A stretch of 64,000 nucleotides of DNA from Bacilli bacterium (GCA_017941235.1 JAGAWU010000024.1:615-64614); one strand, 5' to 3'. Shown: positions 1 through 64,000, counted from the first letter of the stretch. The notes: generated by a model not told the origin, from the sequence alone. Translations and numbers: made by a program.

Positions 1-1
1 T

Positions 2-391
2 CAGAATGCAGATCAGTCATCTGGGATGAGCGATGGTTTTATATATAGAGTTAGTAAAGTTGTTTTAGGTGAGAAATATGAAAAGATAACTAATAGTAAA
101 ACCTATGATACTGTTGTATTTGTAGTTAGAAAAAGTGCTCATATTTTTGTATATTTTGTTCTTTCATTAATAGCATTTTCATTTTTTTATGAATTTTATA
201 ATCTTGATAAAAAAGTTATTATTTTTACAATAATATTTTGTTTTCTTTATTCAATAACAGATGAAATACATCAATATTTTATTCCTGGTAGAAGCTGTGA
301 AATAAGAGATATACTTATTGATACAATTAGTTCTAGTATTTCTGCATGTATTAATTATTTTATTAGAAAAAAAATTAAAAAAAGTAGTTAA
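2..391 (+). CDS. VanZ family membrane protein (5' end outside window)
   Basis: RKSAH..YF.L and DEIHQYFIPGRS...DI.ID motifs typical of VanZ; frame is open from the window start (QNADQSSGMS). Confidence 0.85.
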   Translation, partial: QNADQSSGMSDGFIYRVSKVVLGEKYEKITNSKTYDTVVFVVRKSAHIFVYFVLSLIAFSFFYEFYNLDKKVIIFTIIFCFLYSITDEIHQYFIPGRSCEIRDILIDTISSSISACINYFIRKKIKKSS

Positions 392-437
392 AGATAGTCT
401 CCTATGTTATAATTTATATGAAGGTAGGAGATTTTTT

Positions 438-1673
438 ATGTATAAAAGAAAATTTTGTTTTTTAATTCTTTTTGTAACTATTTTTTTATCAGGGTGTAGT
501 AAATTTGATTCTGATATGAACATAAAAAAAGATGGTTCTATGGATTTTTCTGTACTTTATACTTATGATGGAGCTAATGATCCTAGTGGTATTATAAATG
601 AGAATAATAGACAGAAGTTACTTAATTCTGGATATGTTTTAGAAGATTATAAAGATGGAAATACTAATGGTATTAGAATAACAAAAAATATTAAGAATAT
701 TGAAGATGTTAGTGAAGAGAATAAACTAGTTAGGTTTGATTTATTTAATTTATTAGAAGATAACGGAGATTTAAAGTTATTTAAAGTAGAAAAAAATTTC
801 TTATTTGACACTTATACAGCTAGATTTTATATAAGTAATAAAGATGGTATACTTAATGGAAGTAAAAATTTAGAAAACACTGATAATGGACAGGTACAAT
901 CTTATGATAGTAAGAAATGGGGAGATTCAGATAATTTTAAATTTAATTTAAAAGTTCCATATTTTGTTGGAGAAAATAACGCTACTACTGTTTCTGGTAA
1001 TAGAAGAAATTTAAGTTGGGATCTTTCTAAGTTCTCTAGTCTTTCAACTATTGAATTTAAATTTTATATAATTAATAAACGAGATGCAATAATTTTAGGT
1101 GTAGGTATTGGTTTACTTTTAATATTTATTATTGCCGCTAATGGTAATAAAGATAATCCACAAAAGGATAATGATAAAAATAAAATAACTATTCCTAAGA
1201 AAGAAACGTATCAAACACCTATAAATATTCCTAGTACACCAGTTACAACAGGTGAAGTAAGTAATTCTGCAAGTTTTGATTTTTTAAATTCAGATTCTAG
1301 GGCAAGTTCAAAAAAAGAAGTTGCAAATGATATATTTGATATAAAAACTAATACTAATTCTACTGATGATGTTAACTTTATTATAGGCTCACAACTTTAT
1401 GGTGATAGTAATAATAATAGTAATAGTAATACTTCTAATAATTCTAATACTGGGGTTTCTGGACTTGAAGAATTTATGAATGGTGGTTCTACTACTAATA
1501 GTAATGACAACAATATTACCACTAATAGTATTAATAATAGTAGTAACATTAATGATAGTAGTAACATTAATAATGTTGAACAACCTGTTACGCCTCCTTT
1601 AAATCCAGATGGTGGAATACCTGAATTAATGGTTGGTGTAGAAGAAAATAATGATAATAATAGTATTAATTAA
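438..1673 (+). CDS. Lipoprotein, LppM/DUF3153-like, with internal TM helix and Asn/Ser-rich C-terminal tail
   Basis: AGGAG RBS before ATG 438; signal peptide with lipobox LSGC; 'NAT..GN..LSW' motif; hydrophobic AIILGVGIGLLLIFIIAA. Confidence 0.6.
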   Translation: MYKRKFCFLILFVTIFLSGCSKFDSDMNIKKDGSMDFSVLYTYDGANDPSGIINENNRQKLLNSGYVLEDYKDGNTNGIRITKNIKNIEDVSEENKLVRFDLFNLLEDNGDLKLFKVEKNFLFDTYTARFYISNKDGILNGSKNLENTDNGQVQSYDSKKWGDSDNFKFNLKVPYFVGENNATTVSGNRRNLSWDLSKFSSLSTIEFKFYIINKRDAIILGVGIGLLLIFIIAANGNKDNPQKDNDKNKITIPKKETYQTPINIPSTPVTTGEVSNSASFDFLNSDSRASSKKEVANDIFDIKTNTNSTDDVNFIIGSQLYGDSNNNSNSNTSNNSNTGVSGLEEFMNGGSTTNSNDNNITTNSINNSSNINDSSNINNVEQPVTPPLNPDGGIPELMVGVEENNDNNSIN

Positions 1674-1697
1674 GAATGCTTTTTCTGCATTCTTTTT
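1672..1697 (+). terminator. Rho-independent terminator
   Basis: AAGAATGC/GCATTCTT stem followed by T tract. Confidence 0.65.
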
Positions 1698-1708
1698 CAT
1701 TGTGAAAC

Positions 1709-1737
1709 TTTACTTTTTTACTAAAATATGATATAAT
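1709..1737 (+). promoter_or_regulatory. sigma-A type promoter of the alarmone synthetase gene
   Basis: TTTACT-17bp-TATAAT with extended -10 TG. Confidence 0.6.
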
Positions 1738-1821
1738 ATACTTCCATGAGAAAAGGGGGATACTGGTTCTGTAATATTTTGTATTATTAACTAGTATAAT
1801 TGAAAGGGTGAAATAAAAGTT

Positions 1822-3165
1822 ATGTCAAAACAATCAATTGATTATTTCGACGTTTTAGAGTTAAATGAGTTGGAACTTTCATATGAATCAGCTATGGAAA
1901 TATTACGTACTCATTTAGATGTACTTATTTCAAATTTCGAAATGGTAAATGGTGGTACTAAATCTGTAGAACATTATGGACATCGTTTAAAAAAAATGTC
2001 TAGTGCTATTAATAAGTTAAGGAAAAAGAAATGTGAAATTAGTGCTATCGAAATAGAAAACAATTTAAATGATATGGTTGGAATTAGACTTGTTTGTCCA
2101 TTTATAGATGATGTTTATGATATGGTTGAACTAATTAAAGATAGTGATTTAATTGTTGTAGATAAAGTCAAAGATTATATAAAAGAACCTAAAAAGTCTG
2201 GGTATAGAAGTTGCCATTTACTTGTTAGAGTTCCAGTACCCGTAGGTAATAGTATCAAAATGGTGAAGGCAGAAATTCAAATTAGAACACTTGCTATGGA
2301 TGCATGGGCTGCTATGGAACATAGAATTAAGTATAAACCTACAGGTTCTAAGGCGTTAAATGAAAGACAAAAGAAAATGCTTAAAACTTGTGCTAAAGCA
2401 TTTGATTTTATTGAAGAGTATATGACTAATCTTCTTCCAACTACTGAGCTTACAGTAAAAAACAAAAGAGATGCAGTAAAAAAATATATACCAGATTTTG
2501 ATGAAGATGAATTAAAACAATTTGAATTTGAATATAAGTCTGCTATTAAAATATTAAATTCTCATTTAAAAGTTAGAATTAATAATAATGATTATATTAA
2601 GGAGACTAAAACAGTAGAACATGCTAATTCACGTTTTAAAGATATGTCTAGTATTTATCGTAAATTATCTGAGAAGGGTATAGATTTAACACTTGATAAT
2701 GTTAGAGAAAATGTAAATGATGTTGCTGCTGTAAGACTTGTTTGTCCATTTATAGATGACGTTTATGATTTAGTTAAATTAGTTAAAGATAGTGATTTAA
2801 TTGAAGTTTATGAAGAACGAGATTATATGGATAAACCAAAAGAATCTGGATATAGAGGATATCATTTGCTTGTAAAAGTACCTGTACCTATTGGTGATGA
2901 TATTAAAATGGTAAAAGCAGAAATTCAAATTAGAACACTTGCTATGGATGCATGGGCTGCTATGGAAGAAAGAATAAAATATAATCAAGATTATTATTTT
3001 ACTGAAGAACAAAAAGCGATGTTAAAAATATGTGCTGATACTTTTCAAGATGTAGAAGTATATATGAACAGTTTACTTAATCCTACAGAAGATGATAATT
3101 CTAAACTTGATGAATACTTTGAAAGTGTTCAGTATCCAAAAAAATATATAAGAAAAATAGGTTAA
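1822..3165 (+). CDS. Small alarmone synthetase (RelA_SpoT domain, RelP/RelQ-like), two domains in tandem
   Basis: Two copies of R.K..SS..K, ND...RLVC.FIDDVY, DY...PK.SGYR..H, EIQIRTLAMDAWAAME motifs. Confidence 0.9.
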   Translation: MSKQSIDYFDVLELNELELSYESAMEILRTHLDVLISNFEMVNGGTKSVEHYGHRLKKMSSAINKLRKKKCEISAIEIENNLNDMVGIRLVCPFIDDVYDMVELIKDSDLIVVDKVKDYIKEPKKSGYRSCHLLVRVPVPVGNSIKMVKAEIQIRTLAMDAWAAMEHRIKYKPTGSKALNERQKKMLKTCAKAFDFIEEYMTNLLPTTELTVKNKRDAVKKYIPDFDEDELKQFEFEYKSAIKILNSHLKVRINNNDYIKETKTVEHANSRFKDMSSIYRKLSEKGIDLTLDNVRENVNDVAAVRLVCPFIDDVYDLVKLVKDSDLIEVYEERDYMDKPKESGYRGYHLLVKVPVPIGDDIKMVKAEIQIRTLAMDAWAAMEERIKYNQDYYFTEEQKAMLKICADTFQDVEVYMNSLLNPTEDDNSKLDEYFESVQYPKKYIRKIG

Positions 3166-3259
3166 TAGCAAATACTGTTATTAACTTTTTTTAACTTAAT
3201 TTTTCTTGACTTAGTACTTTAAAAATTATATATTATTTGTGTTAATTGGAGGTGTTAAT

Positions 3260-4390
3260 ATGATTTATTTAGACTATAGTGCTACTACATTTGTTAATGA
3301 TGAGGTTCTTGATACTTATAATAAAGTTACAAAAAGATATATTGGTAATCCTAATTCATTACATAAGTTAGGTTTAGAAGCTAAAAAAATAATTGATGAA
3401 TCTACAAATCAAGTTAAGAAAATTTTAAAAACAGATAAAGATGTTATATATACAAGTGGTGCTACTGAATCTAATAATTTAGCTATATTTGGTGTAGTTA
3501 ACAAGTATAAAAACAGAGGTAAGCATATTATCACAACTCGACTTGAACATTCATCTATAAATGAACCGTTAAAAAAATTAGAGAGTGACGGGTATAAAAT
3601 TAGTTATGTTTCATTAAATGATGATGGTACTGTTAATTTAGATGAACTTAATAATTTATTATGTGATGATACTATACTTGTTACTATTGCTACTGTTAAT
3701 AGTGAGATAGGAATTATGCAAGATTTAGATAAAATAAGTGATATAGTTAAAAAATATCCAAAAGTTATTTTTCATACAGATGCTACTCAAGTTATTGGTA
3801 AAAAAAGTATTAGTTTTGACAATGTAGACTTAGTAAGCATGTCTAGTCAAAAATTTTATGGTATGAAAGGTGTTGGATGCCTTTTAAAAAACAAGAATTT
3901 ATTACTTGAACCAATTATATATGGTGGTAAATCAACTACTGAATTTAGAAGTGGTACTCCTGCAACACCTTTAATAGTAAGTTTTGCTAAAGCTTTAAGA
4001 TTAGCTTATATAGATTTAGATGAAAGATATAATTATGTTTTTGAATTAAGTAATTATACAAAAAATAAATTATCTGAAATTAGTGGAGTTATTTTAAACA
4101 GTACAAGTAAATCCATTCCACATATAATTAATTTTAGTATATCTAATATTAAAGCTGAAACACTTCTTCATGCACTTGAAGAAGAAGAAATATTTATATC
4201 AACTAGGACAGCTTGCAATAAAAGTGATGATTATAGTGAAGCTGTATTTGCGCTTACAAAAGATAGAGAAAGAAGTATGCATAGTCTAAGAGTAAGTCTT
4301 TCATATCTAACAACTAGGGAAGAAATAGATAAATTTATAGAAGTATTAACTTTAAAAATAGATAGTTTAAACAAATTAAATTATAAATAG
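3260..4390 (+). CDS. Cysteine desulfurase (IscS/NifS family, class V aminotransferase)
   Basis: IYLDYSATT, GNPNSLH, TSGATESNN, HTDATQ, PLP Lys in SSQKF, RSGT, catalytic Cys in STRTAC; GGAGG RBS before ATG 3260. Confidence 0.9.
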   Translation: MIYLDYSATTFVNDEVLDTYNKVTKRYIGNPNSLHKLGLEAKKIIDESTNQVKKILKTDKDVIYTSGATESNNLAIFGVVNKYKNRGKHIITTRLEHSSINEPLKKLESDGYKISYVSLNDDGTVNLDELNNLLCDDTILVTIATVNSEIGIMQDLDKISDIVKKYPKVIFHTDATQVIGKKSISFDNVDLVSMSSQKFYGMKGVGCLLKNKNLLLEPIIYGGKSTTEFRSGTPATPLIVSFAKALRLAYIDLDERYNYVFELSNYTKNKLSEISGVILNSTSKSIPHIINFSISNIKAETLLHALEEEEIFISTRTACNKSDDYSEAVFALTKDRERSMHSLRVSLSYLTTREEIDKFIEVLTLKIDSLNKLNYK

Positions 4391-4506
4391 AAAAAGTTAA
4401 TACTTTTTTTGTAAAATTATGTAAAACTATACATATTTTTTTTGGCTTTTAAAAAATTCCTTTTTATTTATGGTAAAATTACATTAATAGAATAGGAGGG
4501 ATAAGA

Positions 4507-7500
4507 ATGAAAAAGAATGGTTTGTTAGTACTTATTTTTGGTTTGTCATTTATTATTCCTTTTAACGTTTTTGCTTTAACGAGAGGTGAGATTTCTTCTC
4601 GTAATGTTTGCTCTAAATATGAAGTTGCTATTGCTAAAGAAGATAGAGCAGGAGATCCTAGTAGTACTAGACTTGAAAAGGTTTCTTGTTATGATGATTA
4701 TAATAGTGCTTTAAGTGCTATGAATAGTAATAGTAATATGGATACTATTTTACTTGAGAGAAAAGATGGTAATACTAAAATTGTTAATGCTAAGGCTGCA
4801 CTTGTTAATTTAACTTTAAGAGGTGGTAGTGTCACATATTATTATCCAACTGCTAGTTCATGGGATTATGATAATTATATGGTTACAAATAGTAGTACTG
4901 GTGCTGTTGATGGTGCTTTTCTTGATTTTGATATTAATTCTAGAAGAGCTAAAGTTAAAGTTGCTGGCTATACTGGATGGGTAAATGAAGATGCATATGA
5001 TATAGTTCCTATAGTTTGGGTTTATTCTATTGGATATTATAGAAGTACTAATGATGAATTTAAACATTTTTTTGCTCGTGATATAACTACTATTACTAAT
5101 TCTAGTTATGGTATAGCTTTAAGTAAGAAACCGGATTATTTAAATAATTCAAAAAACTATTTTAGTTATGATGGACATTATTTTTATACAAATCAATATA
5201 AAATGATTACTGATTATAAAAATGGTAACTATAATAATGCTGTAAATAAGAATAATCCATATTATAATTATTATCAATATTTACCTAATCATTCTAAAAC
5301 TAATTATTCTAGTTCTAATATAAATAAATATATTAGAGATGGATTAGGCTTCTACTATACTACATTTGGTAATACCTTAGATATTAAGGGTAACTTTGAT
5401 ACTGGGAATGTTTCTAAACTTTATGGTATGGGTACATATTTTATATATGCTCAAGAACAATATGGTGCTAATGCTATACTTTCATTTGGACTTAATAGAA
5501 ATGAAAGTGGAGATGGAAGAAGTAAAATTTCTACTTTGAAGAATAATGGTTTTGGGCAAGGCGCTGTTGATTCATCTCCTTTTGGTTCTGCATATGGATT
5601 TTTAACATATCAGGGTGGTATTTATAATCATGCACAACATTTTGTTAATGATATGTATGAAAATGCTAATCATAGTTATTATAATGGTGGACAATTTGGT
5701 AATAAACAAGGTGGATGGAATATAGTGTATGCTTCTGATCCTTTCTGGGGTGAGAAAGCTGCTTCTTATTATTATAGGTTTGATAGATATTTTGGATTTC
5801 AAGATTATAATTTTTATCAACTTGCTATTAATACTACTAGTGTACAAGCTAAAGCTTCTGCTAGTAATTCGGCTAGAACAATCTATACATTAAAAAATAA
5901 AGAAATACCTATAATTATTTTAGAAGAAGTAAAGGGTGATAATGTAGGTGGAAGTAATATTTGGTATAAAATAGTTTCAGATTTAAATATAGATAGTAAT
6001 AAAAATTCATATTCTAAATATCCTGAAAAGTTTGATTGGGATAATAGTTATGTATATGTACCTAGTTCATATTTTAAAAAGATTAATACTGCTAGAGATG
6101 GAATTAAATCATTTAATGATGTTTATCCTTATGTAGAAAATACTTATAAATATGCATTTTATAATGACGGAGAAAAGTTAACTCCTAAAGTTGGTAAATC
6201 ATTAAGAGATACATCATATTATTATGATGGGGGATTAATTGAAAAGAAAAATAGTATATTACTTAAAGATAAGTATGTAATGGTTTATGATAGAGCTGTT
6301 GATAAGAATGGCAATGTAGTTAGTTATCAGGTTACTAGTGATTATAAATATGATCAAAAAGAGTGGGTTAGCGCTAAGGATATAAGTATAGTTGGTGGAG
6401 CTTATGGTAAACAAACTGTAATTCCTACTGGTTATAGTTCTAATGTATTTAGTGAATCTCGTGAAAGTAGTCATATAATTAGTGGTATTTATGATGGATG
6501 CTTTGTACCAATACTTGAAGAATTAGTTGGTAGTGATGGAAAAACTTATTATAAAGTTCCTGTTTCCCTAACAAGTAATTCTAATAGTTATGGTTATACT
6601 TTAAAATCAGATAGTGATGCTTATATTACATCTTATAATAGTGAAGCAATTGTTAAAAATAATTATCCTGTTATAGAAGTAAGTGATAAACAAATAAAAG
6701 AAGGAGAAAGTATTGATCTTAAGAAGATAGTTAAAGTAGCTGATGAAGATAGTGATATTTTAACTAAACTTCAAATAAATGGTAATGTTAATACTAATAT
6801 TCCAGGTTCATATAAAGTTACTTATAGTGTTACTGATAATGGTGGTTTAAAATCTGAGAAAACAATTACTGTTACTGTAATTAAGGATGAACTTCCTGTA
6901 ATAGTTGCTAAAGATAAAGAAATATTTGTTGGTGAAGATATTAATTTATTAGATGGAGTTAGTGCTAGTGATAAGGAAGATGGTAATTTAATAAATAAAG
7001 TAAAAATAATTACTAATGAGTTAAATAATAAAAAAACTGGTTCATATAAAGTAGTTTATAGTGTTAGTGATAGTGTTAACCATAATGTTACTAAAACTAT
7101 AATAGTTACTGTAAAAGAAAAAGTTAGCTCTCCTAAAACAGAAGATACAGAAATTACTAAATCAAATGATAACAATAGTGATAAGGTTTTAACTCAAAAA
7201 TCTGGAGAATTTTATCTTAATGAATTATCATTTGATAATAATAAGAAAAAATACTTAATAAGTGGTTATTTAATTATTAAAGAAAGTAATAATAAATATT
7301 CTGATAATATTAGTTATGAATTAGTATTACGAAATATTGATACTAATAAAGAAAAAACTATTTCTATTGATAGATGGACTAATAATGTTCCTTTTGATTT
7401 AGGTACTGAAAATGGTTATGACTATAGTGGAAGTTGGTTTAAAGGATATATTGATTTTTCAGCAAATGATTTAGCTGGTGATTATGAAGTTTATATGAAA

Positions 7501-8124
7501 GCTAGTAATTCTGATAGTTTTGCTTTAGAAAAGGTTGTTAATTCATTTAATATAGATTTTACTAGAAGAGCAGAGGATGCTAAATATGGTTATAATTTTA
7601 AAGTTAATTTATCTTCTAAATCACGTGAATTTACTTTAAATATCAGAAAAGGAAATTTGATTACTACAGGAGTTAGTAATACATATCGTAATATGTCTAA
7701 TAATTATGATGATATGAAATTTATTGATAATAAACTTAATGTAATTGGAACGTCTTATAACTATGGTATATCTTATGATAAAGATAATTTTGTGGAAAGA
7801 AAATTAATTCTTGAAAATACTAGTAGTTTTAATAGATATACTTATGATTTAGGTTCTACTAATACAGGTGGTTATGTTGTTAATATAAAAGATGGTAAGG
7901 ATAAAACACTTGCATGGTATAATAATACTATAGATGTTAGTAATCTTGATAAAGGTGTATATTCTATGATTGTTTACACAAAGACTAAAGATGTTTCTGA
8001 TTATGGAGAAATTACAGATGTATTTGCTTCTATAAATGAAGCGAAAGCTGATATAAATGGTAAAAAGTACTATATTAGACTAAATAAAAATAGAGGCAAT
8101 CGTATAGAATTAGTTATCGAATAG
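4507..8124 (+). CDS. Secreted cell-wall hydrolase: glucosaminidase (GH73/LytD-like) with SH3-like and two Ig-like (DUF5011-like) repeats
   Basis: Signal peptide; YG.NA....NESG.G.S...KNN.FG..A.DSSP; GNK.GG.N..YASDP.WGEK; two GSYKV.YSV.D Ig-like repeats. Confidence 0.8.
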   Translation: MKKNGLLVLIFGLSFIIPFNVFALTRGEISSRNVCSKYEVAIAKEDRAGDPSSTRLEKVSCYDDYNSALSAMNSNSNMDTILLERKDGNTKIVNAKAALVNLTLRGGSVTYYYPTASSWDYDNYMVTNSSTGAVDGAFLDFDINSRRAKVKVAGYTGWVNEDAYDIVPIVWVYSIGYYRSTNDEFKHFFARDITTITNSSYGIALSKKPDYLNNSKNYFSYDGHYFYTNQYKMITDYKNGNYNNAVNKNNPYYNYYQYLPNHSKTNYSSSNINKYIRDGLGFYYTTFGNTLDIKGNFDTGNVSKLYGMGTYFIYAQEQYGANAILSFGLNRNESGDGRSKISTLKNNGFGQGAVDSSPFGSAYGFLTYQGGIYNHAQHFVNDMYENANHSYYNGGQFGNKQGGWNIVYASDPFWGEKAASYYYRFDRYFGFQDYNFYQLAINTTSVQAKASASNSARTIYTLKNKEIPIIILEEVKGDNVGGSNIWYKIVSDLNIDSNKNSYSKYPEKFDWDNSYVYVPSSYFKKINTARDGIKSFNDVYPYVENTYKYAFYNDGEKLTPKVGKSLRDTSYYYDGGLIEKKNSILLKDKYVMVYDRAVDKNGNVVSYQVTSDYKYDQKEWVSAKDISIVGGAYGKQTVIPTGYSSNVFSESRESSHIISGIYDGCFVPILEELVGSDGKTYYKVPVSLTSNSNSYGYTLKSDSDAYITSYNSEAIVKNNYPVIEVSDKQIKEGESIDLKKIVKVADEDSDILTKLQINGNVNTNIPGSYKVTYSVTDNGGLKSEKTITVTVIKDELPVIVAKDKEIFVGEDINLLDGVSASDKEDGNLINKVKIITNELNNKKTGSYKVVYSVSDSVNHNVTKTIIVTVKEKVSSPKTEDTEITKSNDNNSDKVLTQKSGEFYLNELSFDNNKKKYLISGYLIIKESNNKYSDNISYELVLRNIDTNKEKTISIDRWTNNVPFDLGTENGYDYSGSWFKGYIDFSANDLAGDYEVYMKASNSDSFALEKVVNSFNIDFTRRAEDAKYGYNFKVNLSSKSREFTLNIRKGNLITTGVSNTYRNMSNNYDDMKFIDNKLNVIGTSYNYGISYDKDNFVERKLILENTSSFNRYTYDLGSTNTGGYVVNIKDGKDKTLAWYNNTIDVSNLDKGVYSMIVYTKTKDVSDYGEITDVFASINEAKADINGKKYYIRLNKNRGNRIELVIE

Positions 8125-8182
8125 GGTAAGATTTTCTTACTCTATTTTTTTGCAAAAAAAAAATTAGTTATTAAACTAATTC

Positions 8183-8377
8183 TTATTCTTCAACTTCTTC
8201 AATTGCACTAGTTGGGCATGAATCAATTGCATCTCTTGCACTTTCTTCATCTTCAGCTGCTACTTCAGTAGCTATTACTTTAGATAATCCTTCATCATCT
8301 ATTTCAAAAACATTAGGTGCTAAAGCTGCACAAGCTCCACAGCCAATACATTGATCTTTATTAACATTAACTTTCAT
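8183..8377 (-). CDS. fer: Single-cluster 4Fe-4S ferredoxin
   Basis: CIGCGAC...AP.VF...CPTSAI; AAGGA RBS on minus strand. Confidence 0.93.
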   Translation of the reverse strand: MKVNVNKDQCIGCGACAALAPNVFEIDDEGLSKVIATEVAAEDEESARDAIDSCPTSAIEEVEE

Positions 8378-8536
8378 AGTATTACTTCCTTTCTTTTTTG
8401 TTATATCTAAAATATCATATTTATTTTAATAACACAATATTCTTTTTTATCTTTTACATTTTTAAATTTTATACTTTAAATAAATATCAATATATGTTAT
8501 GATTAATATGATAGAGTGTAGAGAGTAGGTGATAGG

Positions 8537-9463
8537 TTGGAACGAAGAATGCAAAGATATGATGAAGTCAGCGAAAATCCTAAAGTTAGTAGAAGACAAC
8601 TGAATCAAGAATTGTATAATAGGCTTAATGATAATAGTTCTGTTACTACTTATACTGACATTAATAAAGCCAACCAATATGTATTAGATGCCGCTAGTAA
8701 AAATTATAGAACTAGAGAGGGATATCAAAAGTTAAAGGAATATGGTGATTTAGTTCCTAAACCAAAAGTAAAAAAAGAGTTAGATGACTTTACTAATCTT
8801 TATAAAGAAACAGAAAATAAAGTCTATGATATTAACAGTGTTATAGAAGAAGCAAAGAGAAATAGAAAAACTACTGAAGAAGAGTTAAAAAGAAAATTAA
8901 AGAATTATAATATTTTATCTAATATTTCTGATGAAAAGATAGAAGAATATAAGAAAAATAGAAAGAAAGTAGTTAGAGCTAACGAAGATGAAATAAAAGA
9001 AATTATTAATACTATTACGACGAAGGCTATAAATGGTGAAATAGATCAAGAAACTAGTGTTAACTTATTAAGTGATTTAATGGCTACTCAACAACTTGAT
9101 ATGGTTGAAGGAATAGATCTTTCAGAAGAAAATAAAGAAGAAATCATTAAAAAGAATGAAGAAAAATTTGATAGTATTAATACTTTAAGCAGTGAAGATA
9201 TAAAAGAAGTAGAAGAAAAGAAAATAGAAGATGATTTGAAAGATAAAGAATATCAAGAAAAAAATCAGAGTAAAAATATATTTAAGGATATGGACCAGTC
9301 TTTCTACACTAGAAGTATGGACTTATCTGATAAGGATTTTGATATTGATAATGATGAAGAAAAAGTAAAAAAGAAACATCCAATTTTAAAGTTTTTTATA
9401 ATACTTATTATTATGGCTATAATTGGTGTTTTAGTTTATTATTTTAGAGATAAAATATTTTAA
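8537..9463 (+). CDS. Hypothetical acidic/coiled-coil protein with C-terminal TM anchor
   Basis: Long ORF, RBS before TTG, C-terminal FFIILIIMAIIGVLVYYF. Confidence 0.7.
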   Translation: MERRMQRYDEVSENPKVSRRQLNQELYNRLNDNSSVTTYTDINKANQYVLDAASKNYRTREGYQKLKEYGDLVPKPKVKKELDDFTNLYKETENKVYDINSVIEEAKRNRKTTEEELKRKLKNYNILSNISDEKIEEYKKNRKKVVRANEDEIKEIINTITTKAINGEIDQETSVNLLSDLMATQQLDMVEGIDLSEENKEEIIKKNEEKFDSINTLSSEDIKEVEEKKIEDDLKDKEYQEKNQSKNIFKDMDQSFYTRSMDLSDKDFDIDNDEEKVKKKHPILKFFIILIIMAIIGVLVYYFRDKIF

Positions 9464-9474
9464 AGGAGAATATT

Positions 9475-9708
9475 ATGGGATTAGAAGAAGGACGAATAAT
9501 AGAATTTGATGGTATGAATTTATGCATACTTAATGTTCAAAAAATAAATGATTTGGATTATATATATGTTGCAGAAATGGTTGATGATGATATAACAGGA
9601 AATTTTTATGTTTATAAGATTGAAAATGATAATATAGAAAAAGTTATTAATTCAGATGAATTAAAAGATATATTACCTATTTTTATTAAATCTATGAGTA
9701 GTGATTAG
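9475..9708 (+). CDS. Small acidic protein, DUF1292-like
   Basis: AAGGAG RBS; beta-strand pattern plus C-terminal 'I.SDELKDI...F' helix resembling ORFs 13467 and 32708. Confidence 0.55.
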   Translation: MGLEEGRIIEFDGMNLCILNVQKINDLDYIYVAEMVDDDITGNFYVYKIENDNIEKVINSDELKDILPIFIKSMSSD

Positions 9709-9722
9709 GAAGGAAAACAACA

Positions 9723-12700
9723 ATGAATGATATTAGTAATTTACAAAATTTATTAAATAGTGCGACTGATAATTATCAACAAATATATGATGAAATTCAA
9801 GAAATTCGGAATAGAATTTCTGATTTAGGTGATATTCCTGGTCCACATACTGATGAAAATCCACGAAATGCATCACAAGATAAATTTGATGAGGAAAAAC
9901 AAAAATTAAATGAAAAATATGAAGAGTTGAAAAATGCTGGTGAGAAAATTGCGGAAATTCAAAACAAAATTGATGAATTGGAAAAAGCTTCTAATTTGAA
10001 TCTTGTGAATGAACAACCTATTCAAGCACCAGTAATAGATAATGATGCTGCACCAGTTGTAGGTGATGAACAATCAGTTCAAACACCAGTAATAGATAAT
10101 AATTCAACACCAGTTGTAGGTGAAAGGCAACCAATTCTAACTCCAGTAATAGATAATAATGCTGCACCGGTTGTAGGTGAAGGACAATCAGTTCAAACAC
10201 CAGTAATAGATAATGATGCTGCACCAGCTGTAGGTGATGAGCAATCAGTTCAACCACCAGTAATTGATAATAATTCAACACCAACTGTAGGTGATGAGCA
10301 ATCAGTTCAAACACCAGTAATTGATAATAATTCAACACCAGTTGTAGGTGATGAACAACCAGTTCAAACATCAGTAATTGATAGTGATTCAATACCAGTT
10401 GTAGGTGAAGGACAATCAATTCAAACTCCAGTAATTGATAGTGATTCAACACCAGTTGTAGAGAAAGAACAATCAGTTCAAACACCAGTAATTGATAATA
10501 ATGATGCACCAGTTGTAGGTGAAGGACAACCAATTCAAACTCCAGTAATAGATAATAATGCTGCACCGGTTGTAGGTGAAGGACAATCAGTTCAAACTCC
10601 AGTAATAGATAATAATGCTGCACCGGTTGTAGGTGAAGGACAATCAGTTCAAACACCAGTAATTGATAGTGATTCAATACCAGTTGTAGAGAAAGAACAA
10701 TCAGTTCAACCACCAGTAATTGATAATAATGATGCACCTGTTGTAGGTGAAGGACAACCAGTTCAACTACCAGTAATTGATAATAATTCAACACCAGTTG
10801 TAGGTGATGAACAACCAGTTCAAACATCAGTAATTGATAATGATGCTGCACCAGCTGTAGGTGGTGAACAAACTATTCAACCACCAGTAATTGATAATGA
10901 TGCTGCACCAGTTGTAGGTGAAGGACAACCAATTCAAACTCCAGTAATAGATAATAATTCAACACCAGTTGTAGGTGAAGGACAATCAGTTCAAACACCA
11001 GTAATAGATAATGATGCTGCACCAGCTGTAGGTGGTGAACAAACTATTCAACCACCAGTAATTGATAATAATTCAACACCAGTTGTAGGTGATGAACAAC
11101 CAGTTCAAACATCAGTAATTGATAGTGATTCAATACCAGTTGTAGAGAAAGAACAATCAGTTCAAACACCAGTAATTGATAATAATTCAACACCAGTTGT
11201 AGGTGATGAACAAAATATTATGCAAGAATCTGGAGAAAAAGGTAATCTGCCAATAAGAGGAGATGATGGACAAATTATGGATAATAATATATTAGATAAT
11301 GATGTAGTAGTAACATCTAATGAAAATAAAACTATTCTTGAAGGTACTATTGCTCCAGGAATGCTAACACCAGAAGAAGAATTTAAAAGAGTAACTGGAC
11401 AAGAATTTGATCCTGAAAGATATGAAATTCTATATCATGGTGCTGATAACGATTTTGCTGCTGATGAGCCATATGTTCCTTATACTATTGTGGAAAAAGT
11501 GCTTGATGATGAGATTACAAAAACAGATAATAGTGAGGAAGAAATAGAAAAAGCTTATAGAACAGCTGTTGATGATGCGATTGCTTTATATAATCTACCA
11601 GAACCAACTGATAGTTATGAAAGAAAAGCTTATAATGAAGAATATATAGCTAGAAGTGAGGAAATTCGAAAAGCTTTAGAAATTTTGACACCTGAAAAAA
11701 TAAAAGAAGCAGAAGAAGAATTTAAGAGAGTAACTGGACAAGAATTTGATTTTGATAAGTATGAAATTGAATCGACTGATACTGAAAATTATGGAGAAAA
11801 AGTAGATATAAAAGATTTATCAGATGACGAGTTGGATAAAGAAATAGAAGATTTTGAAAATGCTGATACAGATATTTCTTTCACTGATCCTAAATATCAA
11901 AGATATACAGAATTAAAAAATGAAAAAGAAAAAAGATTAAATAGTAATCAAAATCATGAAGAAAAATCTTATTCTGAAATGAATGATGAAGAACTTGATG
12001 AAAGTATTAAACAAAAGTGGGCAAAATTAAATCCTATATATGGTGAAATAGACGAAAATGATCCTCGTTATATTGAATATTGGAAATTAATGCGTGAAAG
12101 AGAAAGAAGAAATAAAGAAAAAGAGGAAGCTAATAAAAAGGTTGATGAAAAAGAAAATGATGATAAAGAAAATGATGAAAAAAAGAATGATGGTTGGGAA
12201 ATTTCATCAATAGAGGTTCCTTTAGATATTCTTAAAAAGAATAAAAATAATACAAATGATAATAATAATGTAAATAGCAATAATAATCCAACTAATAATA
12301 ATACAAATAATAGCAATAATCCAGTTAATAGTAATCCAACTAATAATAATGTTCCTGTTAATAATTCTTTAAGTAATGAGACTGTAAAGATTATGTTTAT
12401 GAATGATGGTAAATTAATTCCTAATTATGGAAACATTGTGATTGAAAAAGGTGGAACTATTAAACATGGTCCTGTTATTGATCCTGTTCCTTTAAATAAG
12501 AAAGGTAAACCAAAGAAGTTAACTGCTAAAACTTTCTCTCATTGGGAAGATCAATATGGTAATGTAGTGGACTTCAGTCAACCAATTACTGAGGATATGA
12601 TTTTAACTGCTGCTTATAAGTTTGATAAGAAAAAAGCAGTTTCTATTGGTTTAGGTGCTGCTATTGGAGCACTTGCGTATGTTGCTGATCTTGCAATCCC

Positions 12701-13457
12701 TGTACCTGTACCTGTAGTATCTATGATTGGTGCAGCAGGAACTAAAATAGCTAATCATTTTGTAAAGAAAAATTTAAATAATTTAACTGTTGATAATATG
12801 AATGAAGCTAGAACTATTACTGCTGTGGATGATATTCCTGAAGAACTTGCTCAAAATATTCTTGAACAAAAGAAAAAAGGATATATTTCTACATTCCTTA
12901 AAACAGCAACTGTTGCTTGTACTATTTCTTCAGCTGCTCATTTATTAAAGGCTTCACATGCAGCTGAGAAGGGATTAGATAATGTTAAATCAACTCCTAA
13001 TAAGAATATAACAAATGGTAGTGATGGACTTACTAATCCAGATCCTTCTCATAATATGGTTAATAGTAATGATCCTATTATTGGTCAGACTACTAATCCA
13101 ACACCTACTAAAATAAGTTCGCCAACATCAACTCCTAATACTGTTTCTACTGATGTATTAGGTGGATATGAACCTACTGGAGAAGTTTATAAGTCAGCTG
13201 CTGATGCTTTAAGTGGTACTAATGGTTCTGCTGCTTATGCTCCATCTTTTGCTGGAGAAGAAACTTTTGAAGCATATAATGCAGTAACTGGTGCAAGACA
13301 TGGTATTTCTCGTGGTCAAGAGTTATCTGAAATAATGAAAATGGTTGGTGCAAGTGATCCATCACAAGTTGCAGTAAATGTTATGAATGCTGATGGAGTT
13401 CCACTTACATGGCAGTCTATGTCTTCTATGGCTGAAACTGTTACAAAAACTTTATAG
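9723..13457 (+). CDS. Large acidic repeat protein: N-terminal coiled coil, 21 x 19-aa repeats, InlB B-repeat-like domain, hydrophobic hairpin
   Basis: 1244-aa ORF without signal peptide; 'FSHWED....VDFSQPITEDMILTA.Y' B-repeat-like motif; hydrophobic GLGAAIGALAYVADLAIPVPVPVV segment. Confidence 0.75.
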   Translation: MNDISNLQNLLNSATDNYQQIYDEIQEIRNRISDLGDIPGPHTDENPRNASQDKFDEEKQKLNEKYEELKNAGEKIAEIQNKIDELEKASNLNLVNEQPIQAPVIDNDAAPVVGDEQSVQTPVIDNNSTPVVGERQPILTPVIDNNAAPVVGEGQSVQTPVIDNDAAPAVGDEQSVQPPVIDNNSTPTVGDEQSVQTPVIDNNSTPVVGDEQPVQTSVIDSDSIPVVGEGQSIQTPVIDSDSTPVVEKEQSVQTPVIDNNDAPVVGEGQPIQTPVIDNNAAPVVGEGQSVQTPVIDNNAAPVVGEGQSVQTPVIDSDSIPVVEKEQSVQPPVIDNNDAPVVGEGQPVQLPVIDNNSTPVVGDEQPVQTSVIDNDAAPAVGGEQTIQPPVIDNDAAPVVGEGQPIQTPVIDNNSTPVVGEGQSVQTPVIDNDAAPAVGGEQTIQPPVIDNNSTPVVGDEQPVQTSVIDSDSIPVVEKEQSVQTPVIDNNSTPVVGDEQNIMQESGEKGNLPIRGDDGQIMDNNILDNDVVVTSNENKTILEGTIAPGMLTPEEEFKRVTGQEFDPERYEILYHGADNDFAADEPYVPYTIVEKVLDDEITKTDNSEEEIEKAYRTAVDDAIALYNLPEPTDSYERKAYNEEYIARSEEIRKALEILTPEKIKEAEEEFKRVTGQEFDFDKYEIESTDTENYGEKVDIKDLSDDELDKEIEDFENADTDISFTDPKYQRYTELKNEKEKRLNSNQNHEEKSYSEMNDEELDESIKQKWAKLNPIYGEIDENDPRYIEYWKLMRERERRNKEKEEANKKVDEKENDDKENDEKKNDGWEISSIEVPLDILKKNKNNTNDNNNVNSNNNPTNNNTNNSNNPVNSNPTNNNVPVNNSLSNETVKIMFMNDGKLIPNYGNIVIEKGGTIKHGPVIDPVPLNKKGKPKKLTAKTFSHWEDQYGNVVDFSQPITEDMILTAAYKFDKKKAVSIGLGAAIGALAYVADLAIPVPVPVVSMIGAAGTKIANHFVKKNLNNLTVDNMNEARTITAVDDIPEELAQNILEQKKKGYISTFLKTATVACTISSAAHLLKASHAAEKGLDNVKSTPNKNITNGSDGLTNPDPSHNMVNSNDPIIGQTTNPTPTKISSPTSTPNTVSTDVLGGYEPTGEVYKSAADALSGTNGSAAYAPSFAGEETFEAYNAVTGARHGISRGQELSEIMKMVGASDPSQVAVNVMNADGVPLTWQSMSSMAETVTKTL
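10011..11207 (+). repeat. Coding tandem repeat, 21 x 57 bp (consensus EQSVQTPVIDNNSTPVVGE)
   Basis: Counted 21 units of 19 aa directly in the translation. Confidence 0.95.
11358..11720 (+). repeat. Dispersed repeat copy 1 (363 bp, ~98% identical to 30837-31199)
   Basis: Direct comparison; about 7 substitutions, no indels. Confidence 0.95.
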
Positions 13458-13466
13458 GAGGTATTT

Positions 13467-13700
13467 ATGAATACTAATTATAGAAATAAGTTAATTACTA
13501 TGTCTGATGGTGAACAGTATGTGGTTTTAAGTGAAGCAAGTTATAAAGGTAAAACATATGCTTTAGCTAATGATATTATTAACAATAATTTGGGTTCTAA
13601 TATGACATTATTTAGAATAGAAGATTTAAATGGGGAACTTAATTTTGTTATTGAACGTGATTTAGATATAGTAAGTACTATATTAACTAAAATGGCTTAA
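13467..13700 (+). CDS. Small protein, DUF1292-like
   Basis: GGAGG RBS; 'LITMSDGEQYVVLSE..Y.GKTY' pattern similar to 32708 ORF. Confidence 0.6.
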   Translation: MNTNYRNKLITMSDGEQYVVLSEASYKGKTYALANDIINNNLGSNMTLFRIEDLNGELNFVIERDLDIVSTILTKMA

Positions 13701-13729
13701 GAAACTATGAAAATAGTTTCTTTTTTTTT
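13699..13729 (+). terminator. Rho-independent terminator
   Basis: AAGAAACTAT-GAAA-ATAGTTTCTT plus T tract. Confidence 0.8.
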
Positions 13730-13772
13730 AATAATTATGATATTATATTATTGTTAGAGTGGTGGTAATTAT

Positions 13773-14609
13773 ATGAATTTAAAATTTATAGTAAATGAAT
13801 ATGTGCTTATTTGGTATTTATTATTTCAACAATCTATATCAGATGAGTTAAATGATTATAAACAGAAAATATGGAATAATTTAAAGAAAGAGTATACTTC
13901 GTTTCAAAAAGAGAAACATATTATACTTGAAGATCCTAAAAATTATATTCCTAATGATGATACTATTTATGATATGGTTAAAGATTTTGAACAGTATGAT
14001 AGTATATTAAAAGAAACAGAAAAATTTAAAACTTCTGTTATAAAAGTATGGGATAATTATAAGAAAAAAATAGATCAAAATATATTTAAGATTTTAAAAT
14101 TTGATATACCTAATTATAATATACTTTTAGTTAATCCTAGACTTAATGTTATTGATATATCTTCTAATAAAGAAAATAAAATACATACTATAGTTTATGG
14201 TAAAAAATTAAATTCAGATAATATTCAAATAGTACTTGAAATTATATATATGATTATTAGAAAAGAATTTAAAAATTTTGATTCTGAAAATAATGATATA
14301 GTTGAGGCAATACTTGAACTTGCTATACTTCATGAATTAGGTACTAGAATTACTGGTAAGAGTTGTTATTTATTTAAAGATAGTAAGAATAGTTTAATAA
14401 AGAGACAAATTTATCCTTATTTTTTAATGTATTTAGGTGTTGATAGGGATGATTTAGTTTCTTATATGAGACGTGATGGTATTGTTTTTGATGCTAGTAA
14501 TTATACTAATGAAGTTCAACTTAGAAAAATTAATATAAAGGAATTTATGAGTTTTTGTATAAATAATAAAAAGATTATTCTTAGATTAGATAAACTTGGA
14601 GTTAAATAA
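13773..14609 (+). CDS. Hypothetical protein upstream of polC
   Basis: 278-aa ORF with RBS, 15 bp before polC. Confidence 0.7.
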   Translation: MNLKFIVNEYVLIWYLLFQQSISDELNDYKQKIWNNLKKEYTSFQKEKHIILEDPKNYIPNDDTIYDMVKDFEQYDSILKETEKFKTSVIKVWDNYKKKIDQNIFKILKFDIPNYNILLVNPRLNVIDISSNKENKIHTIVYGKKLNSDNIQIVLEIIYMIIRKEFKNFDSENNDIVEAILELAILHELGTRITGKSCYLFKDSKNSLIKRQIYPYFLMYLGVDRDDLVSYMRRDGIVFDASNYTNEVQLRKINIKEFMSFCINNKKIILRLDKLGVK

Positions 14610-14624
14610 TAGGGAGGGTTAATA

Positions 14625-17600
14625 ATGGATGATAAAATTAAAATACTTTTAGATAGATTGCAAATAAGAAATGACCATTATCCCTCTTTTTATGGTAGTA
14701 AATTAACTAAAATTAAGGTTAATAAAAAGAATAATTCATGTATTATATATATTACAAATGATAAGATGTATGATGTAGATATTATTAGAGAATTAGATGC
14801 GAATAAAAATTTAATTGATAAAAGTATTAGTAATGTTGAGATAGTGTATGATTTTAAAGAAAAAGATAATAATATATATATTTCTTATTATTCTTTTGTT
14901 TTGGAAAAAGTTAAAGATATACTTAGAGTTATTGAAATATATAAAGATAAATTAAAAATTCAAGATAATAAATTTGTACTTGTTGCTAATAATAAAGTTG
15001 AGGAGACTAAACTTAATAATGCACTTCCAAAAATAAATGAAATTTATCATAGTTTAGGATTAGAAACTGATCTTCAGGTAGTTTATCAAGAAGAACACTC
15101 GGTTAGGGATGAGATTACTAAGAGTTTAAATAATAGTATTGATAATATGAGGGCTTCTATAGAAGAATATAATAATAAGTCAGTTCAGAAAGAAGTAGTA
15201 GCTAAACCTAAATATCCTACAAGAAGAAGTACTAAAAAAGATCCTAATAGTGTTATTGGGGTTATGATTGAGGATATGCCTATTCCTATTCATTCAATTA
15301 TAGGTGAAGATAATAATGTTACTATTTGGGGAGAAATATTTGGAATAGATTATTTTGAATCAAGTAAAAGTGATTTTAAGATAATTACACTTAAAGTAAC
15401 TGATTATGAAGATAGTATTTATTGTAAAGTTTTTGCAAGGGAACAAGAAGAATATAAAAGAATATGTTCTGAGTTAAAAAAAGGTAAATGGTATAAAATT
15501 AGGGGTTATGTTAAAAGTGATCATTTTTCTAATGATGAACTTGTTTTAAATGCTAGAGATATTATTTTAGAGGATAAGCCTAAGAAGAAGAGAGAAGACA
15601 ATGCTTTAGAAAAAAGAGTAGAACTTCATGCACATACTAAGATGAGTCAAATGGATGGTATTTGTGATGAAGTTGAACTTGTAAATCAGGCTATTAGTTT
15701 TGGACATAAAGCAATAGCAATTACTGATCATAATGGTTGTCAAGCATTTCCACATGTTTTTAACACAGTAACTTCTTATAATAAGAATCAGGCTGATGAA
15801 GATAAGTTTAAAGCAATATATGGTTGTGAATTAACATTAATAGATGATAGTGTTGATATAGTAATTAGACCTACGGATGAAGTTATGCTTGATCTTGAAT
15901 ATGTAGTTTTTGACTTTGAAACTACTGGTTTTAATGCTGGTGGAAAAGACTCAATTATTGAAATTGGAGCTGTTAAGATTAAAGATGGTGTTATAACCGA
16001 GAAATATGATGAATTAATTAATCCTGGTGTTAAACTTTCACAAAAAATAATAGATGTAACAAGTATTACAGATGAGATGCTTGAAGGAAAAGATAATGAA
16101 GAAAATGCAATAAAGAGATTCATTGAGTGGTTTGGAGATTTACCAATGGTTGCTCATAATGCTAAATTTGATGTTTCTTTTTTAGAGATGGCATATAAAA
16201 AATATAATTTAGGTACTTTTAAAAATACAGTAATTGATACCTTAGAATTATCACGTACTCTTGATAATACTTATGCAAGACATAGTTTGAGTGCACTTGT
16301 TAAAAGATATGATGTTCCTTGGGATGAAGAAAGTCATCATAGAGGAGATTATGATGCTGAAGGAACTGCACTTGTATTTTATAAAATGCTAAAAAAACTT
16401 GATAATCGTAATATAGAAAGAATGAATCAACTTGATGAATTAGTGTCTCGTGATGAGATACATAAGTATGGTAAGAGTTATCATGTTAATTTACTTGCTA
16501 AAAATAAGATTGGACTTAAAAATTTATTTAAACTTATTAGTTTAGCTAATACTAAATATTTATATAAGACTCCTAGAATTCTTCGTAGTGAAATAGAAAA
16601 TAATAGAGAAGGACTTCTTGTAGGTAGTGGATGTTATGAAAGCGAAGTTTTTTTACAAGCACGTAGTAAGGCTGATCAAGAATTAACTAATATAATAAGA
16701 TTTTATGATTATGTAGAAGTACAACCTCTTGAATGTTATGGACATTTGATACAAAGTGGTGACTTTGCTAATGAGTATGAGCTTTCTCATCATTTAAGAA
16801 AAATTATTAGAGTAACAGAAGAAGCAGGTAAAATAATAGTTGCTACTGGTGATGTACATCATATAAATAGAGAAGATAAGGTTTATCGTGAGATAATAGT
16901 TAATCAAAAAGTACCTGGTGGTGGTAGACATCCACTTGCTCGTAATAATATAAAAGAAATACCATCTAATCATTTTAGAACTACTGAAGAAATGCTTGAT
17001 GATTTTAAATTCTTAGAAGATGAGGCACTTGCTCATAAAATAGTAGTTGAAAATCCTAATAAGATAGCTGATATGGTTGATATAATTGAAGTAATTATTG
17101 ATACAGGGGGTATACCATTTTCACCTCGTGTAAAAGCTGATGATGGTAAGAGTTACTTAGATTGTCCTGTAGTTGTTACTGATTTAGTATATACTAAAGC
17201 AAAAGATTGGTATGGGGATCCACTTCCTTATTCAATAGAAGAGCGTATTGCTACTGAGTTATACGGAGATATTGTTTTTAAAGTTGTAAAAGATAATTTG
17301 GAAAAGGATAATTTATCTGAACAAGATTTTATTATTCAATCTCATAAAAATCTTCATGATGTTATTTTATCTGGTAAAGATAAAGTATTTGGGCTTGTCA
17401 GTGATTATTTAAAAAGAACAAGTGAAGAAGAGCTTGATGATAAAGCTTTAGAAAAAGCTACATCTAAGGCAATGGGTGGTGTAATTGGTGGAGGTTTTGA
17501 TCCTATATACTTAATTGCTCAAAGACTTGTTAAACACTCTAATGATGAAGGATATTTAGTTGGTTCTCGTGGTTCTGTAGGATCTAGTTTCGTTGCTACT

Positions 17601-19262
17601 ATGATGGGAATTACTGAGGTTAATCCACTTGCTGCTCATTATAGATGTAGTAAGTGTAAAATTAGTATTTTTGAAGATGAAGATGGTAATCCATATGGTG
17701 CTGATTATTCTTCTGGTTTTGATTTACCTGATAAGGAATGCCCTAATTGTCATATACCATTAATTAAAGATGGACAAGATATGCCTTTTGCTACTTTCCT
17801 TGGATTTAATGCAGATAAAGTTCCAGATATTGATTTAAACTTCTCAGACTTAAATCAAGCAAGTGCTCATGCTTATACAAAAGTATTATTTGGTGAGGAT
17901 AATGTTTATAGGGCTGGAACTATTGGTACTGTAGCTGATAAAACTGCATTTGGTTTTGTTAAGGGATGGGCTGAGGAACATCAGAAGGAAATTAGAACGG
18001 CAGAAGTTGAAAGACTTGCTATGGGATGTACAGGTGTTAAAAGAACTACTGGTCAACATCCTGGTGGAATTGTTGTTGTTCCTGATTATATGGAAGTATT
18101 TGATTTTACACCTTTTCAATTTCCTGCTGAAGATGCAACTGCTGAGTGGAGAACAACACACTTTGATTATCATGCTATTGATCAATGCTTATTAAAACTT
18201 GATATCTTAGGTCATTCAGATCCAACACAACTTCGTTTGATACAACTTCAATCTGGTACTGATATTATGAAAGTTCCTATGGATGATAAAGAGACTATGA
18301 GTATTTTTACTTCTACAGATGCTCTTGGTGTTACTAAGGAAAAAATTATGTGTAATACTGGTACACTTGGTATACCTGAATTTGGTACTCCATTTACTAT
18401 TAAATTAGTTGAAGATACTAAGCCAACTACATTTGGTGAACTTATAAAAATTTCAGGTCTTTCACATGGTACTGATGTTTGGCTTGGTAATGCACAAGAT
18501 TTAATTGCTAATAAAATAGTACCTTTTAAAGATACAATTGGCTGTCGTGATGATATTATGGTTTATTTAATGTATAATGGTGTTCAACCGCTTAAAGCAT
18601 TTAAGATTATGGAGTTTGTTCGTAAAGGAAAAGCTAGTAAAGATCCAGAAACTTGGGAAGGACATGTTAAAACAATGAGAGATGCTAAAATTCCTGAATG
18701 GTTTATTGGATCTTGTCAAAAGATTAAATATATGTTCCCTAAAGCTCATGCTGCTGCTTATGTTATTTCAGCATTTAGAATTGCTTGGTATAAAGTTCAT
18801 ATGCCTGTATATTTTTATGCGTCCTGGTATTCATCTAAAGCAACAGATGTTGATGTCGAAGCAATGATAGGTGGTTATGATAAAATAAAACAAACACTTT
18901 TAGATATTCAAGCTAAAGGATATGAGGCTTCTAATAAAGAGAATGGTCAAGCTGAAAGTTTGAAGGTTGCACTTGAAGCAACAGCACGTGGAATTAAATT
19001 CTTAAATGTTGATCTTTATGAAAGTGAGGCCACAACTTGGAAAGTAAAAAGTGATACTGAAATATATCCTCCATTCAATTCAATTGCTGGACTAGGGGAT
19101 ACAGTTGCTAAAAATATAGTAAAAGAAAGAGAAAATAAATCTTTCTTAAGTATAGAAGATGTACAAATTAGAGGAAAAGTTTCTGGTACTTTAATTGAGA
19201 AAATGAAAGAAATGGGAATATTAAAAGATTTACCTGATTCTAATCAACTTTCATTATTTTAA
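14625..19262 (+). CDS. polC: DNA polymerase III PolC-type alpha subunit
   Basis: RVELHAHTKMS PHP motif, embedded DEDDh exonuclease (VFDFETTG, AHNAKFD), GSRGSVGSS, KVPDIDLNFS, KIKYMFPKAHA, C-terminal QLSLF clamp motif. Confidence 0.98.
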   Translation: MDDKIKILLDRLQIRNDHYPSFYGSKLTKIKVNKKNNSCIIYITNDKMYDVDIIRELDANKNLIDKSISNVEIVYDFKEKDNNIYISYYSFVLEKVKDILRVIEIYKDKLKIQDNKFVLVANNKVEETKLNNALPKINEIYHSLGLETDLQVVYQEEHSVRDEITKSLNNSIDNMRASIEEYNNKSVQKEVVAKPKYPTRRSTKKDPNSVIGVMIEDMPIPIHSIIGEDNNVTIWGEIFGIDYFESSKSDFKIITLKVTDYEDSIYCKVFAREQEEYKRICSELKKGKWYKIRGYVKSDHFSNDELVLNARDIILEDKPKKKREDNALEKRVELHAHTKMSQMDGICDEVELVNQAISFGHKAIAITDHNGCQAFPHVFNTVTSYNKNQADEDKFKAIYGCELTLIDDSVDIVIRPTDEVMLDLEYVVFDFETTGFNAGGKDSIIEIGAVKIKDGVITEKYDELINPGVKLSQKIIDVTSITDEMLEGKDNEENAIKRFIEWFGDLPMVAHNAKFDVSFLEMAYKKYNLGTFKNTVIDTLELSRTLDNTYARHSLSALVKRYDVPWDEESHHRGDYDAEGTALVFYKMLKKLDNRNIERMNQLDELVSRDEIHKYGKSYHVNLLAKNKIGLKNLFKLISLANTKYLYKTPRILRSEIENNREGLLVGSGCYESEVFLQARSKADQELTNIIRFYDYVEVQPLECYGHLIQSGDFANEYELSHHLRKIIRVTEEAGKIIVATGDVHHINREDKVYREIIVNQKVPGGGRHPLARNNIKEIPSNHFRTTEEMLDDFKFLEDEALAHKIVVENPNKIADMVDIIEVIIDTGGIPFSPRVKADDGKSYLDCPVVVTDLVYTKAKDWYGDPLPYSIEERIATELYGDIVFKVVKDNLEKDNLSEQDFIIQSHKNLHDVILSGKDKVFGLVSDYLKRTSEEELDDKALEKATSKAMGGVIGGGFDPIYLIAQRLVKHSNDEGYLVGSRGSVGSSFVATMMGITEVNPLAAHYRCSKCKISIFEDEDGNPYGADYSSGFDLPDKECPNCHIPLIKDGQDMPFATFLGFNADKVPDIDLNFSDLNQASAHAYTKVLFGEDNVYRAGTIGTVADKTAFGFVKGWAEEHQKEIRTAEVERLAMGCTGVKRTTGQHPGGIVVVPDYMEVFDFTPFQFPAEDATAEWRTTHFDYHAIDQCLLKLDILGHSDPTQLRLIQLQSGTDIMKVPMDDKETMSIFTSTDALGVTKEKIMCNTGTLGIPEFGTPFTIKLVEDTKPTTFGELIKISGLSHGTDVWLGNAQDLIANKIVPFKDTIGCRDDIMVYLMYNGVQPLKAFKIMEFVRKGKASKDPETWEGHVKTMRDAKIPEWFIGSCQKIKYMFPKAHAAAYVISAFRIAWYKVHMPVYFYASWYSSKATDVDVEAMIGGYDKIKQTLLDIQAKGYEASNKENGQAESLKVALEATARGIKFLNVDLYESEATTWKVKSDTEIYPPFNSIAGLGDTVAKNIVKERENKSFLSIEDVQIRGKVSGTLIEKMKEMGILKDLPDSNQLSLF

Positions 19263-19321
19263 AAAATACTTTTATTATATAAAAAAATATGTTACAATCT
19301 GTATAGAATAGAGGTTAGAAT

Positions 19322-20158
19322 ATGAAAAAGAAGAGTTTTGATTTTTGTAAATTTTATAAAAAAATATGGATTAATAAAAAGTATAGAAAAGTATTTTTAA
19401 CTTCAGTGTTAGGTATTTTTACAATAATACTATTAATTATTGTTATATCTAATTCACATACATTAACTTCAATTGAAGAAAGAGAACTAAAGAAAAATAG
19501 TGAAGTTGTAATGGGATATATGGAAGAAATTGAAAATGTAAAAAAAGTTGAATTATCTTCTTATATAATCTATGCTATGGAATATAACTATAATGAAAAT
19601 GATAAAACTACATTATCTTTAAAAAATATGGTTAAATTACTTGAAAATGTATTTAATAAAAAGTTTAACGAAAAAGAGTTAGAAAAAATTGGTATTACTC
19701 CTGATATGCTTAGTAAGAATATTACTTATGATTTTAGTACTAAAAAATATGTAATTGATAAGGGTTCTTATAGTTATGCTGATATAGCTCAGACTAAAAT
19801 AGTTAAATATGAATTACAAAAAATTAAAAAGAATAGTAAGAATAAATTTACAGGTATTTATAGAAAATATGTTGTTTCTAATCCATATGAAGTTTTAAAT
19901 TATTATGATGCATTAAATAGTAGTAATAATATAAAATCTAATAAAAAGGCAAATAAAGTAAAAAAATATGATACTACTGATATATTTAATTATTTAACCG
20001 GAAAAGAAAAATTAAAAGTAATGAAGAAATATATTACTAATGAAAGTGCTAAAAAAGTAGCTAAGGATAAAGGTGAAATTGAGGTAAAATATATAATTTC
20101 AGGTGATAAAATTTTAGTTAAAGAGATTAAATCTGATAAAAATAAAATTGAGTATTAA
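19322..20158 (+). CDS. Hypothetical membrane-anchored exported protein
   Basis: Basic N-terminus then one TM helix; GAGG RBS. Confidence 0.65.
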   Translation: MKKKSFDFCKFYKKIWINKKYRKVFLTSVLGIFTIILLIIVISNSHTLTSIEERELKKNSEVVMGYMEEIENVKKVELSSYIIYAMEYNYNENDKTTLSLKNMVKLLENVFNKKFNEKELEKIGITPDMLSKNITYDFSTKKYVIDKGSYSYADIAQTKIVKYELQKIKKNSKNKFTGIYRKYVVSNPYEVLNYYDALNSSNNIKSNKKANKVKKYDTTDIFNYLTGKEKLKVMKKYITNESAKKVAKDKGEIEVKYIISGDKILVKEIKSDKNKIEY

Positions 20159-20249
20159 AAATATTTGTAAAAAGGAGAGAATTAGGTTTCTCTTTTTTTT
20201 GTTTTATGTTATACTTTTAATAGGGTAGTATATAGTGACGAGGTGTCTT

Positions 20250-23200
20250 ATGAGATATAAAAAAAATAAAAAGAAATTAACCTTATTATTTGTAGCATTT
20301 ATAATTTTAATAGGAGTAGGATATGCTTTTTTATTTAGAAATCCTAAGATAAATGGATTAAGTGGAGTTAAAACTGGAAAATGGGTTATATATTTTGATA
20401 GAGTCCAAAATGAGAGTGGAGTAGTATCTACTGAAACTAAAATAACTGATAATAAAAAGCAGGTTGATTTTAATATTAATTTGAAAAAACCTGGTGATTA
20501 TTATGAATTTGATGTAGATACAGTTAATGATGGTAATATTGATGCTATGATTGATTCGGTTGAATTTGGTCAAATAGATAATACTATTGAACCTTATTTA
20601 GATTTTGATGTTTCTTATAAAGATGGAACTTCTATAGAAAAATGTGATTTACTTCCTAAGAATTCCAGAAAGACAATTACTGTTAAAGTAAAAATGGATG
20701 AAGGACTTACTGAAGAAGAATTAATTACTCAAACTAAAAACTTAAACTTGAATTTTAAAATTAATTATGTACAAAAAGATGTATGTGAAAACAGGCCAAC
20801 TTTAATAGTTGATCCTAACGGTGGTAAATATAATGGTACAAGAAAGTTAACTAAGATTAAGGTTAATAAGAATAGTAATACAGTTTTAGATGAGCCTTTA
20901 AGAACTGGTTATAATTTTTTATACTTTACAGATAATAGTGGAACTGAACTTCCAAAAGATCAAGAAGGTAAAACTACAGTGCATGTAGGAAATACAGATG
21001 TAAAAGTAACAGCTAATTGGGAAGAAATACCAATAATTTCTAAATATGAATTAACTATTAATCCTAACGGAGGAGTTTATAATAATATAACTCAAAATAC
21101 TATAGTTTCTTTGGAGGAAGAAGAAACGTTAACATTAGATGAGCCAACTAGAGAAAACTATGTATTTGAAGGTTGGGAGGAAGTAACTGAAACAAATAGT
21201 TTAAGTGGTAATATTGTTACAATGCCATCTGAACCAGTTACAGTAAGAGCTATATGGAATTCAGTTGAAAATTATGTAGCTAGAATAAATACAAAATATT
21301 ATACAACAATACAAAAAGCATTTGATGCAGCAGTAGATGGGGATACAGTTCACTTACTAAAATCAACTACAGAAAATGGTAATAATACTAAGAATATAAC
21401 ATTTAATTTAGGTGGATTTACAGTAACAGGAACTATAACAAATAGTGGAACTATAACAGTAGATAATGGTAGAATTGAAAATATAGTATCTAGTCCATTT
21501 GTTAATACTGGTACAGTAAATGTAGGAACTCATGATGGAAACATGGTTGCTGATAGTATAGTAATATTTGGTGGAGAACTTGTTAATGGTCTTACTCAAA
21601 ATGGAACATTTAACTTCTATGATGGATATATAGAGGGTAAACTAGCAGTAACTGGTGGATATAATGAACTTGAAACTGGATACTACTATATAGTAGCTCA
21701 TGATAATGATAACAATTGTCAAAAAGCATATCTATCACCAGATATAGATGCTGTTGCTAGAGTTGTTGTAAATAATAATGATATTTACTTTAAATTACTT
21801 CAAGATGCAATTGATATGACAACAAATGATAATCCTAATGTCTATGCGATTAAAGATTTTGAAAACTCTACTATATTAAACATATCCGATAATCAAAAAT
21901 TGGTATTTGATTTAAAAGGATTTAATGTTAAACAAGGTTCTAAAATAACAAATAATGGAACATTTACTATAATAGATACTGCTTCTACTAAGGGAAGTCT
22001 TTCAGTTGCTATTGCTATAGAAAATAATGGAACACTTAATTTAACAGATGTTACTATGTCACAGTCTACGACTGATGGTAATATTGTAGAGAATTCTGGT
22101 AATATTAATTTGTCAAAAGCTAATTTAACTGCTAAAAATGGTAATTCTTTATATATTACTGGTGGTGGAACAATTACTGTTGATGAAAACACTTCACTTT
22201 CAGCTACAGAATATGGAATATATAACAATTCATCTGAACCTGTTACTATAGTTGGAGGAAATTTAACCGGAGTTTATAATAATGGTACAGAGTTAACTAT
22301 TAATGGTAGTAGTATTACTAATATTGGAAATAAAAGTTATGCAGTTTATAGTGCGGATGGAACACTTAATTTAAATAACGTATCTGTTGATTCATCAAAA
22401 AATGGTATTTATATAAAAAAGGGTAATTTTAATATAGTGGGTGGAACTTTTGATTCTCAGCAAAATACTATATATACTGTGTCTGGTACAACTAATATTA
22501 GTATTAAAGATTCATATATTACAACAAGAGCTGGTTCTTCTTTTCAAGCTATTTATGCTATAAATTCAAGTTCAGGTACTTGTGTAATTTCAAATACTAC
22601 TATTGATGGTAAAAAAACTGCCGCTTTATCTGGATATCTTTACGGATTAACAATTAAGGACAATTGTATTATTAAATCACAAAATAGGTTGGCTGCTAGT
22701 ATTAGTAGTTCTGGTAATGTAGCTGCAATTATTAAAGATTCAGAATTTGAGTCACAAGATGGTTACGGATTACAAGTTAGTGGAAAGATTGAAATAGATA
22801 ATGCTAGTATTACTTCAGAAAATAATCATGCAGTTTATAGTGCTGGTGGTGGTACAATTTCTATTAAAAATAGTAATATTACATCAAATTCTAAAGTTGG
22901 GTTATATAATTATTCAACTGCTATATTTAATATTTTACCTGGAAATGTTATAAAAGGTAAGACATATGGTGTTCAGAATTATTCTACTGGAACTATTAAT
23001 TTAACTGATCAAGAAGATACAATAGATAGTACTTCTCCAGTTCTAATAGGAGAAATGTATGGATTATATGTTAATAATGGAACTGTAAATTTCTATGATG
23101 GTATACTTAAAGGTAAAACAGATGGTTATTATGGTGTTATAACAAATGTTGCTGCTGATTCAACATATAATAATGGTATCGAAATTATAAATGAAGAGCA

Positions 23201-26200
23201 GTATAAAACTGTTACATTAAAACAGCAAACTAAGTTTTTACAAGTTGTAGGTGGTGAAAGATATTCTTCACTTCAGGATGCTTTTAATGCAGTTGGAACA
23301 AGTGGTACTATTAAAGTTGTAGAAGATGCTTCATCTACTGAAACTTCATCTATTGCTTCTGATCAAAATATTATTTTTGATCTTAATGGTCATACTTTAG
23401 AACTTACTAAGACTATTACTAATAATGGTACTTTAACTTTAGAAGATAATTCTGAAAATGAATCTGGATTACTTGCTAATTATGTGGATACTTTAATTGA
23501 AAATAAAAATATGGTGACTATTAATAGTGGTGCTTATCAGTCTGGTAAGATGGCTATTAGTCAATCTAATAATACTGCTAAGGTTCGTGTAAATAGTGGT
23601 AAAGTCTTAGGAACTGAGTATTCGATTTATTCAACTGGTAGAGCAGAAAATGCTGTATATATTGAAGATGGTGAATTTAATTCTATTTATGCTAGTAGCT
23701 CAAGTAGTACTACAATTAAAGGTGGTATAATAAATTCTCCAAAAAATACAGGTTTATATGTTGGAAAAGATTCATACATAGAAAATTTAGTTATAAATCA
23801 TAGTGGTACTGCTAATGGTAGTTATGCAATTACTGTAGGTGGTGGTAATGATATAACATTTAAAAATGTTACTGTAAATAATACTAGTGGTTACAGTTCA
23901 TTTTCTAAGGGGAGTTGCAATAAATTAACTATTGATGGTTGCCAATTTAATTCTAAGAAGAGTGCATTCTATGCTAGTGGTGGAAGTTCTACTGATGAAA
24001 TTTATATTAAAAATACTATTTTAACCTCAAGTGAATCTAGTGGTATAGTTGTTGGTATGAATTCAAGCGGTTCTTCTAATAATATTGGAATTATATATAT
24101 CAAAGATAATACTCAAGTGTTAGGTAAAACATATGGTATAAAGTTTAATATAAATTCACGAGTTATTTTAGGTGAAAATGGATCAGGTGTTGTTACTACT
24201 AGTCCTCTTATTAAGGGTGAAAAATATGGAATTTATTCTTATAATGATACTGGTATTATTGAATTCTATGATGGTATAGTTAAGGGTAAAACAGATAGTA
24301 CTATTGTTTATCCTGATATTATTGAAAATGGCTATGATATTAAATTTGATACTGAAATGATTGATGGAGAGGAGTATAAAACCGCTACAATAGAAGCACA
24401 ACCTGAAGATTTTTTACAAGTTGGAAATTCTACATTTAATAATTTACAAGATGCAATAGATAGTATAGATACTGTAGGAGTTATTAATGTTATAAGTAAT
24501 GGTACTTTAGTAAATTCTTCTGAAATTCCTAGTGGTAAAACTATTACACTTGATTTAGGCGTAAATACGCTTACTACTGTAAATACAATTACTAATAAAG
24601 GTACATTAATAATGAAAGATAGTAGTCAAGATAATACAGGTACTATTATTTCTAAGAAAAATATTTTAGTTGAAAACTTAGGCCAAGTAACTGTTGAATC
24701 TGGTACTTATACTTCTGTTGCTAGAACTTCAAAATATAGTAATATAATTCACCAAGGAACTGAAACAGCAGTTATTACAATTAACGGTGGTTATTTATCT
24801 GGTGGTAATACTGGTGCTAATTCTTCTTTATCAACTACAATTTATAATGATGGTGGAATCTTAGAAATAAATGGTGGAACTATTACTAATAGTACATGTG
24901 CTGCAATTCATATTTATAAGGGTACTACAACTATTAATGATGTTAATAATACAGAAATACTTAGTGATAAATCTAGTAGTAATTCTATTAATTGCTATGG
25001 TGATCTTACTATAAATGGTGGTACTTTTAAAAATACTGTAAGTATTAGTATTTCTAGTGGTGGCAGAGGAGTATTAAATATGTATGGCGGTAGCATAACA
25101 ACTAGTTCAGGTTATGGAATTAATAATTCTGGTACTTCTAGTATATATGGTGGTTCTGTTAAGGGAAAGACATATGGTATTTATACTTCATCTTCTGCTT
25201 TAGTAATAGGAAAAGATGATTCTGTTATTAGTACTAGTAGTCCTATAATAGAAGGTGAAACATATGGTGTTGGATGCTATTCTTCTAATCAGGTAGAATT
25301 TTATGATGGTATAGTAAAAGGTAAAACTGGAAGATTTCAGTATGTCCCTAAAACTATAGCATCTGGTACAAATTTAATTGAGGATACTGAACTTGACCAA
25401 GATAGTCAAACAATTTTAACTGCTTATCTTGAAAAACAAATAGATTTTATTGAAAATGTAAATAAATCAAAAGTTTATAAGAATTTTAAAACTGCAGTTA
25501 GTGAAGCCTCAGCTGGAGATTTACTTAGATTAATAGATAGTTCTTCAAACTTTGAAGATGTAACTATTGATAAAAACTTAACTATTGACTTAAATAATAA
25601 TACGTTAACTACTTCAAAAACAATTGTTAATACAGCAAATTTAACTATTAAAGATGATAGTACTCAGAAAAATGGTATGTTAACTACAGGTAGTGGTGTA
25701 AATATTATTAATAATTCTGGTACATTAATTGCAAAAAATATTCATCTTAGCAGTGTTTCTACAATAACTGATACATATGTAATAAATAGTACGGGTAAGG
25801 TAGATTTAACAAATGTTTCTATTAATTCAACTTCTGCAGGTGGAATACGAAGTTTTAATGACTTAGATTTAAATAGTTGTGATATAAATACATATACTTA
25901 TTCTATTTATTCATATGCTGGTGATAATGATATTAAATTAAATATTTTAGATAGTAATACTTATAGTAAAGATTATAGCTCTATATATTCTTCTACAGGA
26001 TTATCTTATAAATATAATTTTTTACTTGATGGTGGTACTTATAAAAGTAATAGAGGTATTACTAGTATATTAGCTTTATCTACTCAGACCTCTAATAGTG
26101 AGGCAATAATAAAGAATGCTAATTTTGCTTCTAATAATACTGTAACTGTAAATGTTAATTCAACTGTTGATAATATTACTACTATATCTGATATTTCATT

Positions 26201-26840
26201 TGGAAATTATGAGCATAATTTTACTAATTCAACAGTTTCATTAGTACGAAATAGCGGAGATTTAACTATTAATGATGTAACAGTAAATGGTAGTTATGGA
26301 TATGAGGGTGGTGTATTTAAAAATACTGGTAATGTTGATGCTACTGATTTAAATATAATAACTACTAATTCTCAAATTGCTCTTAATAATGAATCTGGAG
26401 TATTTAATTTCAATAGTGGTCAAATTACTAATACATCTTCATCTTATGGTAATTATTGTGTGTATATAAAAGATGGAACTTTCAACTTAAAGAGTGGAAC
26501 TATAAAAAATAATAGTACTGGTAGTAATGATTCATATGGTATTTATATGAAAGATGGTACTCTAACTATAGGTACATATTTTGGAGGAGGAGTAGAGTCA
26601 ACAGATGTTTCTACAACTAATCCTCACATAGAATCTATTAATACTAATTCTCGGGTTAACTATAATGGTATTGGTGTTAAAGTTTTGGCAGGAACATTTA
26701 ATTATTATGATGGTTTAATTATAGGTTCAACAGAAGCTAAACCTGAAGCTCCTACTGCAATAGAACCAAGATATAGGGTATTTAATACTACTGATATTAA
26801 TGGATATGATAATTGTGTTTTACAGTATGTACCACAATAA
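20250..26840 (+). CDS. Very large surface protein/adhesin: N-terminal anchor ending GYA, two InlB B-repeat-like domains, about four beta-helix modules
   Basis: GAGGTG RBS before ATG 20250; two '(D/N)PNGG.YN...EP.R..Y.F' repeats; recurring 'Y..LQDA...DL.G.TL...ITN.GT' and 'FYDG..KGKT' modules. Confidence 0.75.
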   Translation: MRYKKNKKKLTLLFVAFIILIGVGYAFLFRNPKINGLSGVKTGKWVIYFDRVQNESGVVSTETKITDNKKQVDFNINLKKPGDYYEFDVDTVNDGNIDAMIDSVEFGQIDNTIEPYLDFDVSYKDGTSIEKCDLLPKNSRKTITVKVKMDEGLTEEELITQTKNLNLNFKINYVQKDVCENRPTLIVDPNGGKYNGTRKLTKIKVNKNSNTVLDEPLRTGYNFLYFTDNSGTELPKDQEGKTTVHVGNTDVKVTANWEEIPIISKYELTINPNGGVYNNITQNTIVSLEEEETLTLDEPTRENYVFEGWEEVTETNSLSGNIVTMPSEPVTVRAIWNSVENYVARINTKYYTTIQKAFDAAVDGDTVHLLKSTTENGNNTKNITFNLGGFTVTGTITNSGTITVDNGRIENIVSSPFVNTGTVNVGTHDGNMVADSIVIFGGELVNGLTQNGTFNFYDGYIEGKLAVTGGYNELETGYYYIVAHDNDNNCQKAYLSPDIDAVARVVVNNNDIYFKLLQDAIDMTTNDNPNVYAIKDFENSTILNISDNQKLVFDLKGFNVKQGSKITNNGTFTIIDTASTKGSLSVAIAIENNGTLNLTDVTMSQSTTDGNIVENSGNINLSKANLTAKNGNSLYITGGGTITVDENTSLSATEYGIYNNSSEPVTIVGGNLTGVYNNGTELTINGSSITNIGNKSYAVYSADGTLNLNNVSVDSSKNGIYIKKGNFNIVGGTFDSQQNTIYTVSGTTNISIKDSYITTRAGSSFQAIYAINSSSGTCVISNTTIDGKKTAALSGYLYGLTIKDNCIIKSQNRLAASISSSGNVAAIIKDSEFESQDGYGLQVSGKIEIDNASITSENNHAVYSAGGGTISIKNSNITSNSKVGLYNYSTAIFNILPGNVIKGKTYGVQNYSTGTINLTDQEDTIDSTSPVLIGEMYGLYVNNGTVNFYDGILKGKTDGYYGVITNVAADSTYNNGIEIINEEQYKTVTLKQQTKFLQVVGGERYSSLQDAFNAVGTSGTIKVVEDASSTETSSIASDQNIIFDLNGHTLELTKTITNNGTLTLEDNSENESGLLANYVDTLIENKNMVTINSGAYQSGKMAISQSNNTAKVRVNSGKVLGTEYSIYSTGRAENAVYIEDGEFNSIYASSSSSTTIKGGIINSPKNTGLYVGKDSYIENLVINHSGTANGSYAITVGGGNDITFKNVTVNNTSGYSSFSKGSCNKLTIDGCQFNSKKSAFYASGGSSTDEIYIKNTILTSSESSGIVVGMNSSGSSNNIGIIYIKDNTQVLGKTYGIKFNINSRVILGENGSGVVTTSPLIKGEKYGIYSYNDTGIIEFYDGIVKGKTDSTIVYPDIIENGYDIKFDTEMIDGEEYKTATIEAQPEDFLQVGNSTFNNLQDAIDSIDTVGVINVISNGTLVNSSEIPSGKTITLDLGVNTLTTVNTITNKGTLIMKDSSQDNTGTIISKKNILVENLGQVTVESGTYTSVARTSKYSNIIHQGTETAVITINGGYLSGGNTGANSSLSTTIYNDGGILEINGGTITNSTCAAIHIYKGTTTINDVNNTEILSDKSSSNSINCYGDLTINGGTFKNTVSISISSGGRGVLNMYGGSITTSSGYGINNSGTSSIYGGSVKGKTYGIYTSSSALVIGKDDSVISTSSPIIEGETYGVGCYSSNQVEFYDGIVKGKTGRFQYVPKTIASGTNLIEDTELDQDSQTILTAYLEKQIDFIENVNKSKVYKNFKTAVSEASAGDLLRLIDSSSNFEDVTIDKNLTIDLNNNTLTTSKTIVNTANLTIKDDSTQKNGMLTTGSGVNIINNSGTLIAKNIHLSSVSTITDTYVINSTGKVDLTNVSINSTSAGGIRSFNDLDLNSCDINTYTYSIYSYAGDNDIKLNILDSNTYSKDYSSIYSSTGLSYKYNFLLDGGTYKSNRGITSILALSTQTSNSEAIIKNANFASNNTVTVNVNSTVDNITTISDISFGNYEHNFTNSTVSLVRNSGDLTINDVTVNGSYGYEGGVFKNTGNVDATDLNIITTNSQIALNNESGVFNFNSGQITNTSSSYGNYCVYIKDGTFNLKSGTIKNNSTGSNDSYGIYMKDGTLTIGTYFGGGVESTDVSTTNPHIESINTNSRVNYNGIGVKVLAGTFNYYDGLIIGSTEAKPEAPTAIEPRYRVFNTTDINGYDNCVLQYVPQ

Positions 26841-26854
26841 AATAGTAATAAAAC

Positions 26855-26888
26855 AATAGACTAATTAATGACTAATTAGTCTATTTTT
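26855..26888 (+). terminator. Rho-independent terminator
   Basis: AATAGACTAATTA/TAATTAGTCTATT inverted repeat plus T tract. Confidence 0.8.
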
Positions 26889-26890
26889 CT

Positions 26891-26923
26891 TTTCCCATAA
26901 TTTCCCATAATTCTTTGATAATT
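26891..26923 (+). promoter_or_regulatory. Direct repeats TTTCCCATAA x2 plus a degenerate third copy; candidate OmpR-family binding site
   Basis: 10-bp-period repeats upstream of a TATACT -10 and of the response regulator gene. Confidence 0.45.
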
Positions 26924-27029
26924 CTTCTATACTTTTTTTATATACTTAATTTGTAAGAAAGGAGGAATGCCAATAAGTAAATAGATTATTTAAATTAAAA
27001 ATGTTATACTACTATTGGTAGGTGGTAGA

Positions 27030-27686
27030 ATGTATAGAATATGTTTTGTGGAAGATGAAAAAGACCTTTCTGATTTAGTAAAAGTTTACTTAGAAAAAGC
27101 TGGATATGAAGTTATAGTCTTCAGTAAAGGACATGATGCGATTAGTTATATAGATCAAAAGCCTAACCTTTGGATACTTGATATTATGTTAGAAGATGAT
27201 ATTAGTGGTTATGATTTGATAAAAGAAATTAGAAATAAAGACCAAAATGTTCCTGTTATTTTTACTTCAGCTAGAGATCAAGATCTTGATAAAATATTAG
27301 GGTTAGAACTAGGAAGTGATGATTATATTACTAAACCTTATTCTAGTAAAGAACTTGTTCTTAGAGTAAACAATATTATAAAGAGGGTATATGGTAAAGA
27401 TATAGAAACACTTTCCTATGATAATTATCAGGTTTTTCTTGAAAAGAGAATAGTTAAATATGATAATAAAGAAATAAAACTAACTACATTAGAATTTGAT
27501 TTACTCACATTACTCTTAAAAAATAAAAATAAAGTTTTTTCAAGAGAAGAGATACTTAATAGTGTTTGGGGAGAAGATTATTTTGGAAATGATAGGGTTG
27601 TTGATGACCTTATTCGAAGACTTAGAAAAAAAATGCCTAAACTTAATATAGGTTCTATTTATGGATTTGGGTATCGATTATCATGA
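27030..27686 (+). CDS. OmpR-family response regulator (CssR-like)
   Basis: VEDE, LDIML, SARD, GSDDYITKP, winged-helix RVVDDLIRRLRKK, YGFGYR. Confidence 0.92.
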   Translation: MYRICFVEDEKDLSDLVKVYLEKAGYEVIVFSKGHDAISYIDQKPNLWILDIMLEDDISGYDLIKEIRNKDQNVPVIFTSARDQDLDKILGLELGSDDYITKPYSSKELVLRVNNIIKRVYGKDIETLSYDNYQVFLEKRIVKYDNKEIKLTTLEFDLLTLLLKNKNKVFSREEILNSVWGEDYFGNDRVVDDLIRRLRKKMPKLNIGSIYGFGYRLS

Positions 27687-28954
27687 AAAGACAAAAACAA
27701 TCGTTAGTTAAACAATTAATAATTATTATTTTACTTGTATTCTCAATTTCATTTATTCTACTTGGAATAGTTCTTCCTAAGACATTAATACCATTAGCTG
27801 AAGATAATATATATAGATATTTAAGTGAACCTTTAAAATTTATTAATTCTGATTTTAATAGTGAACTTGAGTCTTCTGAAGTTGCTTACTTTTATGTTTT
27901 TAACGATAAGATTGTAGTAAGTGATAATTTAGATGATTTAGTTGATATAAAAGATCCTGTAATCCTTTTATCGTATTTTAAAAATAATTATGGTAAATTT
28001 TCTTATAAGCATAGTACATATTATTATTATATGGTTAAATCAGATAATAATGTTAAGGTAGCTTTAACAAATGATAGTTATATATTAAAAACTAAGGCTG
28101 ATATACTTAAACAAATCTTACCAATAGTGTTAGGTACCATCTTGACTGTGAGTTTAGTACTTTTAGTTTGGTCTTATTCTATTATTTATAAGATAGAAAG
28201 ATTAAAAATGAAAGTAGATAATATTGATAATTCAGATTATAATCATAAAATAAATTTTAAGACAGATGATGAAATAAAGTCGTTAGAATATGCAATTGAG
28301 GATATGCGTATTTCACTTAAAAATCAAGAAGAATATCGTAATACTATGTATCAAAATATATCACATGATTTTAAAACACCTCTTACCGTTATAAAATCAT
28401 ATATAGAAGCTGTTCATGATGATGTTGAAGATAAAGATAAAGCAATAGATGTTATAGAACAGCAAACTTTAAAATTAGAAAACAAAGTACACTCACTTCT
28501 TTACTTAAATAAGCTTGACTATTTAAAAGATAAAAAAGCTAATATAGTATTAGTTGATATTAATAAGTTAATTAATGAGGAAGTATCTAAATTTAAATGG
28601 AAGAGAAAAGATATAACATTTAGTGTTAATGTTGATTCAAAATCTAAAATCTATGGTACAGTTGAAAATTGGGAAACTGTTTTAGATAACCTTTTAAATA
28701 ACTTTATGAGATATGCTGAAAAAAGTATTAAGATTAATGTTAAACAAAATAAATTAACTTTATATAATGATGGACCAAATATTGATGATGATTTTCTTGA
28801 AGGAATTTTTACTCCGTTCCGAAAAGGAATCAAAGGAGAATTTGGTTTAGGACTTTCAATTGTAGAAAAGACTTTAAAAATGATGGGTTATAGTATTAGA
28901 ATAGAAAATGAAAAAAAAGGTGTTACTTTTATAATAACAAGGAACCAGAAATAG
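27683..28954 (+). CDS. HAMP-domain sensor histidine kinase (CssS-like)
   Basis: Two TM helices, HAMP DDEI..L, H-box SHDFKTPL, N-box NLL.N..RYA, NDGP, FGLGLSIV; overlaps regulator stop (ATGA). Confidence 0.92.
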   Translation: MKRQKQSLVKQLIIIILLVFSISFILLGIVLPKTLIPLAEDNIYRYLSEPLKFINSDFNSELESSEVAYFYVFNDKIVVSDNLDDLVDIKDPVILLSYFKNNYGKFSYKHSTYYYYMVKSDNNVKVALTNDSYILKTKADILKQILPIVLGTILTVSLVLLVWSYSIIYKIERLKMKVDNIDNSDYNHKINFKTDDEIKSLEYAIEDMRISLKNQEEYRNTMYQNISHDFKTPLTVIKSYIEAVHDDVEDKDKAIDVIEQQTLKLENKVHSLLYLNKLDYLKDKKANIVLVDINKLINEEVSKFKWKRKDITFSVNVDSKSKIYGTVENWETVLDNLLNNFMRYAEKSIKINVKQNKLTLYNDGPNIDDDFLEGIFTPFRKGIKGEFGLGLSIVEKTLKMMGYSIRIENEKKGVTFIITRNQK

Positions 28955-29006
28955 TTTCTTGTTTTTCTTTTTATACTTTGATAAAATTATTTTAAGGAGG
29001 ATTTGA

Positions 29007-30389
29007 ATGGAAATTAATAAGAATATAAATAGAAAAATTTTTAGAGAATATGATATAAGAGGAGTATATCCTGTTGATATTGATGAATCTGTAAGTTATA
29101 CAATTGGACTTGCTTTCGGTAGTATAATACAAAAGAAAGGTTTTAATACTTGTTTAATTGGTCATGATAATAGATTATCCAGTGATAGTTTATATGAAAA
29201 CTTAATTGATGGATTAAAGTCTACTGGTGTAAATATAGTATCGCTTGGATTGTGTACTACACCTATGTATTATTATGCTAGTATAAAACTTAATATAGCA
29301 TCTGGAATTATGATTACGGCTTCACATAATCCAAAGGATGATAATGGTTTTAAGATTTCATTTGAAACACTCAATACAAGTGGTAATTCTAAAGGTAAAG
29401 AAATTCAAGATTTTTATGATTATATTCAAAATGGTGAAATACTTTCAGGTGAAGGTACTATTCGTGAATATGATATTAAAGATGAATATTTTGAATTATA
29501 TAAAAAGTCATTAAACTTTGGGGATAAACGTATTAAAGCAGTAATAGATTCTGGAAATGGTACTACTAGTATTATTGCAGAAGAATTATATAAGTTATTT
29601 CCTATTGATATAATTCCAATTTTTACTGAAAGTGATGGACGTTTCCCAAATCATCATCCGGATCCAGCTGTTGAAGATAATCTTACTGTGCTTAAGGAAA
29701 CTGTATTAAGAGAAAATGCTGATATTGGTGTTGGATTTGATGGTGATGGAGATAGAGTAGGAATTATTACGAATGAAGGTAAATTCTTACCTATGGATCA
29801 TTATCTAATATTAATGATTAGAGATATTTTTGATAAAGTAGAAAAGAAGAGCTTTTTATATGATGTTAAATGCTCTAAAGCAGTAGAAGATGTTATTAAT
29901 GAACTTGGTGGTGAATGTGTTTGCTCTAGAACTGGTAATTCTTATACTAGAGCTGGAGTGTATGAGAAAAAACTTCCAATAGGTGCTGAACTTAGTGGAC
30001 ATGTATATTTTAATGATCGTTTTCCAGGTTTTGATTCAGGACTTTATGCTGGACTTAGAATTATTGAACTATTATCTAGAACTGATAAGAAATTAAGTGA
30101 ACTTACTTTAGATATTCCTAAATACTTTTCTACAGATGAATTAAAAATAAAAACTCGTGATGAGATTAAATTTGAAATAATTGATAAAGTTAAAGAATAT
30201 GTAATAAATAAAGGTTATAAGTATTTAGATATAGATGGTGTAAAAGTATTATTTGATGATGGGTTTGCACTTGTTAGGGCAAGTAACACTGGTCCTAATT
30301 TAACAATGAGATTTGAAGCTAAGAGTGAAGAAGGTTTATCTCAATTAAGTAATGAATTTGTAGAATTAGTTAACAAATTAAATAATTAG
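29007..30389 (+). CDS. Phosphomannomutase/phosphoglucomutase
   Basis: IFREYDIRG, TASHNP, FPNHHPDP, DGDGDR, ELSGH, VRASNT. Confidence 0.95.
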   Translation: MEINKNINRKIFREYDIRGVYPVDIDESVSYTIGLAFGSIIQKKGFNTCLIGHDNRLSSDSLYENLIDGLKSTGVNIVSLGLCTTPMYYYASIKLNIASGIMITASHNPKDDNGFKISFETLNTSGNSKGKEIQDFYDYIQNGEILSGEGTIREYDIKDEYFELYKKSLNFGDKRIKAVIDSGNGTTSIIAEELYKLFPIDIIPIFTESDGRFPNHHPDPAVEDNLTVLKETVLRENADIGVGFDGDGDRVGIITNEGKFLPMDHYLILMIRDIFDKVEKKSFLYDVKCSKAVEDVINELGGECVCSRTGNSYTRAGVYEKKLPIGAELSGHVYFNDRFPGFDSGLYAGLRIIELLSRTDKKLSELTLDIPKYFSTDELKIKTRDEIKFEIIDKVKEYVINKGYKYLDIDGVKVLFDDGFALVRASNTGPNLTMRFEAKSEEGLSQLSNEFVELVNKLNN

Positions 30390-30439
30390 TATTAAAGGTA
30401 TATTTTATATGTACCTTTTTTTGTTTTTTTAAATTTTAC

Positions 30440-30468
30440 TTGATTTATATACTTAACTATGTTATAAT
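30440..30468 (+). promoter_or_regulatory. sigma-A promoter driving candidate ncRNA
   Basis: TTGATT-17bp-TATAAT with extended TG. Confidence 0.7.
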
Positions 30469-30474
30469 CAACTG

Positions 30475-30646
30475 TCGAAAGAGGAGTATATACTTTCAAA
30501 ATAAGATTATTATTTACAAATAAAGTGTGGTTTTAACTATTATTATTATTATGTATTAAATATCTTCTAAATAAAAATTTACTTCCAAGTTAGATTGATA
30601 TTTTATTTGTAGGTGTAATCTTTTGAAAATATATTCTCTTTTTTTT
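30475..30646 (+). ncRNA. Candidate ~170-nt long-hairpin RNA of unknown family
   Basis: 5' arm 30480-30538 pairs with 3' arm 30588-30639 with many G-U pairs; promoter upstream; U tract at end; no ORF. Confidence 0.5.
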
Positions 30647-30800
30647 GTTTATAAGAAAGGAATTTTGATTGGTGATGACCAAAGTGATTTAAGTAAACTT
30701 AAATCTTTTGTTCTTTGTTGACTAAAAAACTAAAAAATGTTATGATTTTATAGAGTATATAATAGGTTATTTTATGCATTAAAAGGTAGGAGATTGAAAT

Positions 30801-32702
30801 ATGAGAAATGAAGTTTTAAGTGGATATCAAGGTTATGGAATGCCAACACCAGAAGAAGAATTTAAAAGAGTAACTGGACAAGAATTTGATCCTGAAAGAT
30901 ATGAAATTCTATATCATGGTGCTGATAACGATTTTGCTGGTGATGATCCATATGTTCCTTATACTATTGTGGAAAAAGTGCTTGATGATGAGATTACAAA
31001 AACAGATAATAGTGAGGAAGAAATAAAAAAAGCTTATAGAACAGCTGTTGATGATGCGATTGCTTTATATAATTTACCAGAACCAACTGATAGTTATGAA
31101 AGAAAAGCTTATAATGAAGAATATATAGCAAGAAGTGAGGAAATTCGAAAAGCTTTAGAAATTTTAACACCTGAAAAAATAAAAGAAGCAGAAGAAGAAA
31201 TTGCTAGAAAGACTAAAAATAGGTCTAATACTAATTTTGATGATGTTACTGAAAATGAAAATGTAATCCAACCTGAGGTGTCTTCTGAAGATGAAAATGT
31301 GGTTGAACCTGAAATTTCTAATGAAGAGAATGAGGTAAAAGAAGAGACTAATACAAATGATTCAAAGACTAAAAATAAATATATAATTGACCCTAATGGT
31401 ATTATAGTTAATTTTCCTTCTGATAATGAATTTAAAGATGCTATTAGTAATTATATCAATAATACAAATGAAAATACTGATCATGAAGAAATTATAAGAA
31501 ATAATGATGATTTAGATAATAAATTTGAAAAATATGTACCAAAAACTCATAAAAACCAAAGAGTTGGAGTTTTAAAAAGGGTTGTTTCAAGGTTTAACTT
31601 AATACCTTTAATTGCAACTGCTGCTGCACTTGTTGTTTCTGCCTTTGGAAGATCTTCTATTAGTAAGGCTTCTAAGGATAAAGAAATAAAAGAATTTACT
31701 AAGAATTCAGCTTCTTATTCAATTTCTACTGAAGATAAGCAAGAACCAATATATGAGACTAGAGAAGAAGCTATACAGAAAACTATTGATGGAATGAGAA
31801 CAGGAGATAAAATTCATGTTGATAGTGGAGTAGATTATCATTATTCAAGTGATTATGAATATGCTGGGTATGATAGAACTGGTAATTTTGGTTCTGAAAT
31901 AAGAAAAGATGGGGATTACACATTAGATTATGTTTCTATAATTGATCCTTCAACTGGTTTAATTAGAAATGTTGAATATGATAAAGGCAAAAATGTAGAA
32001 GACTTTATTAATGATACAGCTAAAGATATAGGAATTGATCGTGATAAATTAGAAGTTAAAATTGAAATAGGTGGACCTCAAACAGGATGGATTGATTATG
32101 ATGATTATATATCTTGTATCGATAATGGAAGTATTAAACAAGAGGTTGTTGAAACAAAAATTGTTCCTGGAACACAAATAGTTGGAAAACAATATAATTT
32201 TGATTCTAAAGTTACATTTATTGATGAGAATGGTAAGAGTGCTAAAGTTGATTTTAAGAAAGATGATGGCTCTTATTATAAAGTTGGAGAGAATGTTACT
32301 GCTTCTAATGGTCAAACATATAGAATTGATAAATTTGATATTGATACTGAAACTAAGACTGAGAAAGTAGATAGACCTTCTAAAATGTCTATTCCTCACA
32401 ACAAAATAACATTTGGACTTTCAAATATTTCATTATTGGAAGCTTTAGGTGCTGCTGCAATATCACTTATTGGTATTCCTTTAACTTATAGAAGAAAAAC
32501 AGAAGAAAAGGAAATGACAGATGTTGAATTTAGGAATATAGTAGGATTTGGTGGTTATGAGCCTAAGAAAAATGATCCTGAAAGTTATTATGGTAGTTGG
32601 TGGGATGGTTTAACTCATAACAAGGAAACAATTAAATTTATTCCTGATGATAGTAAAGATACATTTTCGTTTGATGATTTTGAGAATAAGAAAACTAGAT
32701 AA
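30801..32702 (+). CDS. Large acidic protein with two hydrophobic segments; shares a 121-aa module with ORF 9723
   Basis: AGGAG RBS; TTGACT-17bp-TATGAT promoter upstream; hydrophobic LIPLIATAAALVVSAF and LLEALGAAAISLIGIPL. Confidence 0.75.
   Translation: MRNEVLSGYQGYGMPTPEEEFKRVTGQEFDPERYEILYHGADNDFAGDDPYVPYTIVEKVLDDEITKTDNSEEEIKKAYRTAVDDAIALYNLPEPTDSYERKAYNEEYIARSEEIRKALEILTPEKIKEAEEEIARKTKNRSNTNFDDVTENENVIQPEVSSEDENVVEPEISNEENEVKEETNTNDSKTKNKYIIDPNGIIVNFPSDNEFKDAISNYINNTNENTDHEEIIRNNDDLDNKFEKYVPKTHKNQRVGVLKRVVSRFNLIPLIATAAALVVSAFGRSSISKASKDKEIKEFTKNSASYSISTEDKQEPIYETREEAIQKTIDGMRTGDKIHVDSGVDYHYSSDYEYAGYDRTGNFGSEIRKDGDYTLDYVSIIDPSTGLIRNVEYDKGKNVEDFINDTAKDIGIDRDKLEVKIEIGGPQTGWIDYDDYISCIDNGSIKQEVVETKIVPGTQIVGKQYNFDSKVTFIDENGKSAKVDFKKDDGSYYKVGENVTASNGQTYRIDKFDIDTETKTEKVDRPSKMSIPHNKITFGLSNISLLEALGAAAISLIGIPLTYRRKTEEKEMTDVEFRNIVGFGGYEPKKNDPESYYGSWWDGLTHNKETIKFIPDDSKDTFSFDDFENKKTR
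30837..31199 (+). repeat. Dispersed repeat copy 2 (363 bp, ~98% identical to 11358-11720)
   Basis: Direct comparison. Confidence 0.95.
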
Positions 32703-32707
32703 AAGAG

Positions 32708-32962
32708 GTGTATGGTATGAATAAGATAATGGAAAGTGAGATACTAACTCTAGAAAATAATGAAGAATATATATGTGTTGCTAGAATTGAAGATAATGAA
32801 GATAGTTATTTAGCTTTAATTAGTAACACTAAACCTATAAGTTTTAGATTTGCTAAAGAAATTATCGAGGGTGATGATGTAACTTTAGAAATTGTTTATG
32901 ATCAAGATGAAAAAGAAAAAGTTTTAAAACTTTATGAAGAAGAAATAAGAAAAAGAATATAA
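32708..32962 (+). CDS. Small acidic protein, DUF1292-like (start may be ATG 32717 or 32729)
   Basis: 'ILTLENNEEY.......N..SYLAL...' and 'IV.DQDEKEKVLKLY' pattern. Confidence 0.65.
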   Translation: MYGMNKIMESEILTLENNEEYICVARIEDNEDSYLALISNTKPISFRFAKEIIEGDDVTLEIVYDQDEKEKVLKLYEEEIRKRI

Positions 32963-33024
32963 ATTATTCTTTTTTTTATGTTTTTTTTGAACTTTTTTTG
33001 AATAATACATATGGAGGTGATTTT

Positions 33025-33726
33025 ATGTCTTTTCATTATAGACATAGAAAGATTATTATCATATGTATTTTATTTTTTACTTTTTGTATTTCTATTTTCT
33101 TTTTTTATTATAAAAACTCTTATAAAAAGAAGAATAGGAGTAGAATTGTTCAAAGTAAAAAAATAGTTAAGGATAATAATAAAATTAGTGTTAAGAAAGA
33201 GAATAGCCATAATAAAAATATTTTTAAAGTTGATATTAAGGGACAAATTGTTTTTCCTGGAATATATGAGCTTGAAGAAGATAGTAGGGTTATTGATGTA
33301 ATTAATAAAGCAGGTGGTTTAACTGAAGATGCTGATACTACTGTAATTAACTTAAGTAAAAAGATAAAAGATGAAATGGTTATTATTGTTTATAGTAAGG
33401 AAGAAGTTAATGATTTTAAGAAGACTAAGGAAATTGAGAAAGAAACTTTAAGTAAATGTGCTCAAAAAGATAATGATTCTGTAATAAACGATGCATGTAT
33501 AGACAGTGAAAAAGGAAGTGTTCAGGATAATTCTTTATTAATAAATATTAATACTGCTTCTTTAGATGATCTTAAAACTTTATCTGGAATTGGTGAAGCA
33601 AAGGCTAAAAGTATAATAGATTATAGAAATTCTAATGGATTATTTAATAGTATAGAAGATTTAAAAAATGTTGATGGTATAGGTGAATCTCTTTATGATC
33701 AAATTAAGAACTCTATTACTATATGA
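33025..33726 (+). CDS. comEA: Competence protein ComEA
   Basis: N-terminal TM, SLBB domain VDIKGQI..PGIYEL...SRV.DVI.KAGG, HhH ININTAS...L.GIG..KA..II.YR. Confidence 0.95.
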   Translation: MSFHYRHRKIIIICILFFTFCISIFFFYYKNSYKKKNRSRIVQSKKIVKDNNKISVKKENSHNKNIFKVDIKGQIVFPGIYELEEDSRVIDVINKAGGLTEDADTTVINLSKKIKDEMVIIVYSKEEVNDFKKTKEIEKETLSKCAQKDNDSVINDACIDSEKGSVQDNSLLININTASLDDLKTLSGIGEAKAKSIIDYRNSNGLFNSIEDLKNVDGIGESLYDQIKNSITI

Positions 33727-35794
33727 TAAGTTTTATTATTTAATTTTATTATTAACTATTATTATTACTGTTGTTAGATTTTATTTTCCTAATAAAAGTT
33801 TTATTTCTCCTAGTTCGAATATAATTGAAGGAACTATAGTTAGTATTAAATATGATGGTAATAATTTAAACTTATTACTAAAAGTTAATAATCGTGAAAA
33901 CATTATTTGTAATTATTATTTTAAGAAATATAGTGAGTATTCAAGTATTAAGAAAAAATTATTATTAGGTCAAAAGATTAGACTATATGGAAATATCAAT
34001 ACTATTTCTAATAATTCTGTTGATAATACTTTCTCTTATAAAAAGTATTTAAAAATTAAACATATTAATTATATATTTAGTGCTAAAAAAATAGTAGTAA
34101 TAAATAATAGAATTGGTCCTTTTTATATAATAAAAAATTTAATACTTAAGTATTTAAGTTTTTTTAAGTCGGGCTCTTATATTAAAATGCTTCTTTTAGG
34201 TGATACTAGTTTTGTTTCTAATAGGGTTATAGATAGTTTTAGAAAAAATGGTATTAGTCACTTGTTTGCCATATCAGGAACACAAGTGACTGTTTTAGCA
34301 GAGTTTATAGTTAGTAATTTAAAAAGAGTTAGTGTTAAAGAAAAAAATAGGTATATAGTAGTTAATATTTTTATATTCTTTTATATGTTTTTGACGGGCA
34401 GTCCTCCTGCAATACTTAGAGCAGTTTTATTCTTTTTACTTTCTTCAATTAACAAATATAATTATTTTTATGTGACTAATCTTAATTTATTTATTTTAAC
34501 ACTATGTATTACACTTTTAATTAATCCGTATTATGTATATGATTTGGGATTTCTATATTCCTATATTATTAGTATGGCCTTAATAATGTGTTCTAAAATT
34601 CTTGATGATAAGAAATATTTTTATTCATTATTTTTAACTTCATTAATTTCTTTTTTAGTTAGTATTCCTATAACTTTATATAATTTTTATGAGCTTAATT
34701 TTATGAGTATAATTTATAATCTATTTTATGTTCCTTTTGTTAATAATTTATTATTTCCTCTAGCAATTATTTCTATATTTTTTTATCCTTTTGATTATGT
34801 TCTAAGTTTTTTTATTTATATTTTAGAAAGTAGTTCTTTGTTTTTAAGTAGTGTTAGTTTTGGAAGAATTGTATTTCCAAAATTAAGTATTTTATATTAC
34901 TTGCTATATTATGTCTTGCTTTTTGTAATATATAAATATAATAAAAAAATTTGGTGGTTTATTCTTGCTTTAGTTTTGATTATTCATTTTAATTTTTATA
35001 CTATTTTTAATTATGATTATGTTTATTATTTTGATGTAAAACAAGGTGATTCTATATTTTTTCATAGTACTAATTATAATATTCTTATTGATACTGGAGG
35101 TATTGAAAAGCATTATCAGTATTCTTGGATGAAAAGAGAAAATAGTAGTTCTATATCTATTAATTTACTTATCCCATATTTTAAGTCTAAAGGAATAAAG
35201 AATATAGATTATTTAATACTTAGTCATGGGGATTACGACCACATGGGAGAAGCTATTAATTTAGTTAATAATTTTAAAGTAGAAAAAGTAATCTTTAATT
35301 GTGGTGAGTTTAATGATTTAGAAAAAGAATTAATTAAAATATTAGATAAGAAAAAGATAAAATATTATTCATGTATTAAAGAATTAAATATTGATAAGAA
35401 TAAATTATATTTTTTGCAAACAAAAGAATATGATAATGAAAATGATAATAGTAATGTTATATATACTGAACTTAATGGTTATAAGTTTATGTTTATGGGA
35501 GATGCAAGTGTTACTACTGAAAAAGAGATATTAGATAAATATAATTTACCTAATATAGATGTATTAAAAGTAGGTCATCACGGAAGTAAGACAAGTAGTA
35601 GCAAAAGTTTTATTAATGAAATTAATCCTAAGTATTCAGTTATAAGTGTAGGCAAGAACAATAGATATGGGCATCCAAACAAAGAAGTATTAGAAAATTT
35701 AGATAAATCAAAAATATATAGAACGGATCAAGATGGAAGTATTATGTTTATGATTAAAAATAATAAGTTAAGAATTGAAACATGTAGTCCATAG
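33695..35794 (+). CDS. comEC: DNA uptake channel ComEC/Rec2 with C-terminal metallo-beta-lactamase domain
   Basis: GISHLFAISG competence domain, multiple TM helices, DV.QGDS, IDTGG, SHGDYDH, KVGHHGS, YGHP; directly after comEA. Confidence 0.95.
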   Translation: MIKLRTLLLYDKFYYLILLLTIIITVVRFYFPNKSFISPSSNIIEGTIVSIKYDGNNLNLLLKVNNRENIICNYYFKKYSEYSSIKKKLLLGQKIRLYGNINTISNNSVDNTFSYKKYLKIKHINYIFSAKKIVVINNRIGPFYIIKNLILKYLSFFKSGSYIKMLLLGDTSFVSNRVIDSFRKNGISHLFAISGTQVTVLAEFIVSNLKRVSVKEKNRYIVVNIFIFFYMFLTGSPPAILRAVLFFLLSSINKYNYFYVTNLNLFILTLCITLLINPYYVYDLGFLYSYIISMALIMCSKILDDKKYFYSLFLTSLISFLVSIPITLYNFYELNFMSIIYNLFYVPFVNNLLFPLAIISIFFYPFDYVLSFFIYILESSSLFLSSVSFGRIVFPKLSILYYLLYYVLLFVIYKYNKKIWWFILALVLIIHFNFYTIFNYDYVYYFDVKQGDSIFFHSTNYNILIDTGGIEKHYQYSWMKRENSSSISINLLIPYFKSKGIKNIDYLILSHGDYDHMGEAINLVNNFKVEKVIFNCGEFNDLEKELIKILDKKKIKYYSCIKELNIDKNKLYFLQTKEYDNENDNSNVIYTELNGYKFMFMGDASVTTEKEILDKYNLPNIDVLKVGHHGSKTSSSKSFINEINPKYSVISVGKNNRYGHPNKEVLENLDKSKIYRTDQDGSIMFMIKNNKLRIETCSP

Positions 35795-35809
35795 AAAGGA
35801 GAATAATAA

Positions 35810-36631
35810 ATGAATGAAATAAAAGAATATACAGAAAAAGTTTTTGAAGATATAAAACATATAGATGAATTTGGAAATGAATATTGGTTAGCAAGAGAAT
35901 TAGGGAAAATATTAGAATATGGTGAATACAGAAAGTTTTTACCATCAATTAAAAAAGCAATGATCTCATGTGAAAAGAGTGAGCAAAATGTTGAGAACCA
36001 TTTCGCCCAAATGGACGTAATGGTGGATATAGGTTCAAACGCGAAAAGAAAGCTAAAAGATTTTAGATTAACTAGATATGCATGTTATTTAATAGTTCAA
36101 AACTCTGATTCCTCAAAATCAGTAGTGGCTCTTGGACAAACTTACTTTGCCATCCAAACAAGGAAACAAGAACTAAGTAAAAAAGAATATAGTGAACTAA
36201 CTGAGAATGAGAAAAGACTATATCGAAGAAATCAAGCAAGAAAAGGAAACTATAATTTAAATAAAACAGCAGTTAATAGTGGAGTAAAAGATTTAGCCAG
36301 ATTTCATAATGCAGGATATAAAGGACTTTATAATGGTGAAACTGCAGATGATATTTTTAAAAGAAAAAATTTAAGGTATAGAGAAGATATATTAGATAAT
36401 ATGGGTAGTGAAGAACTCGCTGATAATATATTTAGAATTGCTCAAACAGATGCTAAATTAAAAAGAGATAATGTAGATAATGAATATACTGCAAATTCTA
36501 TTCATTATGAAGTAGGTAAAAAGGTAAGAAATACAATTAAAGAATTAGGAGGTACCATGCCAGAAAATTTACCAACACCTGAAAAAAGTTTAAAAGAATT
36601 GGAAAAAGAGAGGAAAAAGTTAAAAGAATAG
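35810..36631 (+). CDS. dinD: DNA damage-inducible protein D family
   Basis: FEDIKHIDE.G.EYW.AREL, LTRYACYLIVQN.D, QTYFAIQTRKQE, FHNAGYKGLY, LGGTMPENLPTP. Confidence 0.9.
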   Translation: MNEIKEYTEKVFEDIKHIDEFGNEYWLARELGKILEYGEYRKFLPSIKKAMISCEKSEQNVENHFAQMDVMVDIGSNAKRKLKDFRLTRYACYLIVQNSDSSKSVVALGQTYFAIQTRKQELSKKEYSELTENEKRLYRRNQARKGNYNLNKTAVNSGVKDLARFHNAGYKGLYNGETADDIFKRKNLRYREDILDNMGSEELADNIFRIAQTDAKLKRDNVDNEYTANSIHYEVGKKVRNTIKELGGTMPENLPTPEKSLKELEKERKKLKE

Positions 36632-36660
36632 ATAAATAGGTGTTATAATAATTATGGTAG

Positions 36661-37335
36661 GTGATTGTGTTGGGATATATTGCATCTAATTATAAAAAAA
36701 GTAACTATAAAATTGTTCTGTCTGAGCAAGTATATACTAGATTGCTTGGATTAATTAATTTATGTGGTTTAAATATAAATGGAGAATATGATGAATTTGG
36801 TTCGTTATTTTATGGAAAATTTGAATCAAATGGTGTTATTTTTTTAGAAAGTCCGAGCGAAGTACAAGACTATCAAATTCAATCTAAATCATTTTCAATG
36901 ACTGATTCCATGTGGAAAGAATTAGAAAGTAAAATTGATGATGATAATTGCAGAATTTTTGCTCATTTTCATACACATCCATATTTTCAAGATGATAGAA
37001 ATAGATTGTATTCTACGGAAGATATATCATTTTATCAAAATCTTGCTATTGGATTAAATAGCAATCGAAAGAATGAAGACCAAATAATAGTATTGGGATG
37101 TATGGCTTCGGTAAGTGGTAGAAATATTTCGTCTTTGGATGATATTTCATTTGTTTATTATGATATGAGGCAACATGAGATGATTTACGTTCCATCTATT
37201 TTTGTAAAAATAGGTAATCAAGAGTATGAATTGGAACATGTTCCAGATGAGTATTCATATAACGGAGTATCTTTTCCGATAGACAGAACATTATTAGAAA
37301 TTAATACTGATGAATCACAAAAAAGACATCGATAA
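36661..37335 (+). CDS. JAB/MPN (JAMM)-like metalloprotein
   Basis: E.G..FYG followed by HFHTHP-x10-S-x2-D; own extended -10 (TGTTATAAT) upstream. Confidence 0.55.
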   Translation: MIVLGYIASNYKKSNYKIVLSEQVYTRLLGLINLCGLNINGEYDEFGSLFYGKFESNGVIFLESPSEVQDYQIQSKSFSMTDSMWKELESKIDDDNCRIFAHFHTHPYFQDDRNRLYSTEDISFYQNLAIGLNSNRKNEDQIIVLGCMASVSGRNISSLDDISFVYYDMRQHEMIYVPSIFVKIGNQEYELEHVPDEYSYNGVSFPIDRTLLEINTDESQKRHR

Positions 37336-37356
37336 AAAATTGATGTCTTTTCTTTG
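37320..37356 (+). terminator. Rho-independent terminator
   Basis: AAAAGACATC/GATGTCTTTT inverted repeat followed by T-rich tract. Confidence 0.65.
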
Positions 37357-37396
37357 AATAAATTCTTTCATTCGACTTACTTTTTGACAATCACCA

Positions 37397-37606
37397 CATG
37401 GGGATTACGACCACATGGGAGAAGCTATTAATTTAGTTGATAATTTTAAAGTAGAAAAAGTAATCTTTAATTGTGGTGAGTTTAATGATTTAGAAAAAAA
37501 ATTAATTAAAGTATTAGATAATCTAAAAAATTCTAAAATATATAGAACAGACCATGATGGGAGTATTATGTTTAAAATTAAAAATAATAAATTGAAAATA
37601 GAATAA
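37397..37606 (+). pseudogene. comEC: Displaced comEC 3' fragment with a 348-bp internal deletion
   Basis: 37397-37521 matches 35225-35349 (3 mismatches in 125 bp); remainder matches the comEC tail ~35696-35779 at about 82%. Confidence 0.92.
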
Positions 37607-37648
37607 ATAAAAAAGTGTGATATAATAATTATAAGGTGTGATAATAAT

Positions 37649-38527
37649 ATGGTAGATGTAAAATTGTTAAAACTACAGCATTTTTTCGAAGTCGATTTTA
37701 AAATAAAAAAAGAAATGCTTGATATAGCTCCACCAAGTGATAATTTATATGCTGATGTCGAAAAATATTCGAATAGTGTTAATGATTCCTTAATATATAT
37801 ATTTAGTGAATTAAAATGTGTAACTGCAGATATTTTTGGATTTGAATCACAAATCATGAGCAAAATAACTGAGATGGAAAATATTATTAAAAATAATTTT
37901 TATTCATGTGGTTATGATATTGATAAATTACGTTTGTTCTATAAAAATTTTGTTAGTAATATGGAATTAGATTTTATTAATGCTGTAAAGGAAGAATGCG
38001 TTGGATATACCTTTGGCGGTGTTTCTTCTGCAAAAAATGCAAAGACAATTAATGAAATATTACATTTTATGCATTCATTTATTTTAAATAATGAACAAAT
38101 TTTGCAATCTATTCCGTTGATTGATAAAAAGGAAAATGATTATAAATATTCAATATCGTTAAGAGGGGTTAAAGTACCTGTATTTGAACAATTATTAGCA
38201 CTATTTCCCAATGATTTAGATGTTGGATGGACTGATATGATTGCTATTAATGAAAGAAAGTTATTGATGATGGTTAGAGATAGAGGGCATGCCCTAACGA
38301 TAGAAATAACTTTAAATTTACAAACAGCTAGGATCGAATACTTTATTCCAAAAATATGTAATGTTGATATGGTAAACAATTTACCAGGAATTAATAAAGT
38401 TAATCAAGATAGTGTTGGAGCTACAGGTATTATTGAAATACCTATAAGTGATTTGCCAAATACTTTATTTAGCTTTATCTCTAAAGTTCCTATGGATAGT
38501 GATATGATTATAAGTAATATACGTTAG
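37649..38527 (+). CDS. Hypothetical protein (292 aa)
   Basis: ORF with AAGGTG RBS, extended -10 TGATATAAT at 37618, and terminator at 38526-38555; no family recognised. Confidence 0.75.
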   Translation: MVDVKLLKLQHFFEVDFKIKKEMLDIAPPSDNLYADVEKYSNSVNDSLIYIFSELKCVTADIFGFESQIMSKITEMENIIKNNFYSCGYDIDKLRLFYKNFVSNMELDFINAVKEECVGYTFGGVSSAKNAKTINEILHFMHSFILNNEQILQSIPLIDKKENDYKYSISLRGVKVPVFEQLLALFPNDLDVGWTDMIAINERKLLMMVRDRGHALTIEITLNLQTARIEYFIPKICNVDMVNNLPGINKVNQDSVGATGIIEIPISDLPNTLFSFISKVPMDSDMIISNIR

Positions 38528-38589
38528 AATTATCTGTTTGATAGTTCTTTTTTTTATTTCTAAATTCGTATGCATAGCTTATATCACTA

Positions 38590-38626
38590 CATTGTGATTA
38601 TGATCATATGGTAGATATTATAATTT
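38590..38626 (+). pseudogene. Heavily decayed second comEC 3' remnant
   Basis: CAT TGT GAT TAT GAT CAT ATG GTA GAT (HCDYDHMVD) versus comEC HGDYDHMGE; same upstream ATCACYA as the 37397 copy. Confidence 0.65.
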
Positions 38627-38720
38627 GTAAACAAGATAATGAGTATGTAATTAAATATTGTTCTGATGATAGGATTATTGCTAGAGAGTACGAATTAGTA
38701 TGATATAATATTTAAAGGAG

Positions 38721-39377
38721 ATGGTATTAATGGTGATAGAAAAGAGTAATTTTATAATTTATTATGATGAAGAACTTTCTTATATTCCAGAAGTTGTTGA
38801 ATATTTGGAATTAAGAATGGATGAAATTATGAGTTTTTTTAAATTGGATTCATTAAGCTCAAAGAAAAAAATAATTGTATATAATGATTTGGAATTATAT
38901 AAAAGACATATTGAAAAGTTCTATCAATATCAAGATTATATGAGAGCTGATACTAATGATGGTAATATTAATTTATTATCTGTGGAAGCAGCTCATAATA
39001 CAAAAGAACATTCACAAATGACAGTAGATGAATTAAAGAGTACTATTCTTCATGAGTTTGTTCATATATGTCAGCAAGAAGCTCAAAAAGAAACGATAGA
39101 TAATGAAATTATATGGTTTTGGGAAGCACTTGCAACTAACTTGGGAAATCCTGAGAAATTTTCAAAGATTCTAATAACTGCTACTAATGATGAGATTAAT
39201 AATTTTATTTTTCTACCATATAATTATCCTATAGCTTTTACAATTGGTAATTATATACTTGAGAATTATACTAATGAAGAAATCTTAGAATATGTAAAAT
39301 ATCCTACAAAGTTATTAAACGATTCTGAGCTTATTTTAAATGATGCACGAAGATGGAGTAATAGTAAAAGATTATAG
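38721..39377 (+). CDS. HEXXH zinc metallopeptidase-like protein (gluzincin / peptidase MA-like)
   Basis: ILHEFVH followed by WFWEALA third-ligand motif; own extended -10 at 38701. Confidence 0.7.
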   Translation: MVLMVIEKSNFIIYYDEELSYIPEVVEYLELRMDEIMSFFKLDSLSSKKKIIVYNDLELYKRHIEKFYQYQDYMRADTNDGNINLLSVEAAHNTKEHSQMTVDELKSTILHEFVHICQQEAQKETIDNEIIWFWEALATNLGNPEKFSKILITATNDEINNFIFLPYNYPIAFTIGNYILENYTNEEILEYVKYPTKLLNDSELILNDARRWSNSKRL

Positions 39378-39459
39378 TGTTTTGTTTGAATAAGATGGGT
39401 TTTGATTGACAAACTGTGTAAAGTGTGGTATAATGTATACAATTTTAAGGGGGATAAAA

Positions 39460-42400
39460 ATGAAAATTGGTATTGATATTGATGGTGTTTTAAATTATAT
39501 AGAACAGTTTCAATTAGAACATGGTATTCCATGGTTTAAAGAAAGAGGATATGAAGTAGTAAATCCTAATGGTTATGATATTAAGGATATTTTTGGATGC
39601 TCTGATGAAGTAAGAAGAGAATTCTGGAAATCTTATGCTTCAGGTGGAAAAACAATATTAGATGCTTTATTATTTGATTTAGCAAAAAATGCTAAGATGA
39701 GACCTGGTGTAAAAGAATTACTTGATAAATTAGATCAAGATGGAGATAAAGTTTATATTATAACAGAGAGATATGGTACAAATAAAAAAGGTGCTATTGG
39801 ATCTTTTAATAAAAAACTAGTTTATGACTGGTTAAAAAATAATGGTGTTAATATACCTAAAGAAGATATTATATTTGTACCTGAAGGTAAAACAAAAAAA
39901 GATATTTATAAAGAAAAGAATATAGATGTAATATTAGAAGATAAAGTTGATAATATTAAAGCTATTGAAGAAATAGATGATTTATATGCTATTGTTTTTA
40001 ATGCTGGATTTAATAAAGATTATAATAATGATAAAGCATATAGGGTTGATTTACCTATTGAAGCTTATAGTAAAATAAAAGAAATAGAAAAAATAAAAGT
40101 ACAAAAAGAAAAAGATAAAAAAATAGTTAGACCAAATCAATTTAGTTCAACTACTGGTATTCCTTCAGTTGATAAAGTATGGAGACAATATTATACTGAA
40201 CAAGAAGAGAATATTGAAGTACCTAAGATGAAGATGATTGATTATTTAAAGGAACGTGCAAAAGCGTTTCCAGATGCAATTATGATAGAAGATGATTTTG
40301 GTCATAAATATACATATAAAGAATTTTTATATGAACTTGTGCCTCAATATGCTAAAGCATTTAAAAACTATGGGGTTAAACCTAATGAACCTGTAGTAAT
40401 TGCTCTTCCTAATGTTATTGCTACTCAAGCTGCTAAATTTGCATTAAATGAAATAGGTGCTATTCCTGTTATGGCTAATCCATTATCTAATGAAGATGAA
40501 TTTGGTAGATACTTATCATTAGAAGTTGATGGTAAAAAACCTAGAGTTATGTTAATGTTTAATAGAAGTTTTGATACTGTTAAAAAGGCAATTAAAAATA
40601 ATAATGTTTCATTAGAACATATTGTTAATATTGGTGTTAATTCAGATTTTGATTTTCCATATAATTTAGGATATAAGCTTACTCAAAGTAAATTTGATCC
40701 TAAAGATAAGGATTTAAAAGAAGTTCAAATTATTTCTAGTTTAAAAGAATTTTTAGATGGTGCTAAGAATGTAGAATCTTATGATAAGTCTTCATATCAT
40801 GAAAATGATACTGCTGTTATTTATTTTACTGGTGGTACGACAGGAAAAGAAAAAGCTGTTGAATGTACTAATGAGAATGCAATTGCTATTGCAAAACAGT
40901 TTACAATTTTAATTAAGAATGGTCAGATAAATGATGTTACTGTAAATGCGATGCCTTGGTTCCATGTTTTTGGAGATAACCAAATATTCTACTTTGCTGC
41001 TTGTAATGGTATGACTAACTATACAATGCCAAAATTCAACAGAAAAGATGTCGATAAGATGTTTAAAAAAGATATAGTTAATTATAATGGTGTTCCAGCT
41101 TTCTTAGTTGCTACCCATGCTAATCTTACAGATAAATCTAGATATGAATCTGTCAAATATATGATTTCTGGTGGTGCTGCATTACCATATGCTTCTCAAG
41201 TTGCTATTAATAAAGCATTAAAGAAGAGTGGTTCAAAAGCTGTTGTTGAAGTTGGATATGGTATTACTGAAGGTGCTGGTGGAGTTTGTTATACTCTAGT
41301 TGGTGCAGATGAAGCTAATTGTATTGGTATTCCAACACCAGGAACTAATATGAAAATTGTAAAACCTGGTACTAATGAAGAATTAACTTATGGTCAAGAT
41401 GGTGAAATTTGCTTTAGTGGTCCATCAGTTATGAAGGCATATTTAAATAATCCAGAAGAAACTGCAAAAAGTTTAAGAGTTCATGAAGATGGTAATGTTT
41501 GGTTCCATTCTGGTGATATGGGAAAAGTTAAAGAAAATGGGTTGTTCTATTTTAGTGATCGTATTAAAAGAATGATAATTGTAAGTGGAGAAAATGTATA
41601 TCCAAATAGAATAGAGAAAGAGATAATTGATAACTTTGGTGATATTGTTGATCAATGTTATATAATTCCTAAAAGTGATGCAGCAAAAGGTGAAGTCCCA
41701 GTTGCAAAAGTTTTACTAAAAAATGGTGTTACTCCAAGTTTAGAAGTTAAAAATGCAATATTAAATACTATTAAAGAAAAATTTAAGAATAAAAAATACT
41801 GGCCTACAGAATTAGATTTTATTAAATCAGTTCCTCAAACTAAAATGAGTAAAGCTGATTATAAAAAATTAAATGATCCTGAATTAGTCATTGATATAGA
41901 AGAAAAAATTGATACTAATACGTCAAAACATACTAAATTAAAAGATAATTATGCAGGTAATAGATTTTATAAAGCATTTTCTGATATATATTCACCAATT
42001 TATAAATCTAAATTATTAGGTAGGGATGTTACATATATTGGTGAAGAGAACTTACCTAAACAAGGTTCAGGTATTATTACAATGAATCATTTAAATGCAC
42101 AAGATCAAAATGCTGTTTTAGCAAGTGTTGATAGGATTGTATCTTTACCTGCTAAAAAAGAGTATTTTGATAGTAAACTTTCAAATTATTTTATGAGTAA
42201 AATGGAAATGATTCCTGTTGATAGATATGGTGATATTGAATATGCTAAGGAATGGATTAAAGGGTTAATAACAACTATTCCATTACAAGACTTTGAAACT
42301 CAAAATGAAATAGTTAAAAATATAAATTCTTATGTAGATTCAGTTGATTCTAAGGAAATAAAAAATCCAACTAATTTGGTTAATAATATTATAAATTATA

Positions 42401-42975
42401 TTAATTCTAAATCTTATGGTTATGTATCTGATGAAGCTGTTAGAAGAATTTCTAATATGCCAACATCTGGTATTGAAAATGGTTATGGTAGAGCACTTAA
42501 AATTAATGAAGAAGTTGCTAAAAGACTTAATGCAGGTAGATTAGTTGCTGTATTCCCTGAGGGAACTAGAAATAAAGATTTTTCTGAGACAGGAACTTTA
42601 TTACCTTTCCATAGTGGTGCTGTATACTGGGCTAGAGATTCTTATTCTCCTATAATACCTACTGCAGTAACTGGAGAACATAAACGTGGTGGAAGTATTT
42701 TAGTAAGATCTGGAGAGCCAATGAAGATAGATAGTGATTTATCTGATTCAGATGTAAAAGATGCTACTAGAGAGTTAGAAAATAGAGTTTATGAACTTGT
42801 TTTATTAAACTTAGTTGATCAAGATAATGTAGAAAATAATAAAGCTTTAAAGAATGCTATTGAATATCTAAAAAACAAAAATGATTCTAAGAGTAAAGCA
42901 TTACTTGAAATTATTTTTAAAGAATTAAGCATTAATGATATAGAAAGAAATAAAGAGTTTTTAAAGAGAATATAA
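39460..42975 (+). CDS. Three-domain fusion: HAD phosphatase (NT5C-like) + AMP-binding acyl-CoA/ACP ligase + PlsC-type acyltransferase
   Basis: IGIDIDGV, ITER, ILEDK (HAD); YFTGGTTGKEK, PWFHVFG, GYGITE, HSGDMG, DRIKRMII.SGENVYP (ANL); NHLNAQD, FPEGTR, PIIP (PlsC); GGGG RBS before ATG 39460; TTGACA-TATAAT promoter. Confidence 0.9.
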   Translation: MKIGIDIDGVLNYIEQFQLEHGIPWFKERGYEVVNPNGYDIKDIFGCSDEVRREFWKSYASGGKTILDALLFDLAKNAKMRPGVKELLDKLDQDGDKVYIITERYGTNKKGAIGSFNKKLVYDWLKNNGVNIPKEDIIFVPEGKTKKDIYKEKNIDVILEDKVDNIKAIEEIDDLYAIVFNAGFNKDYNNDKAYRVDLPIEAYSKIKEIEKIKVQKEKDKKIVRPNQFSSTTGIPSVDKVWRQYYTEQEENIEVPKMKMIDYLKERAKAFPDAIMIEDDFGHKYTYKEFLYELVPQYAKAFKNYGVKPNEPVVIALPNVIATQAAKFALNEIGAIPVMANPLSNEDEFGRYLSLEVDGKKPRVMLMFNRSFDTVKKAIKNNNVSLEHIVNIGVNSDFDFPYNLGYKLTQSKFDPKDKDLKEVQIISSLKEFLDGAKNVESYDKSSYHENDTAVIYFTGGTTGKEKAVECTNENAIAIAKQFTILIKNGQINDVTVNAMPWFHVFGDNQIFYFAACNGMTNYTMPKFNRKDVDKMFKKDIVNYNGVPAFLVATHANLTDKSRYESVKYMISGGAALPYASQVAINKALKKSGSKAVVEVGYGITEGAGGVCYTLVGADEANCIGIPTPGTNMKIVKPGTNEELTYGQDGEICFSGPSVMKAYLNNPEETAKSLRVHEDGNVWFHSGDMGKVKENGLFYFSDRIKRMIIVSGENVYPNRIEKEIIDNFGDIVDQCYIIPKSDAAKGEVPVAKVLLKNGVTPSLEVKNAILNTIKEKFKNKKYWPTELDFIKSVPQTKMSKADYKKLNDPELVIDIEEKIDTNTSKHTKLKDNYAGNRFYKAFSDIYSPIYKSKLLGRDVTYIGEENLPKQGSGIITMNHLNAQDQNAVLASVDRIVSLPAKKEYFDSKLSNYFMSKMEMIPVDRYGDIEYAKEWIKGLITTIPLQDFETQNEIVKNINSYVDSVDSKEIKNPTNLVNNIINYINSKSYGYVSDEAVRRISNMPTSGIENGYGRALKINEEVAKRLNAGRLVAVFPEGTRNKDFSETGTLLPFHSGAVYWARDSYSPIIPTAVTGEHKRGGSILVRSGEPMKIDSDLSDSDVKDATRELENRVYELVLLNLVDQDNVENNKALKNAIEYLKNKNDSKSKALLEIIFKELSINDIERNKEFLKRI

Positions 42976-43075
42976 AAAATTAATTTACATATTTATAAAA
43001 AAGTACTTTTGATGTACTTTTTTTTCTTTAAAAAATAGGTGAAATATGTTATCATTATGATGAGGATATGATGTT

Positions 43076-46137
<3,062 letters not shown>

Positions 46138-46164
46138 AATATCACTTAATATTGTGATATTTTT

Positions 46165-46479
46165 TTATAGATAAAAAATAGGGGAGTAAGATTTCTTTTC
46201 TTCATCTCTTTTATAGTTATTATTATAACTATTATTTATATATTGTTTATTATTGTTATGGTTATTCGTTTCCTTTAATCCATTTGCAATTTTAAATACA
46301 GTTTTTGCATTTGATATTATTGGTTTTATTTGATATACAATAGGTATGGCTTGATTTATTACTCCTAGTGTTTTTCCTGCATTACCTAAAAAAGTTCCCC
46401 AATTTATATTTTTTAGCATTCCTAGTATTCCAGGCTTTAGTAAGTTTTGATTAGTATATATAAATGGATTGTTATACAT
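46165..46479 (-). CDS. YqfQ/VrrA-like small protein
   Basis: INW..FL.NA.KTLGVINQAIP.V.Q..P...NA pattern; GAGG RBS on minus strand. Confidence 0.55.
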   Translation of the reverse strand: MYNNPFIYTNQNLLKPGILGMLKNINWGTFLGNAGKTLGVINQAIPIVYQIKPIISNAKTVFKIANGLKETNNHNNNKQYINNSYNNNYKRDEEKKSYSPIFYL

Positions 46480-46587
46480 TTTCTCACTTCCTCAATTTAT
46501 TATATGAAAAAAAGTAAAAAAGTTTTATAATTATCTTTTTTTTTAATTAATTATTTGATAAAATTATATAAGATAGGAGTGTTTTGT

Positions 46588-47880
46588 ATGAGTGAAGAAA
46601 AGAAAATAGAAAATGCTAATTCTGCAACTTCTAAAAAAAATTCTAAGAAGATTAATAAACATAGTGATAGACCACTTTTTCCTTTCAGATATACTGCAAA
46701 AACAGCTAGTGGTAGAAAAATAACTGGTATTTTTGAAGCAGAAAGTGTAAATGATTGTAGACATTTACTTGAAGTTCAAGGTTATACAGATATTGAGGTT
46801 AATCTTAAGAAAAAATATGATGTTGATATCATTTTAACTACAAAAATTGCTCCAGGTGATTTAGCTTTTGATTTAACTCAGCTTTCTACTTATATAAAAG
46901 CTGGTATTCCACTTGTTGATTCGGTAAAAATACTTTCACATCAATCAACAAAGCCTGCACAAAGAAGAGCTTATCAACTTTTACTTTATGATTTGCTTAG
47001 AGGTGATAATTTAAGTGATGCTATGGATAAACAAGAAAATGTTTTTCCAGCACTTTTAGTTAATATGGTAAGGACAGCTGAGATGACAGGTGATCTGCCT
47101 ACTATACTTGATGATATGGCTGAATATTATGAATCAATTGAGACAGTAAAGAAAGAAATGAGAAGTGCAATGACATATCCAGTTATTGTTATAATACTTG
47201 CTATTGGAGTACTTGTATTTATGCTTTTATACTTAGTACCACAGTTTGTTTCATTGTATGAAGATCAAGGAGCCACGCTTCCAACTATTACACTAGTTGT
47301 AATTGGAATGTCTAATTTTCTCAAAAATAATTATTTAATTATTTTAATAGTTTTATTTGCAATAATAGTATCATTCTGGTATTGTTATTCAAATATTAAA
47401 TCATTTAGATCTTTTGTACAGAAAGTACTTATGCATTTTCCTGTAATAGGAAATATAATTATATATAAAGAAGTTTATAATTTTACCAAAACATTTGCTT
47501 CTCTTACTAATCATGGTGTTTTTATAACTGATTCAATGGAGATACTTGGTAAAATTACTACTAATGAAGTTTATAAAAGAATAATTAATAAAACAATGAC
47601 AAACTTATCAAAAGGTGATCCAGTATCTGAAGCTTTTAAAGGTGAGTGGGCATTCCCTGAAATAGCATATCAAATGCTTGTTACAGGAGAAAATACTGGT
47701 CAGCTTGGACTTATGATGGAAAAGGTATCAGAACATTATCAAATGCTTCATAAAACAGCAACTAATCAATTAAAAAGTATGATTGAACCAGCAATGATAA
47801 TTATACTTGCTGGAATAGTAGGAGTATTATTACTTTCTATTGTTACACCAATGTTTGATATTTATAATCAAATAAATTAG
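46588..47880 (+). CDS. pilC: Type IV pilus platform protein (PilC / T2SS F family)
   Basis: QLST..KAGIPL, AEMTG.L..L..MA.YY, AMTYP, GE.TG.L..M..KV, IEP..I motifs. Confidence 0.92.
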   Translation: MSEEKKIENANSATSKKNSKKINKHSDRPLFPFRYTAKTASGRKITGIFEAESVNDCRHLLEVQGYTDIEVNLKKKYDVDIILTTKIAPGDLAFDLTQLSTYIKAGIPLVDSVKILSHQSTKPAQRRAYQLLLYDLLRGDNLSDAMDKQENVFPALLVNMVRTAEMTGDLPTILDDMAEYYESIETVKKEMRSAMTYPVIVIILAIGVLVFMLLYLVPQFVSLYEDQGATLPTITLVVIGMSNFLKNNYLIILIVLFAIIVSFWYCYSNIKSFRSFVQKVLMHFPVIGNIIIYKEVYNFTKTFASLTNHGVFITDSMEILGKITTNEVYKRIINKTMTNLSKGDPVSEAFKGEWAFPEIAYQMLVTGENTGQLGLMMEKVSEHYQMLHKTATNQLKSMIEPAMIIILAGIVGVLLLSIVTPMFDIYNQIN

Positions 47881-47889
47881 GAGCTATTA

Positions 47890-48651
47890 TTGATGAAAAT
47901 GTATTTAATTATATTCTACATATTTGGTGCTATAATTAGTTCCTTTTTATGTGTAGTAGGAATGAGACTTCCAAAAAAAATAGACTTTATAAAAGGTAAA
48001 TCTAGGTGTGACAATTGTGATCATGAATTAAAATTTTATGAACTTGTACCTATATTTTCATATTTATTTCTTGGTGGGAAATGTAAAAGATGTAAAACTC
48101 AAATTTCAGTATTAATTCCTATTTGTGAAATAATAGGTGGACTTCTTGCTAGTATATCATTTTATAGATTTGGTTTTAGTGTTGAACTTGTATTTGCACT
48201 TTTAATTTCATCACTTTTCTTAATTGTTTTAGTAACTGATGTTAATTACTTTATAATACCTGATGAAATTATACTTGTTTATTCAGTATTTTTCTTGGTA
48301 TTACAATTTGCAAATGGTGGATTTAGAAATTTACTTTATCATTTATGTGTTGCAATATTTCTATTTTTTGTGATGTATTTAACAATGCTGTTAGGTGAGT
48401 TCTTATTTAAAAAAGAATCGCTTGGTGGAGGAGATGTAAAACTATTATTCTTATTTGGATTGGTACTTGATCCATTAGGTGGAGTTTTAACAATATTTTT
48501 AGGTAGTATAATAGCTTTACCTATTTCTCTTATTGTTCTTATAAAAAATAAAACTAATATGATACCATTCGGACCGTTTTTGGTACTTGCATTTCTTGTT
48601 ATTTATTTTTTGAATTTTACACCTACAGATTTTTTAAATTTATTAACTTAA
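47890..48651 (+). CDS. pilD: Prepilin peptidase (A24)
   Basis: S.CD.C.H.L...ELVP..SY....GKC..CK zinc domain, D....IP, GGGDVKL, PFGPFL. Confidence 0.93.
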   Translation: MMKMYLIIFYIFGAIISSFLCVVGMRLPKKIDFIKGKSRCDNCDHELKFYELVPIFSYLFLGGKCKRCKTQISVLIPICEIIGGLLASISFYRFGFSVELVFALLISSLFLIVLVTDVNYFIIPDEIILVYSVFFLVLQFANGGFRNLLYHLCVAIFLFFVMYLTMLLGEFLFKKESLGGGDVKLLFLFGLVLDPLGGVLTIFLGSIIALPISLIVLIKNKTNMIPFGPFLVLAFLVIYFLNFTPTDFLNLLT

Positions 48652-48716
48652 ACACTTTAAAAAAAGTGTTTTCTTTATTATAATATAAAGTATTAAATTA
48701 TTTAGGAGGTATATTT

Positions 48717-50033
48717 ATGCATATAACTATTTTACCTGCAGATACTTATGTTGTTATTAATAAAACAGTATTAAATGAGCAAGATAGAAAAATTATAACA
48801 ATGCTTTATCAACCTATAATAGGTTTTGCTGCTGTTAGTTTATATTTTACTTTAATAGATGACTTAGATAAAAAAGAAGTAAGAAGTGATGAACTTACAC
48901 ATCATCATTTAATGGCAACTATGCAACTTAAACTTGATGAAATAGTTGTAGCAAGAGAAAAATTAGAGGGTGTAGGACTTCTAAAAACTTATTATAGACA
49001 AGATAATGTTAATAATTATGTTTATCTTTTATATTCTCCTATAAGTGCTAATGACTTTTTTAATCATCCAATACTTAATATAGTTTTATATAATAATTTG
49101 GGTAAAGAAGAATATAATAAACTTTTAAATGTATTCAGAATACCAAGAATATTGCTTAAGGATTATGAAGATATAACAAGATCTTTTGACCAAGTTTTTT
49201 CATCAGTTCCTGGTAGAAGTGAAATACTTATAAGTGATGTAGCTAGTAAAAATACATCTAGTATTTTTCTTAATGATAGTATTGATTTTGATATGCTTAT
49301 TTCTAGTATTCCTAAAGATATGGTAAATGAGAAATGTTTTACAAATGAAGTAAAAGAACTGATTAATAATTTAGTGTTTACTTATCATATAGATCAATTT
49401 CATATGCAGGATTTAGTTAGAGATTCTTTAAATGAGAGAGGATTAATTGATAAGAATGAATTAAGAAAGAATTGTAGAAATATTTATCAACTTGATAATT
49501 CTGGTAGTTTACCTACACTTGTTTATTCAAAGCAACCAGAATATTTAAAGAAACCAGTTGGTGATAATTCAAAGTGGGCTAAGATGGTTTATACATTTGA
49601 AAACACTACTCCTTATAATTATTTAAAGGCTCAATATAATGGGTCAGAGCCAACTAGTCGTGATTTAAGATTAATAGAAGGACTTCTTGTTGAACATAAG
49701 CTTAATCCTGGAGTAGTTAATGTTTTAATATCTTATGTTCTTAAAATTAATAATCAAAAATTAAATAAGAGTTATTTAGAAACAATTGTAGGTCAATGGA
49801 AAAGATTAAAAGTTGAAACAGTAGAAGATGCTATGAGAGTAACTGAAAAAGAACATAAAAAGTTAAAGAAACTTATTAATAAAGATAAAAATACTACCGT
49901 TTCTACTAGAAAATATTCAACACGAAATATTGAAGAAAAACTTCCTGATTGGTTTGATAAAGAAATAGAAAGTAGTGAAACAAGCAAGCAAGAGCAAGAT
50001 GAGATGGAAAAACTTTTAAAAGATTTCAATTGA
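48717..50033 (+). CDS. dnaB: Replication initiation / helicase loader DnaB (Bacillus type)
   Basis: LYQPIIG..AVSLY, KLEGVGLLKTY, L.PGVVNVLI.Y, W....V.TVE.AM, EKLPDWF. Confidence 0.88.
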   Translation: MHITILPADTYVVINKTVLNEQDRKIITMLYQPIIGFAAVSLYFTLIDDLDKKEVRSDELTHHHLMATMQLKLDEIVVAREKLEGVGLLKTYYRQDNVNNYVYLLYSPISANDFFNHPILNIVLYNNLGKEEYNKLLNVFRIPRILLKDYEDITRSFDQVFSSVPGRSEILISDVASKNTSSIFLNDSIDFDMLISSIPKDMVNEKCFTNEVKELINNLVFTYHIDQFHMQDLVRDSLNERGLIDKNELRKNCRNIYQLDNSGSLPTLVYSKQPEYLKKPVGDNSKWAKMVYTFENTTPYNYLKAQYNGSEPTSRDLRLIEGLLVEHKLNPGVVNVLISYVLKINNQKLNKSYLETIVGQWKRLKVETVEDAMRVTEKEHKKLKKLINKDKNTTVSTRKYSTRNIEEKLPDWFDKEIESSETSKQEQDEMEKLLKDFN

Positions 50034-50094
50034 CATTATTTACAAAGTTTATTTTACATGATTTGAATTTTTCTTTTAAATATGATATTATTTA

Positions 50095-50631
50095 ATGGAT
50101 ACGTATAAGGAGAATTCGATGAAGAAATTAAAGGAAGAACATTTTTATAAAAATGAAGAGTTTTATTCTATAATAGAGGATATACTTAATAATGATAAAT
50201 TTAATGAATTAAAGCTTGTTAGACATCATGGTATTACTAGATTTAATCATTCCCTTAGAGTTTCTTATTATACTTATTTAACTACAAAAAAATTAAATTT
50301 AAATTATGTAGAAGCAACTAGAGCTGCACTTTTACATGATTTTTTTACTGATGAATTAAAAGGTGAAAAAATGAAAGTTGCTTTAAGAAGACATCCTTTT
50401 ATAGCATTAGAAAATTCTAAAAAATATTTTGAAATTTCTGATTTACAGGCTGATATAATTGTTAAGCATATGTTTCCTGTTACAAAAGAATTACCAAAAT
50501 ATAAAGAAAGTTTTATAGTTGATATTATTGACGATATTTCTAGTGTTTATGAAAGAACTTATAGTATTAATACTGAATTTCAAGCAGCGCTTAATTTTAT
50601 ATTAATAGCTATTCTATTAAGAATAAGATAA
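50095..50631 (+). CDS. HD-domain phosphohydrolase (start may be 50119)
   Basis: HHG.TR..HS..VSY, ALLHDFF, HP..AL, I.KHMFP. Confidence 0.85.
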   Translation: MDTYKENSMKKLKEEHFYKNEEFYSIIEDILNNDKFNELKLVRHHGITRFNHSLRVSYYTYLTTKKLNLNYVEATRAALLHDFFTDELKGEKMKVALRRHPFIALENSKKYFEISDLQADIIVKHMFPVTKELPKYKESFIVDIIDDISSVYERTYSINTEFQAALNFILIAILLRIR

Positions 50632-50641
50632 TTCTTTATTT

Positions 50642-50718
50642 GTTCTCGTAGCTCAGTAGGATAGAGCAATCGCCTCCTAAGCGATAGGTCGTTGGTTCGA
50701 TTCCAATCGGGAACACCA
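50642..50718 (+). tRNA. tRNA-Arg (anticodon CCT)
   Basis: Cloverleaf: GTTCTCG/CGGGAAC acceptor, ATCGC-CTCCTAA-GCGAT anticodon arm, GTTCGA T-loop, encoded CCA. Confidence 0.97.
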
Positions 50719-50798
50719 TTATGAAATTAATGTATTTTTACATTTATATAATTATAAATACAATATTATAGTAGTTTATTTAATAGAAGGAGGATTAT

Positions 50799-51416
50799 AT
50801 GAATAATGTTGATATAGTTGGTATTGGAAATCTTGATACTGTAATTAATTTGTTTTCGAGTGTAAATGGGTTAGGAGAGGATAATTGCTTTTTAGTAGTT
50901 CTTAATAGAGATTATGTTCCGTCTAGTATTGATCCTAGCAGTACTTTAAAAACTAGTTCTACAGTAGTTGGGGCTAAAGCTGGTGGAATTGCAGGAGGAT
51001 TAGTTGGTGGAGCTATTGCTAGTTCAGTGAATGCTTCAATTGAAGAAGCTGTTAATGAATTTAATAGTAAATTAACTGATCAACAAAAAGTATTATTTAG
51101 TAGAAATGTATATTGTGGATTCTTAATTAATGTTGTTGATAAAGGAATAGGTGTTATACCACTAAAAAATAGTGGACAATTAATTCCTAGAATTAAGGAT
51201 CTTATAACTGATATAGATAGTTATGTATTTATGAGTAGTGATGAAATAGAAAAGATTAAAATAGAAAAATTACCATTACATTTTTCATCAAGAAAATTAG
51301 CAGTTTATTTTAAGAATTTAGGTAATACTAGTACACAATGGACATTACCTATGAAAGATAAATTTGTTTCTTATCAACAAGAAAATTATAATAAGTTAGC
51401 TAATAAATTGAAATAA
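50799..51416 (+). CDS. Hypothetical protein with glycine-zipper segment
   Basis: GGAGG RBS; GAKAGGIAGGLVGGAIA. Confidence 0.7.
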   Translation: MNNVDIVGIGNLDTVINLFSSVNGLGEDNCFLVVLNRDYVPSSIDPSSTLKTSSTVVGAKAGGIAGGLVGGAIASSVNASIEEAVNEFNSKLTDQQKVLFSRNVYCGFLINVVDKGIGVIPLKNSGQLIPRIKDLITDIDSYVFMSSDEIEKIKIEKLPLHFSSRKLAVYFKNLGNTSTQWTLPMKDKFVSYQQENYNKLANKLK

Positions 51417-51442
51417 TATAAAATGAAGGATGGAGGAATTAT

Positions 51443-51850
51443 ATGTTTTGCTCAAATTGTGGTAAGGAAGTTAAAGGTAACTTTTGTGGAGCATGTGGTA
51501 CAAAAGTAGTAGGAAACACTGTTCAAGAAGAAAATAGTACTATAAAAGTGGAAGAAGGTACTTCAAGAAATGTAGTATTAACTGTTACAAGAACAAAGAA
51601 AATTTTGGGATTTGCAATATCCTTTTCAGTATATGTTGATGGTGTGCAAATTGGAAGTTTAGGTAATGGAAAAAGTTTAACTTATAATGTATCAGAAGGA
51701 AATCATAAAGTAGTATTTAAATGTGTAGAAAAAGATGTGATACAAGAAATCAATGTTCTTAGTACAACTAATAGTGTTGAAGTAGTATGCCATGCAAAAA
51801 TGGGATTAGTTGCTGCAGTAGCTAATGTTGATGAAGTTAAATATAATTAG
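51443..51850 (+). CDS. Zinc-ribbon domain protein
   Basis: MFCSNCG...NFCGACG; C-terminal beta domain VYVDG..IG.L.NG. Confidence 0.8.
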   Translation: MFCSNCGKEVKGNFCGACGTKVVGNTVQEENSTIKVEEGTSRNVVLTVTRTKKILGFAISFSVYVDGVQIGSLGNGKSLTYNVSEGNHKVVFKCVEKDVIQEINVLSTTNSVEVVCHAKMGLVAAVANVDEVKYN

Positions 51851-51879
51851 TACTAAATAAAAAAATATTAGTTTTTCAA

Positions 51880-52785
51880 CTAATATTTTTTTTGGAATTT
51901 TCCTTTTTCTTTTTCTATTACTTGTATTATTCTAGCTATAATATTTAGTGCAATTTGTTCTGTTTTTCTATTTTCATCTCTAAGTGGGTTAAATTCAACC
52001 ACATCCATTGATGATATTTGAGCGTTATGTTTTAATACTTCTTCAAGTATTTCCATTGCTTCTTTTTCATTAATTCCATCAACTTCTGGTACTGATACAC
52101 CAGGAGCAACATCAGGATCTATTACATCTAAATCATAACTTACATGGACAGATTTATTTCTATCCATAGCAATGGCAAATGCTTCATCAATTACTGTTTT
52201 TATACCTTTAGTTCTTATATCTTCTGTAGAATATACAGTTACACCTGAATATCTAATATTATCTTCTTCCCAAGGATCTATACTTCTTGCACCAATAATT
52301 ACTGTTCTTTTAGGGTCTATACAAGTACCATCAAAAAATGTTCTTAGTTCTTCACATTTCCAACCAGTTATTGCGGCACATGGAAGGCCATGAATATTTC
52401 CTGTAACTGTTGTTTCAAAAGTATTGTAATCAGTGTGCGCATCAATCCAAATTAGACCGATTTTTCCATCATTTACTTTAGCGTCTGCAAGTGTTGATGC
52501 AACTGCTATAGAATGATCTCCACCTAAAGTTATTGGAAATAATTTTTCTTCTAATTTTTTAAGCTCTATTTTATATAGGGCAGTATTAAATTTTTCTATT
52601 TCTACATTGTTTTTCTTTTTGTCTGATAGATTTCTGCTTTTGACGAAATGTTCATCTTGCATTAGGTTAATCATTTCACCAGTGTAAAAGCTTTTCATAT
52701 CATTCATTAGTTGTAATGGTCCAAGATGAGCTCCATCTATGTGAACACCTAAATCACTACCAGCACCTATTACTACAGTTTTCAT
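51880..52785 (-). CDS. rocF: Arginase
   Basis: GGDHS, DAHTD.NT..T..TGN.HG.P, SYDLDVIDP..APG..VP...G, VEFNP. Confidence 0.9.
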   Translation of the reverse strand: MKTVVIGAGSDLGVHIDGAHLGPLQLMNDMKSFYTGEMINLMQDEHFVKSRNLSDKKKNNVEIEKFNTALYKIELKKLEEKLFPITLGGDHSIAVASTLADAKVNDGKIGLIWIDAHTDYNTFETTVTGNIHGLPCAAITGWKCEELRTFFDGTCIDPKRTVIIGARSIDPWEEDNIRYSGVTVYSTEDIRTKGIKTVIDEAFAIAMDRNKSVHVSYDLDVIDPDVAPGVSVPEVDGINEKEAMEILEEVLKHNAQISSMDVVEFNPLRDENRKTEQIALNIIARIIQVIEKEKGKFQKKY

Positions 52786-52835
52786 ATTTTATCACCATTC
52801 TTATTTTATATGAAATTTTTTTTATTCTCAAGGGG

Positions 52836-52863
52836 TTAACACAATTTTAACAAAATCTTTACA
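52836..52863. promoter_or_regulatory. Three TTWACA hexamers at 11-bp period (WalR/PhoP-type box) between rocF and murE
   Basis: TTAACA-CAATT-TTAACA-AAATC-TTTACA. Confidence 0.5.
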
Positions 52864-52924
52864 AAAAATAGATTACTTAATTATTTTGTGATATTATTGT
52901 AATAGATGGGAAGGTAATAATTAT

Positions 52925-54370
52925 ATGAAAAAGTTAAATGAATTATATGATATAGATAGTGATGTATTGATTAAAAGAATTTGTATTAATTCTAAACAAA
53001 TAGAAAATGGTGATATTTTTGTTTGTACAATGGGTGTTAAAGCTGATCGTCATGATTTTATAGATGAGGCTATTGAAAGAGGTGCTTCTGCTGTAGTAGT
53101 TAGCCGTGATGTAGGAGAGAAAAGTGTACCAATTATTATGGTAGATGATACTAATAAGGAACTACCTAGATTATGTGCTAGATTTTATGATTATCCAGAT
53201 AAAAAACTTACTATGATAGGTATCACTGGTACAGATGGTAAAACAACAACAACTACAGTTATTCAAGCATTAATAGGTAAGAAGAATTGTGGTTATATTG
53301 GTACTAACGGTTATAGTTATAATGATTTTAAAGGAGATACTGAAAATACAACGCCAGATGCTCATAATCTATATAGATATTTTAATGAGTTTGTAGAAGG
53401 TGGTTGTAAATACTGTTCAATGGAAGCATCAAGCGAAGCTTATTTTAGAAAGAGACTTGAAGAAATAGAATATGATATTTCGGGTATTACAAATATTACT
53501 CGTGAACATTTAAATATACATGGTAGTTTTGAAAATTATATTGAATGTAAATGTGAGGTTTTTAGACATACTAAGAAAGATGGTTATTGCGTTTTAAACC
53601 ATGATGATGAACACTTTGAGATTTGCAAGGAAGCTTCAAATGGTAAAGTAGTTACTTATGGAAAAGGAGAAGATAATGATTTACAAATAGTAGATTATAA
53701 AGTTTATCCTACACATACTGATATAACATATAAATATGATGGGCAGGAATATAAAGTAAAAAGTCCTCTTCTAGCTGAGTTTAATGTGTATAATTTAGCT
53801 TGTGCACTTCTTACATGTTTATCACTTGGGTTTAAGTTTGAAGAATTAGTTAATAATTTTAAAGATATATATGTTGATGGTCGTCTTGAGATGTTAGATA
53901 CGAACACACCATACTATGTTATGGTAGATTATGCACACACACCTAATGGTATTAGTAATTTACTTAAGTTTGTTCATACTCTTGATATTAAGAGATCGAT
54001 TGTAGTTATTGGTTCTGCTGGTGAAAGAGATTATTTAAAGAGACCTATAATGGGTGAAACTGTTTTAAATAATGCTAGTTATGCTATATTTTGTTATGAG
54101 GATCCTAGGAGTGAAGATCCTAGGGATATAATTGATCAACTTATTTCTACTGCTAAAGAAACACATGATAATTATGAAATAGTTGTTGATAGACATGAGG
54201 CTATTCAAAGAGCTATTGATATAGCAAAAGATGGTGATATTGTTTTAGTACTAGGTAAGGGAAATGAAACATATCAAAAGTTAAAGACAGAGACTATATA
54301 TTTTAATGATGTAGAGGAAGCTTATAAAGCAGTTGAAAATAGAAAGAAAAGAGAAAAAATCAGTATTTAA
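52925..54370 (+). CDS. murE: UDP-MurNAc-dipeptide amino acid ligase MurE
   Basis: GITGTDGKTT, TTPD, MEASS, TNITREHL.IHG, DYAHTP, GERD..KRP.MG, EDPRSEDP, GKG.ETYQ. Confidence 0.95.
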   Translation: MKKLNELYDIDSDVLIKRICINSKQIENGDIFVCTMGVKADRHDFIDEAIERGASAVVVSRDVGEKSVPIIMVDDTNKELPRLCARFYDYPDKKLTMIGITGTDGKTTTTTVIQALIGKKNCGYIGTNGYSYNDFKGDTENTTPDAHNLYRYFNEFVEGGCKYCSMEASSEAYFRKRLEEIEYDISGITNITREHLNIHGSFENYIECKCEVFRHTKKDGYCVLNHDDEHFEICKEASNGKVVTYGKGEDNDLQIVDYKVYPTHTDITYKYDGQEYKVKSPLLAEFNVYNLACALLTCLSLGFKFEELVNNFKDIYVDGRLEMLDTNTPYYVMVDYAHTPNGISNLLKFVHTLDIKRSIVVIGSAGERDYLKRPIMGETVLNNASYAIFCYEDPRSEDPRDIIDQLISTAKETHDNYEIVVDRHEAIQRAIDIAKDGDIVLVLGKGNETYQKLKTETIYFNDVEEAYKAVENRKKREKISI

Positions 54371-54439
54371 TAAAAAAATAATATTTTACTTGAAAAATTA
54401 CTTTAAATATATTATTCTTTTATTAAGGTGTGTGGTAAT

Positions 54440-54523
54440 ATGTTTAAGATTTTGAAAAATATTTTAGGCCTAGATATTTCTTTCTTATTCATGTTATCAT
54501 TTATTTCTTTTATTCTTATTTAA
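54440..54523 (+). CDS. Candidate 27-aa leader peptide (MFKILKNILGLDISFLFMLSFISFILI)
   Basis: AAGGTG RBS; TTGAAA-17bp-TATTCT promoter at 54390-54418; T-rich 3' half; stop overlaps terminator stem. Confidence 0.5.
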   Translation: MFKILKNILGLDISFLFMLSFISFILI

Positions 54524-54554
54524 AGATATTTCGTTTGAAATGTCTTCTTTTTTT
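54523..54554 (+). terminator. Attenuator terminator upstream of uraA
   Basis: AAGATATTTC-GTTT-GAAATGTCTT plus T7, 30 bp before the uraA start. Confidence 0.7.
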
Positions 54555-54583
54555 GTAAAGAAACACCTGGAGAGGAGAATTTT

Positions 54584-56026
54584 ATGAATAAAAAAATGGA
54601 ATATGATACTAATGAAATGCCACCAATTGGTAAATCAATTATTTTAGCATTTCAACACTTATTTGCAATGTTTGGTGCAACTATACTTGTTCCTATACTT
54701 GTAAATCAAGCTGCAGGCTCAGAGGTCTTAACAATACCTGTAGCACTTGTAACTTCTGGAATTGGTACACTTATATATATATTGTGTACTAAAGGTCGTT
54801 CACCTGTGTATTTGGGTAGCTCCTTTGCGTTTATAACACCAATTGCAGCAGCTTATTTGAAGGGCGGAATAAGTGGTGCTATGACTGGGGTTATGGTAGT
54901 TGGACTTATTTATATAATAATTGCACTTATTATTAAATTTGTAGGAAAGGATTGGCTTGAAAAACTTTTACCACCAGTAGTTATAGGACCAATGATTATG
55001 ATTATTGGGCTTGGACTTGCTCCATCTGCTATAAGCCAGATTGGTCTTTCTTCTGGAACTGATTTAAATATTAAAGTATTAATAGTTGCTATGGTTTCTT
55101 TCTTAGTTACAGCAATTGTTATGACTAAAGCTAAAGGGTTCTTTAAAATAATACCATTTTTAGTAGGGATTATTTGTGGCTATATTGTAGCAGTTTGTCT
55201 TGGAATGATAGATTTTACACCAGTAAAAGAAGCAAGTTTCTTTAGTCTACCTAAGTTTAAAATATTATTTAAAGATTATAGTTTAAATTTTTCTGCATTA
55301 ATAACTATTGCACCAATTGCACTTGTTACATTATGTGAGCATATTGGTGATCATACATCGCTTGGAAATATAATAGGTAAAGATTTAATTAAAAATCCAG
55401 GTCTTGATAGAACACTTTTAGGTGATGGTATTGCAACTTTTGTTGCTGGTTTTCTTGGAGGACCTGCAAATACAACATATGGTGAAAATACTTCAGTTGT
55501 AGGAATGACTAAAGTTGCTAGCGTTAAAGTAATTGGACTTGCTGGTATATTTGCAATTATAATTGGATTTTTAGGTAAATTTACAGCACTTATTTCAACT
55601 ATACCTAGTGCAGTACTTGGAGGAGTATCACTTCTTCTATATGGATTTATTGCTGTAAATGGTTTAAAAGTATTGATAAAAAATAAAGTTGATTTTGAAA
55701 ATTCTAAAAATATAATAGTTGCAAGTAGTATGCTTGTACTTGGTTTAGGAGGAGCCGCAATTTCAATTACTAAGGGTGATTTATCACTTGTTATTTCTGG
55801 TATGAGTTTAGCTTCTATAGTAGGTATACTTTTAAATATATTTTTACCAAAAGAAAATGAAACAGAAGTTGCAACTTTAGTAGAGAAAGAGGTTAAAACA
55901 TCAAAAACTGATATGTTAAAATTAAAAAAAGATATTAAAGATGAATTAACTGTTGAACTAAAAGAAGATATTTTAGAAGCTATAAAAGATGAAATGAGTA
56001 CTTATAAAAAGAAGGGAAAAAAATAA
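54584..56026 (+). CDS. uraA: Uracil permease (NCS2 family)
   Basis: QHLFAMFGATILVP, YLGSSFAF, EHIGDH, GGPANTTYGEN; adjacent to upp. Confidence 0.93.
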   Translation: MNKKMEYDTNEMPPIGKSIILAFQHLFAMFGATILVPILVNQAAGSEVLTIPVALVTSGIGTLIYILCTKGRSPVYLGSSFAFITPIAAAYLKGGISGAMTGVMVVGLIYIIIALIIKFVGKDWLEKLLPPVVIGPMIMIIGLGLAPSAISQIGLSSGTDLNIKVLIVAMVSFLVTAIVMTKAKGFFKIIPFLVGIICGYIVAVCLGMIDFTPVKEASFFSLPKFKILFKDYSLNFSALITIAPIALVTLCEHIGDHTSLGNIIGKDLIKNPGLDRTLLGDGIATFVAGFLGGPANTTYGENTSVVGMTKVASVKVIGLAGIFAIIIGFLGKFTALISTIPSAVLGGVSLLLYGFIAVNGLKVLIKNKVDFENSKNIIVASSMLVLGLGGAAISITKGDLSLVISGMSLASIVGILLNIFLPKENETEVATLVEKEVKTSKTDMLKLKKDIKDELTVELKEDILEAIKDEMSTYKKKGKK

Positions 56027-56027
56027 A

Positions 56028-56657
56028 ATGGGTAATGTTAAAGAACTTAATCATCCACTTATTACACATAAACTTGCAATACTAAGAGATAAAAATACTG
56101 GTACAAAAGAGTTTAGAGAATTAATAGGTGAACTTGCAATGTTATTATGTTTTGAGGCTTTAAGTGATGTTAAACTTGAAGATGTAGAAATAGAAACACC
56201 TATAGAAAAATATAAAACTGGTAAGTTTGACGAAAGTAAATATGCATTTATACCAATACTTAGAGCAGGACTTGGTATGCTTGATGGAGTACTTTCTGTG
56301 GTACCTAATGCTAAAGTTGGACATATTGGTATGTATAGAGATGAAGAAACTTTTAAACCTGTAAATTACTTTTTTAAAGTTCCTAAAGATATAGAAAATA
56401 AAACTGTAATACTTTTAGATCCAATGCTTGCTACTGGAGGAAGTTGTAATGATGCTATAGATTTACTAAAAGAAAAAGGTGTTAAAAATATTAAATTTTT
56501 ATGTATAATAGCAGCTCCTGAGGGAATAGAAGAAGTAAATAAGAAAAACAGTGATATACCAATATATTGTGCACATATTGATAATCATTTAAATAAAAAT
56601 AAATATATTTGTCCTGGCCTTGGAGATGCAGGAGATAGAATATTTGGAACTAAATAA
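56028..56657 (+). CDS. upp: Uracil phosphoribosyltransferase
   Basis: HPLI.HKL..LRD, PILRAGLGM, DPMLATGGS, PGLGDAGDRIFGTK. Confidence 0.98.
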   Translation: MGNVKELNHPLITHKLAILRDKNTGTKEFRELIGELAMLLCFEALSDVKLEDVEIETPIEKYKTGKFDESKYAFIPILRAGLGMLDGVLSVVPNAKVGHIGMYRDEETFKPVNYFFKVPKDIENKTVILLDPMLATGGSCNDAIDLLKEKGVKNIKFLCIIAAPEGIEEVNKKNSDIPIYCAHIDNHLNKNKYICPGLGDAGDRIFGTK

Positions 56658-56725
56658 GAGATTTTTATCTCTTTTTTCTGTATAAAAAAACTTTTATAAG
56701 TTATAATTAATATAGTGGTGGTAGT

Positions 56726-57928
56726 ATGAAAAAAATAGTAATTATATTAGTTATATTTTTAATAATAGTTATTGGTTTTATATTTGGTTATAGAATTTAT
56801 AATAAATATAGGGTTGAGCATGCTAAAAAAATAGTTAAACTTAATGTAGATAAAGTCGATGTTTTCAAAGAGGTTACACTTGAAGATTTAATATATGAAA
56901 TTAATGGTAAACTTATTAAAAACAAAAAAATAGATACTACTACTATTGGTAAAAAGAAAGTTAGTTTTAACTATATAAATGATGATAATATTAAAGTTCC
57001 TTATACTATAGAGATTGAGGTTATTGATCGGAATCCGCCTTTAATTAAGAAATTTTCTAGTTATAGTACTACAGTAGGTAATGATAAATTTTATGATAAG
57101 TTTTTTTGTGGCGATAATTATGATGATAAACCAAAATGCAGTATAGAGGGAGAGTATGATATTAATACTCCTGGATTATATGATGTTACTTTTAAAGGGG
57201 AGGATTCTTCAGGCAATATTTCAGAAAATAGATTTACTTTAATAGTTAAAGAGCCACCTAAGAATAGTTCATCTAAGTCTGATAAAAAGGAAGAAGTTAT
57301 TATTACTGATTTTGATGAAGTTTTAAAAAAATATAAAAAAAATAATAATAAGATAGGAATAGATGTTTCACATTTTCAAGGTGATATTGATTTTGAAAAA
57401 GTTAAGAATTCAGGTGTAGAGTTTGTTTATATTAGAGTAGGAAGAGGTGGTGGAGTTGGAAAGAAGCCTGTTCTTGATGATAAGTTTAAACAAAATATAG
57501 AGGGGTTTAATAAAGTTAAAATACCAGTTGGGATATATTTTTATTCATATGCTGTTAATGAAAAAGAAGCTGTAAAGGATGCTAAATGGGTTATAAAACA
57601 AATAAAGGATTATAAAGTAGATTTAGAAGTTGCTTATGATTTTGAAGATTGGATAGACTTCTCTGAATATAATTTAAGTTTTTATCATTTGTCTCAAACT
57701 GCAGAAGCATTTAATAATAAAATAAAAGAAGCAGGCTATACTGGTATGCTTTATAGTTCTAAATATTATTTAGAAAACATTTGGTTTAAAACAAAACATC
57801 CAATATGGCTTGCTCATTATACTGATAATACTGATTATGATGGGGATTATAAAGTTTGGCAGTTATGTGAGAATGGTAAAGTAGATGGTATTAAAGATAA
57901 TATGGTTGATATAGACATTATGTATTAA
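56726..57928 (+). CDS. Membrane-anchored GH25 muramidase with Ig-like domains
   Basis: N-terminal TM; GIDVSHFQG.IDF.KVK.SG, G.YFYSYA, YDFE, WLAHY, WQ....G.VDGI..VD.D. Confidence 0.88.
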   Translation: MKKIVIILVIFLIIVIGFIFGYRIYNKYRVEHAKKIVKLNVDKVDVFKEVTLEDLIYEINGKLIKNKKIDTTTIGKKKVSFNYINDDNIKVPYTIEIEVIDRNPPLIKKFSSYSTTVGNDKFYDKFFCGDNYDDKPKCSIEGEYDINTPGLYDVTFKGEDSSGNISENRFTLIVKEPPKNSSSKSDKKEEVIITDFDEVLKKYKKNNNKIGIDVSHFQGDIDFEKVKNSGVEFVYIRVGRGGGVGKKPVLDDKFKQNIEGFNKVKIPVGIYFYSYAVNEKEAVKDAKWVIKQIKDYKVDLEVAYDFEDWIDFSEYNLSFYHLSQTAEAFNNKIKEAGYTGMLYSSKYYLENIWFKTKHPIWLAHYTDNTDYDGDYKVWQLCENGKVDGIKDNMVDIDIMY

Positions 57929-57931
57929 TAA

Positions 57932-58612
57932 TTATATATATTTTAATACTTCTATTATAATATGATTACTTTTAGTAGTTTTTAATACTTTGTTAAATTT
58001 AAATTTTCCTATTTTTTTAATACTAAAAGTATCGTTATCTTTTAACTTATATGAATCATTTTTTAAGAAGTCATAATTAAGTATGATTTCTTTTTTCTTT
58101 ATCATAGTTTCAATATTTTTTCTTGAAGTATGACATATACTTGATATTACAGTATCAATTCTAGTACTTGATACAATTAGTTCAATTTTTTCATAGTTAC
58201 GCTTATAATCTTTTAAATAATCTAAATCATGTTCTATTAGCTTTATGTGTGCATTTTTTACCATAGTAAAATTAGTTTCAAAATATGGCTTAATCATATC
58301 AAGAATATAAACATAGTAATGATTATTAATTATTAAAATATCTCCAAAATAACCACTACTAATATTAAGTGAATAAAGACTTCCCAAAATATCTTGATGA
58401 CGTACTGGAATAGTTATTTTAATTTCATATAAGACTACTTTAGGTATTTCTTTTTTATAAACAATATTTTTTTCACTATCTTTATATGGATAGTATATGT
58501 TATATTCATTTTTCTTTAATTTAGAAGTTAAATGTTTTAATTCTTTTGGATCTAAAAAGAAAGTATGATTACCATTTTTTAATCTTGTTAAATTGTTTTC
58601 TATAAAGTACAT
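57932..58612 (-). CDS. ylmH: YlmH/Sll1252 S4-domain RNA-binding protein
   Basis: HQDILGSL.SL.I....GDI, VSS.R.D.VIS, D.FSI..IGKF. Confidence 0.85.
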   Translation of the reverse strand: MYFIENNLTRLKNGNHTFFLDPKELKHLTSKLKKNEYNIYYPYKDSEKNIVYKKEIPKVVLYEIKITIPVRHQDILGSLYSLNISSGYFGDILIINNHYYVYILDMIKPYFETNFTMVKNAHIKLIEHDLDYLKDYKRNYEKIELIVSSTRIDTVISSICHTSRKNIETMIKKKEIILNYDFLKNDSYKLKDNDTFSIKKIGKFKFNKVLKTTKSNHIIIEVLKYI

Positions 58613-58721
58613 AATTATCCCTCTTTTAGGTTATTATATCATTATTTACAGATATTATTAGTTTAATTTTATTAAAATACTTGTCATAAATAGAAAATTG
58701 GTTTAATATAAATATATATAT

Positions 58722-58796
58722 TGCCCCTTAGCCAAGTGGTAAGGCAGTGCGCTCTGACCGCATTATGCGCTAGTTCGAATCTAGCAGGGGCAGCCA
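58722..58796 (+). tRNA. tRNA-Gln (anticodon CTG)
   Basis: TGCCCCT/AGGGGCA acceptor, GTGCG-CTCTGAC-CGCAT anticodon arm, GTTCGAATC, encoded CCA. Confidence 0.96.
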
Positions 58797-59202
58797 CTAA
58801 TAAATGGTAAAAGTTCTGAAAGTCAATCTAGATTTGATTTACAGAACTTTTTATTTTTGCTAGTATTTTCAATGCTTTAATGCATATCATAATTGCGTAA
58901 ATATCCCTATTTTAATATACTTTGAAGATTTTTATAATTTGTTATAATTTGTCAATATTTGTTATAATTCTCCTACGAAATCTCCCACCAAAGGGTATAC
59001 TTTTTATTAATAATAAAACATAGTTTTTGGAATTGAAATTTTATAACAGTTATGTAATATATAAAAAATATATAGTAATTTATTTTTATGTGCGAAATAT
59101 AAGTAATATTGTTAACAAAAAGTAAATAAAAAATTTGATAAAAAAATGATAGAAGATTATATAGAATGGTTTTGCAATCAATATAGTAAGGAGTAATGGA
59201 AA

Positions 59203-59673
59203 ATGGAAAAGAAAAAAGTAATTAACTGGTTATGTTTAAGTGGAGTTTTAAGTATAATATTTTACTTATTACACGATATAGTAGGAGCAATGAATTATCC
59301 AGGTTATAACTTGATGAGTCAAGCAGTTAGCGATTTAACTGCAACAGATAGCCTTTCATTTATTGTTGCAAGTGGATTTGTAACGGTATATAAAATACTA
59401 AGTTGTTTATGTTCTGCTTTACTTTGTATTTTAATAAAAAATGAAAAGAAAAGATCTTTAAAATTAAGTGTATATCTATTTTCAATAATGAATTTTATAT
59501 CAGCAATTGGATATGCTTTATTTCCATTATCAAGTAGTGGATTTGATGGTATAATACATGTTTATGTTTTAACTGCAGTTGTCGTATTATTATCAATTAT
59601 ATCTTTAATAATAATTGCAGTGGGATCTTTAAAAGGAGAAAATAAACATAAACTATTAGGGAACTTGCAATAA
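59203..59673 (+). pseudogene. DUF998-like membrane protein, probably frameshifted/truncated at the 3' end
   Basis: YPGYN.MSQAVSDLTA motif; hydrophobic continuation LAIISL lies in another frame just past the ORF end and then meets the next promoter. Confidence 0.55.
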
Positions 59674-59688
59674 TATCTTTAAATAAAA

Positions 59689-59755
59689 TGTAAAAAGTTC
59701 TTGACACTTTATAAATGATATAGTATTATACAAATGTAAAAAGTATTTTACATTT
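59689..59755 (+). promoter_or_regulatory. sigma-A promoter with two TGTAAA-N6-TTKACA operator palindromes
   Basis: TTGACA-17bp-TATTAT; TGTAAAAAGTTCTTGACA (59689) and AAATGTAAAA-AGTA-TTTTACATTT (59732); likely bound by the HTH protein at 60743. Confidence 0.7.
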
Positions 59756-59767
59756 AGGAGGGATAAA

Positions 59768-60439
59768 ATGATTGAGAAAAAAAGTAAATTTAGCTTAAAA
59801 TGTTTATTGTTTATTATTGTATATTCAATGATATTAATAGTACCACATATTGATGGAATTAAACATACAAATATTTCTTTAGGTATTATTATTTCATTAT
59901 ATACATTATTAGGTATTTTAAGTTTTATAGTATTTAAAGATTTATATAAAGAAGGGCTTGAAGAATGGAAAAAATCTGTTATTAAAACTATGATTATAAT
60001 TCTTGTTATGTATATATTAAAAATTATATTAACCATCATTGCAAGTATTCCATTAGGAATATTTTTCCCTGAATATGAGTCTATTAATTCCAACAATATA
60101 GCTGAAGTTATCAAAATACTTCCAGCGCCTATAATATTAATTGTATTGGGAGTGCTTGGACCTATTGTTGAAGAAATGATATTTAGAGGAATATTAGTAG
60201 GTAAATTAAAAAAATATATACCAAGTACAATATGCGTTATAGTATCTTCGATACTCTTTATGTTTTTACATATACATGTTTTATCAATTCAAGAATTTTT
60301 ATATTGTTTGCCTTATCTTGTTGCGGGATTGTTATATTCAATTTTATATTTAAAAACTAAAAATATAACACTGTCAATGATATTGCATATAATAAATAAT
60401 TTTTTTCCATTATTATTAATGATTATTTCTATTAAGTAG
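59768..60439 (+). CDS. CPBP (CAAX / Abi) intramembrane metalloprotease
   Basis: GPIVEEMIFRG, F...H, H...N motifs, multiple TM helices. Confidence 0.9.
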   Translation: MIEKKSKFSLKCLLFIIVYSMILIVPHIDGIKHTNISLGIIISLYTLLGILSFIVFKDLYKEGLEEWKKSVIKTMIIILVMYILKIILTIIASIPLGIFFPEYESINSNNIAEVIKILPAPIILIVLGVLGPIVEEMIFRGILVGKLKKYIPSTICVIVSSILFMFLHIHVLSIQEFLYCLPYLVAGLLYSILYLKTKNITLSMILHIINNFFPLLLMIISIK

Positions 60440-60453
60440 TTAGGAGGTAGTTT

Positions 60454-60738
60454 ATGTTTAAGAAAGATGAAATGGAAAGAGAAATAGATAGTAAAAGCGT
60501 TACAATATCTTATTGTTTTGTAGAAATTATTTTATTGCTAAGTGTTATTGTAAGTATAGTATTAAAGAAAAATGCTATAGTTCCATTGTATATTTTAATA
60601 ACACAAATATTAGTAAAGTATATTTCAAAATTAATTATCAAGAAAAAATATGATGATGATAGATGGGGAAAATTGCTAATTGGACTATTAATAGTAGTAT
60701 TAATAATTATTTTCTTTTTAACAATTTCTGTAGGGTAA
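60454..60738 (+). CDS. Small membrane protein
   Basis: GGAGG RBS; N-terminal DEME motif, three hydrophobic segments. Confidence 0.7.
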   Translation: MFKKDEMEREIDSKSVTISYCFVEIILLLSVIVSIVLKKNAIVPLYILITQILVKYISKLIIKKKYDDDRWGKLLIGLLIVVLIIIFFLTISVG

Positions 60739-60742
60739 AGTT

Positions 60743-60934
60743 ATGAAAAATAGAATAAGAGAATTTAGAAAAATTAAAAATATAACTCAAGACGAGTTAG
60801 CAAGAGAAATTGGCGTTACTAGGCAAACGATAAATGCTATTGAAAATGAAAAATATAGTCCAACATTATTATTAGCTATTAAACTAGCTAAATATTTAGG
60901 AGTTCCTGTTGAAGAATTATTTTTTGATTTGTAA
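60743..60934 (+). CDS. XRE/Cro-family HTH transcriptional regulator
   Basis: NRIRE.R....TQ.ELA..IGVTRQTINAIE..KY.P.L.LA. Confidence 0.93.
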   Translation: MKNRIREFRKIKNITQDELAREIGVTRQTINAIENEKYSPTLLLAIKLAKYLGVPVEELFFDL

Positions 60935-61166
60935 TAAGCATTTATATAGATGCTCAAAATATTTTTGTATTCCGTACAAGATTTATTAAAAATTTTTAAA
61001 AATACTTGATTTATATATTAAGTTATGTTAAATTATAGCCATAGAATCAAACATAAAATATTATTATAAATACAAGCTCATATTTTTCGCACACGGATGT
61101 GTTAAACGAGCCAATTTTGTTTATTAATTTGCAAAAGTTTGTAAATTATGTTAATATATAATCGTT

Positions 61167-61380
61167 AAATCGATGAAAAAGAAGTAGTAATAAGAATTCT
61201 TACTTAAGAGAGATTATGGTTGGTGTGAATAATCAGTAAAGAACTTATGAATTCGTCTTTTGAGTCTTGTAGCAAAACTACAAGCGTTAATCACGTTAAG
61301 ATTTTAAGTGTATAGTAATAACTATAAATTAAGGTGGTACCACGATAATTGTCGCCCTTAAATTTATAGTTATTTTTTTT
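61167..61380 (+). promoter_or_regulatory. T-box riboswitch, Phe specifier (UUC)
   Basis: AGTA, AGAGA, GGTGTGAA, GAA-TTC specifier at 61252-61254, AAGGTGGTACCACG T-box at 61331-61344; pheS-pheT downstream. Confidence 0.92.
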
Positions 61381-61391
61381 GAGGTGAGGTT

Positions 61392-62021
61392 ATGAAAAAG
61401 GTTGTTTTTGATTTAGATGGTACATTACTTTTTAATAGTTATGAGGATGAAAAAAAGTATTTTGAAAATTGTCTTCCTAAAGAAGTTTATTTAGATTTAA
61501 AAGAAAATATTGGGAACTATTTAAATACTTATGAAAGTCATAATATTAGATATGATGAAGGAGATTTAAAACGATTTTTATCTAGTGTGACTGGTTTTAA
61601 TTTTACAGATGAATTCATTAAAGGATGGTTAGAGGTAGGTTCTTATACAAATGATACATTTGATATGGAACTTATTGAAACTTTAGAGAATTTAAAAAGA
61701 AGAGATGTAAGATTAGAGGCTCTTACTAACTGGTTTAGAAAACCACAAGAAGATAGACTTAAGAATTCTGATATATTTGAATATTTTGATGAAATACATA
61801 CTGGAGAAGAATTTTTAAAACCACATAAAGAAGCGTATATAAATGCTATAGGTGATTTTAGAAAAGTGGATTGTTTATTTGTTGGTGATCATTTAGAAAA
61901 AGATTATATTGGACCTAAAACTATTGGTGTTAGTTCAGTTTTGTATGATAGAGATAATGTTTATCATGATTCAATTATTAAAATTAAAAAAATGGGTGAA
62001 TTAAAAAGGAGAGTAAGATAA
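61392..62021 (+). CDS. HAD-superfamily hydrolase (YjjG-like)
   Basis: VFDLDGTL, LTN, KP...Y, FVGDHLEKDY.GP. Confidence 0.9.
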   Translation: MKKVVFDLDGTLLFNSYEDEKKYFENCLPKEVYLDLKENIGNYLNTYESHNIRYDEGDLKRFLSSVTGFNFTDEFIKGWLEVGSYTNDTFDMELIETLENLKRRDVRLEALTNWFRKPQEDRLKNSDIFEYFDEIHTGEEFLKPHKEAYINAIGDFRKVDCLFVGDHLEKDYIGPKTIGVSSVLYDRDNVYHDSIIKIKKMGELKRRVR

Positions 62022-62022
62022 T

Positions 62023-63072
62023 ATGGAAAACAAGAAAATTATTGAAGTAAAAGAAGAATTAGAACAAAGTTTAAATGATATTAAAAATATACAGGAACTT
62101 AATGATTTAAAAGTTAAATTTTTAGGTAAAAAAGGTTTAATAACTGAACTTAATTCAGAGATTAAAAATATTCCTAATGAAGAAAAAAAAGAATTTGGTA
62201 TGAAAGTTAATGAACTTAGAAATACTTTTAATAATTTTTATGAAGAAAAGAGAAAAAGTTTTGAAGAAAAAATTCTTAATGAAAAATTAGAAAAAGAATC
62301 TATAGATATAACACTTCCAGCTACTAAAGTAGTTAGTGGAGCTCCTAATATACTTGAAAAACTAGTTGAAGAAGTAGAAGAAATATTTATATCAATGGGA
62401 TATGATGTTGTTGATGGACCTGAAATAGAGCTTGATAAATATAATTTTGAAATGCTTAATATTCCTAAAGGACATCCTGCTAGAGATGCTCAGGATACAT
62501 TTTATATTGAAGGGGAAGAAATACTTTTAAGAAGTCAAACTTCACCAGTTCAAGTTAGAACAATGCTTGAAGGAAAAGGTGAAAAACCAATTAGAATGAT
62601 TTGCCCTGGTAAGACTTATAGAAGAGATGATGATGATGCTACTCATTCACATCAATTTATGCAAATAGAAGGACTTGTTGTTGATAAGAATATATCTATG
62701 AGTGATTTAAAGGGAACTATGGATGTATTATTTAAAAAATTATTTGGAGAGGATACAGAGACTCGTTTTCATCCAAGTTATTATCAATTTACAGAACCTT
62801 CTGTAGAAGTTGATATAACTTGTCATAAATGTCATGGCAAAGGATGTAATATTTGTAAGAATAATGGATGGATTACAGTAGTAGGTGCTGGTATTGTACA
62901 TCCTAATGTACTTAGAATGAGTGGATATGATCCAAAAGAATGGACTGGATTTGCTTTTGGTTTTGGTGCTGATAGACTTGCTATGGAAAAATATGATATT
63001 CATGATTTAAGAGCAATTTATAGTACTGACTTAAGAGAAACAAGTACATTTGATAGAAAGGAGAGCGAATAA
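62023..63072 (+). CDS. pheS: Phenylalanyl-tRNA synthetase alpha subunit
   Basis: HPARDAQDTFY, LLRSQTSPVQ, YRRD.DDATHSHQF.Q.EG, FTEPS.E.D, GFAFG.G.DR. Confidence 0.98.
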   Translation: MENKKIIEVKEELEQSLNDIKNIQELNDLKVKFLGKKGLITELNSEIKNIPNEEKKEFGMKVNELRNTFNNFYEEKRKSFEEKILNEKLEKESIDITLPATKVVSGAPNILEKLVEEVEEIFISMGYDVVDGPEIELDKYNFEMLNIPKGHPARDAQDTFYIEGEEILLRSQTSPVQVRTMLEGKGEKPIRMICPGKTYRRDDDDATHSHQFMQIEGLVVDKNISMSDLKGTMDVLFKKLFGEDTETRFHPSYYQFTEPSVEVDITCHKCHGKGCNICKNNGWITVVGAGIVHPNVLRMSGYDPKEWTGFAFGFGADRLAMEKYDIHDLRAIYSTDLRETSTFDRKESE

Positions 63073-63073
63073 T

Positions 63074-64000
63074 ATGATGAATTTAGATTGGGTAGGAGAT
63101 TATATTGATATATCAGATCAAGATTTAAAAGAGCTTGCAAGAAAGATAACTGAATCAGGTATTAATATAGAAAAAGTTATTACTAATCATATTGATAATT
63201 TAACTATAGGTGAAGTAGTAGAGTGTGAGAATCATCCTGATAGTGATCATTTACATGTTTGCAAAGTTAATGTTGGTAATGAAGAACTTCAGATAGTATG
63301 CGGAGCTCCTAATGTTAGAAAAGGACTTAAAGTAGTAGTTGCTCTTCCTGGCGCTATTCTACCAGGCAATTTTGAAATTAAAAAGAGTAAAATACGTGGA
63401 GTAGAGTCTAATGGTATGCTTTGTGCATTATATGAATTAGGTTTAGAAGAAAAAACAGATGAAGCCTATGAAAGAGGAATAGAAGAATTAAAAGAAGATG
63501 CTCCTGTTGGTAGTGATCCACTTAAATATTTAGGACTTGATGATACTTTATATGAACTTGATATTCATAAACATAGAAATAATGATTGCTATTATCATAT
63601 AGGATTTGCTTATGAAATAGGAGCTATACTTAATAGAAAAGTTACACTTCCAGAATCTAGATATGAAGAAATAGAAGAAGGTATTAACGATAAATTTAGT
63701 TTGGATGTTGAAACAGAAAAATGTCCATATTATACGGCTAGAATGGTTAAAAATGTAAAAGTAGGTGAAAGTCCAGATTTTATTAAGAGAAGACTTAAAT
63801 CCGCTGGTATGAGATCAATAAATAATGTAGTAGATATTTCTAATTATGTAATGCTTGAATTTGGTCAACCACTTCATTTCTTTGATAAAAATAAACTAGG
63901 AAATAAAGTAGTAGTAAGAGATGCTAAGGATAAAGAAGAAGTTGTTACTTTAGATGGAGAAACAAGAAAATTAGTTTCATCAGATATAGTTATTACTGAT
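63074..64000 (+). CDS. pheT: Phenylalanyl-tRNA synthetase beta subunit (runs off window)
   Basis: Translated by hand from ATG 63074: HPDSDHL.VC, QIVCGAPNV, IRGVESNGMLC, INNVVDISNYVMLE.GQPLH.FD. Confidence 0.96.
   Translation, partial: MMNLDWVGDYIDISDQDLKELARKITESGINIEKVITNHIDNLTIGEVVECENHPDSDHLHVCKVNVGNEELQIVCGAPNVRKGLKVVVALPGAILPGNFEIKKSKIRGVESNGMLCALYELGLEEKTDEAYERGIEELKEDAPVGSDPLKYLGLDDTLYELDIHKHRNNDCYYHIGFAYEIGAILNRKVTLPESRYEEIEEGINDKFSLDVETEKCPYYTARMVKNVKVGESPDFIKRRLKSAGMRSINNVVDISNYVMLEFGQPLHFFDKNKLGNKVVVRDAKDKEEVVTLDGETRKLVSSDIVITD

What the first reader, a model, noticed from the sequence alone, without database searches (positions are those of the whole stretch)
35225..39377. Cassette-like gene array built on the 3' end of comEC (candidate undescribed gene-capture system)
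Seen: unit 1 = intact comEC 3' end (from the CAT of HGDYDH, 35225) + dinD + JAB-like gene + terminator. Unit 2 = comEC 3' copy starting at the same CAT (37397) + 292-aa gene + terminator. Unit 3 = decayed HCDYDHMVD remnant (38590) + HEXXH peptidase. All are co-oriented, and decay increases with distance from comEC. The tail of copy 2 differs from comEC at 15 of 84 nt, mostly at third codon positions, so it looks like a formerly functional different allele rather than a fresh local duplication. Known: elements that integrate into a gene's 3' end often restore it and displace the old end (tRNA islands, Rhs/CDI orphan arrays). Inference: small DNA units carrying a replacement comEC tail plus cargo insert repeatedly at one codon, keeping competence intact and stacking genes in an integron-like order. 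No recombinase is in the window, so it would act in trans or entry would be transformation/RecA-driven.
Basis: partly seen in the sequence, partly recalled or inferred. Interest (0 to 1): 0.88.

Follow-up and report, generated by a model that had tools for sequence, protein, structure and literature searches.

The report
Phage-recombinase cassette array at comEC
Behind the DNA-uptake gene comEC lies a stack of small gene cassettes, each carrying its own replacement end for comEC, apparently slotted in at one codon by a phage-type serine recombinase; it collects genes much as an integron does and resembles known tandem island accretion.

Summary
comEC (33683-35794) is followed by three co-oriented units, each starting at the CA of the His codon of HGDYDH, and decay increases downstream.

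It is not a local oddity. The junction signature occurs in 43 of 301 sampled species of the family, with 0 hits for the reversed control. comEC 3' ends are 70-90% identical across genera whose 5' parts are 31-54% identical.

Every unit ends in a terminator plus a conserved 27-nt motif. That motif matches exactly the left half of the attP of temperate phages that encode a large serine recombinase. Related prophages sit in comEC at exactly this CA. So motif|tail junctions are attR-type sites, and the recombinase acts in trans.

Cargo is a YhcG-like nuclease or a DinD-like protein plus variable genes. No unit examined holds a recombinase.

How recombinase-less cassettes stack is inferred, not shown. 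RecA-driven exchange also acts on the array.

The closest known systems are SCC composite islands, Dehalococcoides ssrA islands and CIME accretion.

The parts
33683..35794 (+). comEC, intact 703 aa. The 5' part (residues 1-514) is of the genus' own type; the 3' part (515-703) is of the horizontally spread 'mobile tail' type.
   Evidence: Competence 1.6e-40, Lactamase_B 5.3e-18; 5'/3' identity jump at H515
35198..35250 (+). attB-type site. The left arm encodes ..DYLILS, the central CA is at 35225-35226 (His515 codon CAT), and the right arm encodes HGDYDHMG.
   Evidence: centre inferred from the symmetry of the phage attP and from attL/attR in lysogens
35225..37396 (+). Unit 1 (2172 nt), a tail cassette: replacement comEC tail 35225-35794; DinD/Bro-N-like gene 35810-36631; JAB-like gene 36661-37335; hairpin GACATC..GATGTC plus T-run 37325-37356; P arm.
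   Evidence: sequence read directly
37370..37396 (+). P arm type B, ATTCGACTTACTTTTTGACAATCACCA. It is identical to the left half of a phage attP and is the only copy in the assembly.
37397..37606 (+). Displaced comEC tail (attR right arm). It covers residues 515-555 joined in frame to about 668-701, i.e. a 348-nt internal deletion. It remains a 63-aa ORF, 37415-37606.
37649..38527 (+). 292-aa cargo gene of unit 2, with no family. A homologue follows a comEC tail fragment in G006, another genus.
38562..38611 (+). Decayed attR of unit 3: P arm type A remnant 38562-38589, plus the first 22 nt of a tail, 38590-38611 (HCDYDHM).
   Evidence: compare type A arms
38612..38703 (+). Remnant of the 3' end of a YhcG-type gene (..IICKQDNEYVIKYCSDDRIIAREYELV*). 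It carries an extended -10 (TGATATAAT-like) in front of the next gene.
   Evidence: the same remnant in G003 and G219; full gene in L107
38721..39377 (+). 218-aa HEXXH protein, the variable gene of unit 3. Homologues lie in arrays of G001 and G046.
39378..44982 (+). The rest of the strain-specific stretch before the genus backbone gene tgt (44983-46137): a 1189-aa AMP-binding/acyltransferase fusion and a 623-aa hybrid histidine kinase. No att half-site was recognised here, so membership in the array is not shown.

Best explanation
The stretch is a tandem array of small recombinase-less cassettes. They were built by site-specific recombination at the CA of the His codon of the HGDYDH motif of comEC. 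The enzyme is a large serine recombinase (LSR) carried by temperate phages, not by the cassettes.

A 'tail cassette' consists of:
- a replacement comEC 3' end (189 codons);
- a YhcG-like PD-(D/E)XK nuclease or a DinD/Bro-N-like gene;
- usually one variable gene with its own promoter;
- a terminator;
- the 27-nt left half-site (P arm) of the phage attP.

Each internal junction, P arm|CA|tail, is an attR-type site. The junction inside the working comEC is an attB-type site.

Shown:
- the half-site identity;
- prophages that split comEC at this same CA;
- the spread of tails and cassettes across genera;
- constraint on the P arm.

Inferred:
- A cassette leaves as a circle whose site is P|tail, or rides with a phage that excises through a more distant attR.
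- It recombines with whichever chromosomal site carries the comEC left arm.
- The newcomer therefore lands next to the comEC 5' part, gives it a working tail, and pushes older tails downstream, where they decay.

RecA-driven gene conversion between the tails acts on top of this.
For: (1) P arm equals phage attP. The 32-nt string P arm B plus CAYGG matches exactly in two IMG/VR contigs.
- In L072 it reads ATTCGACTTACT-TTTTGACAATCACCA-CA-TGGAGGTATGTGGTT-AGTAAGTCGAAT, symmetric about CA.
- It abuts a 473-aa protein with Resolvase, Recombinase and Zn_ribbon_recom domains, and a CI/LexA-like repressor.
- Six IMG/VR loci matched this recombinase at 65-100% identity, two of them being it itself. All six have ..CA-TGG.. 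next to the gene; the five that read as attP have ..CCA-CA-TGG...

(2) Lysogens. In G293 a 63%-identical LSR abuts comEC residues 4-517 (attL), and the attR with a native-type tail lies on another contig. L089 and L104 show comEC 5'|CA|P' arm|LSR.

(3) Recurrence.
- 27 of 28 displaced tails carry a P arm.
- The attR signature occurs in 43 of 301 genomes and 37 of 214 genera, with control 0.
- Units measure 1.0-3.8 kb.

(4) Mobile tails.
- In 22 genomes the resident tail is at least 70% identical to this one, although the 5' parts are 31-55% identical.
- In 13 others the tail is 36-67% identical.
- The change is sharp at H515.
- The mobile tails form one clade of 48 rows, SH-aLRT 100 (quick tree).

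(5) Constraint on the P arm. Mean pairwise identity is 0.93 (type B) and 0.78 (type A). The 30 nt upstream score 0.39-0.48, and third codon positions of the adjoining tail score 0.52.

(6) Cassettes travel as units. The same cargo, terminator and P-arm sub-variant occur in different genera: G184/G276, and G252/G046.

(7) Other junction types.
- L105, L106 and L107 show tail cassettes followed by a complete P|CA|P' site.
- In L107 two single-gene cassettes of the form [P' arm-promoter-gene-terminator-P arm] follow it; L105 and L106 run off their contigs inside the first such gene.
- In L107 every internal junction has a P arm on its left.

(8) No recombinase in the cargo scanned: 14 cargo proteins from 11 genomes plus the 260-aa gene of G003.
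Against: - No phage or free circle carrying a tail cassette was found. IMG/VR gave no mobile-type tail with a single query. A 23-sequence profile gave only one distant 34% match. Cargo genes are absent from the six phage loci.
- Textbook LSRs recombine attP with attB and are inactive on product sites (abstract of bioRxiv 10.1101/2025.05.02.651858, as shown in the listing). A P|tail circle entering attB or attL therefore needs a directionality factor or a relaxed enzyme. Neither was tested.
- Only P arm type B has an exact phage counterpart. Types A and C gave 0 hits.
- Only 1 of 301 genomes (G293) holds a close relative of the LSR. This genome has none, and no P' arm.
- Tails do not cluster by the gene that follows them. 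Tails within one genome are homogenised. Homologous recombination therefore reshuffles units.
- In G276, three of five tail fragments have no P arm.
- All genomes are metagenome bins.
- Contigs from three runs showed no trustworthy excision joint, and the one raw-read run gave 4 reads.
Confidence: 0.68

Rival explanations
1. RecA-only stacking. One or a few old phage integrations left P arm|tail scars. Since then, whole units have spread and piled up only by homologous recombination of imported DNA, with the long comEC tails as homology arms: the left crossover in one tail, the right crossover in the next. The recombinase plays no further part.
For: - The first 125 nt of the two copies here are 98% alike while the rest is 83% alike.
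- Resident and displaced tails of one genome cluster together, in G171 and G085.
- Tails are not linked to cargo type.
- No recombinase lies in the cassettes, and no close LSR is found in 300 of 301 genomes.
- G276 has tail fragments without P arms.
- comEC is itself the uptake gene.
Against: - The P arm is far better conserved than its flanks and than silent sites of the adjoining tail (0.93 and 0.78 against 0.39-0.52). A passive scar would not show this.
- Three P-arm types exist, of equal length and with the same junction nucleotide.
- P|P' junctions and P'-bounded cassettes have no tail homology to recombine through.
- Native tails are too diverged (36-49% at protein level) for recombination outside the 23-nt HGDYDHMG core, yet they have been replaced in many genera.
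Confidence: 0.2
2. Prophage wreckage. Each unit is what remains of a full-size prophage or island that carried its own comEC tail and recombinase and then lost everything else by deletion.
For: - Decay of integrated elements into recombinase-less CIMEs is the usual route in streptococci (PMC5704250, passage read).
- Phages do use this site.
Against: - No phage gene was found in the roughly 30 units mapped.
- Unit size is narrow, 1.0-3.8 kb.
- Architecture is constant: the first gene starts 12-17 nt after the tail's stop, and the terminator abuts the P arm.
- The phages found carry no tail. Next to their P arm they have a lysis gene or a divergent promoter, not cargo.
Confidence: 0.08
3. A local duplication of the comEC 3' end in this strain, or an assembly artefact.
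For: Two nearly identical 125-nt stretches lie 2.2 kb apart. Contigs of other runs break at these repeats.
Against: - The same architecture is present in 37 genera.
- A 3519-nt contig from another study bridges the junction.
- The sequence in front of copy 2 is a phage half-site.
Confidence: 0.02

Closest known systems
SCC elements of staphylococci (SCCmec and composite SCC arrays, CcrA/CcrB serine recombinases)
   Same: - Serine-recombinase elements enter one site in a conserved single-copy gene and leave it functional.
- They pile up in tandem.
- They include members without recombinase genes.
- Cargo varies.
The Ccr role is taken from passages of PMC3146451. The existence of recombinase-less pseudo-SCC members is my recollection and comes from no call.
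   Different: - The target is comEC, 189 codons before its stop, not the last few codons of rlmH. Each unit must therefore bring a 570-nt working gene end.
- Units are 1-4 kb, not 3-60 kb.
- The recombinase found is a single phage integrase of 473 aa, not a CcrAB pair.
- The phages that own it split the gene.
Dehalococcoides ssrA-specific genomic islands (PMC3146451; passages read)
   Same: - Tandem islands lie behind one gene.
- Each is bounded by a repeat of the gene's 3' end, with a conserved short motif directly upstream of the repeat.
- The integrase is a CcrB-like serine recombinase.
- 15 islands without an integration module were read as cis-mobilizable elements that move by accretion.
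   Different: - There the repeat is 20 bp of an RNA gene, and most islands carry their own integration module.
- Here the repeat is a 189-codon protein-coding module.
- No unit examined has a recombinase.
- The enzyme is phage-borne.
CIME-ICE/IME accretion in streptococci (PMC5704250; passages read)
   Same: Recombinase-less elements keep their att sites, sit in tandem at the 3' end of a target gene, and can be moved in cis by a functional neighbour.
   Different: - Those use tyrosine recombinases, whose att sites share a core, so attR remains a target.
- Transfer is by conjugation.
- Those elements are decayed ICEs, not 2-kb units of constant build.
Prophages Phi1207.3 / Phi10394.4 in comEC of Streptococcus pyogenes (PMC4260502; passages read)
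   Same: Prophages with serine recombinases integrate at a specific dinucleotide inside the comEC coding sequence.
   Different: The site is different (GA) and so is the host. No replacement comEC end and no cassette stack are described in the passages I read.
Integrons
   Same: - A fixed platform receives small recombinase-less cassettes at its first position.
- Cassettes each end in a recombination site.
- The newest lies nearest the platform.
- Distal cassettes are less well kept.
   Different: - There is no IntI tyrosine recombinase beside the array.
- The cassette site is half of a serine-recombinase attP, not a folded attC.
- The platform is inside a gene, and a cassette must complete it.

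Membership tests
Large-serine-recombinase attP/attB integration | A recombinase with a resolvase catalytic domain plus recombinase and zinc-ribbon domains | tested here: met
   L072 473-aa protein: Resolvase 1e-32, Zn_ribbon_recom 2.5e-7, Recombinase 1.6e-6. Best solved match is the TP901-1 integrase catalytic domain, 1e-20. It is encoded on phage contigs, not in the window or its genome.
Large-serine-recombinase attP/attB integration | An attP of about 50 bp with imperfect dyad symmetry about a central dinucleotide | tested here: met
   The 56-nt site in L072 has 12-nt outer inverted repeats equidistant from CA. The same layout holds in the G293 phage when rebuilt from its attL and attR, and in four more phage loci.
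Large-serine-recombinase attP/attB integration | Hybrid attL and attR flanking an integrated element at the target | tested here: met
   G293 shows attL and attR. L089 and L104 show attL. The window's 37370-37420 is an attR-type hybrid.
Large-serine-recombinase attP/attB integration | Recombination activity on these sites | not testable with these tools
   No experiment. The read data gave no usable joints.
Cis-mobilizable element (CIME) / tandem accretion | No integration or transfer genes of its own | tested here: met
   14 cargo proteins from 11 genomes and the 260-aa gene of G003 were scanned against Pfam with no recombinase hit; the LSR query gave no tblastn match in the 41 oriented loci.
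Cis-mobilizable element (CIME) / tandem accretion | Bounded by att sites in direct orientation, in tandem at one target | tested here: met
Cis-mobilizable element (CIME) / tandem accretion | Moved by a functional element's recombinase | not testable with these tools
   Supported only indirectly, by P-arm constraint and by units shared between genera.
Integron | An intI tyrosine recombinase and attI beside the array; cassettes ending in attC | tested here: not met
   No recombinase lies next to comEC in the 41 oriented loci. The cassette site is an LSR half-site. The array works like an integron but is not one.
Rhs/CDI orphan arrays | Displaced polymorphic toxin tips, each with an immunity gene | tested here: not met
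   The displaced modules are conserved comEC ends with mean column identity 86%, not variable toxin tips.

The most novel reading that the evidence does not exclude
This is an integron-like gene-capture platform run by a phage serine recombinase.

- The comEC left arm is the fixed docking site.
- Any circle bearing a P arm can dock there, whether its other half-site is a comEC tail or a phage P' arm.
- The newest cassette therefore always sits first.
- The identity of the first cassette decides whether ComEC is whole (tail cassette) or cut short (P' cassette or phage).

On this reading, tail cassettes are 'repair patches'. They borrow the phage's enzyme to rebuild the uptake gene that phages knock out. 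They also bring nuclease- or DinD-type defence candidates that are read through from comEC during competence.
Probability: 0.35. Interest if true: 0.85.

Novelty: new variant of a known kind. Interest (0 to 1): 0.68.

Why it matters
Mobile elements are thought to hit competence genes so that transformation cannot delete them; this is the 'chromosomal curing' conflict (bioRxiv 10.1101/2024.08.13.607808, passages read).

Here the contested site in comEC has become a gene-collecting locus in a whole family of uncultured ruminant-gut Bacilli.

- The C-terminal half of the ComEC nuclease domain moves horizontally as a module.
- It moves together with defence candidates.
- It is bounded by phage recombinase half-sites.

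If cassette movement is confirmed, this would be a small-cassette capture system based on a serine recombinase. It would also give a compact recombinase with a defined 56-nt attP and a conserved protein-coding attB, which could be tested directly.

Tried and rejected
(1) The P arm as a promoter. TTGACA in type B lies 16 nt before TATGAT of the DYD codons in many relatives. But this window reads GATTACGAC there, type A has no -35, and the promoter scan found 40 sites against 40.4 expected. Dropped.

(2) Phage-borne tails. IMG/VR was searched with one tail and with a profile of 23 tails. The only result was one distant 34% match.

(3) Exact phage sources for P arms A and C: 0 hits.

(4) Cargo in the phage loci: none, only LexA-like matches.

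(5) Excision or circle joints in reads. Three runs are contigs only. All listed joints had sides of 20-25 nt, which the tool itself flags as unreliable. The raw-read run gave 4 reads. This gives no verdict either way.

(6) Link between tail lineage and cargo type. None was found: shuffled labels scored as low in 377 and 284 of 500 trials. That tree is the quick one, because the careful search did not finish.

(7) I first read the G003 junction at 6081 as P|P'. On inspection it is a decayed tail start fused to a YhcG 3' remnant, like unit 3 here.

(8) The P' arm, the class-P leader and the P arm C were sought in the 41 oriented loci, and the first two also in this genome: none. Class-P cassettes rest on only three contigs (L105, L106, L107).

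(9) Selection bias. The second batch of 20 loci was picked because those genomes had two or more tail matches. Prevalence should therefore be taken (43 of 301), not from my locus set (23 of 41 entries with a P-arm junction). From I counted by eye about 100 of 301 genomes with two or more matches. This is an upper bound, since paralogous MBL proteins also score.

(11) Supplementary files of the papers were not opened.

Full report
WHAT IS IN THE WINDOW

comEC is an intact 703-aa gene at 33683-35794, with Competence and metallo-beta-lactamase domains.

From the CAT that encodes His515 of the HGDYDH motif (35225), 125 nt recur at 37397-37521 at 98% identity. The last 95 nt of the gene recur at 37509-37603 at 83%. 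The two offsets differ by 348 nt. Copy 2 is therefore a comEC tail with an in-frame internal deletion. No further copy exists in the 1.56-Mb, 25.9% G+C assembly.

The three units are:
- Unit 1 (35225-37396): the working tail, a DinD/Bro-N-like gene (PADLOC PDC-S13, 1.7e-99), a JAB-like gene (a lead only), a hairpin with a T-run, and a 27-nt motif.
- Unit 2: the deleted tail, a 292-aa gene of no family, a terminator, and a decayed motif.
- Unit 3: 22 nt of tail, the last 30 codons of a YhcG-type gene, and a 218-aa HEXXH protein.

Contigs of three other studies, from sheep and cattle gut, reproduce the order. One of them bridges the 37397 junction.

IT RECURS

A first search of 40 relatives showed extra comEC fragments starting at residues 512-517 in several genera. 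I fetched 40 loci. The second 20 were chosen for having two or more tail matches, which is a bias.

- All 28 displaced fragments found by tblastn start within residues 505-520.
- 27 of the 28 are preceded by a terminator, a T-run and a 27-nt motif ending TCACCA directly before CAYGG. The 28th lies at a contig end.
- Two motif types of equal length were seen in these loci: A, ATTCGTATGCATAAACGCTAGTCACCA, and B, ATTCGACTTACTTTTTGACAATCACCA. A third type, C, turned up in a metagenome contig.
- Units measure 1.0-3.8 kb.
- An unbiased count uses the signature TCACCACAYGGNGAYNNNGAYCAY with at most 1 mismatch. It occurs in 43 of 301 sampled species and 37 of 214 genera, and the reversed pattern gives 0.

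THE TAIL IS MOBILE

Against this genome's ComEC, identity was compared separately for the 5' part (residues 1-514) and the tail.

- 22 genomes, this one among them, have a resident tail at least 70% identical, while their 5' parts are 31-55% identical.
- 13 genomes have tails at 36-67%. These include two of the same genus, with 5' 52-53% and tail 40-43%.
- The switch is abrupt at His515.
- In a quick tree, 48 tails form one clade (SH-aLRT 100), apart from six native ones.

Cargo association:
- In 18 of the 22 genomes with a mobile-type resident tail, the first gene after the tail is a YhcG/DUF1016 PD-(D/E)XK nuclease or a DinD-like protein.
- The same holds in only 1 of the 13 others.
- The YhcG type matches PADLOC PDC-S02 at 2.2e-61.
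- That first gene starts 12-17 nt after the stop codon or overlaps it.

Second genes vary: transglutaminase-like, MA-peptidase-like, FGase-like, and a PRAI-HAD fusion. None of the 15 cargo proteins scanned is a recombinase.

THE MOTIF IS HALF OF A PHAGE attP

Motif B plus CAYGG matches exactly in two IMG/VR contigs. In L072 it continues as a 56-nt site that is symmetric about CA, with 12-nt outer inverted repeats. It lies beside a 473-aa large serine recombinase and a CI/LexA-type repressor.

- Six IMG/VR loci matched this recombinase at 65-100% identity (two are the recombinase itself). Five read as attP, all with ..CCA-CA-TGG.., and their lysis genes run toward the P arm.
- In G293 a 63%-identical recombinase abuts comEC residues 4-517. 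The matching attR, with a native-type tail, is on another contig.
- L089 and L104 show the same attL.
- In G030 and G019 the assemblies break at this codon.

So phages of this group integrate at the CA of His515 and split comEC. Every motif|tail junction in the arrays is an attR-type site.

Prophages with serine recombinases inside comEC are known from Streptococcus pyogenes, at another site (PMC4260502, passages read).

ARE THE CASSETTES MOVED BY THE RECOMBINASE?

For:
- The P arm is much better kept than its surroundings: 0.93 and 0.78 mean pairwise identity, against 0.39-0.48 upstream and 0.52 at third codon positions of the adjoining tail.
- Identical cargo, terminator and P-arm sub-variants occur in different genera.
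- Contigs L105, L106 and L107 show a tail cassette followed by a full P|CA|P' site.
- In L107 two single-gene cassettes follow, an esterase and an HTH/zinc-ribbon membrane protein. Each runs from a P' arm to a P arm, and a displaced tail comes after them.
- All four half-site combinations therefore exist. In L107 every internal junction has a P arm on its left. This is what is expected if each incoming circle recombines with the one site that carries the comEC left arm.

Against:
- No phage or circle carrying a tail was found.
- Cargo is absent from the phage loci.
- Only type B has an exact phage match.
- A close recombinase is present in 1 of 301 genomes and not in this one.
- Textbook enzymes of this class do not act on product sites (abstract seen in the listing).
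- Tails are homogenised within genomes and are not linked to cargo.
- Some G276 fragments lack a P arm.

The insertion step therefore remains an inference, and RecA-driven exchange certainly contributes.

COMPARISON WITH KNOWN SYSTEMS

The nearest described systems are:
- SCC composite arrays;
- the Dehalococcoides ssrA islands, which have a serine recombinase, tandem islands, a conserved motif directly upstream of each repeat, and 15 islands without an integration module (PMC3146451, passages read);
- CIME accretion (PMC5704250, passages read).

The differences here are:
- the site lies deep inside a protein-coding gene, so each unit carries a 189-codon working module;
- the cassettes are small and uniformly built;
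- the enzyme is borne by phages that themselves break the gene;
- a second cassette class is bounded by both phage arms.

The array works like an integron but fails the tests for integron membership.

My full-text searches that listed results turned up no description of this arrangement at comEC. A third search failed on a malformed term. This is not proof that none exists.

VERDICT

The recombinase has been identified, but the mechanism of stacking is only partly resolved. This is a new variant of a known kind, of good interest.

Noticed in passing
L101, L102, L103 (GTDB contigs whose record titles say Treponema, Oscillospiraceae, Clostridia): The same 23-nt P' arm lies next to non-phage genes (glyoxalase-like, MatE). 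It is followed by a conserved leader of about 80 nt with an extended -10. In L101 the left side is a small metallo-beta-lactamase-fold gene cut at its ..TVILSHG motif. The recombinase family may therefore use the HxHxDH codons of other genes and hosts, unless the bins are mixed.
   Followed up: partly
L095 = G191:C37:4487-6118 (minus strand): A second tail + YhcG + 398-aa unit lies away from comEC. Its tail is fused in frame to 54 unrelated codons (..VYKLDS|HGDYDH), and it sits 2.4 kb from a partial serine recombinase at the contig end. This may be a secondary insertion site.
   Followed up: partly
L051 = G276:C1, oriented 4170-10620: Five comEC tail fragments all start near residue 645-653 behind a shared ATATGTACTAACTAC. 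Two keep a P arm plus about 30 nt of tail start, and three have no P arm. This is either a 'mini-tail' cassette subclass or recurrent deletion. Unexplained.
   Followed up: partly
window 38711-38723: A contig of run X4 carries about 444 extra bases here, just before the HEXXH gene, relative to the window (record 15).
   Followed up: no
window 39406-44947: A 1189-aa fusion (AMP-binding enzyme plus acyltransferase), behind a 12-of-12 consensus promoter at 39406-39434, and a 623-aa hybrid histidine kinase/response regulator lie between the array and tgt (44983-46137). Two species of the same genus have comEC directly followed by tgt.
   Followed up: partly
L091 10140-11198 and L094 9844-10902 (minus strand): The comEC-targeting phages encode a 352-aa protein with a YMDD reverse-transcriptase motif beside their lysis genes. 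I read the motif in the translation; no family search was run.
   Followed up: no
G030:C13 end / G030:C14 start; G019:C10 end: Assemblies break exactly at the His515 codon of comEC in two genomes with native-type tails. This is as expected if lysogens and non-lysogens are mixed in the sample.
   Followed up: partly
window 30801-32702: A 633-aa protein upstream of comEA/comEC has no match in Pfam, PHROGs or PADLOC.
   Followed up: no
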